A stretch of 64,000 bases of DNA from an uncultured Solirubrobacterales bacterium (GTDB lineage: Bacteria; Actinomycetota; Thermoleophilia; Solirubrobacterales; Solirubrobacteraceae), in contig CAVXDH010000002.1 in the NCBI GenBank assembly GCA_963760545.1, positions 551,699-615,698 of the forward strand, given 5' to 3'. The position numbers and the translations under genes are program-made. Positions 1 through 64,000 of this stretch are shown here, piece after piece (positions within the stretch are counted from its first letter, which is position 1; every line of letters starts with the position of its first letter). The notes below the pieces were generated by a model. It had not been told where the DNA came from. It worked only from the letters and a program-made list of their open reading frames with translations, and ran no database searches.

Positions 1-113
1 TCGATTGCCTGTGCTCCATCGGCGACCGCCTGCACGGTGTGGCCCTCCTTTGAGAAGGACCGCGTCAGCGTGTCGCGCAGCGGCGCCTCGTCGTCTACGA
101 CGAGAATGTTCAT
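1..113 (-). CDS. response regulator receiver domain, N-terminal fragment (cut by window edge)
   Basis: Reverse-strand translation from ATG at 113-111 reads MNILVVDDEAPLRDTLTRSFSKEGHTVQAVADGAQAI, a typical CheY-like receiver N-terminus. It lies just downstream of the GT39-like gene on the same strand. Confidence 0.55.
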   Translation of the reverse strand, partial: MNILVVDDEAPLRDTLTRSFSKEGHTVQAVADGAQAI

Positions 114-136
114 CGAAGCAGAGGAATCCATCGTGC

Positions 137-2011
137 TCACGCTACCGATCCGCGCGTTCGCGCGGATGCGAGAGAACTCGTTTTGGGTGGATCGGCACGT
201 GGCCTCTCCCCGCTTAGGATGCCTTCTGGTGCGCTCGCCCCAGGCAGTCGCCACAGTATGCCGCGCGCGTGCAAGCCCGCCCGCAAGGACACATCGGTGC
301 CGTGTGCGCGCACCCACAGCGCGGCCGGAGCGCAGCCTGCGACGGTCTTCGGTGAGCGTCCTAGGCACACAGAATCCAGGAACGCATATCGCACCTCATC
401 ACGCGCGATCAGTTGCTTGAGGCGCGCCACGCTCGTGAATGGAAGGCCGTTGTAAGTGGTCAGCATCAGGACCGGTCGTGCATCCTGCACGATCAGCGAG
501 GCTACGTTCGTCGCTTCGCCTGCCGCCAGCTCGTAGCGTGCGCCGCCCTGGTGAGCGAGTAGGTAGGAGCTGAGCAGACGTTGCTCTTCTCCGTTCAGGG
601 CGCCAACGTTGCCTGCGTCTGAGCTCTTAGCGCGCACCGCCTGAATAGTCGCTGCGAGCGGGATCGCAAGCAGCGCCGTCAACCCCAGCGCCGCCAGTCG
701 ACCGCGATTGCCTGTGCCGGCAATCCACGCAACACCGATCCCGTACATCGCCGCGACGGCCGGCGTGAAGCTCTCCACATAGCGTGGATGCAAGCGCACC
801 ATCGCGCTAAACAGCACGATGCCGGTGAGCAGCCACACGAACACCCCGATCGCGGTCGCTCGCCGCACGCGCTGCTCGCTATCGCCGGTGCGCAGAACCG
901 ACACGACGACGGCCACGCCTAGCAGCAGTGCCACGAGCGCCTCCCAGCCAAGCCACTTGGCGGGCAGCTCGCCGCCGCGTGCCAGCAGGCGTGTTGGGGA
1001 GGGGGGAGGGGGGGTCGTGCCCGTGGTTGTTGGGCGGCTGGCGGTACCGACGCGCCCGGCGAGGGAGCTCGCCTGTGGGGGCGCGCCGGAGATTGTTGGG
1101 CGGCTGGTGTCATCAGCGTGTGGGGCAAGCGAGCCCGAGCCCTGGCCGACTTCTGTTGTTTTGCCGCTCAAGCGTTCGGTGCCGTTGAACACGAAGGCCG
1201 CGTTCCATGCGCTTCCGTTGGTGGAGCCGATCGCATACGGACGGTCATGAGCGGGGAACAGCAACGTTGCGCTCAGCCATGACAGGGCGATCGCCAGGTA
1301 CACGCCCGCGGCTGCGGCCAGCTGCCACGCGCGCCGTCCGCGTGGTGGCGCGATCGTGTCGCGAGACTGGCGCGGCAGCCCCACCCAGGCGATCACGAAC
1401 AGTCCCGGCAAGGCCACCATCGACTCCAGCAGCTTCACGTTGAACGCCATTCCGAGCGCCGCCGCAGCGCCCAGCAACCACGCCGTGCTGGCTGTCCGAG
1501 CGGATGTCTCGGGAGCATCGGTCGGACAGCAGGCGCGCACCAGCATCAGCAGCGCCAGCACTAGCAGCATCATCATGACTGCGTCCATCGTGTCGCTACG
1601 TGCCGTGACCACCTCGATCGGCAGCACCGCGAGCGCGAGCGCCGACACAAGTCCCGCGATTGCTCCGAAGGGACGTCGCACTGCTCCGTACAGAAGCGGT
1701 ATCGACGCGGTGCCGGCTAGCGCCTCGGGCAGCTTCAGCGAGGTCGAGCTCCAGCCAAGCAGCTTGACGCTTGCGACCTGCAACCACAGATCCACGGGTG
1801 GCTTGTCGATCGACACGCTCCCTCCGGGCTCATACGCGCCGAAGAAGAAGTTGTGCCAGGACAGACCCATGCTGCGCACGGCAGCGTCGTAGAAGGGGTC
1901 GAGTCGCACGGCCCCCAAGTCGACGAGGCGCAGCGTCGCCGCGAGAGCTGTGATCAGGGCCAGGGCAAGCCAGCGCAAATAGCGCATTTGGGGGTTCGTG
2001 GGCGTTCTCAC
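137..2011 (-). CDS. integral-membrane glycosyltransferase, family 39 / ArnT-PMT-like
   Basis: 624-aa polytopic ORF. The N-terminus (LRLVDLGAVRLDPFYDAAVRSMGLSWHNFFFGAYEPGGSVSIDKPPVDLWL) resembles dolichyl/undecaprenyl-phosphate sugar transferases, with a Pro/Thr-rich loop. Confidence 0.65.
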   Translation of the reverse strand: MRTPTNPQMRYLRWLALALITALAATLRLVDLGAVRLDPFYDAAVRSMGLSWHNFFFGAYEPGGSVSIDKPPVDLWLQVASVKLLGWSSTSLKLPEALAGTASIPLLYGAVRRPFGAIAGLVSALALAVLPIEVVTARSDTMDAVMMMLLVLALLMLVRACCPTDAPETSARTASTAWLLGAAAALGMAFNVKLLESMVALPGLFVIAWVGLPRQSRDTIAPPRGRRAWQLAAAAGVYLAIALSWLSATLLFPAHDRPYAIGSTNGSAWNAAFVFNGTERLSGKTTEVGQGSGSLAPHADDTSRPTISGAPPQASSLAGRVGTASRPTTTGTTPPPPSPTRLLARGGELPAKWLGWEALVALLLGVAVVVSVLRTGDSEQRVRRATAIGVFVWLLTGIVLFSAMVRLHPRYVESFTPAVAAMYGIGVAWIAGTGNRGRLAALGLTALLAIPLAATIQAVRAKSSDAGNVGALNGEEQRLLSSYLLAHQGGARYELAAGEATNVASLIVQDARPVLMLTTYNGLPFTSVARLKQLIARDEVRYAFLDSVCLGRSPKTVAGCAPAALWVRAHGTDVSLRAGLHARGILWRLPGASAPEGILSGERPRADPPKTSSLASARTRGSVA

Positions 2012-2089
2012 GCCCGGAACGCTAGTTCAGTGGCGGTTCCCCCGACCCCGCACGCGCAGGCTCGCGTGCAAAGAAGGTAGTGTGGTTGC

Positions 2090-2368
2090 ATGAGTGACGC
2101 AGATGGTCGCAAGCAGCCCGCCGCGAGTCGCGCCCGCAAGGCATCATCCTCATCCGCGGGAGAGGACGGCGAGCAGGATGCACCAGCCGAGGAGTCGCGC
2201 GAGCCGCGGGTCTGTATGCCCTGCCATGGCAAGGGCAAGGTCATATCGAGCCTCGATGGCCACGCCCGCAAGGTGACCTGCCCCTGGTGTCGTGGCGGCG
2301 GTGAGCGTCTCGTTGGTGAGGACGCACAGGAGTACCAGCAGGAACAGGCTGGGCTCAAGCGTCGTTGA
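2090..2368 (+). CDS. small protein with two DnaJ-type CxxCxGxG zinc-finger motifs
   Basis: 92-aa ORF containing CMPCHGKGKV and CPWCRGGGER. The N-terminus is acidic and low-complexity. Confidence 0.45.
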   Translation: MSDADGRKQPAASRARKASSSSAGEDGEQDAPAEESREPRVCMPCHGKGKVISSLDGHARKVTCPWCRGGGERLVGEDAQEYQQEQAGLKRR

Positions 2369-2509
2369 GGCAGATCTCAAGCGTCTGGTCAAAGGTGTTT
2401 TGAGTGACGTTTCGCGGGTAAGGCCCACGGGCGTCTTGCGGGCAATGCGTCCAGGTTTTCTGCAGCGCTAAAGCGTGTGGGCGCCGCGGTCGATGAACGC
2501 GCTGAAAAG

Positions 2510-2620
2510 CCAGACCGCGGGTCAAGGTAAACGCCCAAGAGGGTGTGAGGCAAAGCCGGCGGCTCCCACAGGTCGATCGCGAGATCGGCCGGGAGAGCGC
2601 ACCGTCATGTTGAGACGGTT
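2510..2620 (+). promoter_or_regulatory. structured 5' leader of pilA1, possible GEMM-I (c-di-GMP-I) riboswitch-like element
   Basis: CAAGGTAAACGCCCAAGAGGGTGTGAGGCAAAGCCGGCGG resembles the remembered GEMM-I core CAGGGCAAACC-hairpin-GGGACGCAAAGCCNCCGG. It is followed by a GCGA-loop hairpin (ggtcgatc gcga gatcggcc) and the hairpin accgtc/gacggt. Not verified with a covariance model. Confidence 0.3.
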
Positions 2621-2666
2621 GGACTGAGGGCTGGCGCCCAAGAAACCGGATCCCAAGGAGGATTCA

Positions 2667-3140
2667 ATGCTAAATCGACTGCGCCAGCGCGCATCGGATG
2701 AGGGTGGTTTCACGCTCATCGAACTCCTGGTAGTCATCTTGATCGTGGGCATTCTTGCCGCGATCGCGATTCCTGCGTTCCTGAACCAGAAGAGCAAGGC
2801 CAGCGACTCGAACGCCGAGACGCAGGTCCAGACCGCTCAGACCGCCGCTGAGACTTTTGCGACGGAAAACGAAGGCAGCTACCTCAACATGACCATCGCC
2901 AAGCTTGAGGCGATCGAGCCGACGTTGAAAGAAGTAACCGCGGCCAAGCTCCTGGAAGACAAAGTGATCGGTGCCAAAGGCGAAGGTTACGAAGTTATCT
3001 CCGAAGCCCCGTCGACCGGCGATAAGTTCATCGTCAAGCGCACAGCCGAAGGCACGTTCGAACGGCCTTGCGAAGTCGCCAAAGAATCAAACCCCGGCGA
3101 TTGCAAACTCATCGGAAAAACGACCAAAGGCGAATGGTAG
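2667..3140 (+). CDS. pilA: type IV pilin (prepilin with class III signal peptide), copy 1
   Basis: The leader MLNRLRQRASDEGG is followed by FTLIELLVVILIVGILAAIAIPAF, with the G/F cleavage site and Glu+5. There is a C-terminal Cys pair (PCEV...GDCK) and the SD aaggagga upstream. Confidence 0.9.
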   Translation: MLNRLRQRASDEGGFTLIELLVVILIVGILAAIAIPAFLNQKSKASDSNAETQVQTAQTAAETFATENEGSYLNMTIAKLEAIEPTLKEVTAAKLLEDKVIGAKGEGYEVISEAPSTGDKFIVKRTAEGTFERPCEVAKESNPGDCKLIGKTTKGEW

Positions 3141-3211
3141 TCTTGTAATCTGATCTTGCATTGCCGTGTCGCCCATTGCGGCGATCTGTGGCGTAGGCGA
3201 TGCTTGTCTTG

Positions 3212-3248
3212 GCGGGGGCGGCTTTCGGGCCGTCCCCGCTTTTGTTTT
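3212..3248 (+). terminator. rho-independent terminator after pilA1
   Basis: GC-rich stem gcgggggcggc / gccgtccccgc is followed by ttttgtttt. Confidence 0.65.
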
Positions 3249-3412
3249 CTAAGCCTGAGCCCCCGCAATATCAACGTGAGATGCTTGGCCGTGCAACTGG
3301 GCTATCTGTGCATCTTGCTGGGCATGCGCTTGCATCGAGGCTCAAGTTTGAGCACGCAAACGCCGATCATTCGTCCATGCCTAACACAACCGCAACCTTC
3401 ACCGAGGTCCCA

Positions 3413-3886
3413 ATGCTAAATCGACTGCGCACTCGTGCATCCGGTGAGGGTGGTTTCACGCTCATCGAACTCCTGGTAGTTATTTTGATCGTGGGCATTC
3501 TTGCCGCGATCGCGATTCCTGCGTTCCTGAACCAGAAGAGCAAGGCCAGCGACTCGAACGCCGAGACGCAGGTCCAGACCGCTCAGACCGCCGCTGAGAC
3601 TTTTGCGACGGAAAACGAAGGCAGCTACCTCAACATGACCATCGCCAAGCTTGAGGCGATCGAGCCGACGTTGAAAGAAGTAACCGCGGCCAAGCTCCTG
3701 GAAGACAAAGTGATCGGTGCCAAAGGCGAAGGTTACGAAGTTATCTCCGAAGCCCCGTCGACCGGCGATAAGTTCATCGTCAAGCGCACAGCGACAGGCA
3801 CGTTCGAACGGCCTTGCGAAGTCGCCAAAGAATCAAACCCCGGCGATTGCAAACTCATCGGAAAAACGACCAAAGGCGAATGGTAG
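3413..3886 (+). CDS. pilA: type IV pilin, copy 2
   Basis: 157 aa, nearly identical to copy 1. The leader is MLNRLRTRASGEGG followed by FTLIELL. The longer ORF from 3200 was rejected. An in-frame ATG at 3377 derives from a pilD 5' remnant. Confidence 0.85.
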   Translation: MLNRLRTRASGEGGFTLIELLVVILIVGILAAIAIPAFLNQKSKASDSNAETQVQTAQTAAETFATENEGSYLNMTIAKLEAIEPTLKEVTAAKLLEDKVIGAKGEGYEVISEAPSTGDKFIVKRTATGTFERPCEVAKESNPGDCKLIGKTTKGEW

Positions 3887-3957
3887 TCTTGTAATCTGAT
3901 CTTGCATTGCCGTGTCGCCCATTGCGGCGATCTGTGGCGTAGGCGATGCTTGTCTTG

Positions 3958-3991
3958 GCGGGGGCGGCTTTCGGGCCGTCCCCGCTTTTTT
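3958..3991 (+). terminator. rho-independent terminator after pilA2
   Basis: Same hairpin as at 3212, followed by tttttt. Confidence 0.7.
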
Positions 3992-4175
3992 ATGTCTCGG
4001 ACGCGGCGACGAACAGGAAAATGGCGGCGTGGTTGTCCTTTGCGGCAGCTTTACGTCGCCCCGTTACGTGTTAACGATCCGCTTCAAGGTGTCGCAGCGC
4101 TCATCGCGAACGCTCTTTGGGCGCCCGTTTGCACCAGCGCTCAAGTCCGAGCACGCAAACGCCGATCATTCGTCC

Positions 4176-4937
4176 ATGGGAGCCGCAACAGCAACCTTCA
4201 CCGGCGTATTTGGCGCGATCGTAGGATCGTTCCTGAACGTCGTCGTCTACCGGCTGCCCCGTCGCGAGTCGGTCGTCAAGCCCGCTTCGCACTGCACGAG
4301 CTGCGGCTCGACTTTGAAGCCCTACGACAAGGTCCCAGTCCTCTCGTGGCTGCTGCTGCGAGGCCGCTGCCGCAATTGCGCGGCGCCGATCTCCTCGCGC
4401 TACCCGATCGTCGAGGGGCTGTGCGCACTGCTGTGCGTCGCCGCGGTGCTCGCGGGCGGCTCGACCGCGACGGTCGTTCTCAACGTAGTGCTCATCCTGC
4501 TGCTCGTACCGATTGCCCTGATCGACCTCGAGCACCGCGTGATCCCCAACCGGCTGACCGCGCTCGGTGCCATATTGGCGCTCGGCATCGGGACAGCGCT
4601 TGACCCGAGTGGCGAGCCGGCACGTTTGATTGCCGGCGTCGCCGCCGGCGGAGCGTTGCTGCTCGCGGCGCTCGCCTACCCGGGCGGGATGGGCATGGGC
4701 GACGTGAAGCTGGCGGGCGCGATGGGCCTGTTCCTCGGTAGTGCCGTGGCGCCGGCGATGCTGATCGCGCTGCTGGCGGGCGTGTTCTACGGAGCGCTGA
4801 TTGGCGCACGCAAGGGCGCTCGCGCGGCGGCCAAGACGGCGATCCCGTTCGGCCCGTTCCTCGCATTCGGCTCGCTCGTCGCCGTATTTGCGGGTGAGCC
4901 GCTCGTGAACTTGTACACGACCAACTTCCTGCGCTGA
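4176..4937 (+). CDS. pilD: prepilin peptidase (A24 family)
   Basis: MGAATATFTGVFGAIVGSFLNVVVYRLP, the CTSCG...CRNC zinc motif, and GMGMGDVKLAGAMGLFLG with FGPFLAFG, the two catalytic Asp regions. Start taken at the internal ATG of ORF 3912-4937. Confidence 0.85.
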   Translation: MGAATATFTGVFGAIVGSFLNVVVYRLPRRESVVKPASHCTSCGSTLKPYDKVPVLSWLLLRGRCRNCAAPISSRYPIVEGLCALLCVAAVLAGGSTATVVLNVVLILLLVPIALIDLEHRVIPNRLTALGAILALGIGTALDPSGEPARLIAGVAAGGALLLAALAYPGGMGMGDVKLAGAMGLFLGSAVAPAMLIALLAGVFYGALIGARKGARAAAKTAIPFGPFLAFGSLVAVFAGEPLVNLYTTNFLR

Positions 4938-6286
4938 TGAGCCCCAAGGAGCGTGGACAGATGACCAACGACAGCCTCGACCTGCTCAGGCCCACGTCGA
5001 TCGTGGTCGATATTCCACCGGAGCCGCCCGCCGAGGAGGCCGGTGGAGATCCGGCACCGACACCGAGCCGCAAGATGCCCAAGCTGCGCAAGCCGAGCCT
5101 CAAATTCGAGCGGAGAGCCCGCTCTGGCGGCGGTCCGACGCTCGTCGGGCTGGATATCCAGCCCGGCTATGTGACCGCTGTGCAAGCCCGCGTGAACGGC
5201 TCGATCCTTGTGCAGCGCGCGGCTGGTGCGCCATTGCCGCCCGACACCGTCCGCGAGGGCGAGGTGCTTGATGGCAATGCGCTTGCCGAGACGCTGCGCG
5301 AGATGTTTGGCGAGTCGCGTCTTGACAAGCGCGTGCGCGTCGGCGTTGCCAACCAGCGCACGGTGTTGCGCACGCTCGAGTTGCCGCCGCTCACCGACGG
5401 CAAGGAGCTCGACGCCGCCATCCGCTTCCAAGCCGAGGACCAGATTCCGATGCCGCTCGAGAACGCCGTGCTCGACTATCACGTGCTCGGTATCAACGAA
5501 ACTCCAGCCGGCCCACGCCAGCGCGTGATCGTCGTTGCCGCACAGCGCGACATGGTCACGCGACTGCTCGGTGCGGTCCGTGAGGCGGGACTGCGCCCCG
5601 AGGCGGTCGACCTGTCCGCGTTCGCCTTGATCCGCTCGCTGCATCGCCTCGACGAGCAGCACGCCGGGCGCGTGCTCTATTTGAACGTAGGCGGACTCAC
5701 GAACATGGCGATCGCCGAAGGCAATGTGTGCCACTTCACCCGTGTTGTCAGCGGAGGCCTCGAGTCGATGGCGACCGCCATCGCCGAGCGTCACGGGATC
5801 GCGCTGCTGAAGGCTCGCTCGCTGCTCGCCTCGGTCAATCTGGAAGCCGCCAAGCCGGAGGTGCAGTCTTATGAGGCTCCCGTCGTGGAGCACCTCGACG
5901 CAGAGCTCTCCACGACCTCGCTCGATCCGTCCGCGTCTGCGCTCGAGTACTCCACAACGCCCATCGAGGACCCTGCGACGCTGCTTGAGTCACCCGGAAT
6001 CGATGTGCGTCCCGTGCTCTCCGGCGGTGTGCGCGAAATCGCCGGCGAGGTGCGCAACTCCCTTGACTTCCACCGCTCCCAGGATGGCGGAGGAGAGGTC
6101 TCAACCGTCATTCTGAGTGGCCCCGCGCTACAAATCGCGGGCTTTGCCCGAGCTTTGCAGAGCGAGCTCGGCGTGCCCGTTGTGCCGCAAACGGTCGGCA
6201 TGATCAACGAAGGCTCGGCCGGCTCGGTGTCTCCCGAGCACCTTGCCGTCGCCACGGGCCTTGCGACCGAAGAGGCACCGCGATGA
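4937..6286 (+). CDS. pilM: type IV pilus assembly ATPase-fold protein PilM
   Basis: LVGLDIQPGYVTAVQA, an actin-like fold signature. Positioned directly before the pilN/pilO-like genes and overlaps the pilD stop. Confidence 0.75.
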   Translation: MSPKERGQMTNDSLDLLRPTSIVVDIPPEPPAEEAGGDPAPTPSRKMPKLRKPSLKFERRARSGGGPTLVGLDIQPGYVTAVQARVNGSILVQRAAGAPLPPDTVREGEVLDGNALAETLREMFGESRLDKRVRVGVANQRTVLRTLELPPLTDGKELDAAIRFQAEDQIPMPLENAVLDYHVLGINETPAGPRQRVIVVAAQRDMVTRLLGAVREAGLRPEAVDLSAFALIRSLHRLDEQHAGRVLYLNVGGLTNMAIAEGNVCHFTRVVSGGLESMATAIAERHGIALLKARSLLASVNLEAAKPEVQSYEAPVVEHLDAELSTTSLDPSASALEYSTTPIEDPATLLESPGIDVRPVLSGGVREIAGEVRNSLDFHRSQDGGGEVSTVILSGPALQIAGFARALQSELGVPVVPQTVGMINEGSAGSVSPEHLAVATGLATEEAPR

Positions 6287-7071
6287 AGGCCGTAAATCTG
6301 ATCCCGGGCGAGCGGCGCCGAAAGAGCCGCGATATCGTCGGACGCTCCAGCGGCGGCGCTCTGGGTGTGCTTGTGCTGATCGCGGGCTTGGCTGTGCTGG
6401 CCGTGATGTACGGCAGTGCGCGCCACCAAGTCTCAAGCCAAGCCGGCAAGGCCGCGTCACTGATCGCGCAGACCAACGCCGTCGAGGCGCGCACCGGTCG
6501 CCTCAGCTCCTATTCCAGCTTCGTGTCGATGGCCGAACTGCGCATGCGAACTGTCTCCCAGCTCGTCGAGTCGCGCTTTGACTGGTCGCACGCGCTGAAC
6601 GAGCTAGGCCGCGTGCTGCCCACTGGCACCGCGCTCGACTCGCTGCACGGCGCTGTTGGCTCAGCTGAAGAGGTGACGGCGTCTGCCTCAAGCTCCTCGT
6701 CTAAATCGGCGGCGAGCACGAGTTCGACGTCGAGCACACCTCCCGGAAGCACGCCTGTGTTTACGGTCTCCGGTTGTGCCACGAGCCAGTCTGTGGTTGC
6801 CCAGACGCTGCAGCGCCTGCGTTTGATGGATGGTGTTACCGAAGTGCAGCTGCAGAGTTCCACGACCTCCGGCTCATCGGGTGGTGGGGGCGCATCCGCT
6901 GGGGGCGGAAGCTGCCCCGCCTCAGATCCATCCTTCACTGTGCAGGTCGGCTTCGCGGCACTGCCGGCAGCGCCCGCGCTGAGCGCGTCGGCAGGCGTGA
7001 CCCCGGCGGCTGCCCATGGTCATGGGGCCAAAGAGCAGATCTCCGCTCGTGGCAAAGGGGCTCACCGATGA
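6283..7071 (+). CDS. pilN: PilN-like fimbrial assembly protein
   Basis: MKAVNLIPGERRR then a single TM. The C-terminus is Ser-rich. Four-base overlaps with both neighbours. Confidence 0.7.
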   Translation: MKAVNLIPGERRRKSRDIVGRSSGGALGVLVLIAGLAVLAVMYGSARHQVSSQAGKAASLIAQTNAVEARTGRLSSYSSFVSMAELRMRTVSQLVESRFDWSHALNELGRVLPTGTALDSLHGAVGSAEEVTASASSSSSKSAASTSSTSSTPPGSTPVFTVSGCATSQSVVAQTLQRLRLMDGVTEVQLQSSTTSGSSGGGGASAGGGSCPASDPSFTVQVGFAALPAAPALSASAGVTPAAAHGHGAKEQISARGKGAHR

Positions 7072-7832
7072 CCATGCGCGACCGGCTCATGTTGATGGGT
7101 ATCGCGCTGCTGGCGATACTAGGCATCGTCTGGTACACGGCGGTCTCACCCGAGCGCGAAAAGGCCTCGAAGGTGAGCGCCGAAGTGCAGTCGGCACGCC
7201 AGCAGCTGGCGAGTGCCGAAACGCAGGCAAGCGAAGCGGTGAGTGCGCAGGCGCGCTACTCGACTGCCTACACCTCGCTTGTGACTCTTGGCCAGGCCGT
7301 GCCGGCTTCGGCGGAAACGCCCGCGTTGATCTACACGCTCGACAAGGCCACTCACAGCAACAACATCCAGTTCACCTCGATCACCAACGGCACATCCGGT
7401 TCGGGTTCGGGCTCCGGCAGCTCGTCCTCCAGTACAACGGCGTCCGCGCAAAGCGCTGGGCTCTCCCAGCAGCCGTTCACGTTCGTGTTCAACGGGAGCT
7501 TCGTCGATCTGAGCAAGCTGCTCGGCCAGCTCGAAGGCTTCACTGTGCTCACTTCCAATGGTCCTTTGCAGGTGAGTGGACGTCTGCTTACGATCGACAG
7601 CGTCACGCTGGCCCCCAATGCCAGCGAAGCTGGCGGCGGGTCTGCTAAATCCAAATCGAATCAGCTCACCGGCACGATCACGGCCACCGCTTATGTGTTG
7701 CCCGCCAGCGCCTCCGCGCTTGGTGGCGCGAGCGCCTCCGGGCCGGCCGGAGCGCAATCGCCGGGAACTTCGGGAAGTAGCTCAAGCGGCGGTTCCGCCG
7801 CCACACCGGCCGTCGTAAAGGTGAACCCATGA
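7068..7832 (+). CDS. pilO: PilO-like pilus assembly protein
   Basis: ATGA overlap with pilN. An N-terminal TM (LMLMGIALLAILGIVWY) is followed by a coiled coil, then a Ser/Gly-rich tail. Confidence 0.6.
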   Translation: MTMRDRLMLMGIALLAILGIVWYTAVSPEREKASKVSAEVQSARQQLASAETQASEAVSAQARYSTAYTSLVTLGQAVPASAETPALIYTLDKATHSNNIQFTSITNGTSGSGSGSGSSSSSTTASAQSAGLSQQPFTFVFNGSFVDLSKLLGQLEGFTVLTSNGPLQVSGRLLTIDSVTLAPNASEAGGGSAKSKSNQLTGTITATAYVLPASASALGGASASGPAGAQSPGTSGSSSSGGSAATPAVVKVNP

Positions 7833-8755
7833 CCGAGTTTCTGCAATCGATCAAGTCCGATCTGCTCTCGCGGCGCATGCTGCCGTTGCTGATAGCGCTT
7901 GGCGTGGCGTTGGTCGTGGCCGTCGGATATGCCTTTACGGGTGGCTCTGCCGGCTCCGGACCGAAGGTGTCCGCGAGCCTTCCAGCCGCTAGCACCGGCG
8001 GGCCCGCGGGTACGACCGGCTCGTTGTCGGTGTCTGTCGCGCCAGCAAACCCCGAGCAGGCGGTGTCAGAGACACCTGGCGGCGTGCACTACCAGAGCCA
8101 GGACCCCACACGCGACCCGTTCGTTCCGCTGCCAGCACCAAAGGTCGCCACGAGCACCAGCTCGAGCAAGTCCTCCGGTTCCTCCGGTACGTCCTCGTCG
8201 GGTGGGTCCTCGTCTGGCGGCGGCTCGTCGGGCACTGGCAAAGGCAACGGTGGCAGCGCCCCCCCGGCGCCGGCGCCGGCAAAACCGTCTAAGCCGGCAA
8301 AACCCCAAAATCCATATACCGTTGCGGTGCTGTTTGGGCTCCCATCGAGCACGCCCGGGCAGACGACCACGCTTGTGCCGTATCCGAGCCTGAGCCTGAG
8401 GCAGCCGTTGCCATCCAAGCAGGATGCGCGTGTCGTCTTTGAACGCGTGACGAGCGACGGCAAGGGCGCCATCTTCAAGCTCGTGGTTCCGCCGATCCTG
8501 CACGGCACGGGCATCTGTCTGCCAAGCACCTCTGAATGCCAGACGATCGACCTCGAAGTCGATCGGTACGAGGTACTTGAATACGTTGAAGCAAACGGCC
8601 AGAGCGTGACCTACGAACTGGGGGTCGTCAGCATCACCAAGAACAGCGGCACGGCGAGCGCCGCACGGGTGAAGCGCGCAGCCAGCGCAGCAAGGGTGAA
8701 GCGTCTGGTCGGCGTCATGCGGGCAGAGTCCAGCGCGGACTCCGCTGGCGCATAG
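7829..8755 (+). CDS. membrane-anchored pilus-cluster protein of unknown function
   Basis: ATGA overlap with pilO. It has an N-terminal TM, a long S/G/P low-complexity linker, and a ~130-aa C-terminal globular region. Confidence 0.5.
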   Translation: MTEFLQSIKSDLLSRRMLPLLIALGVALVVAVGYAFTGGSAGSGPKVSASLPAASTGGPAGTTGSLSVSVAPANPEQAVSETPGGVHYQSQDPTRDPFVPLPAPKVATSTSSSKSSGSSGTSSSGGSSSGGGSSGTGKGNGGSAPPAPAPAKPSKPAKPQNPYTVAVLFGLPSSTPGQTTTLVPYPSLSLRQPLPSKQDARVVFERVTSDGKGAIFKLVVPPILHGTGICLPSTSECQTIDLEVDRYEVLEYVEANGQSVTYELGVVSITKNSGTASAARVKRAASAARVKRLVGVMRAESSADSAGA

Positions 8756-8816
8756 CGCAACTGGAGCCTCGTCCCAAAAGCTGGCTCGAGCCCCGAGCAA
8801 ATAAGCTAGGGCGAGC

Positions 8817-9989
8817 ATGACCCTCCTTCGCCTGATCACCGCCGGTGAGTCCCACGGACCCGGCCTCACATGCCTAGTGGAGGGACTACCTGCTGGACTC
8901 GAGCTGACACCGGAGGATCTCAACAGGGATATGGCACGTCGCCAGCTCGGCCATGGGCGCGGCGGACGCATGAAGATCGAGAAGGACACGGCGCGCGTGA
9001 CCGCCGGCGTGCGACACGGGTTCACGCTCGGCGCCCCGATCGCTCTGCAAGTGGACAATCGCGACTACGCCAACTGGGAAGAGCGCATGTCGCCGTGGCC
9101 CGTCGACGCGGAGGTCGCCGAGGTTCATCTCCCGCGTCCCGGCCACGCTGACCTCGTGGGCACCCAGAAGTTCAAGCAAAGCGACGTGCGCAACATTCTC
9201 GAGCGAGCGTCCGCACGCGAGACCGCGGCACGCGTGGCGGGCGGAGCGCTCTGCAAGGCATTCCTGGCCGCGCTCGGCGTACAGATCCGCTCACACGTGG
9301 TTCAGATCGCATCGGTGCACGCGCCCGTGCGAGAGACTGCGCTGACACTCGCCGACTTCGACGAGGTCGATGCCTCACCGGTGCGCTGCCTGGACGCCGA
9401 GGCGGGGCGTGCCATGGTCGCTGAGATCAACACGCTGCGCAAGGCCAACGAGTCGCTTGGCGGGGTGTTCGAGGTGCAGTCCTTCGGGCTGGTCCCCGGT
9501 CTCGGCTCGCATATCTCCTGGGAGCAACGCTTGGACGGACGGCTCGCGATGGGCATCCTCTCGATCCAGGCGATGAAGGGCGTCTCGATCGGCGACGGCT
9601 TTCAGATCGCAGGTGTTCCTGGGTCTGATGCACACGATGAGATCTTCTACTCCGAGCAGCGCGGCTACTATCGCGAGACCAATCGCGCGGGTGGCCTGGA
9701 GGGCGGGATGACAAACGGCGAGCCGCTGATCGTGCGCGGCGCGATGAAGCCGCTGCCCACGCTCACCAAGCCATTGCGCTCAGTCGACATCGCCACGCAC
9801 GAGCCTGCCGAGGCGCTGCGTGAGCGCACGGACTCGTGCACCGTGCCCGCGGCTGGCGTCGTGGGGGAGGCGATGGTCGCGCTCGTGCTGGCCGATGCCT
9901 ACCGGCAGAAGTTCGGCGGCGACCACATCGATGACGTTCGTCAGGCGCTGACGGCCTACTGCGAGCGAATCGGATGGCCATCGCCTTGA
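8817..9989 (+). CDS. aroC: chorismate synthase
   Basis: MTLLRLITAGESHGPGLTCLVEGLPAGL and overall length. Confidence 0.95.
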   Translation: MTLLRLITAGESHGPGLTCLVEGLPAGLELTPEDLNRDMARRQLGHGRGGRMKIEKDTARVTAGVRHGFTLGAPIALQVDNRDYANWEERMSPWPVDAEVAEVHLPRPGHADLVGTQKFKQSDVRNILERASARETAARVAGGALCKAFLAALGVQIRSHVVQIASVHAPVRETALTLADFDEVDASPVRCLDAEAGRAMVAEINTLRKANESLGGVFEVQSFGLVPGLGSHISWEQRLDGRLAMGILSIQAMKGVSIGDGFQIAGVPGSDAHDEIFYSEQRGYYRETNRAGGLEGGMTNGEPLIVRGAMKPLPTLTKPLRSVDIATHEPAEALRERTDSCTVPAAGVVGEAMVALVLADAYRQKFGGDHIDDVRQALTAYCERIGWPSP

Positions 9990-10029
9990 CGGGCGAGCGG
10001 CGGGGTGCGCGCCGTGTCGAGGAGATCCG

Positions 10030-11625
10030 ATGGGCACGATAGCCCCCGCGCCAAAACGGGCGCTCGTCTTCATCGGCTTCATGGGCGCCGGCAAGACGAC
10101 CGTCGCCGCGGAAGTCGCCGCCGCCCTCGGCGTGCACGCGCTCGACAGCGACAGGTTGCTCGAACAGGAGCTCGGCCATTCGATCGCCGAGGAGTTCCGT
10201 TTGCACGGAGAGGCGTCCTTCAGGGAAGCTGAGGAGCGACTCGCCTGCCGCCTGCTTGAGGAGGCGGGACAGACGGGATATCAGACCGTGATCGCCCTTG
10301 GTGGCGGCAGCGTCCTCTCTGAGCGGGTGCGCGCTGCGCTGCGCCCCCACCTGACTGTGCTGCTTGACATCGACGTTCGCGCTGCCTGGCGACGGGCGGG
10401 CGCGGGCCCTGGTAAGGAGAAGCGTCCGCTGGCAAGCGATCGTGACGCGTTCGCTGCGCTGTATGCCAGTCGCGTGGCGCTGTACGGACAGCTAGCGAAC
10501 GCGATCCTTCCGGCGCTTGCGCCGCGCGTAGCCGTGCGTGCGCTGCCTGCACTACGAGCGCTCGCGCGAGCGCCCGTAGATACTCGATTGCTGTGGGCGA
10601 GCGCCTCCTCGGGGGAGTATCCGGTGTTTGTAGGACGTGGCTTGCTGGACCCGGAGCAGTGCTCGGACGCGGGTGTGTGGCCACTGGACCGAGCGGCGTC
10701 GCGGCCGTTCTGTGTCTCAGATCAGAACGTCGCGGCGCTCTACGCCGAGCGTCTGGGTGGCGTTGGCGAGCTTATCGAGATCGCACCGGGCGAGCGCAAC
10801 AAGACGCTCTCCAGCGCCGAGCTGGTATGGAGCGCTCTGGTCTCTGGAGGGATGACCCGCGCAGACCATCTGGTGGCGCTTGGCGGCGGGGTCGTTGGCG
10901 ATCTCGCGGGTTTCTGCGCCGCCACCTACCAGCGCGGTGTGCCGATCGTGCACGTGCCTACCACGCTTGTCGCGCAGGTCGACTCGGCCTACGGTGGAAA
11001 GACCGGTGTCGATCTACCGCAAGCCAAGAACTACGTCGGCGCCTACCACCATCCCGCCGGTGTGATCGTGGATCCCGACACGCTCGACACGCTGCCGGCA
11101 GCGGAGCTGGCGGCCGGCTACGTCGAGGTGTTGAAGACCGCCCTGATCGCCGGCGGCGAGCTGTGGGAGCGGATCGCAGCCGAGGAGCGACTGGACGAGC
11201 GCACGATCCTCGCATGCGCTCGCACCAAGCTCGCAGTCGTCGCCGAAGACGAGCGTGACGCGGGTCGCCGCCAGGTACTCAATCTTGGGCACACGGTTGG
11301 TCACGCGCTTGAGACCGTCACCAACTACGAGCGCTATCGCCATGGGGAGGCTGTGGGGCTTGGGCTGCTCGCCGCACTGCGACTGTCCGGTCTGCCGGAG
11401 CTTCGCGCGCAGGTGCGCGAGCTGTTGAGCGCACACGGACTGCCGACCGAGCTTGATGGGGAGGACGTCGATCGGATCTTGGAGGCGACCATGCGCGACA
11501 AGAAGCGCACAGGCACGCACGTGCCATTCGTGTTGCTCGGCGCGCCCGGGGACGCACGCACGGGCTGTCATGTGCCTGCCGATGAACTTCGAGCCGCCGT
11601 GTCGGAGCTGCGAGCGCGCGAGTAG
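10030..11625 (+). CDS. aroKB: bifunctional shikimate kinase / 3-dehydroquinate synthase
   Basis: The N-terminal P-loop FIGFMGAGKTT...DSD marks shikimate kinase. The C-terminal GGGVVGDLAGFCAATYQRGVPIVHVPTTLVAQVDSAYGGKTGVDL and NLGHTVGHALE mark DHQ synthase. Both lie in one continuous 531-aa ORF. Confidence 0.9.
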   Translation: MGTIAPAPKRALVFIGFMGAGKTTVAAEVAAALGVHALDSDRLLEQELGHSIAEEFRLHGEASFREAEERLACRLLEEAGQTGYQTVIALGGGSVLSERVRAALRPHLTVLLDIDVRAAWRRAGAGPGKEKRPLASDRDAFAALYASRVALYGQLANAILPALAPRVAVRALPALRALARAPVDTRLLWASASSGEYPVFVGRGLLDPEQCSDAGVWPLDRAASRPFCVSDQNVAALYAERLGGVGELIEIAPGERNKTLSSAELVWSALVSGGMTRADHLVALGGGVVGDLAGFCAATYQRGVPIVHVPTTLVAQVDSAYGGKTGVDLPQAKNYVGAYHHPAGVIVDPDTLDTLPAAELAAGYVEVLKTALIAGGELWERIAAEERLDERTILACARTKLAVVAEDERDAGRRQVLNLGHTVGHALETVTNYERYRHGEAVGLGLLAALRLSGLPELRAQVRELLSAHGLPTELDGEDVDRILEATMRDKKRTGTHVPFVLLGAPGDARTGCHVPADELRAAVSELRARE

Positions 11626-11637
11626 GCTCTGCTGGCG

Positions 11638-12093
11638 ATGAGCGGCCTGACTCGCATAGAGGTGATGCATGGGGTCAATCTCGACATGCTCGGCAAGCGC
11701 GAGCCCGAGCACTACGGGACGCTCACGCTCGATGAGCTCGAGCGCCAGATCGCGGGGTTCGCGAGGCAGCTGGGGATCGAGACGCGCTTCTTTCACACCA
11801 ACTTCGAGGGCGAGTATGTCGAGCACCTGCACAGCCTGCGCGAGCTGGTCGACGGGATTGTGCTGAATCCGGGAGCCTGGACGCACTACTCGTGGGCGAT
11901 CCACGATGCGCTCGCGACAGCCGCGCTGCCGGCAGTCGAGGTGCACATGTCCGACGTGAAGGCTCGCGAGGCGTGGCGAGGACTCTCGGTGATCGAGGAC
12001 CTGTGCGTGATGTCTGTCTCGGGCAAGGGAGTCGATGGCTACAGGCTTGCGCTCGAACGGTTGCGCGAGGAGTTTGGAGGTAGGGAGAGTTGA
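11638..12093 (+). CDS. aroQ: type II 3-dehydroquinate dehydratase
   Basis: IEVMHGVNLDMLGKREPEHYG...FHTNFEGEYVEHLH...LNPGAWTHYS. Confidence 0.9.
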   Translation: MSGLTRIEVMHGVNLDMLGKREPEHYGTLTLDELERQIAGFARQLGIETRFFHTNFEGEYVEHLHSLRELVDGIVLNPGAWTHYSWAIHDALATAALPAVEVHMSDVKAREAWRGLSVIEDLCVMSVSGKGVDGYRLALERLREEFGGRES

Positions 12094-12160
12094 GCGTGGC
12101 GTGCGGCACCGCGCGTTCCTTGACGCCGTCCAGCAGCGTGCGCGAGGACGGCTGGATCCT

Positions 12161-13279
12161 ATGAGCGAGGTTGCCCGCACCACACGGCTCGCGGCGGAGT
12201 TGCGCGCACTGGGGATCGATCGCCTGCTGGTCAACTCGCCCGTGAACGTGCGTTATCTGAGCGGCTACACGGGCTCGAATGGGCTCGCCCTGATCGCCGC
12301 CGATGAGCGCGCACAGCAATTGTTCTTCACGGACTTCCGTTATGCGACCCAGTCGGCGGAGCAGGTGCCAGACCTCTATGCGCGCGAGATAGCGCCGGCC
12401 GAGCTGCTTCAAGCCGCGGCGCTGGCGCTCGGACGAGGCGAGCAGGGGACCGGTGGGAATCCCGAGCGCGGCACGCTCGGTTTCGACGATGCTTCGTTGA
12501 GCGTCAAGCAGCACGCGCGTCTGCGGGAGCTGCTTGACGACGGTTGGGAGCTGGTGCCGTGCGGAGGCGTGGTGGAGCGCATGCGCGAGGTCAAGGACGA
12601 GCCGGAGATCGCGCGGATACGCGCTGCCGCACAACTCGCAGATCAGGCTCTGATCGGAGTGCTCGAAGCGGGTCTGGTCGGTCGCAGCGAGCGTGAGGTG
12701 GCGATCGAGCTGGAGCTGCGGATGCGTCGACTGGGCGCGCAGGCGCCGAGCTTCCCTTCGATAGTCGCCGCTGGCGAGCACGGCGCGCTCCCTCATGCAG
12801 AGCCGCGCGAGATCGAGATCCCAAGGGGCGTGCTCGTCACGATCGACTGGGGCGCATACCTGGATGGCTACTGCTCTGATTGCACCCGTACCTATGCCAC
12901 GGGCGCGCCTGGTGAGGATGCGACTCGCGTCTACGAGCTTGTGCTCGAAGCGCAGGAAGCGGCGCTTGCGGCGGTGAGCGCTGGGATCAGCGGTCGCGCG
13001 GTGGACGCGGTCGCGCGCTCGATCATCGAGGATGCCGGCCACGCGGATCATTTCGGCCATGGTGTGGGGCACGGGGTCGGCATGGAGATCCACGAGGGTC
13101 CACGTCTGTCGCGCACGGCGGGCGAGCAGCCGTTGCGCGCAGGCAACATCGTCACCGTCGAGCCGGGGGTCTACCTACCCGGGCGCTTGGGTGTACGCAT
13201 CGAGGATCTGGCCGTGGTCGACGACAACGGCTCGCAGCGGCTTACGCAGTTGCCGAAGTCGCTCACGTTCATCGATTGA
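12161..13279 (+). CDS. pepP: Xaa-Pro aminopeptidase (M24B)
   Basis: Creatinase-like N-domain plus the M24 metal ligands DWGAYLDGYCSDCTRT, GHGVGHGVGMEIHE and VEPGVY...RIED. Start taken at the internal ATG. Confidence 0.85.
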   Translation: MSEVARTTRLAAELRALGIDRLLVNSPVNVRYLSGYTGSNGLALIAADERAQQLFFTDFRYATQSAEQVPDLYAREIAPAELLQAAALALGRGEQGTGGNPERGTLGFDDASLSVKQHARLRELLDDGWELVPCGGVVERMREVKDEPEIARIRAAAQLADQALIGVLEAGLVGRSEREVAIELELRMRRLGAQAPSFPSIVAAGEHGALPHAEPREIEIPRGVLVTIDWGAYLDGYCSDCTRTYATGAPGEDATRVYELVLEAQEAALAAVSAGISGRAVDAVARSIIEDAGHADHFGHGVGHGVGMEIHEGPRLSRTAGEQPLRAGNIVTVEPGVYLPGRLGVRIEDLAVVDDNGSQRLTQLPKSLTFID

Positions 13280-13330
13280 GGCGTGTCCGCGCGCATACAG
13301 GGTCAACGCGCGGATCTGCCGATCGGCTGT

Positions 13331-15085
13331 TCAGCCGCCGACTCGCAGACCGACACCCTGTAGGACTTTCGAAACGTCGTTTGTGGGGAGGTTCACAGGA
13401 AGGTTCACGGTCGGAACTGTGATGCCGGGCAACGAGATTTGGACGGGAGTGTTGGGTACCGAGATCGTCACGGGAGGAATCGAGGGAATCTCGACGGGGG
13501 ATTCGGCTGGGTGGGCCGGAGGAGTGGGTTGCTGTGATTGCGGTGGCTGCGAGTTGACCGGTGGGGACTGGACGTTGATGGGCTGGGACGTCGGTGGTGG
13601 GATGGAGACGGGTGCCGTCGGTTTGGATGGCTCCGATCCCGACCCGACTGGGCTCTGCACCGCTCCTTGCGATTCCGACGGAGAAGCAGGCTCGCTCGTA
13701 CTTGCCCTGGGACTCGTGTCCATGCTCGGACTGGTGCTGTTGGTGTCGGGAAGGTTGATTCTCCCGTGTGGGCTCTCTCGCTTGCCGACGAGGGGCCGTC
13801 CGGCTCTCAGCTGCCTGGATCGCGGGACAGTATTGGCGTCCTCTGCTCTAACGGGAGCGGAACCCGATGCCAGACGCGCGACCGTCGGCGTGGCCTTGTG
13901 TCGGCGAGCAACCCTGCCGTGATGCGGAGCCGGGGAAATGGCAAGCACGCCTGCTGCTCCGAGCGCGGGGAGCGTCTGCCCGATCGAGCCCGCCGTCAGG
14001 CTTGTCGATGAGGCTTTGATCGCCGTGATGAAACGCTCGGCCACGGCGCTTGCGAACGCCGACCGGGCGACCGGGCGACGAGCGGCATAGCAGGCTAGGA
14101 ATGCTGCCACAACGGTCGCATCGAGCTGCGTGCCGGACTCGTTGGAGAGGATGTCGAGGGCTTCCTTGTGAGTGCGCTGCGGCCTGTAGGGACGCGTCGA
14201 GGTGATCGCATCGAACGTGTCGGCCACCGCGATGATCCGAGACCCCAGCGGGATCTCCGCCGCCTTGATCCCGTCGGGGTACCCGTTGCCGTCGAGTCGC
14301 TCGTGGTGATGGCGCACGATTGCGGTGAGCTGCGGGTCTCCGGCATCGGCGAGAATCTCCGCGCCGTCACGCGCATGGAGCTTGACGATTGCGAACTCGC
14401 GATCGGTCAGTCGGCCCGCCTTGTGGAGGATCTCTCGCGGCGTGTAGATCTTGCCGACGTCGTGTACGAGCGCTGCGGTCTCGACGTCGGCGATCTCCTT
14501 CGGGGAGAGACGCATCTCGCGCGCGATCCTTCCGGCATAAGAAGCGACCCGGCGGCTGTGTCCATGCAGGTAGGGGTCCACGGCCTGATGCAGATCGCTG
14601 AGCTGGGTGAGCAGCTCGATGCTGACCATGGAGCCCGACTCACGAGCTGATTCAAAGAGGTCTCGCGTGCGAGCCAGGCGCCGCTCTGCCCAGAAGCGCC
14701 GTACCCAGCCCCAGAGCATCAGTTCGGCGAAGATCACTTCCCGCGAGTGAGGCCAACGCATCCATAGCCAAGTACTCACCGATGCGATCGCAAGCGAACC
14801 GCCCACAGTCAAGAGGACTGCAAGCACCTCCGAGAGCATCCCGTGGCGAGGCATGAGCGCGGCCACGACGACGACCGGGCCCGCGACCACCATGAGCGTG
14901 GCGAGCACGGACAGCGGCAGGAACGCGACGAAATGACGCGGCAGCGCTACGCCGGGCTCTGAGCGACGGGCGTCAGAGCGCTCGCTGTCCTCGACAAGCT
15001 CGCTCAGACGAAAATTGAGCGCGCTCGACAGAGTGTCCTCTTCGACAGACATGGGTCTGATGAGTGATACGGCGCACTGCGACAA
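13331..15085 (-). CDS. membrane-anchored HD-GYP domain protein (putative c-di-GMP phosphodiesterase) with long Pro/Ser-rich C-terminal tail
   Basis: HSRRVASYA...ALVHDVGKI...HHHERLDGNGYPDG. N-terminal TM helices and a ~200-aa P/S/T-rich tail. Confidence 0.8.
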   Translation of the reverse strand: MSQCAVSLIRPMSVEEDTLSSALNFRLSELVEDSERSDARRSEPGVALPRHFVAFLPLSVLATLMVVAGPVVVVAALMPRHGMLSEVLAVLLTVGGSLAIASVSTWLWMRWPHSREVIFAELMLWGWVRRFWAERRLARTRDLFESARESGSMVSIELLTQLSDLHQAVDPYLHGHSRRVASYAGRIAREMRLSPKEIADVETAALVHDVGKIYTPREILHKAGRLTDREFAIVKLHARDGAEILADAGDPQLTAIVRHHHERLDGNGYPDGIKAAEIPLGSRIIAVADTFDAITSTRPYRPQRTHKEALDILSNESGTQLDATVVAAFLACYAARRPVARSAFASAVAERFITAIKASSTSLTAGSIGQTLPALGAAGVLAISPAPHHGRVARRHKATPTVARLASGSAPVRAEDANTVPRSRQLRAGRPLVGKRESPHGRINLPDTNSTSPSMDTSPRASTSEPASPSESQGAVQSPVGSGSEPSKPTAPVSIPPPTSQPINVQSPPVNSQPPQSQQPTPPAHPAESPVEIPSIPPVTISVPNTPVQISLPGITVPTVNLPVNLPTNDVSKVLQGVGLRVGG

Positions 15086-15109
15086 AGTCTGAAGTCTCGA
15101 ACCATTGCG

Positions 15110-15757
15110 GTGGACGATCGTATGACCAGCAACTCGAGCAAGGCGATCGCGGACGCGAACCCGCTCGGCGACCCGCGCCCGCTACCCTCCCGAGTCGTGA
15201 TCACCACCAACCAGTTCAAGAACGGAAACCACATAGACGTCGAGGGGACGGTTTTTAAGATCCTCGAGTTCCAGCACGTGAAGCCTGGGAAGGGCGGAGC
15301 GTTCGTGCGCACGAAGCTGCGTCGCGCAAGTGATGGTGCGGTGATCGACCGTACGTTCCGCGCGGGGGAGAAGTTCCGCGCGGTGCGCACTGAGGCGCGC
15401 AGGATGCAGTTTCTCTATGCCGACGGTACCGATGCGCACTTCATGGACACCGAGTCTTTCGAGCAGATCGCAGTGCCGGAGTCGGCGTTTGCGGAGGCCC
15501 TGCGCTGGACGAAGCCGAGCAGCGAGGTCGATGTGCTGTTCATCGACGACGAGCCTTCTGACATCCAGCTGCCGAGCGCGGTTGACCTCGAGGTAACACA
15601 GGCCGACCCGGGTGTGCGCGGCGACACCGTTTCTGGTGGGGGGAGCAAGCCTGCCACGCTGGAGACCGGAGCCGTGATCCACGTTCCGTTGTTTATTGAC
15701 GTAGGCGAGAAGATCCGCGTGGACACCCGTTCGGGCGAATACATGTCTAGGGCATGA
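15110..15757 (+). CDS. efp: elongation factor P
   Basis: TNQFKNGNHIDVEGTVFKILEFQHVKPGKGGAFVRTKLR. The ORF start gives a ~28-aa extension, and a GTG at 15197 would give a canonical 186-aa EF-P. Confidence 0.9.
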   Translation: MDDRMTSNSSKAIADANPLGDPRPLPSRVVITTNQFKNGNHIDVEGTVFKILEFQHVKPGKGGAFVRTKLRRASDGAVIDRTFRAGEKFRAVRTEARRMQFLYADGTDAHFMDTESFEQIAVPESAFAEALRWTKPSSEVDVLFIDDEPSDIQLPSAVDLEVTQADPGVRGDTVSGGGSKPATLETGAVIHVPLFIDVGEKIRVDTRSGEYMSRA

Positions 15758-15850
15758 TGCTGGCCGCGCGACTCCGCAGGCGCTACGCAGGAGCCCTCCG
15801 ATCCAGAACGCGGACTCACCGATTCTTCGACCTGGGACGCTAGGAGCGCG

Positions 15851-16267
15851 ATGCGTCGCTCCGAGCAGCGTCGAGCGGCAGTGTTTGCGCTCTACCAGCA
15901 CGATCTCACGGGCAGGACGTTGGCGGAGACGCTTGGAGCAAACGCTTCGTTGTTGACGGGCGCGCTGGCCCACGCGGCCGCGGATCGCACGGGAGAGCTT
16001 GACGAGGTGATCGACCGCCATTCCCACGGCTGGTCGGTGCAGCGTATACAGCCACTTGAGCGCAGCATCATGCGGGTGGCGCTGATCGAGATGCTGCATC
16101 CGGATGTGGCGCCGGGGGACACTCCGATCCCCGCCGAGGGTGCGATCGAGGAGGCGATCGAAACGGCGAGGACGTTCTGCGGAAGCGACGCTCCTGCGTT
16201 CGTGAACGGGGTGCTGGCCGCGGTGTTGCGCGAGGTGCGCCAGAATGCTACGCGTGAGGCTTCCTAG
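15851..16267 (+). CDS. nusB: transcription antitermination factor NusB
   Basis: RRAAVFALYQHDL... Size and position after efp. Confidence 0.85.
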   Translation: MRRSEQRRAAVFALYQHDLTGRTLAETLGANASLLTGALAHAAADRTGELDEVIDRHSHGWSVQRIQPLERSIMRVALIEMLHPDVAPGDTPIPAEGAIEEAIETARTFCGSDAPAFVNGVLAAVLREVRQNATREAS

Positions 16268-16276
16268 GAGAGCGAG

Positions 16277-16480
16277 ATGAGCTTGGAGAGGATCGACGAT
16301 CTGATCGAGCAACTGGAGCGCGCGGCCGAGCAGCTGCGCTCGGGCGAGCTGTCGCCTGACGCGGCTGCCACGATGGTCGAGGACTGCGCTGCGCTTGCGA
16401 CGCAGGCATCCGCCGAGCTGGAGCGCGAGGCGCGCGCCGAGGTCTCACAGCCGGCTCCGGGCCAAGATTCGCTGCTATAG
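16277..16480 (+). CDS. xseB: exodeoxyribonuclease VII small subunit
   Basis: A 67-aa helical protein (IDDLIEQLERAAEQLRSGELSPDAA) in the classical xseB-ispA-dxs arrangement. Confidence 0.75.
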   Translation: MSLERIDDLIEQLERAAEQLRSGELSPDAAATMVEDCAALATQASAELEREARAEVSQPAPGQDSLL

Positions 16481-16494
16481 CGGGCTGGCTGCTC

Positions 16495-17403
16495 GTGCAA
16501 GCCGCCTACCCGGAGCACCTGCGCGAGGAGATCGAGCGCTACCTGAAGACGATGCGCTTTTCCGAAGAGGCGCTGACGGCCGGTTTGGAGGAGGCGATGC
16601 GCTATTCGCTGCTGGCGGGCGGCAAGCGCATCCGTCCAGTGCTCGCGCTGGCGACCGCTGACGCCGTCGGTTTGCAGCGCGAGGAGGCGCTGCCGCTGGC
16701 CGCGGCGCTCGAGTTGATCCACACCTATTCGCTGATCCACGACGACTTGCCGGCGATGGACGACGACAGCCTGCGGCGCGGGCGGCCCACCTGTCACGTG
16801 GCATACGGCGAGGACGTGGCGATCCTGGCGGGCGATGGGTTGTATGCGGAGGCGTTTCGCCATTTGCTCGGCGAGTGTCGCTCAGAGCCCGAGCGGCTAC
16901 TGGAGGCTGCCCTGGAGCTGGCGGCGGCAACCGGTGTGGACGGCATGGTGGGCGGCCAGTATGTGGATGTGAGTGGGCGCGCTCCCGAGGGGCCCGACGG
17001 GCTGCGTCGGTTGCACGAGCTAAAGACGGGCAGACTGATCGACGCTTCGGTGGTTTGCGTGCTGTCGTTGGCTGGTGTGCGCGGACCTGCGACAATTGCG
17101 TTGCGGCGCTTCGCGGTCGAGCTGGGCGTGCTGTTTCAGATCGTCGATGACATTCTGGACGTGACCGGCACCGACCAGGCGCTTGGCAAGCCGCGAGGTA
17201 GCGATGAGAGGCACGGCAAGCGGACATATGTGAGCGAGTTCGGCATCGATCGAGCCAGAGAGCTGGCGGCGGAGTCTCACCGGACTGCACGGGAGGCGCT
17301 CACGCAGGCCGCTCTGGTTGTAGCGGGTCGGCCCGTGGAGGGCAGCGCTCCTACGATCGAGCTCGAGCAGATCACAGACTTCATCTACACACGTACATCT
17401 TGA
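16495..17403 (+). CDS. ispA: polyprenyl (farnesyl/geranylgeranyl) diphosphate synthase
   Basis: The first DDxxD motif is in LIHDDLPAMDDDSLRRGRPT and the second in FQIVDDILD. GTG start. Confidence 0.9.
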   Translation: MQAAYPEHLREEIERYLKTMRFSEEALTAGLEEAMRYSLLAGGKRIRPVLALATADAVGLQREEALPLAAALELIHTYSLIHDDLPAMDDDSLRRGRPTCHVAYGEDVAILAGDGLYAEAFRHLLGECRSEPERLLEAALELAAATGVDGMVGGQYVDVSGRAPEGPDGLRRLHELKTGRLIDASVVCVLSLAGVRGPATIALRRFAVELGVLFQIVDDILDVTGTDQALGKPRGSDERHGKRTYVSEFGIDRARELAAESHRTAREALTQAALVVAGRPVEGSAPTIELEQITDFIYTRTS

Positions 17404-17467
17404 GAGCGACCGCACATACACGAAGGAGCGCGACGACGAGAAGCGCCACGAAAGGTCGGGGCGCGGC

Positions 17468-19555
17468 ATGAGCGCACCGGCTGAGAACGACAACGGGCCT
17501 CTCGTGCGCGGTCCGCGACTGCTTGAGCGGATCGACGGTCCAGCCGATGTGCAGGTGCTCTCAGAGGATGAGCTGGCCCAGCTGGCGCAGGAGGTGCGCG
17601 AGCACATCATCGACACGGTCGGTGAGATCGGCGGGCACTTCGGCGCGAACCTGGGCACGTGCGAGCTGGCGGTGGCACTGCACTCGCTGCTCGATTCTCC
17701 GCGCGACAAGATCCTGTGGGATGTGGGCCATCAGGCCTACCCGCACAAGATCCTGACGGGACGTCGCGCGCAACTGCACACGATCCGCCAGTACGGCGGG
17801 CTGGCGCCGTTTTGCTCGATCGCGGAGTCCGCGCACGACATCATGGGCGCCGGTCACGCCTCGACCTCGATCGGGTATGCGGTCGGTTTGAAGGAGGGGA
17901 TGCGCCACCTGGACGATGAGGCGTCGGGCGGGAAGGTCGTAGCGGTGATCGGTGATGGCGCGATGACCGGGGGAGTGGCATTCGAGGCGATCGGCCAGGC
18001 GGGCGGTCTTGGAACGCCGATGGTGGTGGTGCTCAACGACAACGGCATGTCGATCGCTCCGAACGTGGGTGCCCTGTCTCGATATTTCAACCGCGTGCGG
18101 CTGAATCCCAAGCTGTGGCATGCGCGCTCGGGCGTGGAGGGTGGTCTCGCCCGACTGCCGGGCAGCATCGGCGCGGCATTCGAGCGCCTTGGCCCGCAGT
18201 TGAAGGAGTCGATCAAGGCGTTTTGGGCACCGGGCCTGTGGTGGGAGGAGCTTGACTGGGCCTATATGGGCGTGATCGACGGCCACGACGTGCGCGCGCT
18301 ACGGGTTGCGCTGCGCGAGGCGCTCGCTGCCGAACGCCCCGTGGTGGTGCACATCGCGACGGTCAAGGGCAAGGGCTTTGCGCCCGCCGAGGACGGCGGC
18401 CTGGAGGGGATGGAGAAGTGGCACGCAGCCAAGCCGAAGTCGATCTTGAATGGGGTGCCCACCCTTCCGCCGACGTCGCCGCCGGCACGGCCCACTGCGG
18501 CCTCCTCGACAGCCGCCAACGGCAAGCCGGCGCAGGATGGAGAAGCGCGGATGGTGGGGCAGGGTGGGGGAGCGCCTCAATACACGCAGGTGTTTGGCGA
18601 GGCACTTGTGCGCGAATGCGAACGCGACGAGCGGGTCGTTGGGATAACCGCGGCGATGAACTCGGGTACGGGCTTGAACATCTTGCAGAAGGCTATGCCG
18701 GGTCGGTATTTCGATGTCGGTATCGCCGAGCAGCAGGCTATTTTGTTTGCTGCTGGCCTCGCGCTTGGAGGGGTCAAGCCGGTGGCGGCGATCTACTCGA
18801 CTTTCCTGCAGCGCGCGTTCGATCAGATCGTGCACGACGTGTGCTTGCAGAAGCTGAACGTCGTGTTCGCAATGGATCGTGCCGGCCTGGTCGGCGACGA
18901 CGGGCCGACCCATCACGGCGCTTTCGACATCGCCTATCTGCGCTGCCTGCCCAATATCGTGTTGATGGCGCCACGTGACGAGGCACTGCTGGTGCACATG
19001 CTGCACACGGCGCTTTGCTACGACGACGGGCCGGTCGGGTTGCGCTACCCGCGCGGCGAGGGCGTCGGCGTGGCGCTGCCCGAGGCGCCACGCGCGATCC
19101 CGATCGGCAGAGGTGAGATCTTGCGCGAGGGAGGCGCGAGCGGGCCGGTCGGCGGACGCGTTGCGTTGGTCGGCTATGGGGCGGGGGTTGGCAAGGCGAT
19201 TTCTGCAGCAGATCTCTTGGCTGGCGATGGGATCGCCGTGACAGTTGCCGATGCGCGCTTTGCCAAGCCGATCGACACGGGCTTGATGGCTCAACTGGCT
19301 GCCGAGCACGACCTGCTCGTGACTGTCGAGGAGGGCGTGCTTGCGGGCGGGTTCGGCTCGGCGGTGTGGGAGGCTCTCAACGAGACGGGCGTGGCTCCGC
19401 CGCGGATCCTGCGCGTGGGGCTACCCGACCGCTATGTGACCCACGGCAAGCCCACGTTGCTGCATGAGGAGGTTGGGTTCACCGGCGAGCGCATAGCTGA
19501 GCGCGTGCGTGGGGCGATCACCGACCGTCGCTCCGCGGCGATCGAGACAAGCTAA
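17468..19555 (+). CDS. dxs: 1-deoxy-D-xylulose-5-phosphate synthase
   Basis: GGHFGANLGTCELAVALH, GDGAMTGGVAFEA and ILWDVGHQAYPHKILTGR. 695 aa including a Pro/Ala-rich linker insert. Confidence 0.95.
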   Translation: MSAPAENDNGPLVRGPRLLERIDGPADVQVLSEDELAQLAQEVREHIIDTVGEIGGHFGANLGTCELAVALHSLLDSPRDKILWDVGHQAYPHKILTGRRAQLHTIRQYGGLAPFCSIAESAHDIMGAGHASTSIGYAVGLKEGMRHLDDEASGGKVVAVIGDGAMTGGVAFEAIGQAGGLGTPMVVVLNDNGMSIAPNVGALSRYFNRVRLNPKLWHARSGVEGGLARLPGSIGAAFERLGPQLKESIKAFWAPGLWWEELDWAYMGVIDGHDVRALRVALREALAAERPVVVHIATVKGKGFAPAEDGGLEGMEKWHAAKPKSILNGVPTLPPTSPPARPTAASSTAANGKPAQDGEARMVGQGGGAPQYTQVFGEALVRECERDERVVGITAAMNSGTGLNILQKAMPGRYFDVGIAEQQAILFAAGLALGGVKPVAAIYSTFLQRAFDQIVHDVCLQKLNVVFAMDRAGLVGDDGPTHHGAFDIAYLRCLPNIVLMAPRDEALLVHMLHTALCYDDGPVGLRYPRGEGVGVALPEAPRAIPIGRGEILREGGASGPVGGRVALVGYGAGVGKAISAADLLAGDGIAVTVADARFAKPIDTGLMAQLAAEHDLLVTVEEGVLAGGFGSAVWEALNETGVAPPRILRVGLPDRYVTHGKPTLLHEEVGFTGERIAERVRGAITDRRSAAIETS

Positions 19556-19636
19556 GAGCAGAGAGAGACATTGCTCTGGCCGGCACATGGCGTGGCGGGC
19601 CTGATCGCATGTGCTATTTGAGCCGAGATGCTGTTC

Positions 19637-19708
19637 CTGTCGGCACATGTGCCGACAGGCCGGACCGTACATGTACGGTCCGGGACCGAGCCGCATGCGG
19701 CTCGGTCT
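19637..19708. repeat. three directly abutting perfect 24-nt palindromes, each centred on CATG
   Basis: cctgtcggcaCATGtgccgacagg (19637-19660), ccggaccgtaCATGtacggtccgg (19661-19684) and gaccgagccgCATGcggctcggtc (19685-19708). Each was checked to equal its own reverse complement. Confidence 0.95.
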
Positions 19709-19835
19709 TCCCTGAAGATAATGAGGGAGGACCGCAGCGCCGAGGGGTTAATGAAACGACCCGCTGGGGAGGCGGGCCGTTTCGGGGAGGAGGGATGCTG
19801 CTGTACTTCGGGTCGAGAGGAATCATGCATCACAC

Positions 19836-19849
19836 GAACGCATGTTTGT
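19836..19849. promoter_or_regulatory. GAAC-N4-GTT LexA-box-like motif inside a 28-nt imperfect palindrome
   Basis: CGAACGCATGTTTG lies within catcacacgaac gcat gtttgtgtgatg (19829-19856). It shares the 12-nt core CGAACGCATGTT with the site at 42929. Confidence 0.3.
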
Positions 19850-20005
19850 GTGATGTCGATCACATATGGGCGATCTCTATATAAGCGACATAGTAGATAT
19901 CCCGAATTCTTTGGTTTGCTCGAACTTGTGAGGTTCGTCGCAACTCGCAGCCGCTACGCGGAGACCCTGCCAAGCGCTCCGAGCGGCTACCGTCTTATCA
20001 CCGCG

Positions 20006-20809
20006 ATGGCCACCAAGCAACGTCTGGACACCCTGCTGGCCGAGCGCGGCCTATTTTCCTCGCGTACGCGGGCCGCTGCATCGGTGATGGCGGGCGAGGT
20101 CACGGTTGGTCGCGATGGCCGTCGTGCCGCCAAGCCCGGCGAGATGGTCGCGGTGGATACTGAGCTTGCGGTGCGCGAGCGCGCCCCATTTGTCTCGCGT
20201 GGTGGGATCAAGCTCGCCAACGCGCTGGACGCGTTTGGAATCGAGGTCGGGGGGCGGCAAGCGTTGGACGTGGGCGCCTCGACCGGTGGCTTCACCGACT
20301 GCCTGCTGCAGCGCGGCGCCGCGCACGTCATCGCGGTTGACGTCGGCTACGGGGATCTCGACTACGGGCTGCGCACCGATTCGCGCGTGACGCTGCTGGA
20401 GCGCACGAACGCTCGTTCGCTGACACGCGAGATGCTTCCCTATGCACCCGAGCTGGTGGTGCTCGACGTGTCGTTCATCTCACTGCGCAAGGTACTTCCG
20501 TCAGTGCTCGAATGCTTGGCCGACCGTCATGACGTGCTCGCGCTCGTAAAGCCACAGTTCGAGGTGGGACGCGAGCGAGTCGGCAAGGGCGGCGTGGTCC
20601 GCTCGGCAGCGGATCGGCGCACCGCGCTCGTGGACGTCGGGGTCAGCGCTCTAGAGCTCGGCGCCACGGTGCTCGGCTATCGCTCATCTGGCCTGCCCGG
20701 CCCCAAGGGCAACCTCGAGACGTTCGTGTGGCTTGCCGAGCCCGGTCGCGGTACTGGCGCCGATGGGGCGCACGACATCGAGCTTATGACACTGGGGGTA
20801 GAGCCTTGA
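20006..20809 (+). CDS. tlyA: TlyA family rRNA 2'-O-methyltransferase (hemolysin A-like)
   Basis: An S4 domain (RLDTLLAERGLFSSRTRAAASVMAGEVTV) and an FtsJ-like SAM motif (ALDVGASTGGFTDCLLQRGA). Start at the internal ATG, since the upstream part of the ORF crosses the palindrome array. Confidence 0.85.
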   Translation: MATKQRLDTLLAERGLFSSRTRAAASVMAGEVTVGRDGRRAAKPGEMVAVDTELAVRERAPFVSRGGIKLANALDAFGIEVGGRQALDVGASTGGFTDCLLQRGAAHVIAVDVGYGDLDYGLRTDSRVTLLERTNARSLTREMLPYAPELVVLDVSFISLRKVLPSVLECLADRHDVLALVKPQFEVGRERVGKGGVVRSAADRRTALVDVGVSALELGATVLGYRSSGLPGPKGNLETFVWLAEPGRGTGADGAHDIELMTLGVEP

Positions 20810-20853
20810 GCAGCGGCGTCAAACCCAGCGTTGACGTCGATCCGGTCGATGAG

Positions 20854-21726
20854 ATGCGCCAGCCCCCCGCGGCGCGCGCGGTACGCGACGTTTCGGTTCT
20901 TACCCACAACCGTCCCCTCCAAACGGCCCATGCGCTGGAGGCTCTAATGGATGCAGCGCTGCGCGCGGACGTTACGCTGCACTTCGACCGCAACGAGACC
21001 GACAAGCACCGGCTCAGCGCGCGCGAGGGCGTGGTCGTGGGCACGGCCGAGAACGACACAGTCGATTTGTGCATCGTGCTCGGCGGCGATGGCACGATCT
21101 TGCGCGCATTGCGCCGCTACACCGGCACGGGCGTGCCCGTGTTCGCGGTCAATTTCGGCGACATCGGATTCCTTGCAACAATCGAGCCGGACGAGCTGGC
21201 CGAGGGCGTCAGGCGGGCGTTTGAGAGCGACTTCGAGTTGTTGAGGCTGCCAGCAATCGTGCTCGATGCTCCCACGGGGCTTGAGCGCGCGATCAACGAC
21301 GTGGCGATCCATCGCAAGGTCGGGGAGCGCGTCGCCGAGATTGCCTATGTACTTGACGGCGAGGAACTTGGCAGCGTGCGCTGCGATGGCCTGGTTGTCG
21401 CCACCCCGGCCGGCTCCACCGGCTATAACCTCGCCAACGGAGGCCCAGTGATGGCGTGGGGCGTAGAAGGGTTCGTGGTGTCGTTCATCGCGCCCCATTC
21501 GCTCACGGCCCGCACGCTCGTCGCCGCTCCAAAAGACCGCCTGGAGATCCATAACCGCTCACGTGAGGCGCTTGACGTGTCTGTCGACGGTCGGCCGGTG
21601 TGTGAGATCGCGCCGGGCGCAAGGATCAACGCAAGGTTCCTCAACGACGCCGGGGTGATCGCACAGCTGCCCGACTCCTCGTTCTATCGTCGGCTGCGCG
21701 AGAAGTTCGGTCGCCTAGCGCGCTAG
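20854..21726 (+). CDS. nadK: NAD kinase
   Basis: VDLCIVLGGDGTILRA, the GGDG motif, and ATPAGSTGYNLANGGP. The start is ambiguous: ATG at 20854, or TTG at 20806 overlapping the tlyA stop. Confidence 0.85.
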   Translation: MRQPPAARAVRDVSVLTHNRPLQTAHALEALMDAALRADVTLHFDRNETDKHRLSAREGVVVGTAENDTVDLCIVLGGDGTILRALRRYTGTGVPVFAVNFGDIGFLATIEPDELAEGVRRAFESDFELLRLPAIVLDAPTGLERAINDVAIHRKVGERVAEIAYVLDGEELGSVRCDGLVVATPAGSTGYNLANGGPVMAWGVEGFVVSFIAPHSLTARTLVAAPKDRLEIHNRSREALDVSVDGRPVCEIAPGARINARFLNDAGVIAQLPDSSFYRRLREKFGRLAR

Positions 21727-21807
21727 GGCTCACGCGGACCCTGGGCGCGAGGTAAAGACACCGGTGTGAGTGGACTGCGCGCGGCCTTAGCGGCCACAGA
21801 GAGGCTC

Positions 21808-22050
21808 TCAGGCGACGTTGCGGTCGTGCTTGGGAGCCGTCTTCTCGTCGGTGCGGTGCAACGACTGGATGAACCGGTCGAGCTGCTCGCGCGAGAAGCG
21901 GCGCTGGCCCCCCGGCGTCCTATAGCCAGTCAAGTAGCCGGCATTGCTCCAGCGGCGGATCGTCGCCAGCGACACGCCGAGATAGCGCGCAGCCTGTGAG
22001 CTGGTGAAGATCAGCTGGCTCTCGTGGTCGGGGTTGGAGGTGGTGGACAT
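21808..22050 (-). CDS. small MerR/excisionase-type HTH DNA-binding protein (BldC-like)
   Basis: An 80-aa product. IFTSSQAARYLGVSLATIRRWSNAGYLTGYRTPGGQRRFSREQLDRFI resembles the remembered excisionase-family HTH of BldC. Confidence 0.7.
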   Translation of the reverse strand: MSTTSNPDHESQLIFTSSQAARYLGVSLATIRRWSNAGYLTGYRTPGGQRRFSREQLDRFIQSLHRTDEKTAPKHDRNVA

Positions 22051-22479
22051 CTTGGCCTCGTGTTCGTGTGGTTCTCGCCAGATGGCAGTTTCGCACGAGC
22101 CCGCAAACCTGTTGCGGTGCCCGGATGCATAGAGATTCGGCAATCTGCCCGCAAAGGTTGAGTCCACCGCAGCTTTGTGGACCTTTGATCGGGAAAGACG
22201 CCTCATGGCCACACGCTCGCCTGATGCAAGCGTAGAAACCACCACATGTGGAGGAGAACCCGTCCGCTGTCGCGCGGAAAACCCTCTGCTTGCAAGCAAG
22301 CATGCAGTCGTTTGTCCAAGGTGGACAAATCGTCTAATCCATATAGTATGCTGCGCAAACCTACTCAACTCTCGTCGTGCTTGGCTGAGGATGGAGGCCG
22401 TTGCACGGGCGCGAGTTGATCCGCCCGCGTGACGGAAGGAGCCTCAATATGCCCTGGAAAGGCTAAGGAAATTTTATGT

Positions 22480-22542
22480 GATCGTCGAAAATCGACGATC
22501 CGCAAGGATGGGGCACTGGCCAAGCTTGGCCGGTGCCCCATC
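22480..22542 (-). terminator. two hairpins downstream of the HD-GYP gene (probable terminators)
   Basis: A 36-nt near-perfect palindrome, gatggggcactggccaagcttggccggtgccccatc (22507-22542), and gatcgtcgaaaatcgacgatc (22480-22500) followed on the minus strand by an A/T-rich run. Confidence 0.5.
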
Positions 22543-22610
22543 CGTTGTACAGCGCTCTGTTCCTATGCGAGCCTAGCCGCCTCGCGTGCGGCCGGCTCCT
22601 CGCAGACCGT

Positions 22611-24002
22611 CTAGCGTGATGCCGGCTGCGCCAGCGCGCGGGTGCGGCGCTCGAAGGACAGCTCAGCCTCGAAGTTGGCGTCGTCGCCATGGGCAAACGT
22701 CACCGGACCCTCTCGCTCGAGCATCGTCACGAAAGCATCCACGATCTCGGAGTCGAGCTGACGCCCCGCAACGCGTCGCAACTCGGCGATCGCATCCTGG
22801 GGGATCATCGGCGAGCGGTAGGAGTCGCGCGCGGTAAGCGTGTCATACACGCTGCACACCGCGACGATACGAGACGCAAGCGGGATCTCGCTGCCAATCA
22901 GACCGGCCGGGTAGCCACTGCCATCCACGTGCTCGTGGTGATAGAGGATCGCGTCAGCCACTGGCCCATAGCCATCGAGGCGTCCCACGAGCGTTGCGCC
23001 GTCCTGCGGATGACGTCGCACCAGCGCCCAATCGTCGTCGGAGAGAATCTCGGCATGCAGGATACGGTCGGGAAGCGCGAACTTGCCAATGTCATGAAGT
23101 AGCCCCGCCGTATGTACGAGCTCCTGCTCGCCCTCGCTGCACCCCACCTCACGCGCCAGCGCGCGCGCATAGCGAGCCACCGCTGCCGCGTGACGCGCGG
23201 TCGTGCGGTCTCTGAGCGCAAGGGTCTCCACCAGCGTTGCGAGCATTCCCAGCTGCATCGAGGCCAGCCGCACCGAGCGCGCCTCAAGCTGTTCGGCGCG
23301 GTCCTCTGAGCGCAGCAGTGCGCGGGCCAGATACTGGAAGATCAGGATCACGATGACCACCCCGACCAGTGCCGGGTAGCCGAGGTTGGTGTAGGCCACC
23401 GCTAGCACCGCCGCAAGGATCGAAGCGGCGCACTCGACTGGGAGCATCGGGATCAGCAGCGTGCGTACCTGCATGACCAGTCCGCGACCGTCCAGCACGC
23501 GCTTTTGCAGTGCGATCAGCCCGAAGTTCACGATGTTCGTCACGATGAAAACACCGGCCACGATCAGCGCGAATTCCACGCCTTGGGTGCTTTGCGCGAC
23601 GCTTGGATCGTGCACATTGCCGATGATCGCTCGCACCATCAGTGCGCCCAGCAGCGAGAAGGCCATGTAGGCGGCCGTATTGGATACGCAAACGGCCATC
23701 GAGGGGCGACGCGAGAAACAGTCCACCGCTGCCAGTACAAAGGCGATCGCGACGGCCGGTGTGGGTCCCAGCAGGGCCATCGCCAGCGCAAACGCGACAA
23801 ACGAGGAAGACAGCGTTTGGCTGCCGATTGTGACCGTCAGCCGCTCGCCGAGCACGCCCAGCACGACCAGCAGTCCGACCATGTCCAGCGGCTGCCAGTC
23901 CTGCCAGTGCGACAGCAGCGCCGCGGCGACCGTCACCCCGGCCAGTAGCATCCATTGGCTGGTCAGATATGCCCGGTAGATGTGTCGCTGGGAGATTTTC
24001 AT
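22611..24002 (-). CDS. polytopic membrane HD-GYP domain protein
   Basis: ARHAAAVARYA...LLHDIGKF...HHEHVDGSGYPAGL, preceded by about 7 predicted TM helices. Confidence 0.8.
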   Translation of the reverse strand: MKISQRHIYRAYLTSQWMLLAGVTVAAALLSHWQDWQPLDMVGLLVVLGVLGERLTVTIGSQTLSSSFVAFALAMALLGPTPAVAIAFVLAAVDCFSRRPSMAVCVSNTAAYMAFSLLGALMVRAIIGNVHDPSVAQSTQGVEFALIVAGVFIVTNIVNFGLIALQKRVLDGRGLVMQVRTLLIPMLPVECAASILAAVLAVAYTNLGYPALVGVVIVILIFQYLARALLRSEDRAEQLEARSVRLASMQLGMLATLVETLALRDRTTARHAAAVARYARALAREVGCSEGEQELVHTAGLLHDIGKFALPDRILHAEILSDDDWALVRRHPQDGATLVGRLDGYGPVADAILYHHEHVDGSGYPAGLIGSEIPLASRIVAVCSVYDTLTARDSYRSPMIPQDAIAELRRVAGRQLDSEIVDAFVTMLEREGPVTFAHGDDANFEAELSFERRTRALAQPASR

Positions 24003-24132
24003 GGCGAATGGCCAAGCCGTGGGCCCTCTGTCGTACTTAACGGCCGACAGGGGGTCGTACTTAAGGATCGTCGGATGACGCGCGCCGCTGTGTTGGGAGA
24101 CCGTCTCGGTGGCGCTCTCCGGGATGTGTAGG

Positions 24133-25422
24133 TCAGCCCACCGGCTGCTGGGTCGGGGCGATCAATCCCGAGTCCCCGCCAACGGCGACCTGAGCCTGGC
24201 CGACGGGTAGCAGCCGACCGAGTGGCAGGCGAAGGAAGGCGACTGTCGCACACGTCGCGACGCCCCCCGCGACGACCATCGCCACCCGTGGAGAGGCTAG
24301 TGCGGTGATGGTTCCTCCCAGCGCAAACCCGATCGCCGGGCACAGAGCATTGAGCGATCCGACAACGCTCATCAGCCGCCCGTGCAGCTCCGCGGGAGTG
24401 AGCTGTTGAACGGCACTGATGAGTGCCGGCCATTGGATACCGTTGCCGGCGCCGCCGATGACGGCGGCCACGCACGCGAGCGCAAGCGTCGGCGCGATCG
24501 CAAAGCCAAGGTAGGCCAGTCCGACTAGCAACGTTCCACCGGTAAGCATCGGTCCCAGTGGGCGACGTACCGAGAATGAGAATACGACGGCCCCAAGCGC
24601 CGCGCCGAAGCCCCACGCTGCCACAAGCAGCCCGAAGCCGAGATCTCCGCCATTCAGCGTGGCCTTCACGTAGATCACCTCGACTGGCTCCACCGAGGCG
24701 AAGAAGATCACCGCCACGGCCTCTGTCAACAGTAGGATGCGCAACGCTGGCACCGCCTGCAGGTGCTGCCAGGCAGTACGCAAACGAGTGAGGGTCGAGC
24801 CTTCCTCCTCCGCATCCTCGGCTCGAGTGCGAAGACCAATCATCATCAACGCGCAAATCGCGAAGGTGAGTGCGTCGGCGATCAGTGCAGCCGGACCACC
24901 AGCCCAATGCACAAGCAGGCCTCCGATCGCCGGTCCAAGCGCAAGCGACACCATGAAGGCAACGTTGAGCGAGGCGTTGGCCCGTCGCTGGGCCTCGTTG
25001 GTCGTGCGGGTGTCGGTCGAGATCTCCACTTCGGCGGCAGCGATGCGCGCAGTCGAAGCTCTCACGAAGGCCGTGGCAGCAACCGCCACCGTGCCGTCCA
25101 AGGCCGCAAACAACAGCACTCCGAGGAACCAAAAATGCCACAACAGGAACGCGAGCGCGAGTGTGAGCAATACCTCTATCGCATACAGGCCAGCAAGCAG
25201 TCTGCGCCGTTTGGAGCGCTCGACGCGAGCCACCAGCACCGGGGCCGCGAGTGCCGGCAACAGACCCCGCGCGATGAACAGACCGGCTGTGGCGATCGCA
25301 CTGTGCGTATGGTCGTAGACGCCCAGAGCCAAAGCGACATACCCGAACCAGGTCCCCAGTTCGTTGACCGTGTAGGCAAACAGTATTCTCCGAAGTCGGG
25401 GGGACTTGGGCAACAAGGACAC
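24133..25422 (-). CDS. MFS transporter
   Basis: 429 aa with about 12 hydrophobic segments and an enterobactin-exporter-like N-terminus (FAYTVNELGTWFGYVALAL). Confidence 0.8.
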   Translation of the reverse strand: MSLLPKSPRLRRILFAYTVNELGTWFGYVALALGVYDHTHSAIATAGLFIARGLLPALAAPVLVARVERSKRRRLLAGLYAIEVLLTLALAFLLWHFWFLGVLLFAALDGTVAVAATAFVRASTARIAAAEVEISTDTRTTNEAQRRANASLNVAFMVSLALGPAIGGLLVHWAGGPAALIADALTFAICALMMIGLRTRAEDAEEEGSTLTRLRTAWQHLQAVPALRILLLTEAVAVIFFASVEPVEVIYVKATLNGGDLGFGLLVAAWGFGAALGAVVFSFSVRRPLGPMLTGGTLLVGLAYLGFAIAPTLALACVAAVIGGAGNGIQWPALISAVQQLTPAELHGRLMSVVGSLNALCPAIGFALGGTITALASPRVAMVVAGGVATCATVAFLRLPLGRLLPVGQAQVAVGGDSGLIAPTQQPVG

Positions 25423-26094
25423 CTCTCGACGCTCGTGCCAAATCGACCTGGGGTGGTCGAATCGGCGGAATTGTACGGTGCGCCGGAGACGTCACGCCGT
25501 CAAGCGCCGCCTGGGCCGCCATATTGACCATTGCGAGGACGCTAAAGCGAGACCGCGCCGACATCTCCCGTGGGGCCGTTCAGCTCACCTAGGGAGACGA
25601 CCGGCAGCGTCGGGCTCAGCGGTGATCTTTGCGCGCTCATCGGTGCGCGGGAAACGCCGATGAGCGAACGCCGATGGCGTAAACGTCCAGCAAGCCCGAC
25701 CCGCCGTCGATTGCAAGACCAGCGGACTCGGCCTCCGGCTCGCAGGCGGCCGCCGCCCTCGCAAAGGCCGACAGCGCGACCATGCTAAGCCACGATATGA
25801 CGATCCACGCGATCGCAACACCGATGTCAACCATGGTTGCGACTCCAGCCTCTCGCGGGTGAGCGAGTTGGATTATGAGAGAAATGTGGCATCGCTCACG
25901 TAATGATGGTGTCCGTAAGGTCGCTTGTCTGTAGAGCGACAGGTGCCGATCTTGTCGTCCCAAAGGTGCCGCTTCGTGTCGTCCCGAGCGTGCACTTGGC
26001 CGCGTGGAGCTAGGCTCGCACGTGGATGCTTGAGCTCCGGTGCCTGCGATGCTCTCATCGATGTCGTCCGCCAAGCCTGTACGGTTAGCGGTAC

Positions 26095-26751
26095 ATGGCG
26101 GTTGAAGCTCCCGGTGTGGACCGGCCCATCGACGTGATCATCGCCGACGACCACACGGTCGTTCGGGACGGCATTCGTGCGGTGTTGGAGCGCGAGACAG
26201 GCGAGTTCAGGGTGATTGCCGAGGCGGCCGACGTGCCCGCGACGATCCGTGCGGTGAGAGAGTTCAAGCCCGATCTGCTCACGCTCGACCTCACGATGCC
26301 CGGCGGATCGAGCCTCGCGGCGCTGCCAACCTGCTTTGTGGCCCACCCCACGCTCGCGGTGGCGATCCTCACGATGCGCGAGGATCCCGAGTATGCGCGC
26401 CAGGCGCTGCGCGCCGGCGCGCGCAGCTACGTGCTCAAGGAGGCAGAGCCGGCCGAGCTGCTACAAGCGTTTCGTCTGGCCGTCTCCGGTCGCAATTATC
26501 TGCATCCGCGTCTGGGTGCGCTAATGGCAACCGGTGAAAGCGATGGACAGGAGGGGGTGGCCCTCAGCGAGCGCGAGCGCGAGGTGGTGCGCCTGATCGC
26601 GTTGGGCTTCACCAACCCAGAGATCGCCGAACAGCTGCACGTGGCCGAGCGCACCGTGAAGACCTATCGCGCGCGCGCCATCGAGAAGCTCGGGTTCTCA
26701 TCGCGGGCGGAGATAACCGCCTACGCGCGCAAGCTGGGCCTTGTGGAGTAG
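26095..26751 (+). CDS. NarL/LuxR-family response regulator
   Basis: A receiver domain (VIIADDHTVVRDG...DLLTLDLTMPG) and a LuxR HTH (LSEREREVVRLIALGFTNPEIAEQLHVAERTVKTYR). Confidence 0.9.
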   Translation: MAVEAPGVDRPIDVIIADDHTVVRDGIRAVLERETGEFRVIAEAADVPATIRAVREFKPDLLTLDLTMPGGSSLAALPTCFVAHPTLAVAILTMREDPEYARQALRAGARSYVLKEAEPAELLQAFRLAVSGRNYLHPRLGALMATGESDGQEGVALSEREREVVRLIALGFTNPEIAEQLHVAERTVKTYRARAIEKLGFSSRAEITAYARKLGLVE

Positions 26752-26753
26752 AC

Positions 26754-27866
26754 CTAGACGCCTGAGGGTCGGCCGGCCAGAGGTACCGTGAGCCGCATGA
26801 TCGCGCCTCCTCCTGGCGCCGATACCAGCTCCAGCTCGCCTCCCACCAGCTCGGCGCGCTCGCGCATCCCCGAGACGCCGAATCCGCCCTTTAGTTCGTC
26901 CTCGGGCGTGCGCGGTCTCGACGCTCCACTCTGGGGTAGGCCTTCGCCGTCGTCGGTGACGGCGGCCGTAATGGCGCCGTCACGCTCGGTGACACTGATC
27001 GTCGCACGCGTGGCTTTTGCGTGGCGGCTCACGTTCGTGAGCGCCTCCTGCACGATGCGATAGAGAGTGCTCTCAAGCTCGGGGTCCAGGCGACGATCAC
27101 CGTCCGCAAGCTCGATCTCAGTTTGGATCTCCAGGCCGTCGATCGCCTGAGCCCTCCGCGCAAGCGCCTCCAGCGCCGGCACGAGGCCAAGATCGTCAAG
27201 CGCGGCAGGACGAAGCTCGGTGATCAGGTGACGCAGGCCGTCTATCTCCTGACCGAGACCCTCCAGGACAGTGTCGACAGCCGCGCTGAGGGCGACCTCA
27301 TCGCCGAGGTCGCGCGCGTTTGCCAGCTGCAGCCGCAGCGCTCCGAGACCCTGAACCGTTTCGTCGTGGATCTCCCTGGCCCAGCGAGTGCGCTCGCGCT
27401 CGCGCGCCTCCATGCCGAAGCGCAATCTGGTGATCTCGACCGAGCGCTCAGCGGCAAGACGCTGTGCGACGCTCGCGGCGAACGCGCTCAGCGCGCGCCT
27501 GTCAGGCTCGCGGAAACCGCTGTCCTCGCGTGCGGCGATCACCAATCCGCCGCCGGCGGGTGGGCCCTCCATGCTGAAGGGCTCGGCCAGCACGGCGCGG
27601 GCTTCCAGGCCCAGTTCGTGCAGCCACGTCGCTTCCTGTCCACGAGGGCGCTCCAGCGAGAGCGGCTTGCCCGCCTTGTAGACGGCGCCAAGGGCGCTGC
27701 CTTCCATCGGCAGCACACGCACCATTACCGACTGTCGACCGCTGGAGGCAGCCACGCGTAGCTCGTGACCTTCCTCGACCACCATTAGCAATGTCGAGGC
27801 GTCGAGCAGCGCGAGACCTCGATCGGCCATCAGACGCAGCAGCCACAGCTCGGACCCGGAGAGCAC
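26754..27866 (-). CDS. cytoplasmic GAF-domain sensor histidine kinase (HisKA_3 type)
   Basis: The H-box is WAREIHDETVQGLGAL. The HATPase motifs are NVSRHAKAT...DDGEG...GFGVSGMRERA. No TM segment. Confidence 0.85.
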   Translation of the reverse strand: MLSGSELWLLRLMADRGLALLDASTLLMVVEEGHELRVAASSGRQSVMVRVLPMEGSALGAVYKAGKPLSLERPRGQEATWLHELGLEARAVLAEPFSMEGPPAGGGLVIAAREDSGFREPDRRALSAFAASVAQRLAAERSVEITRLRFGMEARERERTRWAREIHDETVQGLGALRLQLANARDLGDEVALSAAVDTVLEGLGQEIDGLRHLITELRPAALDDLGLVPALEALARRAQAIDGLEIQTEIELADGDRRLDPELESTLYRIVQEALTNVSRHAKATRATISVTERDGAITAAVTDDGEGLPQSGASRPRTPEDELKGGFGVSGMRERAELVGGELELVSAPGGGAIMRLTVPLAGRPSGV

Positions 27867-27875
27867 GGCGTGGGA

Positions 27876-28448
27876 TTATGACTGCCTGCGCCCCGGCATC
27901 TCGCCAGCGGGGATTTTCGATTCCTCGGAGGGCCCTGGATTGCGCTCCCGCGGGGCGGCGTGTCGCTGGGCGGCAAGCCGAGTCAACGACAGTAGCTGCT
28001 CACCTGTGAGACCCTCACGCCATGCCGCCAGTCCCATCGATATCCGCAGCGGGCGTCGTTGCCCGTCTACGTCGATCTTGATGGCGTGAAGCCTCCCGAG
28101 CGCGCGTCGGGCGACGATCTCTCCACGCCGCTCGTCGGCCCCAGGCAGCACCACCAGTAGCTCTCCCTCGCTGGCATGTCCAACACGATCGAAGCGGCGC
28201 AACTCGGGCCCAAGCGCCGTGCCAAAGTAATCCAGTGCCCTCGCTGGAAGCTCCTCGCCATGGGTGTGCGCGAGCTGATCGACGTCATCGAGGCTCACCA
28301 GCAGGCAGCTGAGGGCGGTGTGGTGGCGTTCGGCGCGACCCACCTCCTCCTCCAGCCGTGCCGCGAGCTCTGCCTTGGAGAGACAGTTGCGCCCGGCTCG
28401 CGTCGAGCGGGCGTAGTCATGGGAGTGCGGGGGGTCGATGGCAGCCAT
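27876..28448 (-). CDS. GGDEF-like domain protein with degenerate active site
   Basis: LLVSLDDVDQLAHTHGEE...RFDRVGHASEGELLVVLPGAD aligns to the GGDEF fold, but SEGEL replaces GGDEF. Confidence 0.55.
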   Translation of the reverse strand: MAAIDPPHSHDYARSTRAGRNCLSKAELAARLEEEVGRAERHHTALSCLLVSLDDVDQLAHTHGEELPARALDYFGTALGPELRRFDRVGHASEGELLVVLPGADERRGEIVARRALGRLHAIKIDVDGQRRPLRISMGLAAWREGLTGEQLLSLTRLAAQRHAAPRERNPGPSEESKIPAGEMPGRRQS

Positions 28449-28661
28449 GCCGATATGGGAGACGAGCAGCGCTAGGAGAAGCCATCTGTGGCGGATCTTT
28501 GCGGTTGCCCTCAGATTATGGACTTATCCCAGCCGTGACGCCACGGGGGCATGGCGTGCATCGGCGCGTGTGGACCAGGACCGTAGGGACGACTCGCATC
28601 TTGTCAGCCCTGAGACCCTGCGACACACGATCCGTCGGTGCTCACTGGTACACCTGTGCGT

Positions 28662-30362
28662 GTGCTGTGCGAATTGCGTGTCGAGAACCTGCTGCTGATC
28701 GAGCGAGCCGAGCTTTGCTTTGGCCCTGGCCTGAACGTGCTCACCGGCGAGACGGGCGCGGGCAAGACGGTGCTGGCCCACGCGTTGGACCTTTTGATGG
28801 GCGGACGCTCGCGCAGCGGAATCGTCAGACCTGGCGCCGAGGAGGCTTACGTGGAGGGAGCCTTCGCGGTGCCCGAGCGTTTGCGCGCGGAGGTCGCGCA
28901 GCTGTTGCCCGACGGCGCTCGTGCAGAAGCCGACCCGCGCGAGTTGACCCTTGCCCGTCGTGTGTGCGCCGACGGTCGCACGCGCGCCTACATCAACGCT
29001 CGCGCCGCCACGGTCGGTGATCTGCGCGAGCTGGGGTCACGACTGATCTCTTTCTACGGCCAGCATGAGCATCGTAAGCTGGTGCTGGCAGGTGCACAAC
29101 TGCAGATGCTCGACGAGGTTTGTGGAGCAGAGCACGCGCAACGACTGGAAGCGTGCGCAGCGGCCTATCGTGATACTCGCAAGTTGGAGTCCGATCTCAA
29201 AGGCTTGCATGAGCTTGGAGAAGCGCGCGAGCGCGAGCTCGAGCTGTTGGAGCACGAGCTCTCCGAGATCGATGGGCTCGCTCCCGACGAGCAGGAGCAT
29301 CAAACGCTGCTGAGGAGCCGAGATCGCCTGCGCAAGTTGGAGGCACTGTGCACAGCCGCGGGCGCGGCCACGGATGCACTGGCGCCGGACGCCTCAGAGG
29401 GAGCTGGGGCCGCATATCTCCTGGCAGGAGCCGCTGCCAGCCTTCAGAGGGTCGCGGGCGTTGATCCAGATCTCGACGCACTCACCGAGCGCTGCGTAGC
29501 GCTCTCGATCGAGACGCTGGACGTCGCGGGCGAGCTACGCGACCATCGCGAGGCAATCGAATCCGAAGACGGCTCGCTTCAAACCGTCGAGGAGAGACTT
29601 GCAGCGCTCGAGCGCACCATGCGCAAGCACGGCGGCACGATCTCCTCGGTCCTGCGGTACGCCGAACAGGCGCGCGCGCGGCGCGAGGAGCTGCTGGGAG
29701 CCGAGCTGGCACAGACGCAGATCGACAGGCGCCTGGCCACACAACGCGAGCTTCTACACCAGCACGTTAAAGCGCTGCGCGAGCAGCGCGAGCAAGCCGC
29801 CGCACGGCTGGCGGAGGGGGTGCGCGAGCAGCTCGCGGCGCTTGCAATGCCGGATGCGACATTCGAAATCGCACTGACTCCCATAGAGGCGAAAGCCAAC
29901 GGAGGCGACACGGCTGAGTTCGTGATCGCACCGAACCCGGGAGTCGCAGCTGCCCCATTGCGTGAGATTGCCTCAGGCGGCGAGCTATCGCGTGTGATGC
30001 TCGCACTCACAAGCGCAAGCAACGAAGGAGCTGAGAGCACCGGGGGCTCGTCCAAGTCGACGCTCGTGTTCGACGAGATCGACGCTGGAATCGGAGGCCA
30101 CACCGCGCGAGCGGTCGGCGAGCGGCTGCAAAGCCTTGCCGAGAACAGGCAGATCCTGTGTATCACCCACCTACCGCAGATCGCCTCGCTTGCGGGCCGC
30201 CATTTCTCGGTGAGCAAGGACACCTCAGCCGACCCAACCGTCGCCACCGTCGTGCAGCTCGCCGAGCGCGAGGTCGTCGCAGAGCTCGTGCGAATGCTTG
30301 GCGCCGAGGACCAGGATGCAGCGGCTCGTCGTCACGCCCGAGATCTCCGCCGCGCCGCCTGA
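28662..30362 (+). CDS. recN: DNA repair protein RecN
   Basis: LCELRVENLLLIERAELCFGPGLNVLTGETGAGKT, a long coiled coil, and the C-terminal SGGELSRVMLAL...LVFDEIDAGIGG. An alternative GTG start lies at 28638. Confidence 0.9.
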   Translation: MLCELRVENLLLIERAELCFGPGLNVLTGETGAGKTVLAHALDLLMGGRSRSGIVRPGAEEAYVEGAFAVPERLRAEVAQLLPDGARAEADPRELTLARRVCADGRTRAYINARAATVGDLRELGSRLISFYGQHEHRKLVLAGAQLQMLDEVCGAEHAQRLEACAAAYRDTRKLESDLKGLHELGEARERELELLEHELSEIDGLAPDEQEHQTLLRSRDRLRKLEALCTAAGAATDALAPDASEGAGAAYLLAGAAASLQRVAGVDPDLDALTERCVALSIETLDVAGELRDHREAIESEDGSLQTVEERLAALERTMRKHGGTISSVLRYAEQARARREELLGAELAQTQIDRRLATQRELLHQHVKALREQREQAAARLAEGVREQLAALAMPDATFEIALTPIEAKANGGDTAEFVIAPNPGVAAAPLREIASGGELSRVMLALTSASNEGAESTGGSSKSTLVFDEIDAGIGGHTARAVGERLQSLAENRQILCITHLPQIASLAGRHFSVSKDTSADPTVATVVQLAEREVVAELVRMLGAEDQDAAARRHARDLRRAA

Positions 30363-30421
30363 GACATTTTGCGTTAGCGGTCCTGAGCGCAACGAGCGCC
30401 TGAGCGTTACTCTCGGTTTCA

Positions 30422-31648
30422 ATGGCTATGACCCGGCAGCCGCCAGGTACGAGCATGCCGGTCTTCGGGGCACTGCCCACGCCCTCGCTCGAGGTCAGCG
30501 GTCCCGTGCGACTCGGACGCAAGACCAAGCTGCTTGTGAGGCATCTCGTGGCGGGCGACATCGCCGTGATCGACCACTTGGACATCGACCGGGTCTCGGC
30601 GGAGGAGCTGATCTCCGCGGGCGCCATGGCTGTACTCAACTGCCGTGCGTCAACCAGTGGCTCCTACCCAAACCTTGGACCGCAACTGCTTGTGGAAGCG
30701 GGGGTGCTGCTGCTCGATCTTCCCGACGACTCTTTGTTTGACCTGCTCTCCGATGGCGATCCTGTGAGCGTGCGCACCGCGGGCTCCAGCACACACGGCG
30801 AAGTCCTCCACAAGGGTCGGACGCTCGTGTCGGGAGAAATACTCGACGTGGCGCGCGTGCGCGCCGAGACCGAGGCGCGCCGGCGCGAGATCGGAGAGGC
30901 ACTTGAGCGCTTTGCGCATAACACGATCGAGCACATGCGCGAGGAGCGCGAGCTGCTTGCGGGCCGGATCGATCTGCCGCGCTTTCGCACGGACTTTCGC
31001 GATCGCTCGGCGCTTGTCGTGGTGCGAGGCGTGGATCACCAGCGCGATTTGCGTGCGCTGCGGTCGTTCATCAGGGACACGCGCCCGGTGCTCGTGGCGG
31101 TCGATGGCGGCGCCGACGCGCTGCTTGAGGCCGGATATACGCCCACGATGATCTTGGGCGACATGGACTCAGCCAGCGAGGCGGCACTACTGACAGCGCG
31201 CGACGGGGGCACCGAGCTGGTCGTGCACTCCTATCCCGACGGTCGCGCTCCCGGCAAGCGTCGCCTTGAAGATCTCGATGTGCCGTTCAAGCTCGTGCCG
31301 GCGCCCGGGACCAGCCAGGACGTGGCGATGCTGGTCGCCGCTGAGAAGGGGGCGCGACTGATCGTGACCGTGGGCTCCCAGTTCAACCTGGTCGAGTTTT
31401 TGGATCGCAACCGCGAAGGCATGTCCTCAACCTTTCTCACACGCTTGCGCATTGGCGAGATCCTTGTCGATGCGAAGGGTGTGAGTCGCCTATATCGACC
31501 GATGCCTGGTCTCGCTCCACTGGTGGTGGTGATCGTGGCCGGCCTGCTCGCGCTGATCGCTGTTGTGTGGCTGACCCCGGCCTTGCACGACGTGCTGGAT
31601 CTACTATGGCTCAAGCTGCAGCTGCTGCTTGGATCGGGCAGCAGCTGA
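30422..31648 (+). CDS. steA: SteA-like protein (thiamine-pyrophosphokinase-fold, actinobacterial recN-neighbour)
   Basis: Conserved position after recN, MILGDMDS motif, C-terminal TM. Confidence 0.7.
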   Translation: MAMTRQPPGTSMPVFGALPTPSLEVSGPVRLGRKTKLLVRHLVAGDIAVIDHLDIDRVSAEELISAGAMAVLNCRASTSGSYPNLGPQLLVEAGVLLLDLPDDSLFDLLSDGDPVSVRTAGSSTHGEVLHKGRTLVSGEILDVARVRAETEARRREIGEALERFAHNTIEHMREERELLAGRIDLPRFRTDFRDRSALVVVRGVDHQRDLRALRSFIRDTRPVLVAVDGGADALLEAGYTPTMILGDMDSASEAALLTARDGGTELVVHSYPDGRAPGKRRLEDLDVPFKLVPAPGTSQDVAMLVAAEKGARLIVTVGSQFNLVEFLDRNREGMSSTFLTRLRIGEILVDAKGVSRLYRPMPGLAPLVVVIVAGLLALIAVVWLTPALHDVLDLLWLKLQLLLGSGSS

Positions 31649-31681
31649 GAGCGACAGTACCCTCACGGCCCCACCCTGCAG

Positions 31682-32563
31682 ATGTTCGACTATCGCTATC
31701 ACGCGCTTTCGCTAGCCGCCGTTCTGTTCGCCCTGACGGTCGGCGTGCTGATCGGCGTGGCGATCGGCGACTCGAACCTCGTGTCCTCGGCTCAAAACGG
31801 GATTGTGCGCAACCTGCGCTCTGAAGTCGGCGATTCCCAGCATGACCTGGAACAGGTGGGGAACAAGCTCTCCGAACAGGAAACGCTGTCTGCGGGCTTG
31901 TGGCCGTTTGCCGTGCACGACCTGCTTACCGGCAGGAGTATCGGCCTTGTGTTTCTCGGCAACTCCTCAGATCAGGTCGACTCCTCTGTGCGCGACGGCA
32001 TTGGAGAGGCGGATGGCAATGTAAAGGCCGTTGTGGCTGTGCGCGAGCCGCTCGAACTGAGCAGCATCGCCTCACAGGCGAGCGGCACTCGCTATACGAC
32101 ACTCGTCTCTGAACCGGCACTTGTCAGGCAGTTTGGGGTGCGTATAGGCAAGGAGCTGGTCGACGGGGGACAGTTGCTCGAACACGTGCACACAACGCTG
32201 CTCAGCTCCTACGACGGTGAACTCGGCAAGCTAGAGGGGGTCGTTGTGATGCGTAGCGAACCCACCGGCATGAACGCCGAAGCGACGAAGAGCACCGCTG
32301 AATTCGAGTCGGGGTTGATCGCCGGGGTGGTCTCCGAAGGGGTCCCGGCTGTTGGCGTGGAGCTGAGCAGCACGGAACCCTCGCAAGTCTCCTGGTACAA
32401 GAGCGAGAACATGGCAAGCGTCGACAATGTCGAAACGGTCGCGGGACGGGCAGCGCTCGCGCTCGCGCTCGCCGGAGCCCACAGCGTTCGCGGGGCTTAC
32501 GGCAGCAAGTCGACCGCCGAAGCCCTCCTGCCGTCTGTGACGAGCGTGTTTGGTCCCAGCTGA
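31682..32563 (+). CDS. copper transporter MctB/SteB-like membrane protein
   Basis: MFDYRYHALSLAAVLFALTVGVLIGVAIGDS resembles the remembered Rv1698-family N-terminus. Positioned after steA. Confidence 0.65.
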   Translation: MFDYRYHALSLAAVLFALTVGVLIGVAIGDSNLVSSAQNGIVRNLRSEVGDSQHDLEQVGNKLSEQETLSAGLWPFAVHDLLTGRSIGLVFLGNSSDQVDSSVRDGIGEADGNVKAVVAVREPLELSSIASQASGTRYTTLVSEPALVRQFGVRIGKELVDGGQLLEHVHTTLLSSYDGELGKLEGVVVMRSEPTGMNAEATKSTAEFESGLIAGVVSEGVPAVGVELSSTEPSQVSWYKSENMASVDNVETVAGRAALALALAGAHSVRGAYGSKSTAEALLPSVTSVFGPS

Positions 32564-32588
32564 GGGGCTGGCTGCCCGCGCGGATACG

Positions 32589-35415
<2,827 letters not shown>

Positions 35416-35423
35416 GGACAGTT

Positions 35424-36629
35424 ATGCTCAAGTTGCGTAGAGCCACCGTCCTTCGGGCGGGACCTGTCGATGGCCCCGAGCAGGAGCTTGCAATTTCCGC
35501 GGAGGGAGAGCGCCGACCGGCTGTCGCGGATGTCGGTCTGATCGGCCCAAGCCAAATTGGCGACGAGCTGATCGTCAACGTGCAGGCACGCGACCTCGGT
35601 CTTGGCTCAGGTGGCTTTGATGTCGTGCATGTAAACCTGACTCGTGGCCTCTCAAGTGAAGGCCGAGCAGACGCTCATGTGATGAAGCTCAACTACACGA
35701 GCCTGCAGCATGCTGTGCATACGGTCGACGATACGCTGACCGGCACACCCCATGACGGGGCGCACCCTGAAGGGCACAAGCAAGCAGGCGAGCAGCTGCG
35801 CTTGCCGCTGGATGGAGCGGTGGGGGTGCTCGCCTTGCACGGCCAGCTGGCGGCAGTCGCGTGGGCATTTGCCGAGTCAAAGCCAGATGCGACGCTGGGA
35901 TACGTGCAAACGCCAGGTGGGGCATTGCCGGGCGGACATTCGCGTGTCGTGCGAGCACTGCGCGAGCGCGGCCTGCTCGCCGGCCACCTCACCGCTGGAT
36001 CCGCTTATGGAGGGGAGGGGGAGAGCATCAGCACGGCGGGTGCACTACACCACGGACTGCACACACTGGGCTGGGATGCGGCGGTGTGCGGACCTGGTCC
36101 CGGCATAGTTGGTTCGAGCTCGCCGCTCGGCCACGGGGGCATGCACGCGCTCGACTCCGCCCACACAGCGCTCGCGCTTGGGGCACAGACGCTGGTTGTA
36201 GCGCGCATGTCCTCGGCCGATCCACGGCCGCGCCACCGCGGCATCTCCCACCACACGCTGACGGTGCTGGATCTGCTGCTCGAGCCGGTGACCGTGGCGC
36301 TGCCGGCCGGGATACGCTCGCCGGTGGGAGCCGATCTGCGTGCTGGCCTGGGCTCGGTGCTCAGATCCTCTTCGCTGGCATCCTCCTCGCAGCGCGCGAG
36401 GTCTCAGCTCGAGCTCGATGTGGATCGTCCCGCGCGGATGGCACGTCATGATTGGCGGCGCGCCCCAGTCGACATGCCGGCTTACCTCAGGAGTGCCCTG
36501 CCTGCCGAGACTATGGGGCGTGCACTGCTCGAGGACCCGCTGTTCTTTGGCGCCGCGCTTGCGGGTGGAACGGTGCTTGCCGATCTGTGCGAGTGTGCGA
36601 GCGGTCGTGCCGAAAGCCAAGCTCGCTGA
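35424..36629 (+). CDS. conserved hypothetical protein, DUF3866-like
   Basis: The N-terminal barrel-like segment plus LGLGSGGFDVVHVN and HVMKLNYTSLQH resemble my recollection of DUF3866. Unverified. Confidence 0.5.
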   Translation: MLKLRRATVLRAGPVDGPEQELAISAEGERRPAVADVGLIGPSQIGDELIVNVQARDLGLGSGGFDVVHVNLTRGLSSEGRADAHVMKLNYTSLQHAVHTVDDTLTGTPHDGAHPEGHKQAGEQLRLPLDGAVGVLALHGQLAAVAWAFAESKPDATLGYVQTPGGALPGGHSRVVRALRERGLLAGHLTAGSAYGGEGESISTAGALHHGLHTLGWDAAVCGPGPGIVGSSSPLGHGGMHALDSAHTALALGAQTLVVARMSSADPRPRHRGISHHTLTVLDLLLEPVTVALPAGIRSPVGADLRAGLGSVLRSSSLASSSQRARSQLELDVDRPARMARHDWRRAPVDMPAYLRSALPAETMGRALLEDPLFFGAALAGGTVLADLCECASGRAESQAR

Positions 36630-36722
36630 GTGCGCTGAGAGAACGCGCTACTAGGAACAGCCGGGCATGAGAGTCGGCTTGCACAGTCAAGGTGCCCTTG
36701 CATACGCAGCGAAACCAGCTAT

Positions 36723-37688
36723 GTGAGTGATTCCTCGACGGGTACAGCCTCTGCTCCGCGTGCGCAGCAGCTGACACTCGACTTCCTGGCATACCTCGAG
36801 CTAGAGCGCGGTCTGTCGCACAACACGCTGAACGCCTACCAATCGGATCTCGCTCAGTTCGGTCGATTTCTCGACAAGCTTGGCGTGTCGCCGCTCGATG
36901 CGCGTCACAGCGATCTCGCCGCGTTTCTCTCCGAGCTTTCCAGCGACGGTAGGGGCCGTCCAGCCGTCTCGCCGGCGACACTGCAGCGCAAGGCGGCTTG
37001 CCTGCGCTCGTTCTACCGCCACCTGCGCCGCGAAGGCTTGGTGGAGCACGATCCCACGACAGATCTGCACGGACCGCCGAAGACCCAGCGGCTGCCAAAG
37101 GTCCTCTCGCGCGAGCAGGTCACGAAGCTGCTGGCCCAGCCGAAGGGTACGGAGCCGCTTGCTTTGCGCGATCGGGCGCTGCTGGAGGTGCTGTATGCGT
37201 GTGGGCTGCGCGTCTCGGAGGCGATCTCGCTCGAGGTGGGTGACGTGGACCTGCAGGAGGGTGTGTTGCGTACCCGCGGCAAGGGTTCTAAGGAGAGGAT
37301 CGTGCCGGTGGGACGCCAGGCCGTGGACGCGCTTGAGCTCTACCTCAGGCGTGCGCGGTCGAAGCTGGTCGGGCTGCGCGTCGAGAGCCATCTGCTGGTC
37401 AACCATCGCGGGTGCGGGCTCACTCGCCAGGGCCTCTACAAGATTGTCCAGAGCTATGCGCGCAGCGCAGGGCTCGCGGAGCTGATGACCCCTCACACGC
37501 TGCGCCATACCTTTGCCACGCACCTGCTTTCCGGAGGGTGCGATCTGCGCTCGCTACAGGAGATGCTTGGTCACGCCGACCTGGCGACCACACAGATCTA
37601 CACACATCTGTCCGCCGAGCGTCTGAAGGATGCTTATTTCGAGGCGCATCCGCGTGCCCACGCGCATACCGCCGGCACCGCCGTCTGA
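36723..37688 (+). CDS. xerD: tyrosine recombinase XerD
   Basis: FLAYLELERGLSHNTLNAYQSDL, then LLEVLYACGLRVSEA, HTLRHTFATHLL and LGHADLATTQIYTH (R-H-R-Y). Confidence 0.85.
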   Translation: MSDSSTGTASAPRAQQLTLDFLAYLELERGLSHNTLNAYQSDLAQFGRFLDKLGVSPLDARHSDLAAFLSELSSDGRGRPAVSPATLQRKAACLRSFYRHLRREGLVEHDPTTDLHGPPKTQRLPKVLSREQVTKLLAQPKGTEPLALRDRALLEVLYACGLRVSEAISLEVGDVDLQEGVLRTRGKGSKERIVPVGRQAVDALELYLRRARSKLVGLRVESHLLVNHRGCGLTRQGLYKIVQSYARSAGLAELMTPHTLRHTFATHLLSGGCDLRSLQEMLGHADLATTQIYTHLSAERLKDAYFEAHPRAHAHTAGTAV

Positions 37689-37778
37689 TCGGTCGAGGCA
37701 CATCGTCTGATCGGCCGAATCAGAAGGATCCGGACCCGTGTGACCGCCGCCGCGATCGCGCCATATCCTAGGCTCCGC

Positions 37779-38639
37779 ATGCCAGAGCTTCCCGAGGTCG
37801 AGACGATCAGACGCCAGCTTGCGCCGCTGGTTGAGGGCCGCACGCTCGAGCACGTGAGCATTCTCGACGGGCGCTGGAGCCGCCCGCTCGCACCTGGGGA
37901 ATTGGAGGATGCGCTCGAGGGTCGCACGGTGGAGCGGCTGGGGCGACGCGGCAAGTATCTGGTGTGGAGCTTGAGCGAGGACGTGCACCTCGCCCAGCAT
38001 CTGCGTATGACAGGGACTGTGCTGTGCGACCCCCATCCCGAGCAGACACATGTGCGTGTGCAGATTCAGTTGAGTGGGGGAGCTCGTCTGGTGATCGTCG
38101 ATCCACGTAGGTTCGGCACGGGCGAGTTGTTGCTCGGGGGAGATGCGCTCGATGATTTCTTTGAGGCACGCCTGGGGCTGGAGCCGCTGGACGAGCGTTT
38201 CACCGCCGAGTACCTGCGGGCGCAGGCGCGTGGGCGCATCGCGCCGATCAAGGCGTTCCTGCTCGACCAGCGGCGCGTGGCGGGTGTGGGCAACATCTAT
38301 GCGGATGAGGCGCTGTACCGGGCCGGCATCCACCCATTGCGGCCGGCCGGTCGCTTGAGCAAAGATCAATACGTGGCGCTCACAGAGGCAGTGATCTGGG
38401 CACTTGAGGCCGGTATCGAGGCGCGCGGAGCTACGATCGACGATTTCCGCCATGTGGATGGCGTGTGGGGCTCATTTCAGGATCGCTTTCAGGTGCACCG
38501 TCGCGAGGGCGAGCCGTGCGCGCGTTGCGCAACGACGATCGTGAAGCTGGTGGCGGCAGGCCGCGGGACGTATGTGTGCGAGACGTGTCAGCCGCCTCCA
38601 CGCGGAGCGCGTGTCGGCGGCGCTCGTCGAGGACGCTAG
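37779..38639 (+). CDS. mutM: formamidopyrimidine-DNA glycosylase
   Basis: MPELPEVETIRRQL with the catalytic Pro2, the H2TH region, and a C-terminal CxxC...CxxC zinc finger (CARCATTIVKL...YVCETCQ). Confidence 0.9.
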   Translation: MPELPEVETIRRQLAPLVEGRTLEHVSILDGRWSRPLAPGELEDALEGRTVERLGRRGKYLVWSLSEDVHLAQHLRMTGTVLCDPHPEQTHVRVQIQLSGGARLVIVDPRRFGTGELLLGGDALDDFFEARLGLEPLDERFTAEYLRAQARGRIAPIKAFLLDQRRVAGVGNIYADEALYRAGIHPLRPAGRLSKDQYVALTEAVIWALEAGIEARGATIDDFRHVDGVWGSFQDRFQVHRREGEPCARCATTIVKLVAAGRGTYVCETCQPPPRGARVGGARRGR

Positions 38640-38701
38640 GGGTGCCTCGGTCGATTCTCAGGCCAAGACCGCTTGGCCTGAGAGCGCGGGGACAGTCCAG
38701 C

Positions 38702-38977
38702 TTAGGCGGTGAGAAGCTCGTCGAGACGGCCGCACTCCAGCGCACTAAGCGTTTCGGAGTATCCGCCAACCAACTTGTCGCCTATGAGCACTTGGGGAAA
38801 GGTCATCATTCCGGTGCGCCCTGCGAGCTCAACGCGTCCCGCGACATCCTTTGAGAGATTGATCTCTGAGAACTCCAGTCCGCGAGCTTTCAACAGGCCC
38901 TTTACACGCGCGCAGAATGAGCAAGGCTCAGTTGTGTAGACGGTGATTTGGGGCACAGCCCTATCCGATGTCTCCAT
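38702..38977 (-). CDS. grxC: glutaredoxin
   Basis: ITVYTTEPCSFCARVKGLL (CxxC) and TFPQVLIGDKLVGGY. Confidence 0.85.
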   Translation of the reverse strand: METSDRAVPQITVYTTEPCSFCARVKGLLKARGLEFSEINLSKDVAGRVELAGRTGMMTFPQVLIGDKLVGGYSETLSALECGRLDELLTA

Positions 38978-39083
38978 TACTTCATAAAGTATAGCAATGA
39001 GAATGTGGTGATCGCAAGAGCCGAAGGGCCATGTCTCGCACACCTTTTGGCTCCGCCGAGTGCGATCTTAGACTCGCAGGTAG

Positions 39084-39878
39084 ATGCCTGGACTGGTCAA
39101 GACTGAAGCCGTCGTGTTGCGCTCGATGCGCTATGGCGAGGCCGACCGGATATTGCACGTGTATACGCCCCATCGTGGACGCGTGAGCGCGATCGCCAAG
39201 GGGGTACGTCGCGCACGCAGCCGCTTCGGAGGTCGTCTGGAGCCGTTCTTCCGTTTGCGGATCGAGTTGCACGAGGGTCGTGGCGAGCTGTTGACGGTGA
39301 CGGGGGCACAGACCGTCGAGGGGCACTCGAATCTGCGTGGGGATGTCCGCGCGCTCGATGCGGCCGCACGCGCATGCGATGCGGTAGGACGCCTGTTTGA
39401 GACCTCAGAGCCACATCCGGGTGTGTTCAACCTGCTGTGTCGCAAGCTCTCGCTGCTCGATCAGAATCCGGCCGAGGCGACGCGCGCGAGCGCTCTGGCA
39501 TTTCGCCTGAAGCTACTGGTAGCAGCGGGACTGGCACCGCAGTTGAGCGCGTGCGCGTGTTGTGGGGGCGGCGAGCATCTGGTCGGCTTCTCCGGAGCGG
39601 CCGGTGGAATCGTGTGCAGCTCGTGCGAGGCCGCCGCGTTCCCGCTGGGCGAGCAGGCTTACGAGTTCATGACCCAAGCGCTCGGGAGTCCACTGAGCGA
39701 GGCGCCGCGGGGCGAGGAGCGGGTGCTCGGTCAGGTCGAGCGCGCCGTGTCTGAGATGCTCGAGCACCATGCGCACGTGCGGCTGATGCCGGCGACCGGT
39801 CGGCGAGCGGCCGGCTCGCAACTCGATCGGGGTCAGTCCGTGGACTCGTCCGCTTCGCTGCCACAATCGGTCACGTGA
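39084..39878 (+). CDS. recO: DNA repair protein RecO
   Basis: TEAVVLRSMRYGEADRILHVYTPHRGRVSAIAKGVRR and a Cys4 zinc motif (CACCG...CSSCE). Confidence 0.9.
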   Translation: MPGLVKTEAVVLRSMRYGEADRILHVYTPHRGRVSAIAKGVRRARSRFGGRLEPFFRLRIELHEGRGELLTVTGAQTVEGHSNLRGDVRALDAAARACDAVGRLFETSEPHPGVFNLLCRKLSLLDQNPAEATRASALAFRLKLLVAAGLAPQLSACACCGGGEHLVGFSGAAGGIVCSSCEAAAFPLGEQAYEFMTQALGSPLSEAPRGEERVLGQVERAVSEMLEHHAHVRLMPATGRRAAGSQLDRGQSVDSSASLPQSVT

Positions 39879-40942
39879 GCATCGCAAGCGACGCACAGTC
39901 GGTGGCGGCGGCCTTTGCCGAGCGTCGCCGCGAGATCGAGGCCACCGAGCTCTCACCGCTCGCGGCGCGCTCCTACCCGGCGCTGAGGGCGCGTACCGAG
40001 GACGATTGCGCTCTGCGCACCCCCTTCCAGCGCGATCGCGACAGGATCGTGCATTGCAAGGCGTTTCGGCGACTGACGCACAAGACGCAGGTGTTTGTGG
40101 CTCCCCTGGGAGACCATTATCGAACGCGCTTGACGCACACGCTCGAGGTGACCACGATCTCCCGCACGGTGGCGCGCGCACTTGCGCTCAACGAGGATCT
40201 GGTCGAGGCGATCGGGCTCGGCCACGATCTTGGGCATCCACCGTTTGGGCACATTGGCGAGGAGGCGCTGGATGAGTGCTTGAAAGAGCACTTCAGCCGC
40301 GAGTTTCGCCATTACGAGCACTCGCTGCGCGTGGTGGACCGGCTCGAGCGCGACGGCACCGGCCTAAACCTGACCGAGCAGGTGCGCGACGGGATCGCCC
40401 GTCACTCAAGCCGCGCGCCACTACCTCAGACGCTGGAGGGGCGGATCGTGCGCGTGATCGACCGCGTGGCGTACATCAACCACGACATCGATGACGCGAT
40501 GCGTGCCGGGCTGCTGCGCGAGGAGGATCTGCCGGAGCACCCGATCGCGGTGCTCGGCTCAACCGGATCGCAGCGGATCGACGCGCTTGTGCACGACATG
40601 GTGGAGCACTCGGCGACAGCGAACGACATTGTGCAAGGGCCGGCTGCAGGGCCGGCGATGGCGGAGCTTCGCAAGTTCATGTTCGAGCACGTGTATCTAG
40701 GCGAGGCCGTGCGCGCCGAGCACGCACGCATCGCGAACATCGTGCGCAAGCTGTTCGAGCACTATGTCGAGCATCCAGGGCTGCTGCCTGACGACGGGGC
40801 ACCAGATAGCGACGTGGCCGAGCGCGTCACCGACTATCTGGCAGGGATGACTGACCGCTACTGCATCAGGGAGTACGCCGCCTTGGAAGCTCCGCGCGAC
40901 CGACTGACGGTCGATGTGACCGCCAATCGGCCAGCACGCTAG
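39875..40942 (+). CDS. dgt: dGTP triphosphohydrolase-like HD protein
   Basis: PFQRDRDRIVHCKAFRRLTHKTQVF...HYRTRLTHTLEV...GHDLGHPPFGH. Confidence 0.85.
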   Translation: MSIASDAQSVAAAFAERRREIEATELSPLAARSYPALRARTEDDCALRTPFQRDRDRIVHCKAFRRLTHKTQVFVAPLGDHYRTRLTHTLEVTTISRTVARALALNEDLVEAIGLGHDLGHPPFGHIGEEALDECLKEHFSREFRHYEHSLRVVDRLERDGTGLNLTEQVRDGIARHSSRAPLPQTLEGRIVRVIDRVAYINHDIDDAMRAGLLREEDLPEHPIAVLGSTGSQRIDALVHDMVEHSATANDIVQGPAAGPAMAELRKFMFEHVYLGEAVRAEHARIANIVRKLFEHYVEHPGLLPDDGAPDSDVAERVTDYLAGMTDRYCIREYAALEAPRDRLTVDVTANRPAR

Positions 40943-40951
40943 CTTTGGCGT

Positions 40952-42871
40952 ATGGCTCGCTACACCCCAGACTCACGCGATCGCGTGCGCGACGCGATCG
41001 ACTTCGTGGAGTTGGTTGGTACGCGCACCGAGCTGCGCCGAGCCGGCCCACGTAGCTACGAGGGGTTGTGTCCGTTTCACGACGAGCGCACGCCTTCGTT
41101 CAGCGTGGAGCCGTTGGAGAAGGTGTACTACTGCTTTGGCTGTCAGGCCTCCGGCGACGTGTTCACGTTCGTACAGGAGACCGAGGGCGTGGACTTCAAG
41201 GGCGCACTGGAGCTACTTGCCGACCGCGCGGGGATCGAGCTGCAACTGGAGCGCGAGGATCCCCAGGAAGCACAGCGCCGGGCGCGACGCGAGCGCTTGC
41301 TGGAGCTGCTGTCGCGCACCGCCTCCTACTACGAGCGCTACCTATGGGAGTCCGGGGAGGCGGCGCACGCACGAGCCTATTTGGAAGAGCGCGGGCTCGG
41401 TGAGGCTGTACTGAAGGAATTCCGTGTGGGCTATGCGCCGAGCGCGTGGGATCGCGTGCTGCTGGCCTCACGCCGCGGCGGGTTCTCCGAGGCCGAGTTG
41501 TATGAGACTGGTCTTGCGCAGCGCTCGCAGGAGCGAGGGGGCCTGTATGACCGCTTCCGCTCGCGCATCATGTTTCCGCTGGCTGACCTGCGCGGACGGG
41601 TGCTCGGTTTCGGCGCGCGCGCGATGCGCGAGGGACAGCGGCCGAAGTACCTGAACACCTCTGATAACGACGTCTATCACAAGGGTCGCCACCTGTATGG
41701 TGGCGATTTGGCTCGCGCTGCCGCTGCGAAGGCAGGGGAGGTGATCGTGTGCGAGGGCTACACCGACGTGATCGCCCTGCACCAGGCCGGCTTCAAGAGC
41801 GCGGTTGGCTTGATGGGCACGGCGCTCACCGACGAGCAGGTGGGTGAGCTGGGTCGAATGGCCCAGACGGTGCTGCTTGCGCTCGACGCCGATAGCGCGG
41901 GACAGGAGGCGATGCTCAAGGCCTCGCGGCTGGCCGCGCGGCGCAAGCTGGAGCTGCGCGTAGTTGAGTTGCCCGCGGGCGCCGATCCCGCGGAGTTTGT
42001 GCAGCGCGGCGGAGCGGGAGCCTTTGAGCAGGCGGTGGCAGCGGCGGTGCCATTCGTGCGCTTCCGTGTCGAGCGGGTGCTCGCAAACGGCGATGACTCC
42101 AGCCCCGAGGGTCGCGACCGGATGATCGCCGAGCTGCGGCCGGTGTTCTCAACGCTGGCGCCGAGCGCGATGCGAATGGAGCTGACGCGGATGGTGTCGG
42201 GGAGACTCGGGCTGAGCGAGGGTTTGACCGAGACGCTGCTGGCATCGAGTGGCGGTCAGACCACGACGGGTGGGCAGCCCGTGTCCAATCAGAAGGGCTC
42301 GGGTCGATACGCAACGGACACCGGGCGTTCTGCCGGCGCGAGCGTTCAGTCTCCGCGCACCGAGCGCGATTCGAGGCCAAATTCTGGCGCAAACGACGAC
42401 GGCGGCTCGCGCGCGAGCCGGGTGCTGTCGGCGCGTGCGGACACCGAGCGCGCGTTCCTGGCGCTGTGCATCGCAACGCCGCAATACGGGGAGAGCGCGC
42501 TCAGGGAGGTGGAGCTCGATGGCGTGTTCACCAGCGAGCTGTTGCGTCGCGCGGCCGAGCACCTGAAGTCGGGGCACCTGGCGGAGCCACTCAAAGACGT
42601 GGATGCCGAGGACCGCGAGCTGGTGAGCCTGCTCGCCGAGCTGACCGTGGAAGCAGGCCGCTGGCCGGTGTCGGCCCGCTCGCGCAAGCCGCCGATGCTC
42701 GAAGTTCAGCAACTTCAGCTGCAGCTGGCATGGATCGACCGCCGCATCCACGCCGCACGCGCGCAGGGTATCGGCGAGGTGAGCGATCTCGCGAAGCTGC
42801 GCGGGGAGGTCAAGCAGGAGTTCGACCGGGCCCAGGAGCGGGCTTTGGAGAAGTCGGGGCCGGACACGTAG
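40952..42871 (+). CDS. dnaG: DNA primase
   Basis: A zinc ribbon (CPFHDERTPSFSV...YYCFGCQASGD) and a TOPRIM domain (VIVCEGYTDVIALHQAG...LALDADSAG). Confidence 0.9.
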   Translation: MARYTPDSRDRVRDAIDFVELVGTRTELRRAGPRSYEGLCPFHDERTPSFSVEPLEKVYYCFGCQASGDVFTFVQETEGVDFKGALELLADRAGIELQLEREDPQEAQRRARRERLLELLSRTASYYERYLWESGEAAHARAYLEERGLGEAVLKEFRVGYAPSAWDRVLLASRRGGFSEAELYETGLAQRSQERGGLYDRFRSRIMFPLADLRGRVLGFGARAMREGQRPKYLNTSDNDVYHKGRHLYGGDLARAAAAKAGEVIVCEGYTDVIALHQAGFKSAVGLMGTALTDEQVGELGRMAQTVLLALDADSAGQEAMLKASRLAARRKLELRVVELPAGADPAEFVQRGGAGAFEQAVAAAVPFVRFRVERVLANGDDSSPEGRDRMIAELRPVFSTLAPSAMRMELTRMVSGRLGLSEGLTETLLASSGGQTTTGGQPVSNQKGSGRYATDTGRSAGASVQSPRTERDSRPNSGANDDGGSRASRVLSARADTERAFLALCIATPQYGESALREVELDGVFTSELLRRAAEHLKSGHLAEPLKDVDAEDRELVSLLAELTVEAGRWPVSARSRKPPMLEVQQLQLQLAWIDRRIHAARAQGIGEVSDLAKLRGEVKQEFDRAQERALEKSGPDT

Positions 42872-42928
42872 CGAACGTTGTCCTGTTGGGAGAGTGCTGT
42901 GCGTCCCCGCGCCGGGGGCGTATCGCAG

Positions 42929-42942
42929 CGAACGCATGTTCC
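42929..42942. promoter_or_regulatory. LexA (Cheo/SOS) box-like motif upstream of the HNH gene
   Basis: CGAACGCATGTTCC fits the remembered consensus CGAACRNRYGTTYC at every position. It lies 29 bp before the ATG at 42971. Confidence 0.4.
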
Positions 42943-42970
42943 CATTGCTCTGTCCGACCGATAGTAGACA

Positions 42971-43681
42971 ATGCAGTGCATGGATCGCGCATCGCTGGAG
43001 GAATTTCTGAGCCAAGGATTGTCGTTGGCCGAGATCGGCAAGCGGTTCGGCAAGCATGAAGCGACGGTGGCCTACTGGATGGATAAGCACGGGCTTCAAG
43101 CTGTCAATCGGCAGAAGCACGCCGCGCGCGGGGGTTTGGATCGAGCCGAGCTGGAGGTACTGGTCGGGCAGGGTGCGTCGATCGCTCAGATCGCCAAGGC
43201 TGTGGGTCGCAGCAAGGCGACGGTCAGGCATTGGCTGCGGGAGTATGACTTGAAGACTCAACGGGCAGAGTCCCGAGAGAAGGCTGGTGCTGAATGCTCC
43301 GACACGGTCGATGATCTCGTCAGACGTAAGTGTCCCCACCATGGATTGACAGAGTTCAAGAGAAGATCGCCCAGCGGGTATCGATGTCTCAAGTGTCGAT
43401 CGGAAGCGGTCACCAAGCGCCGCCGGCGGGTCAAGCGAACGCTTGTAGATGAGGCAGGAGGAGCCTGCAGGATCTGTGGCTATCGCCGCTGTCTGGCAGC
43501 GCTCGAGTTCCACCATGTCGAGCCAGCCGACAAGCGCTTTGCGCTTAGTCATCGAGGGGTGGCAAGGTCGATTGAGAAGGCCAGGGAGGAGGCAAGCAAG
43601 TGTGTCCTCCTATGTGCCAACTGCCATGTGGAGGTCGAGGCTGGAATCGTTACGCTGTCGGCAAGCGACGATGATGCTTAG
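42971..43681 (+). CDS. HNH endonuclease with two tandem N-terminal HTH modules
   Basis: The repeats are GLSLAEIGKRFGKHEATVAYWMDKHGL and GASIAQIAKAVGRSKATVRHWLREYDL. The C-terminus has CRICGY...LEFHHVEP...CVLLCANCHVEVE. Confidence 0.7.
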   Translation: MQCMDRASLEEFLSQGLSLAEIGKRFGKHEATVAYWMDKHGLQAVNRQKHAARGGLDRAELEVLVGQGASIAQIAKAVGRSKATVRHWLREYDLKTQRAESREKAGAECSDTVDDLVRRKCPHHGLTEFKRRSPSGYRCLKCRSEAVTKRRRRVKRTLVDEAGGACRICGYRRCLAALEFHHVEPADKRFALSHRGVARSIEKAREEASKCVLLCANCHVEVEAGIVTLSASDDDA

Positions 43682-43722
43682 AATGTCGCAATGAAGCCCC
43701 GGATGTTCCCGGGGTAGTTCGG

Positions 43723-43796
43723 TCCGGGGTAGCTCAACTGGCAGATGCGCTCGACTGTTAATCGAGAGGTTGTGGGTTCGACTCCCACCCCCGGAG
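43723..43796 (+). tRNA. tRNA-Asn (GTT)
   Basis: Cloverleaf with acceptor tccgggg/ccccgga, anticodon loop ctGTTaa and T-arm gtgggttcgactcccac. Confidence 0.9.
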
Positions 43797-43809
43797 CTTC
43801 TGAATCGTT

Positions 43810-45099
43810 CTAGCGGCGTGCAGCAAGAACAGTGGGCATGCTAGGTGGCGATCCCTGCGCTTCGGCAAGCTGCTCGATGTGCACTGCGGCACGAGCGCCG
43901 GTGTCGTGCTCTGACACCCAGGCGGCAAGCTCTTGCGCGCACTCTCGGATGGAGGCATCGCCGAGGGCGAGTTCGACCGCATGCCGTAGAGGTCTTGGAG
44001 AGATGAAGCGACGCGGCAGACGTACTCCTGCACCTGCCCACACGAGACGCGCGGCGTTCTCGTTCATGTCACCGGCGACTGGGCAGGCGACGACAGGAAC
44101 ACCGAGCGAGAGAGCGCGGACCAGCGTGCCGTGTCCAGCGTGACAGACGATCGCATCGCAATGGGGGAGGGTGCGGACGTAGGAGACCCAGTCCACAACG
44201 CTCGTGTTCTCGGGAACAGATAGCGGGCGCGAGGGGAGACGGCGGTTGTAGGTGGCGAGCACGCGCACGGGAGTGTCCGCGAGACCGCGCAAGGCGGCGT
44301 GCAGCAGACGGTGATCGGGGTCCTGGGAGGTGGAGGGCGCGACAAGGACGACCGGATCGCTGCCTGGCGGTAGCGGAACCTCCTGTGCCGGCGGCTCCCA
44401 CATGAGTGGGCCGATGACATGGGCGTGGGAGGGCCAGGGACGCGGGTACTCCAGCTGGGGAAAGGTGGCGATCAGCGCCAGCTGCCGGCTGGTGCCGCCG
44501 TGCGGATAGGTCAACGGAGGCAGACCGACCTGCGCGCGTGTGCGATTGAGCGCGAGGCGTCCGCTCTCGAGGCCGCGACGCACGGGTAGGTGGGCGCGCT
44601 CCCAGAAGGCACGGCCGGCGGCGGTGCGTGGCAAGCGAGCCCCGAATGAGTAGATCGGAAAGCCCGGGCCCGCCTCCGGAAAGACGTGGGGGACGAGCGT
44701 GGCGCGCGGGATGTCGAGCAGCTCGGCCGCGAGCGATGGTCCCAGCGTGAGAATGTCGTGGACAACGACGTCGGGATGTAGCTCGCGCACTAGCGGAAGC
44801 GTGTCGCGGGTGGCGTAGACCACGGCCTCGTAGAAGTCGAGCGGCTGATCGCCGATCGGAAACGCGCTGTACTCTGGCGCGGGGGTGAAGGTCAGGCCCT
44901 CGGCCTCCACAGGCGCGCGCCAGCGCTCCCATGTCTGCAGCGTTACGTGATGGCCACGGGCAAGCAGCGCGCGGCCGAGCGCGATCATTGGGAACGCGTG
45001 CCCGGGGTCGCCGAAGGCGCCGAGCAGAAGGCGCAACCGCCGCGAAGCGGGTTGCAGACAATCATCCCGCGAAACGGGATGGGCGGTAGAAATGGACAT
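43810..45099 (-). CDS. GT1-family (MGT/UDP-glycosyltransferase-like) glycosyltransferase
   Basis: LLGAFGDPGHAFPMIALGRALLARGHHVTL and the C-terminal CDAIVCHAGHGTLVRALSLGVPVVACPVAGDMNENA. Start at the internal ATG at 45099. Confidence 0.8.
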   Translation of the reverse strand: MSISTAHPVSRDDCLQPASRRLRLLLGAFGDPGHAFPMIALGRALLARGHHVTLQTWERWRAPVEAEGLTFTPAPEYSAFPIGDQPLDFYEAVVYATRDTLPLVRELHPDVVVHDILTLGPSLAAELLDIPRATLVPHVFPEAGPGFPIYSFGARLPRTAAGRAFWERAHLPVRRGLESGRLALNRTRAQVGLPPLTYPHGGTSRQLALIATFPQLEYPRPWPSHAHVIGPLMWEPPAQEVPLPPGSDPVVLVAPSTSQDPDHRLLHAALRGLADTPVRVLATYNRRLPSRPLSVPENTSVVDWVSYVRTLPHCDAIVCHAGHGTLVRALSLGVPVVACPVAGDMNENAARLVWAGAGVRLPRRFISPRPLRHAVELALGDASIRECAQELAAWVSEHDTGARAAVHIEQLAEAQGSPPSMPTVLAARR

Positions 45100-45152
45100 G
45101 ACGCTACGGACTGTGAGTGGCGAACACGGATGTCCCGGCCGTGAGCGTCGCG

Positions 45153-46187
45153 TTAAGCCGCCAGCTCGGCCACGAGACGCAGCTGCTCCAGGCGATCGTC
45201 CTTGTTGAAGGCGATCGGCGTGAGACCGAGCGTTCCGACGCCGGCGTCGCGGTAGATCGCCAGCCGCTCGCGAACGACGTCCTTGGGACCGCACAGCGAG
45301 ACCATGTCGATCAGGGCGTCGGGGATCGCGGCCATCGCCTCCTCGCGCTTGCCCTCCAGATAGAGGTCCTGGATGACTTTCGCCTGCTCCTCGAAGCCAT
45401 AGCGACAGACGAGGTTGTTGTAGAAGTTCTGCTTGCGCGAGCCCATGCCACCGACATACAGCGCGATGAACGGCCGCATCGCGTCGCGTGCGACGGGAAG
45501 GTCGTCGGTGACGAACACGTTGACGGTCGGGGCGATGTCGAAGCCATCGAGCGAGCGTCCGACTCGATCGGCGCCTTCTTGCAATAGAGGGCGCAGCTCG
45601 GAGACGTGCTCGGGTGAGAACAACGTAGGGATCCAGCCATCGGCGATCTCACCGGCAAGCGCCGTGTTCTTGGGACCGATCGCGGCGAGATACACGGGAA
45701 TCTGCTCTTGGACGGGAGCGATCGTGAGCTTCAACGCCTTACCCGGACCATCAGGCAGAGGTAGCTCGAGCGTCTCGCCATGAAACTCGAGTCGTTCGCG
45801 CGCGAGGGCCTTGCGTACAACGGCGACGTACTCGCGCGTACGCTGCAATTGCTTGCCGAATCGCTGTCCGTGCCAGCCCTCAGCGACCTGCGGCCCGGAG
45901 GAGCCGATGCCGAGGATCATGCGCCCACCGGAGAGCTGGTCGATCGTGGCGGCGGTCATCGCGGTCATCGCGGGTGAACGACCTGGCATCTGGAATATGC
46001 CCGAGCCCAGGCGAATCTTCGAGGTCTGCCCGGCAAGCCAGGAGAGCACGGTGGCCGCGTCGGAGCCATAGGCCTCGGCGGTCCACACCGAGTCGTATCC
46101 AAGCTTCTCGGCTTCCTGGACGATTTCAAGCTGGTCTTGAGAGCTGAGTCCGAGGCCCCAGTAGCCGATGTGTACGCCTAGCTTCAT
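45153..46187 (-). CDS. LLM-class (F420-dependent-like) oxidoreductase
   Basis: MKLGVHIGYWGLG...LGYDSVWTAEAYGSDAAT...LGSGIFQMPGRSPA. Confidence 0.85.
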   Translation of the reverse strand: MKLGVHIGYWGLGLSSQDQLEIVQEAEKLGYDSVWTAEAYGSDAATVLSWLAGQTSKIRLGSGIFQMPGRSPAMTAMTAATIDQLSGGRMILGIGSSGPQVAEGWHGQRFGKQLQRTREYVAVVRKALARERLEFHGETLELPLPDGPGKALKLTIAPVQEQIPVYLAAIGPKNTALAGEIADGWIPTLFSPEHVSELRPLLQEGADRVGRSLDGFDIAPTVNVFVTDDLPVARDAMRPFIALYVGGMGSRKQNFYNNLVCRYGFEEQAKVIQDLYLEGKREEAMAAIPDALIDMVSLCGPKDVVRERLAIYRDAGVGTLGLTPIAFNKDDRLEQLRLVAELAA

Positions 46188-46201
46188 GTGCGTCCTTTCC
46201 T

Positions 46202-46924
46202 TTAGATGGCGTCTCCGGGACGCACGAACATCATCTCAGGAACAACACAGGCGGGGGAGACGCGCAGCAGGTAGCGCACCGCCTCGGAGATGTCCTCGGG
46301 ACGAATCATGTCCTCCGCTTTGACTTGGCCCTTCACGAAGTCGGTCATGGGCGTGTCCACGAACGCGGGGCAGAGAGCGGTGGACTTGATGCCGGAGGAG
46401 CCCAACTCCTTGTTCATCGCTTCGGTCCAGCCGACGACCGCATGCTTGGTCGCTGAGTAGACCGAAAGCCACGCCTCGGCACGCTTGCCGGAGATCGAAG
46501 CTGTGTTGACGACCAGCGTGTTGGAGTGCTCCGCCGCCGACTCCTTGAGCATCGAGATGCACTCGCGGTAGAACAGCACGATCGAGCGCACATTGACGTC
46601 GAGCTGCATGTCGAGATGCTTGGTTTGGATCTCTCCAACCGGAGCGCCGATGCCGACGCCGGCGTTGTTGACGAGCACGTCGAGCCGGCCATAGCGCTCT
46701 TTGTGAGCTGCGACGACCTTCTGGATCTCGCTCTCCTCCGAGAGTCCGGCGGGCACGCCATGGACGTCGAACCCGTCAGCGGCAAGTCCGTCGACGGCTG
46801 CTTGGAGCTTCTCTGGTCGCCTGGCGGCCATCGTGACGCCATAGCCCTCCTCGCCGAGCATCCGCGCAATCGCCAAGCCGATACCGCTCGACGCTCCCGT
46901 AACGATCGCTGCACGCGCTGCCAT
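46202..46924 (-). CDS. SDR-family oxidoreductase
   Basis: AIVTGASSGIGLAIA, NNAG and YSATKHAV, the TGxxxGxG and YxxxK motifs. Confidence 0.85.
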   Translation of the reverse strand: MAARAAIVTGASSGIGLAIARMLGEEGYGVTMAARRPEKLQAAVDGLAADGFDVHGVPAGLSEESEIQKVVAAHKERYGRLDVLVNNAGVGIGAPVGEIQTKHLDMQLDVNVRSIVLFYRECISMLKESAAEHSNTLVVNTASISGKRAEAWLSVYSATKHAVVGWTEAMNKELGSSGIKSTALCPAFVDTPMTDFVKGQVKAEDMIRPEDISEAVRYLLRVSPACVVPEMMFVRPGDAI

Positions 46925-47030
46925 TGCCGCTCCCCTCGTTGGTTGACCGACGAATCAAACCATCCCACGCGCATAAGCGCAGGCAGCCGTCGCGCTGGTA
47001 GCTTCTGAGCAGTCGCATAGACCGCGACGC

Positions 47031-47104
47031 GGGCCCGTAGCTCAGTTGGTTAGAGCCGCCGACTCATAATCGGTTGGTCCCAGGTTCGAGTCCTGGCGGG
47101 CCCA
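47031..47104 (+). tRNA. tRNA with CAT anticodon (Met, or more likely lysidine-type Ile2)
   Basis: Acceptor gggcccg/cgggccc, anticodon loop ctCATaa. The anticodon stem and variable loop (gccgaCTCATAAtcggt tggtc) resemble E. coli ileX as I recall it. No encoded CCA. Confidence 0.9.
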
Positions 47105-47106
47105 CT
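47062..47106. repeat. attL core: 45-bp direct repeat (3' part of the tRNA)
   Basis: actcataatcggttggtcccaggttcgagtcctggcgggcccact, identical to 62978-63022. Confidence 0.9.
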
Positions 47107-47107
47107 C

Positions 47108-47137
47108 AAGAATCCTGCATAATTATGCGGGATTCTT
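47108..47137 (+). terminator. hairpin immediately after the tRNA / attL core
   Basis: aagaatcctgcata at tatgcgggattctt forms a 14-bp stem with one G-U. A related hairpin follows the attR core. Confidence 0.45.
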
Positions 47138-47273
47138 GGGTAGGAGGTAGTGCGTACCGTCCCACGACGCGCTTTGGGGCCACTCTTGGGGCCACCCGCC
47201 CCAGAAAGATGTCCCAGCCGCTGACCATCAGTGCGGTTGTTCGGGCGCCCGGTCATTCGCGCGCGTAGTAGCG

Positions 47274-48128
47274 CTACTGTGGCTTTGTCGCGTAGGCGCC
47301 GATGATTGTCGGCCAGAGCGAGATGCGTCCGACCGGTCCGGTGTCGGCACGCAGACGCTCGGCGAGGGTGTCGATGTCCACTTCCTCCTCGGTTGCCACA
47401 CCGGCAGCCACGATCCCGGGCAGCAAGCTGCGGGCATAGTCAACGGCCTCGGAGACTGCCTCCTCACCAACGGCAATCGCGACTTCGCTGTCGAGGTCCA
47501 GGCTGGGCCGCAGGCCGGCTTGCGCGAACGTCGCGGGCAACCGCATTCCCATGTCCGGCTGCGTGCCCAGCCCGCCGAAAGCGCCATCAATCCACTCGCT
47601 GAGCTGCTCAGACGCCGGAGTGTGCGGCCAGGACACCAAGAACCTCTGCGGTATCGCAGACCCCACGCGCATGCACATCTCCGCGAACACGACCACCCCA
47701 CCCGGGCGTACATGGCGTGCCGCGGCCCGCACCGCCGCGGGCGGGTCACCCTGGTACATCAGCACGAGCCGCCCGACCAACGCATCAAACGGGCCACCGG
47801 CAAGCTCGACCTCGCGAAAGTCACCGCACACGAACTCGACGTTCTCGATGCCGGCCTCGGCCGCCCTCTGACGCGCCCTCTCAAGCGCCTGCTCATCACG
47901 CTCGACCCCGACCACCGAACCGTCGGCGCCGACTAGCTCTGACAGAAGTAAACTGACATCGCCCGGCCCGCAGCCCACATCGAGGACCCGCATCCCGGGC
48001 TCGATCCCCGCGCGCGCCAGCAGACGGCGCGTGAACGGCGCATACATGTCGGCCTGGCGGGCCAGCCGCTCGTGCTCACCTTCGTTGGATGCACTCAACG
48101 CATACCCAGGGTCTCCCGTGGCTGACAC
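47274..48128 (-). CDS. class I SAM-dependent methyltransferase (small-molecule type)
   Basis: RVLDVGCGPGDVSLLL...VVGVERDE...DALVGRLVLMY. No DNA-methyltransferase motifs (no DPPY/NPPY, no PCQ). Confidence 0.85.
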   Translation of the reverse strand: MSATGDPGYALSASNEGEHERLARQADMYAPFTRRLLARAGIEPGMRVLDVGCGPGDVSLLLSELVGADGSVVGVERDEQALERARQRAAEAGIENVEFVCGDFREVELAGGPFDALVGRLVLMYQGDPPAAVRAAARHVRPGGVVVFAEMCMRVGSAIPQRFLVSWPHTPASEQLSEWIDGAFGGLGTQPDMGMRLPATFAQAGLRPSLDLDSEVAIAVGEEAVSEAVDYARSLLPGIVAAGVATEEEVDIDTLAERLRADTGPVGRISLWPTIIGAYATKPQ

Positions 48129-48351
48129 GCCGGGAGAGTCTACGCACGCCCGTCAGCCACCGTGGGGCACCCTGCGTCCTCGAAGCGGATACGGCTGCGG
48201 CCTCAGCGCAGAGAAGCAGCAGTCGGCTACGAAACCGTGAACGAGGCGCGCGGTCTACTCGATGCCTGCGCCAGCCCGCTCGCTCGTTCGAGCGCACACC
48301 CACGAAACTCGTCCAGGAACAGACCCGACTAACTAATCCGAGTTCGCAGAA

Positions 48352-48365
48352 CGAACACCAGTTCG
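48352..48365. promoter_or_regulatory. LexA-box-like inverted repeat CGAAC-N4-GTTCG upstream of the TIR gene
   Basis: aCGAACaccaGTTCGt has perfect 5+5 arms and lies 27 bp before the ATG at 48392, in a locally AT-richer stretch. Confidence 0.4.
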
Positions 48366-48391
48366 TCCTCGGTGCTTGATAAACCTAATAG

Positions 48392-49204
48392 ATGGATCGA
48401 GCTGCCTACGAACGTGCGGTCCGGCAGGCGGAAGCCGAACGTCGTCGGCAGATCGATGCGTACAACAGGCAAGTGGATGAGTTCAACCGCCGGGAACGGC
48501 AGCGCGTTGAACGAGAGATCAATGAACACAACCGCCGGGCTGAGCAGCACAACCGGGCAGAAGAACAGCGCGTGCGTGAGGAGGAGCGTCGCGTCAACGA
48601 GCACAACCGGCGCGTCCATCAGCAGAACCAGCGGGCTATCGGCGATTACAACCGCAACATCGGTCAGGTCAACGCCCACAACACAGCCGTGATCGCCGAC
48701 CTCCAGAACCGGCTCCGCGCCGCCACGTCAGGCACTCGCTACACGGTCGATGAGGAGGTGCTTGCTAACCGCATTCAACGGGCGGTCGCACCGCTTGACG
48801 AGCGAGAGTGGGACGTGTTCCTCAGCTACGCGCGGATCGACGGTGGCGAAGCAGGGGACATCCTGCGACAGCAGCTCGAAAGTCTCGGAGTGAGGGTCTG
48901 GTTTGATGAGATCGCGATCCAGCCAGGTAAAAGCCAAGCTCGCCAGATGGACCAGGGGCTACAGAAGGCGCGCGCGGGGGTCGTGCTCCTCACGCCCGCC
49001 TATGTGGCCGGACGCTTCTGGACCGAGCGCGAGCTTGGTGCTCTCCTCCACAAGGAGACGCTGATCCCAGTGCTCGACGGCGTGACCTTCGAGCAGGTGG
49101 CAGAGTACAGCGGCATCCTCCCCGATCTTGCAGGTTTCGAGACGGCACGGGACCCGCTCGAAGCCATCGCGCAGAAGATCGCAGCTGCTGTCCTAACCGG
49201 CTGA
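48392..49204 (+). CDS. TIR-domain protein with N-terminal Asn-ladder coiled coil
   Basis: The C-terminal EWDVFLSYARIDGGEAG...VWFDEIAIQPGKS...VVLLTPAYVAGRFWTERELGALL is a TIR fold including the W-x-x-E motif. The N-terminal 105 aa is charged and helical, with recurrent (E/Q)HNRR. Confidence 0.85.
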   Translation: MDRAAYERAVRQAEAERRRQIDAYNRQVDEFNRRERQRVEREINEHNRRAEQHNRAEEQRVREEERRVNEHNRRVHQQNQRAIGDYNRNIGQVNAHNTAVIADLQNRLRAATSGTRYTVDEEVLANRIQRAVAPLDEREWDVFLSYARIDGGEAGDILRQQLESLGVRVWFDEIAIQPGKSQARQMDQGLQKARAGVVLLTPAYVAGRFWTERELGALLHKETLIPVLDGVTFEQVAEYSGILPDLAGFETARDPLEAIAQKIAAAVLTG

Positions 49205-49314
49205 CCACGCCCACGTTGGCACACGCCATCTCCAAGAGCAAAGTCGAGCCTGTTGCTGTGGTTGTGCGCCGCCGTGGCTCCTGCGTAATCCGGGCGTCGG
49301 CCAGCAGAGAGATC

Positions 49315-50163
49315 CTACTCGCCGCTCTTATCAGGGGCGCGCAGATACTTCTCGGGCATCGCCACGACTCTCACGTCACGCTGCGCCGCCCGGAGCCTCA
49401 TTCCAGCGTCGCCAGTCACGAGCGACACCTTGTTGGGCTTCCCCATTAGCTGTTCAAGTTCGGTGCAGACGGATATGATTGAGCGGTCCGCATCCGGGTC
49501 GCGCGGGTCATCCGAGAACGCCAGCTGGACCTCGATCGTCACGTCCTCCCGCACTCTGCCCGGCGAGCCACCAGGCCCGACATCTCGCTCGAGATTTGTG
49601 AGCGCGGCGCGTGCTCTGCCGCGCACCTTGTCCTTGCCCGTGTACTTGAGCTCGTCGAGCTCGTCAACGACGGTGATCGGCAGGAACAGGCGCACAGGCT
49701 CGACACCGACGATCTCCCTCCAGTTCACCTGCTCGGGTGGCAGGAAGTGCAGTAGAAGATGGGTGTCCAAGACTGCGATATGTCCGGCTGCTTCCGTCGC
49801 TCGCTCGATGCGGCGCTTCAAGTCCTCTGCAACACGCTCCAGGGTGGCTTTCTGGAGTCTGATCTCGCTTTCGATCGGATGCGCGGGCCATGGAGTCTGC
49901 GGGTGCGCTTCTCGGATCGCCCAATAGCCCCGAGTGTGCAGGAGCGAGTCGATTCGCAGCTCGTCGGTGAAGTTCCCGAGCTGGCTTTCGGCCTTGTCGA
50001 CCCAGGTCATGTAGTCCTGCTGTCTCCGACGAAACGTCTCCCAGACATCGGTGGAGACGGCGGACTTGCCGGGCAGGTTACGCAGCTCGATTAGGAGCTC
50101 GTCCAGGATCTCCAGGGCTCGCTCGGGCGTCGCACCGGGCTTGAGCGGGAGGCGGCTAGCCAT
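49315..50163 (-). CDS. PIN-like nuclease domain protein with N-terminal helical domain
   Basis: Acidic quartet candidates are VLDTHLLL, TVVDELDELK, DADRSIISV and LVTGDAGMRLRA. Start at the internal ATG at 50163. Confidence 0.65.
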   Translation of the reverse strand: MASRLPLKPGATPERALEILDELLIELRNLPGKSAVSTDVWETFRRRQQDYMTWVDKAESQLGNFTDELRIDSLLHTRGYWAIREAHPQTPWPAHPIESEIRLQKATLERVAEDLKRRIERATEAAGHIAVLDTHLLLHFLPPEQVNWREIVGVEPVRLFLPITVVDELDELKYTGKDKVRGRARAALTNLERDVGPGGSPGRVREDVTIEVQLAFSDDPRDPDADRSIISVCTELEQLMGKPNKVSLVTGDAGMRLRAAQRDVRVVAMPEKYLRAPDKSGE

Positions 50164-50217
50164 GCCGCACAGCGTACTGGCGCGCAAAGTAGCCGAAGCG
50201 TGAGGGACAATTGATGG

Positions 50218-50793
50218 ATGCCCTTCGCGCTTCCCGGCTACAACCTCGCGTGCGGTCAAGTTGTCTGGTGGGTGACGAAGAATCTCGCAAGGGAAAGCGA
50301 CCCGGTGCTCAGCCAGATCAAGGTAGTGCCGATGAAGGGCACCGTGTCGAGCGTCGTGGAGACGCGGGACGACATCGCGCTTGACCTTCCAGCGGAGCCC
50401 GTCGGATTCGAGCTTGGCGTCAAAGCGGAGGATGTGCGCGATGGGAACTTCGAGGCTCTACAGGTGAAACTCGTCGAGGCCGCTGACGGGTACGCCGAGC
50501 AGCTAGCGAAAATGCTCTACGGGAACCTCGGCAAGATCACCACCGCCACCGGGAACACCCTTGACGCGGGAGGGCGCCCGCTCACCTTCGCGATGCTGTA
50601 CGAGATGCTCGACAAGATGGAATGGAGACTTGATGAGAACGACGAGCTGTCAACACCATCTCTGGTCATGCACCCAGACACGGCGTCGAAGCTCCCCCAG
50701 CCGACGCCCGAGCAAGTGAAGATGATCGAGGAGTTGAAAGCCCGCAAGCTGGAGGAGTTGCTTGCTAAGCGACGCCGTCGCCGCCTATCTTGA
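50218..50793 (+). CDS. hypothetical protein (first gene of two-gene operon)
   Basis: ORF with no recognisable motif and an acidic core ending in a KRRRRR tail. An alternative start at ATG 50332 would give 153 aa. Its 3' end overlaps the next ORF. Confidence 0.4.
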   Translation: MPFALPGYNLACGQVVWWVTKNLARESDPVLSQIKVVPMKGTVSSVVETRDDIALDLPAEPVGFELGVKAEDVRDGNFEALQVKLVEAADGYAEQLAKMLYGNLGKITTATGNTLDAGGRPLTFAMLYEMLDKMEWRLDENDELSTPSLVMHPDTASKLPQPTPEQVKMIEELKARKLEELLAKRRRRRLS

Positions 50794-52300
50794 GTCCGTC
50801 TCCGAGCGGGCGTTTGACGAGCCTTTGATGGCTCTGTTGCGGGCGCGCGGGTTTGCGTCCGTGCGGCTGGTCCACGGCGCGCGCGAGTTCGGGAAGGACG
50901 TGATCGCCCGACGCGATGGCGAGCAGTGGGGCTTCCAGTCGAAGGCGGGTGACATAGGGCAACCTGAGTGGAGAACGCTCACCGGCCAGCTTGACGAGCT
51001 GCGCGTTGTCAACCTCGGACATGGAGCGTTCAACACAGAGCTGCCGCGCCGCCCAGTGTTGGTCACGACCGGCCGGCTCGTGGGCAACGCGCCGGAGCTT
51101 TACGGCGATTACAACAAGCGGGCCAACGAGAGAGGCGAGCCCGAGCTGGAGCTGTGGGATCGCGACATCCTGCTCGGCCACCTCGCGAGTGATCCCGAGT
51201 CGGTGCTGAGCGGGTCGATCGACGGCCAGCTCATGTCGATCTTGGGCGCTGCCGAGGCGCGTTCGGTGACGATGCCAGAGCTGGAGGTGTTCTCGCGTCG
51301 GTGGATGGCGTGGGAGCCGGAGCGACTGGCCGGGCTCGGGGTGATAGAGGCAGCGTTGGTCTGCGAGAAGCTACGGGGCGTTGATCGACTCGACCTTGCT
51401 TGTCATCTTGCGTTGTGCCTCGTGCGCGCGGTGTGGGCCTCGGGAGCGACAAACCTGCCCGATGACATGTCGGCCACCGCGGCAAGATCACTGTTCGAGG
51501 CGTATGCCCGCGCGCTGTGGGAGAAGTGTGGCGACGAGCTGCTGGAGCACCCGCTGCTCAATGACATCGAGTTCGGGGGATGGGTGACGTACCCCGTGCG
51601 CTGCGTGAGGCTGGCCGAGATCCTTGGTTTGCTGGCGCTGCTGGTGAAGGAGTCCGACCCGGAGCTGTGGGGGGAGATCTCGCGGTGGCTGGTGACGCTC
51701 TGCGAGAAGCAGCCCGGCGTAGCCCATCCGATCAGCGACCAGTATGCCGTGAGCGTCATCCCCGCCGTCCTCGCGCTCGCGAGCGTCGATCGAGTAGCGG
51801 CGGAGACGCATCTCAAGAGATGCACCATCTGGCTGTGCGATCGTTACGAACGCGACGCGCTCGGCCTCGCGCGCGAAGACGCGACTTCCGATGAAGAGGT
51901 CGAATATCTGATCGGCGGCCCGTTCGAAAGCGTGCAGCTCGAACGGCGCCCAGACTCACTCATAGCTCCCGTGCTCCTCGACCTCGCCGCTGCGCTCGGA
52001 TCGACAGACTTGTACGGCGACATTTACAACGACGTGTTGGCCGTGCGTATCTGCCCGCAAGTGCTCCGCCTCGCTGACGGGCCAGACCAGTATTCCCGCA
52101 CCGGCAATGGAAATCGCATCGATCCAAACGTCGATTTCGCAGAATCACTGGCTGACGAAGGGATCGTCGCGCCGCACTACAACGACAAGGCAGGGGACAG
52201 CCAAGTCGCGAGCGGGCACGCATGGGACCTGCTCGCCATCGGATCGGCGCTGCGCGATCGGTACTACGTCCGCGCGCTGGCGTCGCTCGCGGACGAGTAG
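50762..52300 (+). CDS. Mrr-type (PD-(D/E)xK) restriction-endonuclease-like N-domain fused to ~370-aa helical domain of unknown function
   Basis: The N-terminus (ERAFDEPLMALLRARGFASVRLVHGAREFGKDVIARRDGEQWGFQSKAG...VLVTTGRLVGNA) matches the Mrr_cat pattern D-x(n)-(D/E)-x-K, here GKDVIA...QSK. The rest is unassigned. Confidence 0.55.
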   Translation: MLSDAVAAYLESVSERAFDEPLMALLRARGFASVRLVHGAREFGKDVIARRDGEQWGFQSKAGDIGQPEWRTLTGQLDELRVVNLGHGAFNTELPRRPVLVTTGRLVGNAPELYGDYNKRANERGEPELELWDRDILLGHLASDPESVLSGSIDGQLMSILGAAEARSVTMPELEVFSRRWMAWEPERLAGLGVIEAALVCEKLRGVDRLDLACHLALCLVRAVWASGATNLPDDMSATAARSLFEAYARALWEKCGDELLEHPLLNDIEFGGWVTYPVRCVRLAEILGLLALLVKESDPELWGEISRWLVTLCEKQPGVAHPISDQYAVSVIPAVLALASVDRVAAETHLKRCTIWLCDRYERDALGLAREDATSDEEVEYLIGGPFESVQLERRPDSLIAPVLLDLAAALGSTDLYGDIYNDVLAVRICPQVLRLADGPDQYSRTGNGNRIDPNVDFAESLADEGIVAPHYNDKAGDSQVASGHAWDLLAIGSALRDRYYVRALASLADE

Positions 52301-52625
52301 ACCGCGCTCGTGGTCTCCGACTGGCCCACCGGATACGTGCGCGAACTTACGAGCGAGACCAATAGTGAATGCGGCGTGATACCGGGTAGCGGAGTGCGCG
52401 GACTGCCGCGCCAGATGGCTTACTTGTCGTCCAGTGGGCAAACGGAGCGTCGCGATGATTAGACGTTTGCCTCCCACCCGTAAGCGCCAGCATCCCGTCG
52501 TCCAAGGACAGCGCGCTCGCTCACACCTTGGCTCGCTCCGAGACCCGCTTGGGGTAGTTTCTATGCGTGGCGTGCATGCTCGGTAAGAGGTTGGTCCTCG
52601 CGGCCCAGAGCGCGGGGCGTTGTAG

Positions 52626-53759
52626 GTGAGTGACCAGCTGCTTTGCTGGGATCGCGCCTGGCTGCGGTTTGCCTGCATGAGCGGCCTGGTCGTGTTGATT
52701 GCAGCGCTTGGCCTCATTCTCGCTGCCTGCGGTTCCTCCGCAGGGACGGCGACAGCGAGCGTAGTACGCCTGTCCCCGTCCTGCATACCGCCCGAATTCA
52801 GCAAGCGGGGGTTGCTTGGACCCCGGCGGCCGCTCCCCAAGGCGCTCTCGACTCCGCTGGACGCCGCGATCTTGTCCAGCTTCACCATCTTTCGCAGACC
52901 CCGGCTACCGAGCGATGAGCCTCCGGGGCTGAACCTGGCGGCCAACGGACTGGGCCGCGAGCTCTACAAGACCTACAAGCTCTCGAGCTACTACCCCGCC
53001 TACGTCCGCCAGCTAACGAGGCTCCCCGACGGTAGACGCTATTTCGTGATCCCGGCGTACGGACGGCCCGAAGCAGTCGTCCCGGCCCACTGTCTGGCGG
53101 GCGGGGAGCGTGCTCGGCGCGCACTGGTCGAAGAGCAGCACCGGCGCCTGGTTGAGCCGGTCGACTGCATCATCGAGATGGGAGGCGGTGAAAACGAACC
53201 TCCCCAAGGATGCGAGCCGTTCGCTGCAATCGACGAAGGTGAGCGGATATTCCAGTCGGACGACTTGTACAAGGAACCGACCGTCGAACTGGTGCCCGAT
53301 GGTGTCGCTTCGGTTCGGATCGAATACAGGGAAACGTCCGCGATCACCGTGCCGGTCAGCGAAAACACTTTCCTGTTTACACCACCACCGCCGACGCCTC
53401 GTGTCGAGGCTGAACTGAAACGGCTGGAACGGCTGCAACGGATGGAGCCCGTGATCGTGACGACGCACCCCACCACGGCCCAGCGTCCTACGGCCCAACG
53501 TCGCCGTATCACGTTGCAGTGGGACAAGACTGTGGATGAAACCGAGCCGACGCGGATCGAATGGCTCGACAGCGCCGGTCGCCTAGTCCGCGCCCTCAGC
53601 CCTCCTACCGCCGAAAGCAGCTCTGCTACCTCCGTTGGCAACCTCGATGCTCCCCTCGAAGGCAGCTTCACCCTCCAGTCATCTAGGTCATCGCCAAGTG
53701 ACCGTCGGAGTGCTTCGGAGCACCGCAGCATGACTAGTCCTGTTCACGGGCATCGCTAG
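52626..53759 (+). CDS. putative secreted lipoprotein of unknown function
   Basis: The signal peptide has a lipobox (LVVLIAALGLILAACGSS). No other motif. An alternative start lies at 52677. Confidence 0.5.
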   Translation: MSDQLLCWDRAWLRFACMSGLVVLIAALGLILAACGSSAGTATASVVRLSPSCIPPEFSKRGLLGPRRPLPKALSTPLDAAILSSFTIFRRPRLPSDEPPGLNLAANGLGRELYKTYKLSSYYPAYVRQLTRLPDGRRYFVIPAYGRPEAVVPAHCLAGGERARRALVEEQHRRLVEPVDCIIEMGGGENEPPQGCEPFAAIDEGERIFQSDDLYKEPTVELVPDGVASVRIEYRETSAITVPVSENTFLFTPPPPTPRVEAELKRLERLQRMEPVIVTTHPTTAQRPTAQRRRITLQWDKTVDETEPTRIEWLDSAGRLVRALSPPTAESSSATSVGNLDAPLEGSFTLQSSRSSPSDRRSASEHRSMTSPVHGHR

Positions 53760-53836
53760 CGCTTTTGCCGGCAGAGCGGGCGCGTCCGGGCGCCGCGACT
53801 AAACCGGCCGCCCTGGCGTCTACCATCGATTGGTCG

Positions 53837-54844
53837 ATGAGTACCAACGCTTGGAGAAAGAACCACACCGTGAGCGCCGGGCTCGTGCGGCGCTTCGCTG
53901 GTACCACGCCCGGTGGCAAGCAGGTCACGGTGCATCACCGACTGAAGGGCCAATACGACGAAGGCCCAAACGGCGTCGGCTACGAGTTCGACTACTGGGG
54001 CCCGCCAGACCTCGCCGAGAAGGTCGAGGGAATCCTCGCCCGCATTGAGTCTGATGCACTCTCCTTGTTCAGGAATCTTGAGTCTCGCTGGCCCCTGACG
54101 GACGGGGATCGCATAGCGCTTGCACGGTTCGTATCCCTGCACATCGTTCGCACGCGAGCCTTCACGACGTTTCTGGGCGAGGTCGGCAAGGATGCGGCGA
54201 TTGATGCGCTCGGCGAGACTGCAGCCAAGCACAACCTCGACGAGGCCGGGATCGCTCCCTACGCCGAGCTGCTCAAGAGTCCGCACATGCACGCTCAGCA
54301 GGTCATTCGACAGGTGAACCGCGTCGCAAGCCCCTTGCTGAGTATGCACTGGACGATCATCGAGTTCGCCGAGGACCTGCTCATAGGCTGCGATCAGCCG
54401 GTCATCCTGATCCCGTGGGCGAGACCAGACCGGCTTGGGCCGGAGTCCGCGATCCCGCCGTTCGGCATGATGGGCACGTTCGAGGGGCGCTTCACATTGG
54501 ACCCGCGTCACGCGCTTTTGATGACGTGGGTCGAGAGTGCCGATGAGCCATGGATCATCGGCGACCGCATACAGGCGAGCCACATCAACGCCTCCGTCAA
54601 GGCGCTCGCGGTCGATGAATGGTTTCGCCGCCCGGGGACCAACCCGCCGTTCATCTCAGCGCCGCTACTTGAAGAACGAGTGGACCCGATCGCCCCGACT
54701 CTCTTTCGCGGGTATACACCGCAGCGTGCCGTCGCGTCGCCCCGGCGGCGGGTTGCCGAACAGACCGTCAAGAAGATGACGCTAGAGCAGACCCCAGACG
54801 CCGAGGTGCGCTGGGTGCGGTACCAGACTCAGCGTGCGGCTTGA
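53837..54844 (+). CDS. DUF4238-like protein
   Basis: The N-terminal KNHTVSAGLVRRFAG resembles the H-x-V/I-P-x-F-x-L-R-x-F start I associate with DUF4238. Unverified. Confidence 0.45.
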   Translation: MSTNAWRKNHTVSAGLVRRFAGTTPGGKQVTVHHRLKGQYDEGPNGVGYEFDYWGPPDLAEKVEGILARIESDALSLFRNLESRWPLTDGDRIALARFVSLHIVRTRAFTTFLGEVGKDAAIDALGETAAKHNLDEAGIAPYAELLKSPHMHAQQVIRQVNRVASPLLSMHWTIIEFAEDLLIGCDQPVILIPWARPDRLGPESAIPPFGMMGTFEGRFTLDPRHALLMTWVESADEPWIIGDRIQASHINASVKALAVDEWFRRPGTNPPFISAPLLEERVDPIAPTLFRGYTPQRAVASPRRRVAEQTVKKMTLEQTPDAEVRWVRYQTQRAA

Positions 54845-55007
54845 CCCATGCCGCCGAGGTCGGCATCGCTCCCTCGCCGACACTCGCGGGCGTACCGTCG
54901 CAGCCTGTCGCCGTACCGCCTCGGTTTGAGCAGGCACGTCGTCGGCCCGAGACGAGATGCGCGATTGGGACGACACGCGGTAGTTGCGACCTGAGACAAC
55001 CTATCGG

Positions 55008-57656
55008 TCACCGTCCGCGTCCGATGTCGTGATCAGGCGCGTCGCGTGCTGGTGTTCGCAAGAGCTGGTCCACATGAGGAATCAGCCTGCTGAGGCGTAG
55101 CGGATCGCGGCTGGGATCCCACGACGAGCCTGGGGTTTCTCGGTGAGTGACGGATGGTGTGTGTGCTCGACTTCGGGTCATCCGTCCGGCGAGGCGTGTG
55201 ATCTGGTCGGGATCTTGTCCTTCGTTGCCGAGTTGGTCGCGGGCGAGGTACCAGTCGGTGCCGTGGCGGGCGCGGGTGGCTTGTACGTAGGCCGACTCTC
55301 GGCTTGTTTGCCAGCCGCCGGTGAGCACCACGGCACGATCGACTGTCGCGCCCTGTTGCCGGTAGACGTGTTGGGCGTAGGCGAGCCGCAGCGACTCCGC
55401 GTCTTGACGTGCAATTTGCAGCCGGCGGTCTGATCCGTCGAGCGCGAGCGTCAGCCTTCCCTCCTGGTCGATGTTCGTGACTTGGCCGCGAGTACCGTTC
55501 TCGACGCGTGGTTGGCCTTGCGGGCGGTGTTGGGCGATGAACGCGACGCGGTCGCCTTGCCGTAGCCCGTAATGGACGCTTGAGAGCGGAAGTTCGTCTG
55601 GGCCGAGTTCGCCGCGCTGGGCGCGGAGGTGTTGTGCGCGGGCGTTGAGCCTGTCGATCTCCTTGTTCGTGGAATCTGCGATCAGCGCGACTTTGTCGAT
55701 CCCGGCTTCTCTGGTGAGTTCTGCCCAGGCTTGGACGGCGCTCTCGGCGGCATGGTCGCGGGTGTCGGCGAGGTGGAGCCGTCCTTGAGCCTTGTAGTGG
55801 GCCATCGCGCGCTCGGGTTCGCCCGCTCGTAGCGCTTGCCACGCTCGTTGCTCTTGTGGGTCGGTTGTGCGGTGGATCCTCTCCAGTTCCACTGTCGGCG
55901 CGTGGCCTGTGAGCCGGTCGAACATGCCACCCGGACCTATCGAGGGGAGCTGCTGGCCGTCGCCAACCGCGATCAGCTTCGCTCTTGAACCCTCCACCAG
56001 CTCGGTGAGCGCGTCGAGGCGCTTGTGGTCGACCATCCCGGCCTCATCGAGAATGATCGTCGTGTCGGGACCAACATGGACGCTTCCGGTATTTGCTCGG
56101 GCGGTGAGCGCGTCGAGCGTCATCGTGTTTCCTTGAAGCGCAGGGCTGTCGGCTCCAAGCCGCTCAGCCGTCGAGCCGGAGACAGCGATCCCGATCGTTT
56201 CACGACCTGCCAGTTGCTCCGCTCGTGCGGCGGCGTCGATCACGACGCCCTTCCCCGTTCCTGCCGGGCCGACGAGCACGGTTGCACGCTCGGGACCAGT
56301 CAGGACGAGCAACGCCATGTCTTGCTCATCAGTGAGCGGAGCGCCGATACGCTCGGCGACCTCCCGTGCCGCGTTCATCTGTGCGGTGTGGCTGACATCG
56401 CGTCCGGCGGGTCGGGCAAGTACGGCGGCCCGTCGTTCGATTGCCTGCTCCTGTGCGCGGACAGCGAGCGTTGTCATCCGGCCACCCTCAAGTGTCAACA
56501 CGCGCCGATCCCGGATCATCTCCCGCGCTACGTCGAGCGCTTCATGCGGCGCCAGTTCTCCGGCGGTCTGCTCCAGGGCGACGGTGTGCAGGTCGCGCAG
56601 CTCGAAGACGGCGTGACGCTCGGTGAGACGTTCCTCGATCCGATCCTCCACCGACCGAATGGCAGGCCGGCTGCGCTCGCCGGCGAGCAGTCGCAACGCC
56701 TCATCGGGACCGAACCCATAGCGGCTCGCGGTGTCCCTCCACACGTTCTCAAGGTCAGCTCGGTTGGTGAGCTTCTTCGCGCGACGGTTCTCGAGCGCGA
56801 GGTCGCGCAGCTCGCCACGCTCAGGCGCTCGACCGTAGCGCGCACGGAAGCGGTCGGCGGCTCGCGCGACCTCCCTGGAGCGTCCCGAGAAGGCATCACG
56901 CAGCTCCTCGGGGACACCCGCGATCTCGAAATACTTGCCGTCCCTGCCGGTCGCCTGTTCGATTGCGTACCCCTGTGCGGCGAGTTCCTGTGCAAGCGCA
57001 GAGCGGTAGAAGGCGCCGACCTCGCCCGCCGAACGAAATACCGGCCGGGAGGCCACCGCAACGATCCGATCGTCCTCGCGCACCGCGCTCGTGATGACGA
57101 CATGACTGTGGAGCTGCGGATCGGGCGCGTCGGCTCCTGAGACACCGCGCGCCGTTGTGTGCTGGTACTCGACTGCGATCAAGTCCTTGGCTGGCTCCTC
57201 GATGACCTCGCCGCCATAGCGGCGACGGACGACGCCAACGTTCTCGCGCATGTAGGCGACCGCCTGCTCGACCGCGTTTGCGTGGGCTTTCTCGATCTGC
57301 TCTCGCTGCCATGAATCGGCAAGTGCCCAAGTGGTCGATACCGACTTCGGCGCGCTGAAAACGCCGTCGATCCCACCGCCACGGCTGCCGTCGGCACCGG
57401 CACGCCGAAGCCACCGCGCTGTCTGTGGATGGCGACCTTCCATGAGCGCAACGAAGTCCTCGCCGCTCATTGGTGTGTCCGCCCGGATGCCGAGCCTTTC
57501 AAGCGTCTCTGAGTCGGCCAACCATCTTCCCGGAGCCTGGGTCATCTCGCCGTCGGGGGTCAGGTAGTAGTCGCCGCGCTCGGGCGCGACGGTCTTCCCC
57601 TCCAGATATCGGGCGTAGTCGCCACCACGCGCCGCCGGGATGCTCGCTGCGGTCAT
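55008..57656 (-). CDS. traA: MobF/TrwC-family relaxase fused to RecD-like helicase
   Basis: GGDYARYLEG...ERGDYYL (catalytic Tyr pair), HTTARG...DPQLHSHVVI (His triad), and the helicase P-loop LVGPAGTGKG with C-terminal UvrD-like motifs. Confidence 0.85.
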   Translation of the reverse strand: MTAASIPAARGGDYARYLEGKTVAPERGDYYLTPDGEMTQAPGRWLADSETLERLGIRADTPMSGEDFVALMEGRHPQTARWLRRAGADGSRGGGIDGVFSAPKSVSTTWALADSWQREQIEKAHANAVEQAVAYMRENVGVVRRRYGGEVIEEPAKDLIAVEYQHTTARGVSGADAPDPQLHSHVVITSAVREDDRIVAVASRPVFRSAGEVGAFYRSALAQELAAQGYAIEQATGRDGKYFEIAGVPEELRDAFSGRSREVARAADRFRARYGRAPERGELRDLALENRRAKKLTNRADLENVWRDTASRYGFGPDEALRLLAGERSRPAIRSVEDRIEERLTERHAVFELRDLHTVALEQTAGELAPHEALDVAREMIRDRRVLTLEGGRMTTLAVRAQEQAIERRAAVLARPAGRDVSHTAQMNAAREVAERIGAPLTDEQDMALLVLTGPERATVLVGPAGTGKGVVIDAAARAEQLAGRETIGIAVSGSTAERLGADSPALQGNTMTLDALTARANTGSVHVGPDTTIILDEAGMVDHKRLDALTELVEGSRAKLIAVGDGQQLPSIGPGGMFDRLTGHAPTVELERIHRTTDPQEQRAWQALRAGEPERAMAHYKAQGRLHLADTRDHAAESAVQAWAELTREAGIDKVALIADSTNKEIDRLNARAQHLRAQRGELGPDELPLSSVHYGLRQGDRVAFIAQHRPQGQPRVENGTRGQVTNIDQEGRLTLALDGSDRRLQIARQDAESLRLAYAQHVYRQQGATVDRAVVLTGGWQTSRESAYVQATRARHGTDWYLARDQLGNEGQDPDQITRLAGRMTRSRAHTPSVTHRETPGSSWDPSRDPLRLSRLIPHVDQLLRTPARDAPDHDIGRGR

Positions 57657-58059
57657 CACATGAAGTGATGACCGTGAGAAGGCCGAAACGGCCACCGACT
57701 TGCTCACACAGTCGTCACACAGCGCACGCACTCTTGTGCATGTTGTCTGTCGTGGCTGTTTGTCGTGGCTGTTTGGAGCGTCGCGGGCGATGCGGCGCGG
57801 AGGCGACCTTGCAGGCGATGGGTGGTCGTGTGCTCGGCGGAACTCGGGTCAGGTCGGTGGGTAGAGGATGCGCCGTCGGCGCTTGTTAGAAGCGTCTGGA
57901 CAACTGGCCTTTGGCGTTTTGTCAAGTTTGGTGTTGGCAGGGGTGTTCGTCCGTGCTGTTGGCGCGGTTGTTGGGTGCTGCTGGCTGTGCTCGTTGCTGG
58001 TTGCTGGGAGCGGTGAGATGGCACGCCGTGGCCTGATTAGGTGCGCGTGCGGCCTTGGT

Positions 58060-59560
58060 GGCCAGGGGCCTTATGCGGTCTTTGGCGTGCGCAGGGGCCC
58101 TTGTTGCGGGCGCGAGCTCGAGGGCTCGAAATTGCGGATGCGGGCTTGCGCTCGGGTGTGTCGTGAGACGACAGCCGTGGCTGGGTGTGGGCTAGTGGTT
58201 CAGGGCAGGGGCGACCTTTGCGGGGTTGTAGTCGACGTCGCTGTTGACCATGCGCCAGATCACGCGCAGCAGCCGGTTCGCGCACGCGATCACGGCTTGT
58301 CTGGCGGTGAGCCTTTGGCGCAGTGCGCGGTAAAGCGCCCGGAAGGCAGGGCACGCTTTGATGATGTGTCTGGCGGCGTGAAAGGCGGCGTCGCGCAGCT
58401 GGTAGCGGCAGCGCTCGGAGATCTTGCGTTTCGGGGTGCTTTGCCCGGAGTCCCTTGCGATTGGTGCGCAGCCGCCGAGCTTGCCGAGCGCGCGGGCCGA
58501 GCGCAGCCTGCGGACGTCGCCCGCGGCGGCGAGAAGAAGCGCCCGGTCGAGTTCTCTCAGACCCGGCAGGCTGTCCAGGCGTTGCGCTCCGGGAAGTCGG
58601 GGGTAGAGGTGCAAGAGCTCTTCCTCGAGCATTTCGAGCTGGCCTTCGACGAGCGCACGGCGCCGCATCAGCCGCTGCAGCCTGGCGGCGTAGGCGCCTC
58701 TGGCAGCGCGGTATCCGACCGGGCGGCTGGTCTTCTCGATCAGCTGCTTGATCTTGTTGTGCCCGATATGGCGGCCGGGTGCGGCTGCCCGGACTCGACG
58801 CTCAAGCTCTTGCGCGCCGAGCCTGGTTGCACGTGCGGGGTCTCCGCCGGTGACAGCGATCACGGCGCGGGCGGTGACGCCCCGCTCGCCGCCACGGAAG
58901 GTCTGCAGGAACTCGGGCCAGATCGTGTCCAGACAGGTCTTGACCGCGCCGCGAAGCCGACGGCGCTCGCGGCGCAGCCGCAGCCGCTCGAGACACAGCG
59001 CGTGCGCGCACGCCACCGCGGGCGTGTCGGGCCGCACGAGATGGGAGTAGTCAACGGCGCCGGCGAGGGTGCGGGCATCGACACGATCGGACTTGGCGCC
59101 CGTGATGTCCCGCGCGCCGCGCAGCTTCGCGACGGTCGCCGCGTGAACCTGGCGCACCTCAAGGCCCTTTCCGGAAAGCTCCTCCGCGAGTGCCTGCCAG
59201 CGCGTAGCTGTCGGCTCGATGATCACCAGGACGCGACCCTCAAGCCCGGCAAGCTCTCCGAGGAACCCGTCGATGCCATCGCGGGAATGAGTGAACCGGA
59301 GCCGCCGGTCGGTCCCATCCGGTGCCCGCAACACCGCTTCGTGCGCCGCGCGGCGCCCCAGATCGATGCCGACTGTCCACGCGGGCTCGCCCGCGTGGAC
59401 AGTCGCAGTCACGTCCGTCATCCTCTGCATCCAGCCTCCTCCGACAGTGGTTTAAGCCCGCACACACCTGGGCCAATGAGCTACCCGAAGAGGAGGCTGA
59501 CCTACGTCACGGCGGCCACCAACGCACCCCAACTTCCGCGCCAACCTAAATTGCGTGGCC
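58060..59560 (-). mobile_element. IS110-family insertion sequence (ends approximate)
   Basis: Contains the transposase ORF. This family lacks clear terminal inverted repeats and no second copy is present, so the ends cannot be fixed from this window. Confidence 0.35.
58192..59430 (-). CDS. IS110-family transposase
   Basis: The N-terminal DEDD domain is WTVGIDLGRRAAHEAVL...VIIEPTATRW. The C-terminal Transposase_20-like region is LDSLPGLRELDRALLLAAAGDVRRLRSARALGKLGGCAPIARDSGQS. Confidence 0.85.
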   Translation of the reverse strand: MQRMTDVTATVHAGEPAWTVGIDLGRRAAHEAVLRAPDGTDRRLRFTHSRDGIDGFLGELAGLEGRVLVIIEPTATRWQALAEELSGKGLEVRQVHAATVAKLRGARDITGAKSDRVDARTLAGAVDYSHLVRPDTPAVACAHALCLERLRLRRERRRLRGAVKTCLDTIWPEFLQTFRGGERGVTARAVIAVTGGDPARATRLGAQELERRVRAAAPGRHIGHNKIKQLIEKTSRPVGYRAARGAYAARLQRLMRRRALVEGQLEMLEEELLHLYPRLPGAQRLDSLPGLRELDRALLLAAAGDVRRLRSARALGKLGGCAPIARDSGQSTPKRKISERCRYQLRDAAFHAARHIIKACPAFRALYRALRQRLTARQAVIACANRLLRVIWRMVNSDVDYNPAKVAPALNH

Positions 59561-59768
59561 GTTTGGGCGTGCTTACGGTCAATAACTGTATGAGGGCTTA
59601 TGAAGTAGACCAACTACGTCGCTGCTCGTCGGTGCTGAAGTCGTTGGCCGGTCGGGTGGGGTCGTGGTCTATGACCTCGATGGCACCAACTCCAAGGCGG
59701 CGCTTCCCGGCAGCCAGGCAGGCTTCACGAATCATCTGGGCGCGTCCACGTACGAACTGGGCCGCCCC

Positions 59769-60047
59769 GTGAGCGCCACGTTCGTCCAGGTCCTGCTCGA
59801 CGCGCTCGACGGCGACGCGCTCGACACGCTCGCCGAAAGACTCGCGCCGCGTTTGGGTCAGCCTGCCCAAACCGACGGCTGGCTGACAGTGGGGGAGGCG
59901 GCGGAGTATCTGCGTTGCCCGAAGTCGAGGGTCTACAGCCTCGTGTCCGCCCGTCGCATCCCGTTCGTGAAGGACGGCAGCCGGACGCTGTTCAGGCGCA
60001 GCGAGCTTGACTCGTGGCTACGTCGGGGAGGCGGCACGCGACCATGA
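59769..60047 (+). CDS. xis: excisionase-family HTH DNA-binding protein
   Basis: WLTVGEAAEYLRCPKSRVYSLVSARRIPFVKDGSRTLFRRSELDSWL. GTG start at 59769 is preferred over the ORF-track start at 59664. Confidence 0.7.
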   Translation: MSATFVQVLLDALDGDALDTLAERLAPRLGQPAQTDGWLTVGEAAEYLRCPKSRVYSLVSARRIPFVKDGSRTLFRRSELDSWLRRGGGTRP

Positions 60048-60117
60048 AACGACCCTGCCATCCGGCCTGTCTATCATTCTGTCTGGAGCAAGGCACAGCC
60101 ACGACGGAAGAAAAGCC

Positions 60118-60339
60118 ATGAAGCGCAGCGAAACAGAAGCCGGTACCCCGATCATCGAGTTCACTCCCGAGGAGTACGACGCCTATCTCGAACGGGAGGT
60201 TCGTCGTGGGGTCGGGATGAGTCGGGCGGAGTTCGTCCGCGCGTACAGCGCCGGCGAGCTTGACGACGCGGACGCCGCCGTGGGCGAGCTGGTCGGGCTG
60301 CTCCGGATCGGCCAGAACGGGCATCGAGCTGTCGCGTAG
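60118..60339 (+). CDS. hypothetical small acidic protein
   Basis: A 73-aa ORF with a ggaag SD-like sequence upstream. No motif. Confidence 0.4.
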   Translation: MKRSETEAGTPIIEFTPEEYDAYLEREVRRGVGMSRAEFVRAYSAGELDDADAAVGELVGLLRIGQNGHRAVA

Positions 60340-60856
60340 GGCAGCGCAGCGCCTCGTAGATCGTCTCAACGGCGTTCTCAACAGCACGGTCAGCGACTCG
60401 CGGCTGTCGCTGATTCAGTTGCCGGGTGATCCCGGCACCTTCGAGTTGACGAGGCTCATAGACGGAGACACCGCACCGCTGGAGTTGCATGGGACCACAG
60501 TCCACCTGTTCGTACGCTACGTGATCGTTGTCAAAGACGGCGACTTCAGCATCGAGTCTTATGCCTATCGTCTTCAAACTGGCAGATCGCGGGCTTCGTG
60601 GCTCATCCGTTGGGAGTATCAGCGCGATTCCCCGCGCTCGGACTACCCGTACGCCCGTGCGCACGTTCACGTGCGTGGAGCGTTCCCCGACGGTCAGCAG
60701 GCCGACCGGCTCCACATCCCGACGCTTCGTGTACCGCTCGAGCTGGTCCTGTGGCACCTGATCGCCGAGTGGGGCGTAAAGCCGAAGCGCGACGACTGGC
60801 AGCAGCAGCTCGAAGCGTCGATCGACGGCTTTGACGGCAGACGGCTCGCGCAATAG
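60260..60856 (+). CDS. hypothetical protein
   Basis: ORF with coding-like composition. Only TTG starts are available (60260, overlapping the previous gene, or 60418). Confidence 0.4.
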   Translation: MTTRTPPWASWSGCSGSARTGIELSRRAAQRLVDRLNGVLNSTVSDSRLSLIQLPGDPGTFELTRLIDGDTAPLELHGTTVHLFVRYVIVVKDGDFSIESYAYRLQTGRSRASWLIRWEYQRDSPRSDYPYARAHVHVRGAFPDGQQADRLHIPTLRVPLELVLWHLIAEWGVKPKRDDWQQQLEASIDGFDGRRLAQ

Positions 60857-60892
60857 AGCTGCCGCACCTGTTCGGAGCGGACGGTCGGCCGC

Positions 60893-61147
60893 TCAGCGCT
60901 CGGCTTCGACCGCGGCGGCCAGCTCCGCCATTGAGATGCCAAGGGCCTCGGCGATCTTGCGCACGGTCCACCAGGCGGGTGCGCTCTTTGCCGACTCCAC
61001 ACGGCTGACCGTGCCGAACGTTGTCCCCGCGCGGCTGGCGAGCTCTTCTTGCGTAAGCCCGCGCTCCTCGCGCAGGCGACGGACGGCTCGGCCAAGGTCA
61101 GGGTCGCCTGGAAGTCGTGGTGGCATAGCACGGAGACTTTCACGCAT
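60893..61147 (-). CDS. XRE-family HTH transcriptional regulator
   Basis: LGRAVRRLREERGLTQEELASRAGTTFGTVSRVESAKSAPAWWTVRKIAEALGISMAEL. Confidence 0.8.
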   Translation of the reverse strand: MRESLRAMPPRLPGDPDLGRAVRRLREERGLTQEELASRAGTTFGTVSRVESAKSAPAWWTVRKIAEALGISMAELAAAVEAER

Positions 61148-61358
61148 AGGCGCTCAAGTCCATGCGCTTGACCACATGCGTGTAAGCATATAGACTGGTC
61201 TTCATTCCATATGCAGATGCGGGGCGCGCCGCCAGTAGCAGCCGCCCCGCGTGGCACCGAGAGCGTCAACTCCCGGCACGCCAGCCAAGCTACCAGTCCG
61301 GCAGCGCGGCTTCCTTGCCCGAGCAGTCCTCCGGGGCCTCCAACCACAAGGAGGAACC

Positions 61359-61592
61359 ATGAGTACCGATTCCGTCCCGCCCACAAGCCCCCAGGGCGTC
61401 CTCTTCTCGCTGCTCGCCGAAGACAGGCCGTGGACCGTTGAGGAGATGATCCGCGAGAAGGGCGAAGGCAACCGAGTCGCCGTCGTCGATGCGCTGGCCG
61501 AGCTGGAGGCAATGGGTCTCGTGACACGGATCAACAAGCGCGTCATGTGCGCGTCGCGCGCAGCTCTGAAGGCAGACGAGTTGAGCGTCTGA
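61359..61592 (+). CDS. small winged-helix-like protein (element regulator candidate)
   Basis: A strong SD (aaggagga) lies 7 nt before the ATG. The motif is WTVEEMIREKGEGNRVAVVDALAELEAMGLV. Confidence 0.55.
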   Translation: MSTDSVPPTSPQGVLFSLLAEDRPWTVEEMIREKGEGNRVAVVDALAELEAMGLVTRINKRVMCASRAALKADELSV

Positions 61593-61638
61593 TGGGAGTT
61601 TCCAACCGATACACCTCCTACGATCAAATGGAGGTGTG

Positions 61639-62946
61639 ATGACCGACAAGCGCAAGCTAGAGAAGACGAGTGTCCCCGGCATCTATCGCCGGCACGCTGG
61701 CGGGTGCAAAGGCAACGGCCGCTGCAAATGCCCATACGTGGTCCGGTGGAAGGAGCGTGGCCAGGAGCACAAGCAGATGTTCGCCACCTTTGAGTTGGCG
61801 CGAGAGTTCAAGGCGAACCTCGGGTCGGGCAAGGGCGGTCGTCGGCCGCAATCGTCGTTGACCGTGGCTACCTACTACGAGACGTGGTTTCCCGCCTATC
61901 GAGGTCGTACGAGTCGGGGGCTTGAGAAGTCCACGCGGCGGGAGTACGAGATCAGCTTTCGACTGCACATCCTGCCGTTGCCTATCGCTCGGATTCGGAT
62001 GCGCGAATTGGCGGCGCCCGACGTGCGCGACTGGCTACGCCAGCTTGAGCGTCGAGACGCGACACCGAGCACGATCCGTCGCGCCAAGGCCGCGCTGTCG
62101 GTCATGCTTGCGTCGGCCGTCGAAGATGGCGACCTTGGCTCCAATCCGGCGGCTGGCGTCAGGTACGTGCCGTCTGACACTGCGAAGCGGCAGCACCGCA
62201 AGCCGCCCCCGCGCGCGCTGACCGCAGAAGACGTTATGGCAATCTTGGCCGCGATGCCGGTGTCTTGGCGCGCGTTCTTCACCTTGCTTGCGCAGACGGG
62301 CGTACGGATCGGCGAGCTGCTGGGACTGACCTGGGAGCACGTCCACCTGGGCGACGATCCTCACATCATGGTCGCCGAGCAGGTCTACCGTGGCGAGCGC
62401 AAGAAGCTCAAGACCGAGGCGAGCTATGCGCGCGTGCCGCTGTCGGCTTCGATGGCGGCGTGGTTGACCGAGCTGCGGCCCGAGGACGTGGCGACCGACG
62501 CTCCGGTGTTCCCGTCCGCCACGGGCACGCCGTTGAGCTACCACAACGTCTACAACCGCGTGCTGCACCCCGCGCTGATCGACGCCGGGATCGCCGTGCA
62601 GACGGGAACGGTGACGGTGCGCAGGGGAGGGGAGGACATCGAGGAGCCCGTGTGGGACTACCAGGGGGTCGCGTTCCACGCTTTCCGCAAGGCGTGCGGA
62701 TCGCTGCTGCTCGCGCACGGCAAGAGCCTCAAGCAGGTGCAGGGCTGGCTACGCCATTCACAGCTCACCACGACGATGAACGTCTACATCCACCAGGTCG
62801 ACGACGGGCTCGGCAGCGCGGATGCGTGGGACGACATCCTGGGGGACGCTCGGGGCCACCTTGGGGCCACCGAAGGTCCGGAGGCGGTGCAAAACACACC
62901 CGGCGCCCGCCCCCAAAAAACCGCACGGTTGAGCCAAATCAGCTAG
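61639..62946 (+). CDS. int: tyrosine-type site-specific integrase
   Basis: QTGVRIGELLGLTWEHV (Arg), HAFRKACGSLL (His-x-x-Arg) and LRHSQLTTTMNVYIH (His...Tyr). It ends 31 bp before the attR core. Confidence 0.9.
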   Translation: MTDKRKLEKTSVPGIYRRHAGGCKGNGRCKCPYVVRWKERGQEHKQMFATFELAREFKANLGSGKGGRRPQSSLTVATYYETWFPAYRGRTSRGLEKSTRREYEISFRLHILPLPIARIRMRELAAPDVRDWLRQLERRDATPSTIRRAKAALSVMLASAVEDGDLGSNPAAGVRYVPSDTAKRQHRKPPPRALTAEDVMAILAAMPVSWRAFFTLLAQTGVRIGELLGLTWEHVHLGDDPHIMVAEQVYRGERKKLKTEASYARVPLSASMAAWLTELRPEDVATDAPVFPSATGTPLSYHNVYNRVLHPALIDAGIAVQTGTVTVRRGGEDIEEPVWDYQGVAFHAFRKACGSLLLAHGKSLKQVQGWLRHSQLTTTMNVYIHQVDDGLGSADAWDDILGDARGHLGATEGPEAVQNTPGARPQKTARLSQIS

Positions 62947-62977
62947 CAGTCGCAAACAGCCGCAAAGCCCGTAGCGC

Positions 62978-63022
62978 ACTCATAATCGGTTGGTCCCAGG
63001 TTCGAGTCCTGGCGGGCCCACT
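62978..63022. repeat. attR core: second copy of the 45-bp tRNA 3' segment
   Basis: Exact copy of 47062-47106. It lacks the D-arm and 5' anticodon stem, so it is not a functional tRNA. Confidence 0.9.
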
Positions 63023-63206
63023 AAGGAATCCCTAGCAACCATGCGGGATTCGCCGGGTTAAGCGGTTCGGCGTGAGGGTTGTTTGGGAGGCAGATCGGTG
63101 GCTCGTGTGCCCATATGTGCCCAAACGAGACCGCTAACCGGGTTCTGCGACGCACTAACAGGGCAGGCGAGCGAGTCCCGTCCTATGCGGCACGTAGCTT
63201 GTTGTA

Positions 63207-63677
63207 ATGGCCACAACCCCAGAGGAACTTGCGCTCGAACTTTCCAACACATCCGTTCGAGCGCAGGAACAGACCGAGACACAACTTCGGGAGAAGGCAA
63301 CCGCCGTTCTTGCAGCGGCGTCGATAGTCGTTCCTGTTGCCGCCCTCGCGGTTGGTCACGGGCCGGCTGGTGTGGCGATCCCGTTCGGTATTGCTGCGGT
63401 GGCATATGCGCTGTGTGTGCGTGAGTGCGGCGCTGCCCTGCTTCCTCGCGGTGTTCATGTCGGCCTGCTCGGTGGCGAGCTGCTTGAGACGGCGAAGGCA
63501 AACGATGCCGACCTTCGACAGATGCAGGCGGCCGCAGCGGGCTATCTCGACAACGGCTACAAGCACAACCAAGTAATCCTCGAAGACGCCGCACGGCGCG
63601 CAACGCGGGCTATCGTCTTCTTGACGGCCGAGATACTTGCCTTGGCAGCCGCCTTGCTCGTTACACTTATCAACTGA
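63207..63677 (+). CDS. three-TM membrane protein of unknown function
   Basis: A 156-aa ORF with an N-terminal amphipathic helix, two adjacent TMs, a ~60-aa soluble segment and a C-terminal TM. Confidence 0.45.
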   Translation: MATTPEELALELSNTSVRAQEQTETQLREKATAVLAAASIVVPVAALAVGHGPAGVAIPFGIAAVAYALCVRECGAALLPRGVHVGLLGGELLETAKANDADLRQMQAAAAGYLDNGYKHNQVILEDAARRATRAIVFLTAEILALAAALLVTLIN

Positions 63678-63816
63678 TGAGCGATACACCTCCTTCACCC
63701 AAGCCACTCCCATCGAACCCGATGCCGGCCGTTCCGCCGCCGAACGTCATCGCGGTCGAGATTCGCGAAACCGCGAAACCGCGCCGCTAACAGCGACGCT
63801 TAGAGCGGGCGCGGCT

Positions 63817-63999
63817 CTACTCGCGGTTGTCTGTCATCTCGACGAGAGTTCGAAGCGCCTGCTTCTCGTCTTCGCCGCGCCGCATCGATTGCCGGTAGAC
63901 GCGCAGTGAAAGCGCGGGATCGGTGTGTCCCATTTCATCCATGACGACTCCGGGATCTTCGCCGAGGGCGTAGAGGATGCTCGCGAAGGTGCGGCGCAG
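63817..63999 (-). CDS. tyrosine recombinase/integrase, C-terminal fragment (5' part beyond window)
   Basis: Reverse translation reads LRRTFASILYALGEDPGVVMDEMGHTDPALSLRVYRQSM...stop, the R-x-x-(F/H) ... GH ... Y catalytic tail. Confidence 0.65.
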   Translation of the reverse strand: MRRTFASILYALGEDPGVVMDEMGHTDPALSLRVYRQSMRRGEDEKQALRTLVEMTDNRE

Positions 64000-64000
64000 G

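Follow-up and report, generated by a model that had tools for sequence, protein, structure and literature searches.

Three perfect palindromes, each 24 nt long and centred on CATG, abut without a spacer between dxs and tlyA in the genome of an uncultured Solirubrobacterales bacterium (Solirubrobacteraceae, Thermoleophilia), and the question that this locus raises is what kind of element they form and what keeps them symmetric. The stretch of DNA that we analysed (64 kb, G+C 65%; hereafter the window) holds one copy of each unit, and each unit equals its own reverse complement. The block occupies 19636-19707, with unit starts at 19636, 19660 and 19684. Unit 1 (19636-19659) reads CCTGTCGGCA CATG TGCCGACAGG, unit 2 (19660-19683) reads CCGGACCGTA CATG TACGGTCCGG and unit 3 (19684-19707) reads GACCGAGCCG CATG CGGCTCGGTC; none has a strand of its own. 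An earlier note on this DNA, which gave the position as 19637-19708, was right about the three perfect palindromes but placed them one base too far to the right. On the plus strand a leader, GAGCCGAGATGCTGTT (19620-19635), abuts unit 1 on its 5' side and is the sole part that gives the array an orientation. Further upstream, 19576-19603 (CTGGCCGGCACATG GCGTGGCGGGCCTG, no strand) can be read from the sequence as a decayed extra copy of unit 1 that has lost its palindromy; it is homologous to an extra copy in the relatives L162 and L280, and to unit 1 of L163 (CTGGCCGGCACATGTGCCGGCCAG). The stretch upstream of the trio had been described as degenerate half-copies, which holds for 19576-19603 but not for 19620-19635, the latter being the leader, common to a second array in L163.

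Chance is a poor explanation for the trio, as had been claimed from the first inspection. The composition-based expectation for three abutting palindromes is ~3 × 10^-16, and the window contains one other perfect palindrome with arms of at least 10 nt, at 5146-5165; a single palindrome with arms of at least 12 nt was reached in 5 of 200 first-order Markov simulations of the window. Each unit folds into a 10-bp stem with a 4-nt loop (CAUG in RNA, CATG in DNA), at -17 to -19 kcal/mol as RNA and -11 to -12 kcal/mol as DNA, and the 92-nt block gives the same fold from either strand, so that the three 10-bp stems with CAUG loops that had been expected on both strands were recovered. The minimum-energy fold of the spacer also contains a weak, imperfect hairpin on the right flank (19704-19733, plus strand; GGTCTTCCC...GGGAGGACC), which probably lies outside the element, as it is poorly conserved (flank identity 0.47) and missing from the paralogous array of L163.

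The position of the trio between two plus-strand genes, dxs and tlyA, agrees with the domains and homologues of the orthologues. The dxs ORF (1-deoxy-D-xylulose-5-phosphate synthase; 17468-19555) has its stop codon 80 nt before the array, and its orthologues in L162, L163, L164 and L166 carry DXP_synthase_N, Transket_pyr and Transketolase_C domains and align at their 3' ends. The tlyA gene (rRNA 2'-O-methyltransferase; 20006-20809) encodes 267 aa; its homologues have S4 and FtsJ domains, and the best of them, 75-91% identical, come from Solirubrobacteraceae metagenome genomes. A 393-aa ORF (19628-20809) reads through all three palindromes into tlyA, whose true start is at 20006, and this longer "TlyA" is, judging from homologues of only 266-267 aa, an artefactual high-G+C extension. 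Some database TlyA entries of 317-333 aa appear to have similar false extensions. Several ORFs cross the trio, owing to the high GC, and a coding role was considered and rejected: an array of the relative L005 has units of 22, 24 and 26 nt, which break frame, and the flanks carry indels between genomes. The translated trio has no words in common with 5.8 billion proteins.

Between the trio and tlyA lies a small-RNA-like element on the minus strand (19749-19845), with a CCUCC-rich motif GCAUCCCUCCUCCCC (19784-19798), a terminator stem (19753-19783) and then a U-run. The element is 95% identical among close relatives, and nhmmer matches it at 26 loci in Solirubrobacterales and Thermoleophilaceae, each time upstream of tlyA. 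One pair of its 12-bp stem is G·U in 10 of 16 sequences and would be A·C if read on the plus strand, which indicates an RNA made from the minus strand. We predict a small RNA whose CCUCC motifs resemble anti-Shine-Dalgarno sequences; it corresponds to no Rfam family (best match ar14, E = 9). In many relatives it lies directly 3' of a small minus-strand membrane-protein gene that is missing in the window's clade. Because dxs is on the plus strand and the small-RNA-like element on the minus strand, the trio sits between converging units, and the U-tailed terminator hairpin of the minus-strand element is 45 nt away from it. Closer to tlyA, a TGTGA-N6-TCACA palindrome (19849-19864, no strand) has the shape of a CRP/FNR- or Rex-type operator and is kept upstream of tlyA in most of the Solirubrobacterales loci examined. 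The spacer between dxs and tlyA also houses a mobile element of ~7 kb with IS1595-family transposase genes in L162 (2700-9850) and L281 (1-2690); its terminal inverted repeats, measured by eye, are roughly 100 bp, and its insertion point is exactly TGTGACGTCGATCAC, the TGTGA-N6-TCACA site, repeated on both sides in L162.

To compare the trio among genomes, we collected relatives via TlyA homology. The trio is found at the same site in L161, L162, L163 and L280, which together with the window make five genomes. Identity across the five is 0.89 in the trio against 0.32-0.47 in its flanks. All of the 150 stem cells (150/150) are paired, six pairs are altered on both arms, and the sole non-Watson-Crick pair is one terminal U·G in unit 2 of L161. 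The units differ in how they vary: in unit 1, four outer stem pairs differ among genomes, each time on both arms; in unit 3, two stem pairs occur in three different Watson-Crick states; and unit 2 shows no variation apart from the terminal U·G of L161. In their inner 4-5 pairs units 1 and 3 are, like unit 2, unvarying among genomes whose tlyA third codon positions differ by 24-36%. The covariation score of the trio was reached in 0 of 500 shuffles, and when the partners were slid as a control, pairing collapsed to 23-39%. In the neighbouring minus-strand terminator, one-sided changes outnumber two-sided changes (13 vs 10), against 1 vs 12 in the trio (Fisher p = 0.005), and when the paralogous copy from L163 is added, 11 of 20 pairs are altered on both sides and none on one side. 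These alignments show that what is maintained is intrastrand base pairing, the arms being free to change if both do. Since one-sided changes are nearly absent from the trio, compared with many G·U pairs in the terminator 45 nt away, the pairing is shown by the same comparison to be strand-symmetric and Watson-Crick only, and the hairpins would be equally possible on either strand, as RNA or as single-stranded DNA. Uniqueness to this locus and lack of conservation had been named in advance as grounds for doubting a function; arrays are present at other loci and the trio is kept in four relatives, which favours function or constraint. Judged by its conservation, the trio is real and under constraint.

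The trio is absent from L279, L164, L166, L002 and L001. In three of these, L279, L164 and L001, the TAA of TTAAATG closes the dxs ORF, directly at the terminator of the small RNA. Because dxs in these three runs straight into that terminator, the trio is not needed to end dxs, and because dxs in relatives meets the terminator without it, the trio can be regarded as an accessory insertion. The interval from the dxs stop to the small-RNA terminator (19556-19748 in the window) is, by this comparison, highly plastic: it measures 0 nt in L001, L164 and L279; in L166 and L002 it is filled by 70-90 nt of unrelated sequence, and in the five array-bearing genomes it spans 130-215 nt, array included. 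A neighbour-joining tree of tlyA places the five trio-bearing genomes together, with L279 adjoining. In L165 the right flank of the array is present (L165 1-40) and the contig ends ~10 nt from the expected unit 3; this close relative of the trio-less L164 seems to have the insert, which, given its absence from L164, implies either a loss or more than one gain. The end of the L165 contig beside the array suggests that short-read assembly breaks at palindrome arrays. In the window, L162 and L280 alike, decay of the additional unit 1 upstream has been asymmetric, and hence the perfection of palindromes is not automatic at this locus. Presence and absence among close relatives, along with a paralogous copy that has the same leader, show the array behaving, in sequence terms, as a small non-autonomous insertion. 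Neither a target-site duplication, nor clean insertion boundaries, nor a transposase was identified at the arrays, and we infer their mobility only from presence and absence and from one paralogous pair.

The paralogous copy, a second array with two units at 16882-16928 of L163, lies where two genes, for a response regulator and a histidine kinase, converge. An ungapped alignment matches it to the leader and the first two units of the dxs arrays, with which it has in common the CCGA(G)ATGCTGTT leader (here CCTCCGAATGCTGTT) and the outer arm bases; eight further stem pairs differ, all of them compensated. One of its units has a TATG loop with the stem intact, which means that the stem does not require the centre to be palindromic. 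At the corresponding site in the window two ORFs end 2 nt apart with no insert, which makes the second array an insert of roughly 95 nt. The leader precedes the dxs arrays of the window, L162 and L163 as well as this separate two-unit array, and in a fuzzy search of all loci it was found beside arrays only, the remaining matches being noise in coding sequence. A third array is present in L005, a more distant member of the Solirubrobacteraceae (TlyA 66%), where four abutting CATG-centred perfect palindromes of 24, 22, 26 and 24 nt begin 12 nt after a sigma-factor gene, with co-directional neighbours; L087, whose sigma C-terminus is 98.7% identical to that of L005, is without the array. Thus three independent array loci are known in about 580 kb. 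All three are extragenic and start 12-80 nt after a stop codon, two of the three lie in a converging context, and 20 of the 21 units have a CATG loop.

CATG stands out among self-complementary tetramers as a palindrome centre. Of the 1448 CATG sites in 580 kb of Solirubrobacterales DNA, 17 are the centres of perfect palindromes whose arms measure at least 8 nt, and CATG is the centre of 17 of the 31 perfect palindromes with 8-nt arms in these relatives; the other 15 self-complementary tetramers are the centres of 0-4 palindromes each, even though ten of the 15 occur more often than CATG does. Wherever two strong hairpins abut and have one loop sequence in common, they belong to the CATG type. 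The units themselves do not recur in the 64-kb window or in the 580 kb of relatives, save in orthologues and one diverged paralogue. The arrays may form a lineage-restricted class in Solirubrobacteraceae, with 2-4 abutting units of 22-26 bp, a GC-rich stem of ~10 bp and a CATG loop, a proposal which, taken jointly with the barrier role discussed below, we believe and doubt in equal measure. Two other palindromes of the window look like chance or coding sequence: the perfect 20-nt palindrome CGGGCTGGATATCCAGCCCG at 5146-5165, inside a long ORF, and a CATG-centred 24-mer with one mismatch at 54539-54562, within a DUF4238 ORF; neither looks like a member of the array class.

Searches of wider collections returned no counterpart. 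Two scans of viral contigs for three GCATGC or ACATGT centres at the spacing of the array gave 99 and 13 stretches, with no palindrome array among them; the spacer is unmatched in plasmid and phage collections; and no description of such palindromes was found in the literature on Actinobacteria, Solirubrobacter or Conexibacter. The idea of a landing pad for IS110 or IS200/IS605 elements finds no support, since the IS110 copy of the window (58192-59430) has flanks without CATG palindromes; the IS1595-bearing insertion in L162 and L281 lies in the TGTGA-N6-TCACA site, a palindrome other than the trio units. The region of the window that holds the IS110 copy is probably an integrated mobilisable island of about 16 kb (47031-63051): the 3' part of a tRNA gene (47031-47104) recurs at 62978-63051 (88%), and the interval between the repeats codes for a tyrosine integrase, a TrwC relaxase and an IS110 transposase, as well as for TIR, PIN, Mrr and DUF4238 proteins that look like defence cargo. 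Elsewhere in the window there are direct repeats of 300 nt (2658-2957 and 3404-3703, 96% identity) and of 86 nt (3319-3404 and 4118-4203, 80% identity); an ORF at 2667-3140 has an N-terminal methylation (pilin-type) motif, and the repeats have the look of pilin-like paralogues in tandem.

Hairpin arrays in which the stems are unrelated but a single loop motif is common to all, as in the trio arrays, are also known from protein-sponge RNAs of the CsrB/RsmZ type. Those, however, are RNA genes read from one strand, which have a promoter and a terminator of their own and tolerate G·U pairs, whereas the pairing of the trio is strand-symmetric and a promoter is not evident. A small structured RNA, which had been among the options first raised, has lost ground: the scarcity of G·U pairs speaks against a one-strand RNA gene, and at the gathering score no Rfam family matches the trio, with only chance-level overlaps (E = 3.1 and 7.3) when E values up to 10 are allowed. 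Closer in behaviour are the REP and BIME elements of Enterobacteria and Pseudomonas, known along with RAYT transposases and REPINs, which can fold in mRNA and have been hypothesised to act in mRNA stabilisation and in termination (PMC3733652, PMC2817692). Like the trio, these are short, GC-rich, clustered extragenic palindromes that occupy 3' untranslated or intergenic gaps just past stops and are variably present among relatives. Unlike the trio, they are imperfect palindromes, with one or a few repeated sequences per genome, in alternating orientation and with linkers, and each REP palindrome is tagged at one of its ends with GTAG or CGTC (PMC3733652). In the trio arrays every unit is perfect, the arms differ between units and drift between genomes with only the CATG centre and the length in common, and the units abut without a linker at a period of 23-24 nt. 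No GTAG or CGTC tag abuts a unit in the window, L161-L163 or L280, and no RAYT (Y1 transposase) gene is listed in the 6-21 kb around each array. Of the four options in the earlier note, a REP/BIME-like cluster nevertheless appears the best supported in behaviour, in that the arrays are extragenic, follow a stop codon, are gained and lost and have a paralogous copy, but the missing tag, the perfect palindromes and the unrepeated arms set them apart.

Our best reading is that the trio may be a REP/BIME-like, gained-and-lost array of strand-symmetric hairpins that acts as a hairpin barrier or 3'-end stabiliser, and we give this reading an even chance of being correct. Several other explanations account for part of the evidence. 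It is unlikely, in our view, that the array does no more than end dxs and the converging small RNA as a compound (tandem, bidirectional), factor-independent terminator, a role that had also been proposed. The converging position and the strand-symmetric pairing fit, in that the array begins 17-80 nt past the dxs stop between converging units and forms three stable hairpins on each strand, and converging units are found at two of the three arrays. Hairpin clusters near stop codons, within 80 nt, have been proposed as terminators, also without U-tails (Gupta and Pal 2021, PMC8355165), and the trio has their geometry, with at least two hairpins less than 15 nt apart and within about 80 nt of the stop, under a definition that is purely structural; several stable hairpins within 80 nt of a stop, between converging units and folding on both strands, are the likeness to hairpin-cluster and bidirectional terminators (PMC8355165). 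On neither strand, however, are the hairpins followed by a U-run or flanked by an A/U tract (the plus strand continues with TTCCC after unit 3, and the minus strand with AACAGC after unit 1), and a terminator consensus scan gave no site in the spacer. A canonical U-tailed hairpin adjoins the trio at 45 nt and directly follows dxs in the trio-less L001, L164 and L279, close relatives that manage without the trio. Furthermore, terminators need no particular loop sequence, and the conserved CATG loop is left unexplained. An origin through template switching, by which the palindromes would arise and stay perfect mechanically, without function or mobility, we consider improbable. Template switching can create and maintain perfect hairpins (PMC8794818), and quasi-palindromes are known to become perfect by it (PMC7202029, PMC8794818): what changes in one arm is copied to its partner, which gives apparent compensation without mismatched intermediates, as in the trio, where compensated changes include transversions, with no wobble intermediate, and one-sided states are almost absent. 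Quasi-palindrome correction is a mutational mechanism rather than an element, though, and it predicts neither a CATG centre, nor a 24-nt period, nor a leader, nor conservation above that of the flanks. The trio lies far above its flanks in conservation, with unit 2 invariant, the extra upstream copy has decayed asymmetrically in the same genomes, and enrichment is confined to CATG centres, even with GC-rich self-complementary tetramers being 4-8 times more frequent. An in-situ origin of the L005 array, for which a 10-nt word in common with the empty L087 site was considered, is not supported, as the test was not significant (reached by 108 of 2000 shuffles).

The symmetry of the units can also be read at the level of DNA. 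As double-stranded DNA, they could be three operators for dimeric DNA-binding regulators, or recombinase sites, and indeed the perfect dyad symmetry, the 4-bp centre, the ~24 bp typical of a dimer footprint and the conserved inner cores are what one would look for. We find this highly improbable, and the symmetric covariation of the arms led us to reject it: the outer arms change symmetrically, which duplex recognition does not require and which is rare in real operators, the half-sites are unlike among the three units, the unit with a non-palindromic TATG centre keeps its stem, and the arrays follow unrelated genes, at 3' ends and not at promoters. An explanation that we regard as rather unlikely, and that overlaps partly with our best reading, is that the units are hairpin or cruciform substrates of a structure- and loop-specific enzyme, such as an HUH/Y1-type transposase, a nickase or another hairpin-binding protein, which recognises or cuts CATG and copies the arrays to new sites, making them non-autonomous mobile DNA with no RNA role. 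Strand-symmetric, Watson-Crick-only pairing, a self-complementary CATG centre that is near invariant and is strongly and specifically enriched among palindrome centres, the insertion-like presence and absence at three loci and the leader common to two arrays of one genome all point this way. Against it, no transposase of the HUH/Y1 kind lies near any array in the 6-21 kb read around each, neither target-site duplications nor clean insertion boundaries are seen, the arms are not copies of a master sequence, and the REP-type tag is absent. Taken a step further, the arrays could be non-autonomous mobile DNA of a novel kind, fixed in nothing but stem length and CATG loop and copied or cut by a hairpin- and loop-specific enzyme whose action, or template switching coupled to it, keeps the units perfect while the arms drift, so that the family is defined by structure and not by sequence; we see this as a possibility, though a rather unlikely one.

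Under the preferred reading of the array as a hairpin barrier or 3'-end stabiliser, the trio of the window would sit between the stop codon of dxs and the converging minus-strand small RNA's terminator, and would be transcribed within the 3' ends of the converging transcripts. The three stable hairpins would form a two-way barrier that stops read-through and antisense transcription, and, by analogy with REP/BIME clusters in E. coli, they may block 3'-to-5' exonucleases. The array would then be an accessory element and not the primary terminator, and its perfect symmetry would be kept by selection for folding on both strands, possibly aided by template-switch correction between the arms. We take a barrier or stabiliser to be the most likely role, but several observations sit uneasily with it. 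There is no U-tract on either side, in a clade where canonical U-tailed terminators are in use; the genes that flank the L005 array are co-directional and not converging; and the array is dispensable in relatives. Moreover, the barrier leaves unexplained the near-invariant CATG loop (20 of 21 units), the invariance of unit 2 and the regular spacing of 23-24 nt.

The trio is an unusually clean natural example of strictly strand-symmetric compensatory evolution, and arrays of this kind make the question of RNA selection or DNA-level symmetrisation directly testable. They also have practical consequences, since they create false long ORFs, such as the 393-aa "TlyA" here, and probably break short-read assemblies, as at the contig end of L165; in high-GC synthetic biology they could act as compact two-way insulators. 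Solirubrobacterales are abundant in soil, yet there is almost no molecular genetics for them. In its structure the array is a new variant among extragenic palindrome clusters, from an understudied lineage, and CATG hairpin arrays apparently constitute a class undescribed so far. A structurally defined hairpin array that is gained and lost would be the first extragenic repeat class described for Solirubrobacterales.

Follow-up and report, generated by a model that had tools for sequence, protein, structure and literature searches.

The window analysed here is a stretch of 64,000 nucleotides from an uncultured Solirubrobacterales bacterium, in which positions 48392..49204 hold an open reading frame that a first-pass annotation had singled out as a TIR-domain gene. 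Its start, end, strand and 270-aa product were reproduced, and the TIR motifs named in that annotation are all present in the translation (DVFLSY from aa 141, VWFDE from aa 169 and FWTEREL from aa 209). The product is organized as an Asn/Arg-repeat helix, followed by a linker and then by a C-terminal TIR domain. Its family comprises 1110 proteins at E ≤ 1e-3, of which the best 120 align over approximately the full length at 59–94% identity. We read the locus as a genuine single gene, intact, whose product is probably an NAD-cleaving TIR enzyme. The features of the gene and of the region directly upstream are as follows:

48352..48365, no strand assigned: perfect palindrome CGAACACCAGTTCG, candidate repressor operator, 27–40 nt upstream of the ATG
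48377..48385, + strand: TGaTAAACC, extended -10-like element (phylogenetic footprinting, 8 loci)
48392..49204, + strand: complete coding sequence, 270 aa, ATG start (open reading frame list, translation)
48398..48721, + strand: aa 3–110, long basic amphipathic helix with 13 Asn (AF2, family motif statistics)
48701..48802, + strand: aa 104–137, linker (family alignments, AF2)
48803..49192, + strand: aa 138–267, TIR domain of the AbTir/PdTIR/TcpB clade (Pfam TIR_2, phmmer, Foldseek)
48926..48934, + strand: G179-K-S181, BB-loop Gly/Ser equivalent to AbTir G174/S176 (alignment to AbTir)
49019..49033, + strand: W210-T-E212-R-E214, alphaC Trp and predicted catalytic Glu (alignment to AbTir)

The TIR assignment, made at first from motifs, is borne out by Pfam TIR_2 (PF13676), whose cutoff of 28 bits is exceeded by the match to aa 142–230 (61 bits, E = 2e-16). 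By phmmer against the PDB, the closest proteins are AbTir (3e-15), PdTIR (4e-14) and TcpB (1e-12), and Foldseek superimposes the domain on PdTIR, TcpB, AbTir and BtTir with TM scores of 0.77–0.89 and an rmsd of about 2 Å. These four are thus the nearest TIR domains by both sequence and fold, although their TIR identity to our protein is about 25–31%. The elements modelled by AF2 (E140-145, H148-164, E169-171, H182-192, E193-200 and onward) fit a flavodoxin-like alternating beta/alpha fold, with a moderate pLDDT of 54–85 in this region.

A catalytic Glu had been proposed at the Trp-x-x-Glu position. Properly aligned, the family indeed has such a residue without exception, but its position has to be corrected from W-x-x-E to W+4, the true site being E214. 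This residue aligns with the catalytic E208 of AbTir, which lies four residues past W204 and belongs to the same class of catalytic Glu as E642 of SARM1, while W210 aligns with W204 itself. E214, W210, G179 and S181 are invariant in a 101-sequence alignment, and E214 is invariant in a 24-sequence alignment as well. In AbTir, the mutants E208A, G174A and S176A are inactive, W204 is needed for ADPR cyclisation, and TIR domains of this clade are known to make cADPR isomers (10.1101/2022.05.07.491051). Judged from the alignment, our protein keeps the catalytic Glu, the cyclisation Trp and the BB-loop Gly/Ser, that is, all the catalytic determinants that have been tested in AbTir. Since the Trp is conserved, a cyclic ADPR isomer is probably among the products.

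The linker follows the consensus LxNRLR-x-A-x-SG-x-RYT-x-x-E-x-LA-x-R (aa 104–137), with L104, L108, R109, G114, P115, R116, Y117, T118, E121, L124, A125, D126 and R127 invariant or near-invariant. AF2 models it as a loop (111–118) and a short helix (119–132). Mean pairwise identity within the family is 0.67 for the linker, versus 0.56 for the N-terminal helix and 0.81 for the TIR domain.

The N-terminal part had been described as an extremely charged helix, and AF2 indeed returns one continuous helix over residues 3–110 (pLDDT 85–96) with 25 Arg, 15 Glu and 5 Asp in 110 aa. The net charge is +5 in our protein and +8 per 100 aa across the family. A helical net reveals the helix to be amphipathic, with a seam of aromatic/His, V/I and Asn residues. 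All Asn positions listed in the first-pass annotation are correct, but 44, 69 and 89 had been overlooked, the full set being 25, 32, 44, 47, 54, 69, 72, 79, 87, 89, 94, 97 and 106. The first 110 aa thus hold 13 Asn and the other 160 just 1 (Fisher p = 5e-5), and those at 72, 79, 87, 94 and 97 are near-invariant in the family alignment. Motif and spacing statistics over 195–197 family proteins define the repeat unit as [VI]-[DN]-x-[HYV]-N-R-x, with a copy number that varies within the family. At the DNA level, the recurring CACAACCG noticed earlier has three copies, at 48527, 48548 and 48602, each in frame as His-Asn-Arg. The helix-coding repeats are otherwise degenerate, with 61–75% identity between direct repeats, and TRF detects no tandem array in this DNA. 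On both counts, the idea that the repeats expanded recently as DNA is rejected.

The heptad spacing first proposed for the Asn residues holds as a rough approximation, but the true period is 3.65 residues and not 3.5. In our protein, the combined pattern of Asn, hydrophobic and His residues has a power of 3.82 at 3.65 residues versus 0.35 at 3.5, and its 3.65 peak is reached by none of 5000 shuffles; the mean over 195 family proteins is 3.55 versus 0.32. The spacings between Asn residues alternate as 7/8 or 7/3/8, giving units of 15, 18 and 11 residues. Taken in our protein only, the Asn i/i+7 pairs number 4 and are weakly significant (148 of 5000 shuffles), and the Asn pattern rests mainly on its family-wide conservation. 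Neither the protein nor the family mean displays the core every 3.5 residues of a canonical left-handed heptad coiled coil, and the period of 3.65 points to a straight seam rather than to such a coil.

The same N-terminal helix module is found in a second family, where it is fused to a pP_pnuc_1 (PF18165) nuclease. The N-termini of the two families match each other in hhalign with a probability of 98.2% over 101 columns, while controls reach at most 0.4%. Both display [VI] at -4, Y/H/V at -1, N, and R/Q at +1, with the same 3.65 periodicity, and both are single genes in variable defence-island settings. They differ in the effector, which is a predicted pPIWI-associated nuclease instead of a TIR domain, and in their hosts, which for the nuclease family are mostly of the Hyphomicrobiales type (Alphaproteobacteria). 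The fusion proteins have ~320 aa (for example, P0153, P0218 and P0263), and their genes are found beside CBASS, BrxR and AbiE.

Running PADLOC, one of the checks put forward in the first-pass annotation, gave PDC-S66 as the best match (E = 2e-33, aa 12–267, 114 bits), as it did for 24/24 family members tested. PDC-S66 belongs to a set of 145 PADLOC candidates that were detected inside BREX, DISARM and type I R-M systems; it is a candidate for single-gene defence, and its model is essentially the AbTir/PdTIR family. With the TIR domain alone, our protein scores 98 bits versus 269 for AbTir and 230 for PdTIR; about 16 bits of its full 114 come from the N-terminal helix. The phmmer alignments to PDB entries start at aa 138, though 8g83 has 41 further residues upstream, and neither the PDC-S66 bits nor phmmer against the PDB reveal any N-terminal homology to the CC of the AbTir family. 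Taken together, the small N-terminal PDC-S66 score and the stop of the phmmer alignments at the TIR border indicate a divergent sister family rather than a core member. By sequence comparison, the protein is a divergent relative of the AbTir-type/PDC-S66 candidate family, with an architecture that is already catalogued.

In layout, the likeness to AbTir is close: AbTir has 269 aa with its CC at 27–118 and its TIR domain at 134–267, versus 270 aa, 3–110 and 138–267 in our protein. The general CC-TIR pattern, a helical N-terminus of about 100–130 residues in a total of about 250–300 aa, is matched in layout and helicity. In contrast to the AbTir group, the helix has an Asn-Arg repeat of its own, the 3.65 periodicity and a variable copy number. 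The CC domains of AbTir and TcpB self-associate, which has been proposed to aid TIR clustering (10.1101/2022.05.07.491051). Helix-driven TIR clustering has thus already been published as a model for the characterised proteins nearest to ours and may hold here as well; as the helix has no detectable homology to the CC of AbTir, AbTir biochemistry is applied to it by analogy.

A 15.9-kb element with an integrase and a relaxase, inserted at a tRNA-Met gene, carries the gene as cargo; the parts of this element are:

47031-47105: tRNA-Met gene (tRNA call)
47062..47106, + strand: attL, the 3' 44 nt of tRNA-Met plus 1 nt (tRNA call, exact repeat)
55008..57731, - strand: TrwC-type relaxase/helicase (Pfam TrwC E = 4e-64, AAA_30 E = 4e-42)
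61636..62946, + strand: tyrosine integrase, abutting attR (Pfam Phage_integrase E = 2e-17)
62978..63022, + strand: attR, second copy of the 45-nt tRNA-Met 3' segment (repeat search)

The 45-nt exact direct repeat sits inside a 74-nt repeat of 88% identity, and attL and attR are 15,916 bp apart, start to start. With a tRNA 3' repeat at both ends, a tyrosine integrase and a relaxase, the hallmarks of an integrative mobilisable element are all present; it is the TrwC-type relaxase that makes the element mobilisable.

Within this element, the gene is flanked as first annotated by a divergent methyltransferase gene (47274-48128, - strand) and a convergent PIN gene (49315-50259, - strand), the latter of the PIN_4 type. 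The absence of a partner gene, likewise noted earlier, extends to the whole comparison: no neighbour is conserved in 80 loci from several phyla (±6 kb), the commonest being integrases (8), ImmA-like proteins (6), HsdR (6), HsdS (5), TrwC (5), resolvases (5) and transposases. No antitoxin-like partner was found. The window's own neighbours recur solely in a syntenic sister genome (L001), except DUF4238, a 39% identical homologue of which adjoins the TIR gene in L005. On these grounds PIN, ORF191, Mrr-like and DUF4238 were rejected as partners: beyond the syntenic sister none adjoins the TIR gene, save DUF4238 in L005. A divergent class I methyltransferase also adjoins the TIR homologue on a Pseudarthrobacter plasmid; the two methyltransferases have just the SAM-binding motif in common (E = 1e-4, 72 aa) and no other locus has the pair, and we consider this arrangement a coincidence. 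In a related MAG (L003), homology is limited to 48281-49219, which covers the gene and 111 bp in front of it. As it passes between genomes and mobile elements, the gene is unaccompanied and behaves as a one-gene cassette.

Members of the family are spread through soil and marine bacteria, and proteins at least 50% identical occur across Actinomycetota, Pseudomonadota, Planctomycetota, Verrucomicrobiota and Spirochaetota, a distribution that points to horizontal spread. Full-length homologues are carried by three actinobacterial plasmids, on one of which the gene has a MobF relaxase on one side and an Abi family protein on the other. A full-length homologue was found in none of 50,697 phage records and in 1 of 2.9 million IMG/VR contigs. 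Given this near-absence from the phage collections, a phage origin of the gene was rejected; a defence role is not proved by it.

The upstream region offers a further feature in part of the family. A perfect CGAAC-N4-GTTCG with variable N4 is present 40–50 nt before the start in 8/8 Solirubrobacterales loci (L001–L008), where it stands out, with few others, as an invariant block of the upstream alignment (background expectation 0.007 per 290 bp). Upstream of the gene in the 72 loci outside this set it was found in none, and with 8/80 loci the regulation would be clade-specific and not a property of the family. The palindrome matches the Gram-positive/actinobacterial LexA (SOS/Cheo) box consensus. 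Three other GAAC-N4-GTTC sites occur in the window: at 2017 beside a PMT-type glycosyltransferase, at 20407 within an FtsJ/TlyA-like gene and at 42930 upstream of an HTH protein. Since none of the three is accompanied by a recognisable SOS gene, we treat the palindrome as a putative LexA operator. Between the palindrome and the ATG, TG-n-TA is invariant in the 8 loci at a fixed distance from both, while a promoter scan upstream of the gene finds no canonical sigma-70 -35/-10 pair. The promoter proposed here is that indicated by phylogenetic footprinting alone. As the -10-like element ends 6 nt before the ATG, transcription from it suggests a leaderless mRNA.

Several multi-gene systems make use of TIR domains. 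Thoeris consists of a ThsB TIR gene beside a ThsA effector gene of the SIR2 or Macro/TM-SLOG type. Our protein resembles ThsB in that ThsB1 HMMs recognise its TIR domain (E = 1e-23 and 9e-13 in PADLOC) and in that it probably senses infection and cleaves NAD+, but it has no adjacent ThsA-type or other effector gene in the 80 loci within ±6 kb. In CBASS and Pycsar, the TIR domain shares its protein with a SAVED, STING or cNMP-binding sensor, and the gene is linked to one for a cyclase; here, Pfam finds TIR_2/TIR alone, matches to SAVED-TIR models cover just the TIR part, and no cyclase gene is a neighbour. Models of retron/RT-TIR (type XII) in NCBIfam and PADLOC match the C-terminal TIR domain alone, with 43 bits versus a cutoff of 600. 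That the gene does not represent a canonical Thoeris or CBASS arrangement, as had been suggested from the window itself, is upheld by the lack of conserved neighbours across the 80 loci, and together with the one-gene cassette this places the gene in neither system.

As immune effectors, single-gene TIR NADases belong to the simplest. To our knowledge, silencing and trigger are understood for very few of them, the main example being SpbK. This single-gene TIR protein of ICEBs1 docks on the phage portal through its N-terminal domain and clusters its TIR domains, which leads to NAD+ depletion and abortive infection (PMC12847820). SpbK (YddK, Bacillus subtilis) shares with our protein the location on an integrative mobile element and a helical N-terminus followed by TIR, but its N-terminus folds into a compact 4-helix bundle 94 residues long (PMC12847820), as opposed to a single helix of 108 residues, and no SpbK structure is among the top 50 Foldseek matches listed.

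On balance, we favor, with modest confidence, a reading in which the product is a TIR NAD+ glycohydrolase of the AbTir/PdTIR/TcpB type that is self-contained, carried by a mobile element and most likely active as a single-gene abortive-infection module against phages or other invaders. The helix would hold the protein as a small inactive oligomer, comparable to the dimers of full-length AbTir. It might either self-assemble further or dock on a multimeric, invader-derived target, bringing the TIR domains head-to-tail (BE-interface) into a composite active site. NAD+ cleavage, with a cyclic ADPR isomer as probable product, would then arrest growth before the invader finishes its cycle. In the Solirubrobacterales clade, expression also appears to be gated by the LexA-box-like repressor operator.

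Some of the same observations can be read differently. The palindrome that overlaps the promoter region in 8/8 Solirubrobacterales loci, and the fact that an integrative mobilisable element and plasmids carry the gene, would also suit an element-selfish toxin or stress suicide module, a repressed NADase (LexA-like in this clade) switched on upon DNA damage or derepression, which stabilises the element, hinders competitors or kills prophage-induced cells. We regard this as unlikely, as the palindrome is limited to 8/80 loci of one clade with LexA binding putative, the three other sites in the window lack recognisable SOS genes, and there is no antitoxin-like partner. An orphan ThsB-like signal producer is a rather doubtful alternative, in which the cyclic ADPR isomer activates a ThsA/SLOG/Macro effector encoded elsewhere and the protein's own NAD+ depletion is irrelevant. 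It draws on the recognition by ThsB1 models, which extends to 24/24 family members, on the invariance of the Trp required for cyclisation in AbTir and on the production of cADPR isomers by AbTir-clade TIRs. However, PDC-S66 outscores every ThsB model, no SIR2, SLOG, Macro or other gene is conserved adjacent to the gene in 80 loci, and a one-gene cassette moving between phyla would part from an unlinked receptor.

The N-terminus could also be a monomeric ER/K-type single alpha-helix spacer or a low-complexity tail, with the TIR domain regulated otherwise. Such a spacer could account for the 45/110 residues that are R, E or D, for stretches such as EEQRVREEERR and for the isolated helix of the AF2 monomer. 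We hold it to be improbable, since neither the conserved 3.65 amphipathic seam (0/5000 shuffles) nor the near-invariant Asn residues are expected for ER/K helices and the module is kept as a unit with another effector in the nuclease family. TcpB/BtpA and TcpC were first proposed as mimics of host TIR adaptors, and with TcpB/BtpA among the closest solved TIR domains, a Tcp-like virulence factor blunting eukaryotic innate immunity may be envisaged. This is extremely improbable for a gene of an environmental Solirubrobacterales MAG lineage, in a family of soil and marine bacteria with mobile-element and defence-island neighbourhoods and with neither a secretion signal nor a secretion-system context.

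None of this amounts to a new class of system. The family is one that is large, spans phyla and is already flagged by PADLOC as candidate PDC-S66, and the new points are the occurrence of the helix module also on a pP_pnuc_1 nuclease and the conserved LexA-box-like operator in Solirubrobacterales. The handles gained are the catalytic residues, a module with an unusual straight, Asn-lined seam that a nuclease family has as well, and a conserved operator from which the timing of expression can be predicted. Going further, we tentatively speculate that the Asn/Arg helix is an undescribed portable sensor-and-assembly module, variable in length, on at least two suicide effectors (TIR NADase and pP_pnuc_1 nuclease). 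Rather than being a passive dimerisation coil, it might trigger these effectors through its own polymerisation on, or next to, a polymer that stems from the invader, either nucleic acid or a phage structural multimer, and be LexA-wired to DNA damage in Solirubrobacterales.

A word-indexed database search with aa 1–122 gave no match, as the word index is evidently unable to seed on the low-complexity helix. Exhaustive phmmer with aa 1–135 yielded 29 matches. One of them, P0135, is an eukaryotic ADAMTS-like protein and was discarded as spurious, and those lacking a TIR Pfam domain are mostly frameshifted or truncated members of the TIR family.

The TIR gene lies as cargo on an integrative mobilisable element, whose further cargo includes genes for a methyltransferase, a PIN_4 protein, a Mrr_cat-domain protein and a DUF4238 protein.

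47062-63022: integrative mobilisable element of 15.9 kb, inserted in tRNA-Met
47062-47106 and 62978-63022: ends of the element, a 45-nt exact direct repeat of the tRNA-Met 3' end
47274-48128, minus strand: divergent methyltransferase, class I SAM-dependent, UbiE/ArsM type (Pfam, NCBIfam)
48352-48365: perfect CGAAC-N4-GTTCG palindrome upstream of the TIR gene
48392-49204, plus strand: TIR gene, ATG start, 270 residues (ORF list, translation)
49315-50259, minus strand: convergent PIN_4-domain gene (Pfam)
55008-57731: TrwC relaxase of the element
61636-62946: tyrosine integrase of the element

The first-pass annotation had described a stand-alone TIR protein with an Asn-ladder coiled-coil N-terminus. 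Its observation is confirmed and its interpretation supported, with two corrections: the catalytic Glu lies elsewhere in its motif, and the periodicity is not heptad. The gene indeed has no co-directional partner, with the methyltransferase (not an evident DNA methyltransferase by Pfam and NCBIfam) divergent and the PIN_4 gene convergent. Translation recovers the TIR motifs that had been named, DVFLSY at 141, VWFDE at 169 and FWTEREL at 209. Asn occurs at residues 25, 32, 44, 47, 54, 69, 72, 79, 87, 89, 94, 97 and 106, giving 13 in the first 110 residues versus 1 in the remaining 160 (Fisher p=5e-5). The claimed DNA repeat, CACAACCG, is present three times in the gene, in frame as His-Asn-Arg; the Asn-repeat DNA is otherwise degenerate, and TRF detects no tandem array in the gene.

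Pfam TIR_2 recognizes a TIR domain with 61 bits, the cutoff being 28. The closest solved structures by sequence are the bacterial TIR proteins AbTir (E=3e-15), PdTIR, BtTir and TcpB/BtpA, with SARM1 far behind, and an AlphaFold2 model, for which 101 aligned sequences served as input, fits these four at TM 0.77-0.89 with an rmsd of about 2 A. At the residue level, WTEREL pairs with WTNYEL of AbTir. By this alignment E214, the predicted catalytic residue, is the counterpart of catalytic E208, and W210 that of W204, which determines cyclisation in AbTir. The Trp-x-x-Glu motif of the first reading thus holds as to a conserved catalytic Glu, but the actual motif is W-x-E-x-E, with its second Glu as the catalytic residue. 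BB-loop residues G179 and S181 correspond to G174 and S176 of AbTir, where mutation of either abolishes activity (10.1101/2022.05.07.491051). E214, W210, G179 and S181 are invariant in both family alignments (24 and 101 members). Computation shows a TIR domain that is, as judged by these alignments, intact and in possession of all tested catalytic determinants.

The N-terminus is computed to be a long basic amphipathic helix. AlphaFold2 predicts a single unbroken helix over residues 3-110 (pLDDT 85-96), followed by a low-confidence loop (111-118), a short helix (119-132) and the TIR fold. Among 197 family proteins, each Asn is embedded in a unit [V/I]-[D/N]-x-[H/Y/V]-N-R-x, with Asn-to-Asn spacings of 7, 8 or 3 residues that follow the order 7-8-7-8 or 7-3-8 and generate super-repeats of 15, 18 and 11 residues. 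The Fourier periodicity is 3.65 rather than 3.5 residues for Asn, for hydrophobics and for both combined; in the TIR protein the power is 3.82 at 3.65 versus 0.35 at 3.5, and none of 5000 shuffles reaches the former. On a helical net of 3.65 the residues fall into a straight seam, composed as follows.

Central V/I line: V28, V39, V61, V68, I90, I101
Aromatic/His flank: Y24, F31, H46, H53, Y86
Asn flank: N25, N32, N47, N54, N72, N87, N94

Outside the seam the surface consists of Arg, Glu and Gln, and the helix carries a net charge of +8 per 100 residues in the family, the remainder of the protein being acidic. Homologues have helices of 55 to 130 residues with 7 to 16 Asn, and mean identity is lowest in the helix (0.56), compared with 0.67 in the linker and 0.81 in the TIR domain. 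The Asn ladder is thus genuine and conserved, but its spacing is not that of a heptad coiled coil. Together, the conserved ladder and the non-heptad straight seam favour helix-helix or helix-partner packing over both an ER/K single helix and a left-handed coiled coil of the classical kind.

With residues 1-135 as query, exhaustive phmmer searching returns fragments of the TIR family and one further protein, P0144. This protein has 163 relatives (P0150-P0268 among them) of about 320 residues, mostly alphaproteobacterial, with record names such as Mesorhizobium, Sinorhizobium, Methylorubrum and Labrys. Their Asn/Arg-repeat N-terminus is joined to a pP_pnuc_1 domain at the C-terminus (PF18165, 'predicted pPIWI-associating nuclease', E about 1e-36). 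The position-specific motif and 3.65 periodicity are identical to those of the TIR family, and profile-profile comparison of the N-terminal alignments yields a probability of 98.2% (E=3e-14, 101 columns), compared with at most 0.4% for the reversed and eight column-shuffled controls. On the strength of this common motif, periodicity and profile match, the helix is, as far as sequence can tell, a portable module paired with at least two effector types, TIR and pP_pnuc_1. The nuclease genes are solitary in variable defence-island settings (loci L084-L094), adjoining a CBASS operon and BrxR, or AbiE and an MC5/CTD9 system; PADLOC gives them weak matches only, to Aga_Nuclease and ZorA tail regions.

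At E<=1e-3 the TIR family comprises 1110 members, of which the top 120 are 59-94% identical over essentially full length, with TIR_2 as sole Pfam domain plus an overlapping TIR (PF01582) match in a few. Taking one genome per species gave 80 loci, found in Actinomycetota (Solirubrobacterales, Microbacterium, Streptomyces, Kribbella and others) and in Pseudomonas, Stenotrophomonas, Halomonadaceae, Planctomycetota, Opitutales, Spirochaetales, Desulfobacteraceae and Gemmatimonadota. Since nearly all loci across these taxa are at least 50% identical to the TIR protein, the gene spreads horizontally. Clustering of every ORF within 6 kb on either side revealed no neighbour conserved in more than 8 of the 80 loci, apart from the TIR gene and out-of-frame ORFs within it. 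Recurrent neighbours are tyrosine integrases (8), XRE-ImmA-like genes (6), HsdR (6), HsdS (5), TrwC relaxases (5), resolvases (5) and transposases, the R-M genes among them being type I HsdR and HsdS. A second MAG shares with the window only 48281-49219, i.e., the TIR gene flanked by 111 bp on its upstream side and 15 bp on its downstream side, and the methyltransferase, PIN, 191-residue ORF and Mrr-like genes adjoin it solely in the syntenic genome OY970270.1. Three full-length homologues reside on Rhodococcus and Pseudarthrobacter plasmids, one flanked by a MobF relaxase and an Abi family protein; the phage collections searched contain essentially no family members. The TIR gene is mobile as a single gene, and it and its relatives reside on mobile elements and in defence neighbourhoods.

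A perfect CGAAC-N4-GTTCG, its spacer varying, precedes the start codon by 40-50 nt in 8 of 8 Solirubrobacterales loci (L001-L008) and in 0 of the 72 others, against a background of 0.007 per 290 bp. On its 3' side these eight loci conserve a TG-n-TA element ending 6-7 nt before the ATG, and the two elements are almost the sole invariant upstream positions. The palindrome matches the consensus of the LexA box (Cheo box) in actinobacteria and Gram-positive bacteria. This suggests a candidate operator conserved in one clade, where repression would be specific to the clade and may be linked to SOS; from the geometry, the transcript would be leaderless, with repression acting at the -35 position. 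LexA as the regulator is putative, since none of the other three GAAC-N4-GTTC sites in the window adjoins an SOS gene. Two leads of modest weight are new: the N-terminal module common to both families and the operator resembling a LexA box.

The best PADLOC model for the TIR protein is PDC-S66 (E=2e-33, residues 12-267 on profile positions 29-280 of 282), as it is for each of the 24 family members tested. It belongs to a set of 145 candidate phage defence genes drawn from BREX, DISARM and type I R-M loci by guilt-by-embedding (10.1101/2024.01.29.577857); elsewhere in the literature, mentions are detection lists only. Because the AbTir TIR domain scores 269 bits on this model and that of PdTIR 230, versus 98 for that of the window (out of 114 for the protein), PDC-S66 is effectively the coiled-coil-TIR family of AbTir and PdTIR. 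The family of the window's protein is a divergent sister to it and has its own N-terminal sequence, and the TIR protein is a new divergent member of the AbTir-type coiled-coil-TIR proteins, known to PADLOC as candidate PDC-S66. AbTir requires both CC and TIR domains for self-association, its full-length form is a dimer with activity suppressed at first, the crystal dimers common to AbTir, PdTIR and TcpB look inactive, and the CC domains of AbTir and TcpB may cluster TIR domains (10.1101/2022.05.07.491051). Such clustering is the mechanism that the first-pass annotation had in mind. Among one-gene TIR systems carried by mobile elements, SpbK of ICEBs1 offers the best functional parallel: by docking on the dodecameric SPbeta portal, its N-terminal 4-helix bundle clusters the TIR domains (PMC12847820).

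At rest, the protein would be a small oligomer held together by its helices, its TIR domains arranged non-productively. A trigger would concentrate or re-order the helices, bringing the TIR domains into BE-interface strands with composite active sites; NAD+ would then be consumed and the infected cell arrest. We place this sequence of events slightly on the probable side. Cyclic ADPR would be a probable by-product of NAD+ cleavage, since the Trp is conserved.

An element-selfish or SOS-induced toxin, to which the mobile setting and the putative operator bear relation, is rather unlikely; the operator is confined to one clade. An orphan ThsB-like signal generator we regard as unlikely: an adjacent ThsA occurs in 0 of 80 loci, in line with the initial view that this is not canonical Thoeris. 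That view extended to CBASS and is borne out, as Pfam finds TIR domains alone, no SAVED/STING, and a cyclase neighbour is absent from the 80 loci. Pycsar is likewise out (no cNMP-binding domain by Pfam, no cyclase neighbour), as is an RT-TIR retron, with no reverse transcriptase domain and matches that span the TIR part alone, far below cutoff. That the helix is an inert spacer is quite improbable beside a conserved ladder and seam. A Tcp-like virulence factor, akin to TcpB in fold, is hardly credible for a gene of this distribution.

Several smaller features were also observed. A second, near-perfect box, GCGAACGCATGTTCC, at 42930-42941 lies 30 nt upstream of a gene for a 236-aa HTH_38/HTH_23 protein (42971-43681), located just before tRNA-Asn (43723-43797); this gene could be under the same regulator as the TIR gene. 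In the PIN_4 protein the N-terminus is extended by 160 residues; neither PADLOC nor NCBIfam matches this protein, and no antitoxin-like gene adjoins its own. Two overlapping ORFs in the same direction occupy 50218-52300 and may be a further defence candidate: one of 191 aa without family (weak HK97-capsid-like match, E=0.004), and one of 512 aa with an N-terminal Mrr_cat restriction-endonuclease domain (weak PADLOC OloB match, E=8e-5). On the Pseudarthrobacter plasmid NZ_CP047899.1 (L083, 4925-6690), a class I SAM methyltransferase is divergent and upstream of the TIR homologue, as in the window; the likeness looks coincidental, the common part being the SAM-binding motif only (E=1e-4). The window is syntenic with the Solirubrobacterales MAG chromosome OY970270.1 (L001) at 92-99.9% identity. 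Over 39808-57526 the match is mosaic, with about 92-95% up to 53274 and 99.9% from 53271 on, and L001 has two insertions absent from the window, one at 3393-5313 that includes an IS256-type transposase and one of 1.67 kb at 14884-16554.

Follow-up and report, generated by a model that had tools for sequence, protein, structure and literature searches.

A mobile pair of overlapping genes encoding a predicted Mrr-type nuclease and a small partner protein: a candidate defence module

Among candidate defence systems, nuclease cassettes of two genes that reside on mobile elements are familiar. The Olokun system (OloA/OloB) was reportedly described as a defence system by Millman in 2022. It consists of two genes, and its ~550-aa protein OloB combines a PD-(D/E)xK domain with a helical domain (10.1101/2025.07.10.664194). 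A truncated derivative of the HK97 fold is encoded in a two-gene operon with an enzyme in the case of the Family 4, or 'A-domain', encapsulins, for which a complex has been proposed (PMC8346489). The latter proteins are ~100 aa long, comprise the A-domain only (PF08967) and are encoded downstream of metabolic enzymes in thermophilic archaea and two Bacteroidetes genera; nuclease partners have not been described (PMC8346489).

Here, we analyze a pair of genes, ORF1 and ORF2, located in a 64,000-nt stretch of DNA (the window) of an uncultured Solirubrobacterales bacterium. Literature searches yielded no description of this pair. The preliminary description of the locus regarded it as a candidate novel system, and no PADLOC v2 system was in fact matched beyond a weak match of the ORF2 nuclease domain to OloB (PDLC03926, the sole PADLOC match of ORF2; E 7.6e-5, 20 bits). 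ORF1 had no PADLOC match at E ≤ 1.

Organization and conservation of the gene pair

The features of the locus are listed in Table 1. The two ORFs had been noted to overlap by 32 nt and to diverge from a PIN gene. The overlap was confirmed from the ORF coordinates, and the PIN gene is indeed placed on the minus strand, with its start at window position 50163 according to gene callers (identical contig), although the maximal ORF extends to 50259. Conservation of the N-termini among homologues supports the start codons of both ORF1 and ORF2. The GGAGG core of the Shine-Dalgarno-like sequence of ORF2 is located 6 nt before the start codon. The start of ORF1 is spanned by an imperfect inverted repeat (50195-50209 / 50219-50233), a possible operator or translational hairpin. 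A sigma-70 consensus scan of the PIN-ORF1 intergenic region revealed no promoter, consensus scans for promoters as well as for terminators being uninformative at this high GC content.

Table 1. Features of the ORF1-ORF2 locus (window coordinates)
Feature	Position	Strand	Description or basis
Intergenic region, PIN gene / ORF1 (divergent)	50164..50217	.	54 nt
ORF1, partner protein	50218..50793	+	191 aa, ATG start
Capsid-aligning region, ORF1 residues 37-159	50326..50694	+	Aligns with central part of HK97-fold major-capsid models
C-terminal helix and basic tail, ORF1 residues 164-189	50707..50790	+	AF2 secondary structure; tail KRRRRRLS
Shine-Dalgarno-like GGAGGAG	50751..50757	+	Within Glu-Glu codons of ORF1; 4 nt before ORF2 start
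Dual-coding overlap, 32 nt	50762..50793	+	ORF1 tail and stop, ORF2 codons 1-11; ORF2 in +1 frame
ORF2, nuclease and helical domain protein	50762..52300	+	512 aa, TTG start
Mrr_cat PD-(D/E)xK domain, ORF2 residues 11-137	50792..51172	+	Pfam PF04471, Foldseek, invariant residues
All-alpha domain, ORF2 residues 151-512	51212..52297	+	AF2; family-specific

An ORF1 homologue was found directly upstream of the nuclease gene in all 76 testable loci, which represent at least 10 phyla. Of these loci, 57 have an overlap of exactly 32 nt and the others one of 20-56 nt, with two exceptions: L040, where it reaches 209 nt and ORF2 is split, and L061, where a start codon is absent at the inferred ORF2 position. 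ORF2 is in the +1 frame relative to ORF1 in 75/76 loci. A start codon is present at the homologous position in 72/76 (ATG in 32, TTG in 27 and GTG in 13), and a purine-rich GGAGG-like sequence occurs at the same site before ORF2 in most of the 76. With these start codons and the upstream Shine-Dalgarno-like sequence, a programmed frameshift fusing ORF1 and ORF2 was considered unnecessary. The pairwise identities of the two proteins co-vary (Mantel r 0.86, against a permutation maximum of 0.21), in line with co-inheritance of the genes. The recurrence of this pair, with an identical overlap, in different phyla is far beyond chance.

Across 80 loci, the pair was not accompanied by any conserved third gene, which extends to the homologues the earlier remark that no cognate methyltransferase, ATPase or helicase accompanies it. 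The PIN, TIR and methyltransferase genes were rejected as components of the system, since none of them is conserved with the pair in these loci; the PIN gene co-occurs with it in 5 close relatives only. The taxonomic spread is patchy, with ~99 hits among 185,579 species representatives in a search of pattern-limited sensitivity. Clustering of the ORF1 family at 50% identity gave 2095 clusters; among the 150 that were listed, nearly all have a length of ~190-220 aa. The architecture of ORF2 is fixed from Actinomycetota to Bacillota and Bacteroidota. Judged from these sequences, ORF1-ORF2 is an ancient, self-contained cassette, and the initial view of a two-gene operon, with an Mrr-type head, an uncharacterized helical body and a small obligate partner, is supported. 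Homologues are present in culturable strains of Mycolicibacterium, Kribbella, Micromonospora, Rhodococcus, Bacillus and Paenibacillus, and experiments are therefore feasible.

The nuclease, its helical domain and the partner protein

The Mrr_cat-like head attributed to the second protein was verified by a match to PF04471 (E 1e-5, 26 bits; Pfam gathering threshold 21) and by the conservation of its catalytic residues. E15, E42, D46 and K61 are invariant in 58/58 cross-phylum homologues, while Q59 and T103 are retained in 56/58. D46 and Q59-S-K61 are the proposed catalytic residues, accompanied by a VTTGR motif at positions 101-105. This catalytic motif is intact, and the nuclease itself is, by motif, catalytically intact. 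Foldseek matched the nuclease domain to the Holliday-junction resolvase Hjc (1ob8, probability 0.94). In Pfam scans, no Mrr_N winged helix was matched in ORF2, whose catalytic domain is N-terminal, nor did the 39 ORF2-family members scanned show SRA, YTH or any other reader of modified bases. Homologues of ORF2 are labelled 'restriction endonuclease' in the source annotations. ORF2 is the strongly acidic member of the pair (pI 4.7, net charge -31), an uncommon property among DNA-binding nucleases.

The remaining part of ORF2 (residues ~150-512) is predicted by AF2 to be entirely helical (pLDDT 88.9, pTM 0.86). Residues E175, W181, R222, Y277, E286, D326, W357, G368, S399, D407, R498 and R500 of this domain are each conserved in 54 or more of the 58 cross-phylum sequences. 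It had been described as a helical body with no recognizable motif, in agreement with the searches performed: (i) no Pfam family recurred among 39 members, (ii) PDB sequence searches with profiles of ORF2 and of its C-terminal domain gave nothing meaningful, and (iii) Foldseek against the PDB found no match to the domain below E 0.1. A TPR identity was rejected, the TPR/solenoid matches found by Foldseek being generic (E ≥ 0.1). When the C-terminal domain was used alone as a query, just the same ~505-540-aa proteins or fragments were found among the 120 hits listed (156 found). A modular sensor common to several effectors was dropped, with no other architecture in that set. The body had also been termed 'sensor-like'; its helices are indeed uncharacterized, but unlike modular defence sensors it was joined to no other effector heads among the hits listed. 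This was counted against the defence reading, being atypical for defence sensors.

The window's own ORF1 matches two capsid models, in both cases below the curated cut-offs. Residues 37-155 align with positions 55-161 of the 262-position PF25209 model (E 0.026, 15.2 bits; cut-off 27), and residues 67-159 with positions 96-182 of the 280-position NF042927 model (E 0.0042, 16.1 bits; cut-off 80). NF042927 is the only recurrent NCBIfam family among 133 ORF1-family members; it was matched by 10 of them (best E 1.5e-7), the members being related and the matches therefore not independent. Four Pfam capsid families and two PHROG 'major head protein' families were also matched within this family of related members. 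The AF2 model of ORF1 is of moderate quality (pLDDT 71.9); with this model Foldseek found no fold match in the PDB, and the best match in BFVD was a 181-aa entry for a P22 coat protein (TM 0.45-0.47, E 1.1). A PDB sequence search with the ORF1 profile gave nothing meaningful. Comparison of the ORF1 family with HK97 gp5 by hhalign was not significant, in a test weakened by a gp5 set (IMG/VR) at least 94% identical and hence a target profile without diversity. PF08967 had no match in the window ORF1 and did not rank among the top 25 families by frequency in the scan of 133 members; encapsulin families were likewise unmatched by ORF1 in Pfam. Neither ORF1 nor ORF2 had a homologue in 50,697 phage genomes (INPHARED, tblastn), and none was found in an IMG/VR scan with ORF2. 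Portal, terminase, protease and scaffold genes were not found among the conserved or nearest neighbours of the pair. ORF1 appears, from its sequence, to be a shortened relative of HK97-fold capsid proteins, descended from a phage capsid protein.

The C-terminal tail of ORF1, with the family consensus (R/K)(R/K)Rx(R/K)(R/K)L(S/P), is retained across phyla, low-GC genomes included. The preliminary description had called this small protein unknown and acidic. It is without a Pfam or NCBIfam family, but the capsid-model matches and the conserved basic tail make 'unknown' too strong; similarly, its pI (5.1) and the charge of its body (~-11) are acidic, but the C-terminal segment of 26 residues (166-191) carries a charge of ~+6. 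Tandem ORF1 paralogues were found at two loci (L077 and L171), and two proteins (P0252 and P0297) contain two ORF1 repeats. Fusions of an HTH domain to ORF1 also occur and retain the 32-nt overlap with ORF2; one HTH-bearing variant matches a HipB-type antitoxin model.

Genomic setting and possible functions

The window copy of the cassette is carried as cargo by a 15.9-kb element that has inserted at tRNA-Met and bears att repeats as well as integrase and relaxase genes. The neighbours of the pair there are TIR (matching PADLOC PDC-S66), PIN and DUF4238 genes, in line with the original placement in a mobile element with defence-type genes. One DUF4238-domain protein, encoded by another gene, protected against T7 (PMC9122126). 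Other copies are (i) surrounded by Mrr_cat, HEPN_Apea, CAP12-TIR and NERD genes (L003), (ii) adjoined by a ParE toxin-antitoxin pair (L004), (iii) carried by a Rhodococcus plasmid, near an ATP-dependent endonuclease and a DEAD helicase (L088), (iv) accompanied by an integrase, ArdC and PRTase-CE (L170), (v) part of a type IV secretion conjugative element (L171), or (vi) surrounded by GmrSD, an MmeI-type restriction-modification enzyme and PNP_UDP (L172). The same integrase or relaxase cluster lies within 10 kb of the pair in 18/80 loci, and defence or mobile-element genes lie within 10 kb in 7/8 Pfam- or RefSeq-annotated contexts (a raw count). A survey of 68 other loci showed heterogeneous nearest neighbours, with 94 Pfam families represented in 133 proteins; RNA polymerase beta', ribonucleotide reductase, Cpn60 and methylmalonyl-CoA mutase are among them; PADLOC models were matched by just a handful of neighbours (a raw count). 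For many chromosomal copies, no mobile element was visible up to 10 kb away. The Patulibacter americanus pair is placed directly upstream of lexA in an ordinary chromosomal context, with a Y-family polymerase gene nearby. Outside the window, the cassette is thus found in defence islands, as suggested, and on conjugative elements and a plasmid, but sometimes beside housekeeping genes. The heterogeneous neighbours, the few PADLOC matches and the Patulibacter copy beside lexA were counted against the defence reading, as were, for the model given below, the acidity of ORF2, the sub-threshold capsid matches of the window's ORF1, the hhalign result and the moderate quality of the ORF1 model.

We give an even chance to the reading of ORF1-ORF2 as a horizontally mobile nuclease module of two components that belongs to the biological-conflict type and most likely serves in defence against phages or other mobile elements. 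In its favour are the obligate pairing, the invariant catalytic residues, the mobile and conflict-type settings and the patchy distribution. The cassette probably represents a module for immunity or addiction that has not been described before, and a defence function of the pair is plausible. ORF2 would be the effector, with the Mrr-type DNA endonuclease head carried on a ~360-aa helical domain that may gate the nuclease and dock ORF1. ORF1 would be an obligate regulatory or sensor subunit; the HTH-ORF1 fusions and their retained overlap argue for a regulatory role. Its synthesis in a fixed ratio with ORF2 would be ensured by translational coupling, as suggested by the conserved overlap and the internal Shine-Dalgarno sequence. 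ORF1 probably self-associates, since tandem paralogues and fused duplicates exist, and its basic C-terminal helix and tail could bind the very acidic ORF2. We infer a complex in which ORF2 is held inactive by ORF1 until the latter is removed or remodelled in response to a signal from an invader; the freed nuclease would then cut DNA, with the invader being destroyed or the infection aborted. According to a further proposal, which we consider unlikely, ORF1 would be a domesticated, C-terminally truncated HK97-fold capsid protein acting as a decoy or guard, and the nuclease would be released when, during infection, the capsid-assembly machinery of the phage engages this decoy. Before that, ORF1 would oligomerize and hold the acidic nuclease inactive through its arginine-rich tail; candidates for the phage trigger are the major capsid protein, the scaffold and the prohead protease.

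The main rival to defence is a toxin-antitoxin-like addiction role, in which the ORF2 nuclease would be the toxin and ORF1 the coupled antitoxin, stabilizing its carriers (integrative elements, conjugative elements and plasmids) with no dedicated phage sensing. Type II pairs typically show this gene order and overlap, an N-terminal HTH like that of autoregulating antitoxins is present in some ORF1 variants (the HipB-type match included), the pair is found on mobile elements and beside relaxases, and one copy adjoins the ParE pair. However, the ORF1 family is long, well conserved and structured, in contrast to short labile antitoxins, ORF2 is unusually large for a toxin and has an extra conserved 360-aa domain, and many copies are chromosomal and have no visible mobile element within 10 kb. 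We hold such a role to be a minor possibility, and one compatible with defence, because many toxin-antitoxin pairs also act against phages. An unusual type IV restriction system, with ORF2 cutting modified foreign DNA and ORF1 as its accessory or specificity subunit, seems improbable: a modified-base reader (Mrr_N, SRA, YTH or other) was not detected, the catalytic domain is N-terminal instead of C-terminal, ORF2 is strongly acidic and, to our knowledge, no type IV enzyme has an obligate capsid-like partner. What fits such an enzyme is the Mrr_cat domain, the 'restriction endonuclease' labels of homologues and the missing methyltransferase.

It is very improbable that ORF1 forms facets or a shell, similar to encapsulins or satellite capsids, that encloses or scaffolds ORF2 in a non-immune role. 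The matches of the ORF1 family to capsid models, the P22 coat protein entry as best viral fold match (E 1.1), the tandem and fused ORF1 copies and the precedent of Family 4 encapsulins, a truncated HK97 fold in an operon with an enzyme (PMC8346489), would agree with this. Nevertheless, ORF1 spans about two thirds of the capsid model at scores far under the curated cut-offs, phage structural genes (portal, terminase, protease, scaffold) were not found nearby, phage genomes and, for ORF2, IMG/VR yielded no homologues, and PF08967 and encapsulin families were unmatched. A housekeeping role of the pair in DNA repair or recombination, as an SOS-controlled nuclease, is hardly to be expected, even with the Patulibacter pair upstream of lexA and near a polymerase gene and with the resemblance of the nuclease fold to Hjc, as the distribution is patchy (in the pattern-limited search), the synteny is not conserved and the pair is carried by mobile elements.

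The cassette stands out as a large and old family, in view of the 2095 clusters of ORF1 (50% identity) and of the fixed ORF2 architecture from Actinomycetota to Bacteroidota, with two parts, ORF1 and the 360-aa domain, that lack a Pfam or NCBIfam family and with no matching PADLOC v2 system. It also stands out by its 32-nt dual-coding overlap, kept across phyla and constraining both proteins, and by a partner apparently of phage-capsid descent. If both the capsid link and the defence function were confirmed, this would be a case of a nuclease having acquired its regulatory or sensing subunit from a virus structural protein, and would offer a testable route to the sensing of late-stage infection. 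Should the decoy proposal be true, a captured viral structural protein would serve as an immune sensor in at least 10 phyla and thousands of clusters.

Comparison with described systems

ORF2 shares with Mrr (E. coli Mrr, PF04471) the PD-(D/E)xK domain, the D...Q-x-K signature and the TTG(R) motif, and the pair, like Mrr-family type IV enzymes, is without a cognate methyltransferase. Unlike in Mrr, the catalytic domain of ORF2 is N-terminal, Mrr_N is absent and a private 360-aa helical domain is present instead, and there is an obligate, overlapping upstream partner gene. Olokun is likewise a two-gene system, whose nuclease subunit resembles ORF2 in having a PD-(D/E)xK and a helical domain. 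However, the match of ORF2 is limited to the nuclease domain (OloB model positions 6-148 of 556), the helical domains of the two proteins are unrelated by sequence, and ORF1 (191 aa) shows no similarity to the large adaptin-like OloA. Type II toxin-antitoxin systems also have a small upstream gene overlapping a downstream nuclease gene, HTH-bearing variants and carriage by mobile elements, but both ORF1 and ORF2 are much larger and more conserved, and no toxin or antitoxin family was matched, with the exception of the fused HTH domains.

Members of the ORF1 family repeatedly align with the central part of HK97-fold capsids (NF042927 capsid_Caudo_2; PF25209, PF05065, PF13252, PF20036), and the predicted long helix of ORF1 (78-111) is at the position expected of the spine helix. 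In contrast to these capsids (~260-385 aa), ORF1 has 191 aa and scores far below the curated cut-offs, lacks the C-terminal third, in place of which it has a helix and an Arg-rich tail, is not accompanied by a phage structural-gene neighbourhood and was not found in phage genome collections. ORF1 also differs from the Family 4 encapsulins in its length, in not matching PF08967 (DUF1884) and in being encoded upstream of a nuclease; what it has in common with them is that an apparently truncated HK97-fold relative forms a two-gene operon with an enzyme.

An integrative mobilisable element carrying the gene pair

The two-gene cassette, composed of ORF1 (the partner protein) and ORF2 (the nuclease with its helical body), is carried by a ∼15.9-kb segment located 3' of a tRNA-Met gene and bounded by direct repeats of the 3' half of this tRNA. 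With its tyrosine integrase and TrwC relaxase genes, this segment is an integrative mobilisable element (47031-63051 as a whole). These features bear out the mobile-element setting proposed in the preliminary description. The cargo comprises a small-molecule-type methyltransferase, TIR and PIN_4 proteins, ORF1-ORF2, a putative lipoprotein and a DUF4238 protein.

Features of the element and its surroundings
Feature	Position	Strand	Remarks
tRNA-Asn gene	43723-43797		∼3 kb upstream of tRNA-Met integration site
tRNA-Met	47031-47105		integration site
Direct repeats of tRNA-Met 3' half	47062-47135 and 62978-63051		first 45 nt identical
TIR protein	48392-49204	+	270 aa; Arg/Glu-rich N-terminal region, C-terminal TIR domain
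PIN_4-domain protein	49315-50163	-	divergent from ORF1
Imperfect 15-nt inverted repeat	50195-50233		80% complementary, 9-nt spacer
ORF1	50218-50793	+	191 aa, ATG start (ORF table)
ORF2	50762-52300	+	512 aa, TTG start (ORF table)
Putative lipoprotein ORF	52626-53759	+	377 aa; lipoprotein-like N-terminus (…LILAACGSS…)
DUF4238 protein	53765-54844	+	Pfam E 4e-16
TrwC relaxase gene	55008-57731
Tyrosine integrase gene	61636-62946		adjoins right-hand repeat

The match of the TIR protein to PDC-S66, a PADLOC candidate, spans its whole length (E 2e-33); ThsB models matched too, and its gene is likely a stand-alone defence gene outside the cassette. The DUF4238 protein was matched by no PADLOC v2 model; a single protein with this domain, encoded by another gene, protects E. 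coli against T7 (PMC9122126). No family match was obtained for the lipoprotein-like ORF, whose place between ORF2 and the DUF4238 gene is occupied in a sister contig (L005) by an IS (rve/HTH transposase).

The ORF table agrees with the 32-nt overlap of ORF1 and ORF2 reported earlier, and the described divergence from the PIN gene was also found, its start being placed by gene callers on an identical public contig 54 nt upstream of ORF1. The TTG codon of ORF2 lies inside ORF1, which ends in E-E-L-L-A-K-R-R-R-R-R-L-S-stop; the Glu-Glu codons create the sequence GGAGGAG, ending 4 nt 5' of the TTG (6 nt in the case of the GGAGG core). The inverted repeat covers the ribosome-binding site and start codon of ORF1, and could serve as an operator or form a translational hairpin. 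ORF2 shares 98-99% identity with a MAG chromosome from an uncultured member of the Solirubrobacterales (OY970270.1), and a protein 100% identical to ORF1 (P0121) is encoded on ENA contig contig_10339 of the same assembly.

Conservation and genomic context of the cassette

At least 339 full-length ORF2 homologues (505-540 aa) were identified. For ORF1, a word-index search gave 106 matches, and an exhaustive profile search (E ≤ 1e-3) gave 2095 clusters at 50% identity; among the 150 matches listed of these clusters, nearly all are 190-220 aa long. A scan in which each GTDB species was represented by a single genome revealed 80 cassette loci, which record titles assign to Actinomycetota (Solirubrobacterales, Kribbella, Mycolicibacterium, Mycobacterium, Microbacterium, Micromonospora, Terrabacter), Bacillota (Bacillus, Paenibacillus), Acidobacteriota, Chloroflexota, Myxococcota, Bacteroidota, Planctomycetota, Verrucomicrobiota, Gemmatimonadota, Eremiobacterota, and MAGs labelled proteobacterial.

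An ORF1 homologue lies immediately 5' of ORF2 in all 76 loci with both flanks present. Of these loci, 57 have an overlap of exactly 32 nt and the others, save two, one of 20-56 nt; 75 have ORF2 in the +1 frame. At the homologous position, ORF2 starts with ATG (32 loci), TTG (27) or GTG (13), preceded in most loci by a purine-rich, Shine-Dalgarno-like sequence. We read this arrangement from the sequences as translational coupling, and set aside a frameshift fusion of the two ORFs. The pairwise identities of ORF1 vary together with those of ORF2 (Mantel r 0.86; the highest value in permutations was 0.21). When 1396 neighbouring ORFs were clustered all against all, no third conserved gene emerged; the next commonest clusters were tyrosine recombinase (11 loci) and TrwC relaxase (8 loci), and the PIN gene accompanies the cassette in only five loci, from closely related Solirubrobacterales. 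ORF1-ORF2 is an ancient, obligate cassette.

The cassette lies in clear defence islands in two loci (L003, L172), in integrative or conjugative elements in two others (L170, L171), and next to a ParE toxin-antitoxin pair in L004; on a Rhodococcus megaplasmid, it adjoins genes for an ATP-dependent endonuclease and for a large helicase. In the cultured Patulibacter americanus DSM 16676 (L001/L016), it is located directly upstream of lexA in a plain chromosomal context, and a link to the SOS response is possible; a Y-family polymerase gene is found ∼8 kb away. The nearest neighbours of 68 loci represent 94 Pfam families, including housekeeping genes, and few match PADLOC (DRT-type reverse transcriptases, SoFic, PDC-S01, PDC-S24, PDC-S68 and HEC-05 candidates). 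By this raw, uncontrolled tally, the cassette is often, not always, found in conflict or mobile-element neighbourhoods. Given these varied settings, it inserts in many places.

Features of the two proteins

The Mrr_cat-like module predicted at the start of ORF2 was recovered by Pfam (residues 11-137, E 1e-5, 26 bits versus a threshold of 21), with no other Pfam or NCBIfam match in ORF2; the sole PADLOC match, OloB, is weak and limited to the nuclease domain. A confident AF2 model (pLDDT 88.9, pTM 0.86) places ∼20 helices after a nuclease head of alpha/beta type. In Foldseek searches of the PDB, whole ORF2 gave no match below E 0.1, the head resembled Hjc resolvase 1ob8 (probability 0.94), and the body retrieved only generic helical-repeat proteins (TM scores 0.1-0.2). 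In the head, 54 or more of 58 cross-phylum sequences share E15, R16, H38, G39, E42, G44, K45, D46, Q55, Q59, K61, G63, Q76, T103, G104 and W132, and the nuclease therefore looks active, as judged from sequence. The body carries a conserved constellation of polar residues, and its own positions conserved to this extent are E175, W181, R222, Y277, E286, D326, W357, G368, S399, D407, R498 and R500. Among the best 120 of 156 matches, a body-only profile recovered exclusively proteins of the same architecture, and no recurrent Pfam match was found in 39 diverse bodies. With a pI of 4.7 and a net charge of -31, ORF2 is a strikingly acidic protein.

The only Pfam and NCBIfam matches of ORF1 from the window were two sub-threshold ones, each to an HK97-fold capsid model and each covering one shared central region: PF25209 (E 0.026, residues 37-155 versus model positions 55-161 of 262) and NF042927 (E 0.0042, residues 67-159 versus 96-182 of 280). 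When 133 diverse members were scanned individually, NF042927 ('HK97-fold major capsid protein') was the only recurrent NCBIfam family, matching 10 members with a best E of 1.5e-7, and four Pfam capsid families were matched: PF25209 (3 members), PF20036 (E 0.0023), PF05065 (E 0.0075) and PF13252 (E 0.0075). Two PHROGs 'major head protein' families were also matched. Since capsid families make up very little of these libraries, matches arising by chance should not concentrate on them; the members are mutually related, and their matches are not independent events. The remaining evidence on a capsid kinship is weaker or negative. The AF2 model of ORF1 is moderate (pLDDT 71.9); it begins with a helix and a short hairpin, continues with a 34-residue helix (78-111) and a mixed region, and closes with a long helix at the C-terminus. 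This fold had no match in the PDB; the top viral match was a 181-aa entry for P22 coat protein (TM 0.45-0.47, E 1.1). An hhalign comparison of the family with HK97 gp5, represented by a set of low diversity, was negative. On balance, we lean slightly towards ORF1 being related to HK97-fold capsid proteins, from which it would have diverged with truncation at the C-terminus.

The basic tail of ORF1, (R/K)(R/K)Rx(R/K)(R/K)L(S/P), is kept even in low-GC genomes in which the overlapped ORF2 residues differ, so selection acts on the tail itself. It is present on each of the tandem ORF1 paralogues that precede ORF2 in L077 (8829-10032) and L171 (802-1995). Two ORF1 repeats occur within single proteins (P0252, P0297), and these tandem and fused copies hint that ORF1 works as an oligomer. 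In L173 (158-2546), L174 (1183-3676) and L175 (280-2773), an N-terminal XRE-type HTH_31 or ArsR-type HTH_20 domain is fused to ORF1, and the nuclease gene follows with the exact 32-nt overlap; such fusions suggest that ORF1 serves in regulation or neutralisation.

Possible mode of action and known systems

The anatomy, obligate pairing, co-inheritance, mobility and intact catalytic motif of the cassette are directly supported. ORF1 and ORF2 would form a complex, plausibly through contact of the basic tail with the acidic body, in which ORF1 may restrain or license the nuclease until an invader-derived cue switches it on. A capsid ancestry of ORF1 would suggest, speculatively, phage head-assembly proteins as this cue.

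An addiction module of toxin-antitoxin type is the chief alternative, and the anatomy of the cassette fits it too. A capsid-like structural assembly is less likely; ORF1 itself is not a capsid protein, because its scores are far below cut-offs, its genes have no head-gene neighbourhood and no homologue was found in the phage collections searched. A repair nuclease is also less likely, as is a type IV restriction enzyme; ORF2 has the catalytic domain in common with Mrr and differs from it in architecture.

The overlap with Olokun is confined to the nuclease fold of ORF2, and ORF1-ORF2 matched no PADLOC v2 system. A non-exhaustive literature search, with catalogues up to PADLOC v2, found no description of the pair. 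The pairing of an enzyme with a truncated HK97-fold protein has a precedent in Family 4 encapsulins, but they differ from ORF1 in family, partners and taxa (PMC8346489). We regard ORF1-ORF2 as a two-gene conflict cassette built on a nuclease, whose unusual partner is possibly virus-derived.
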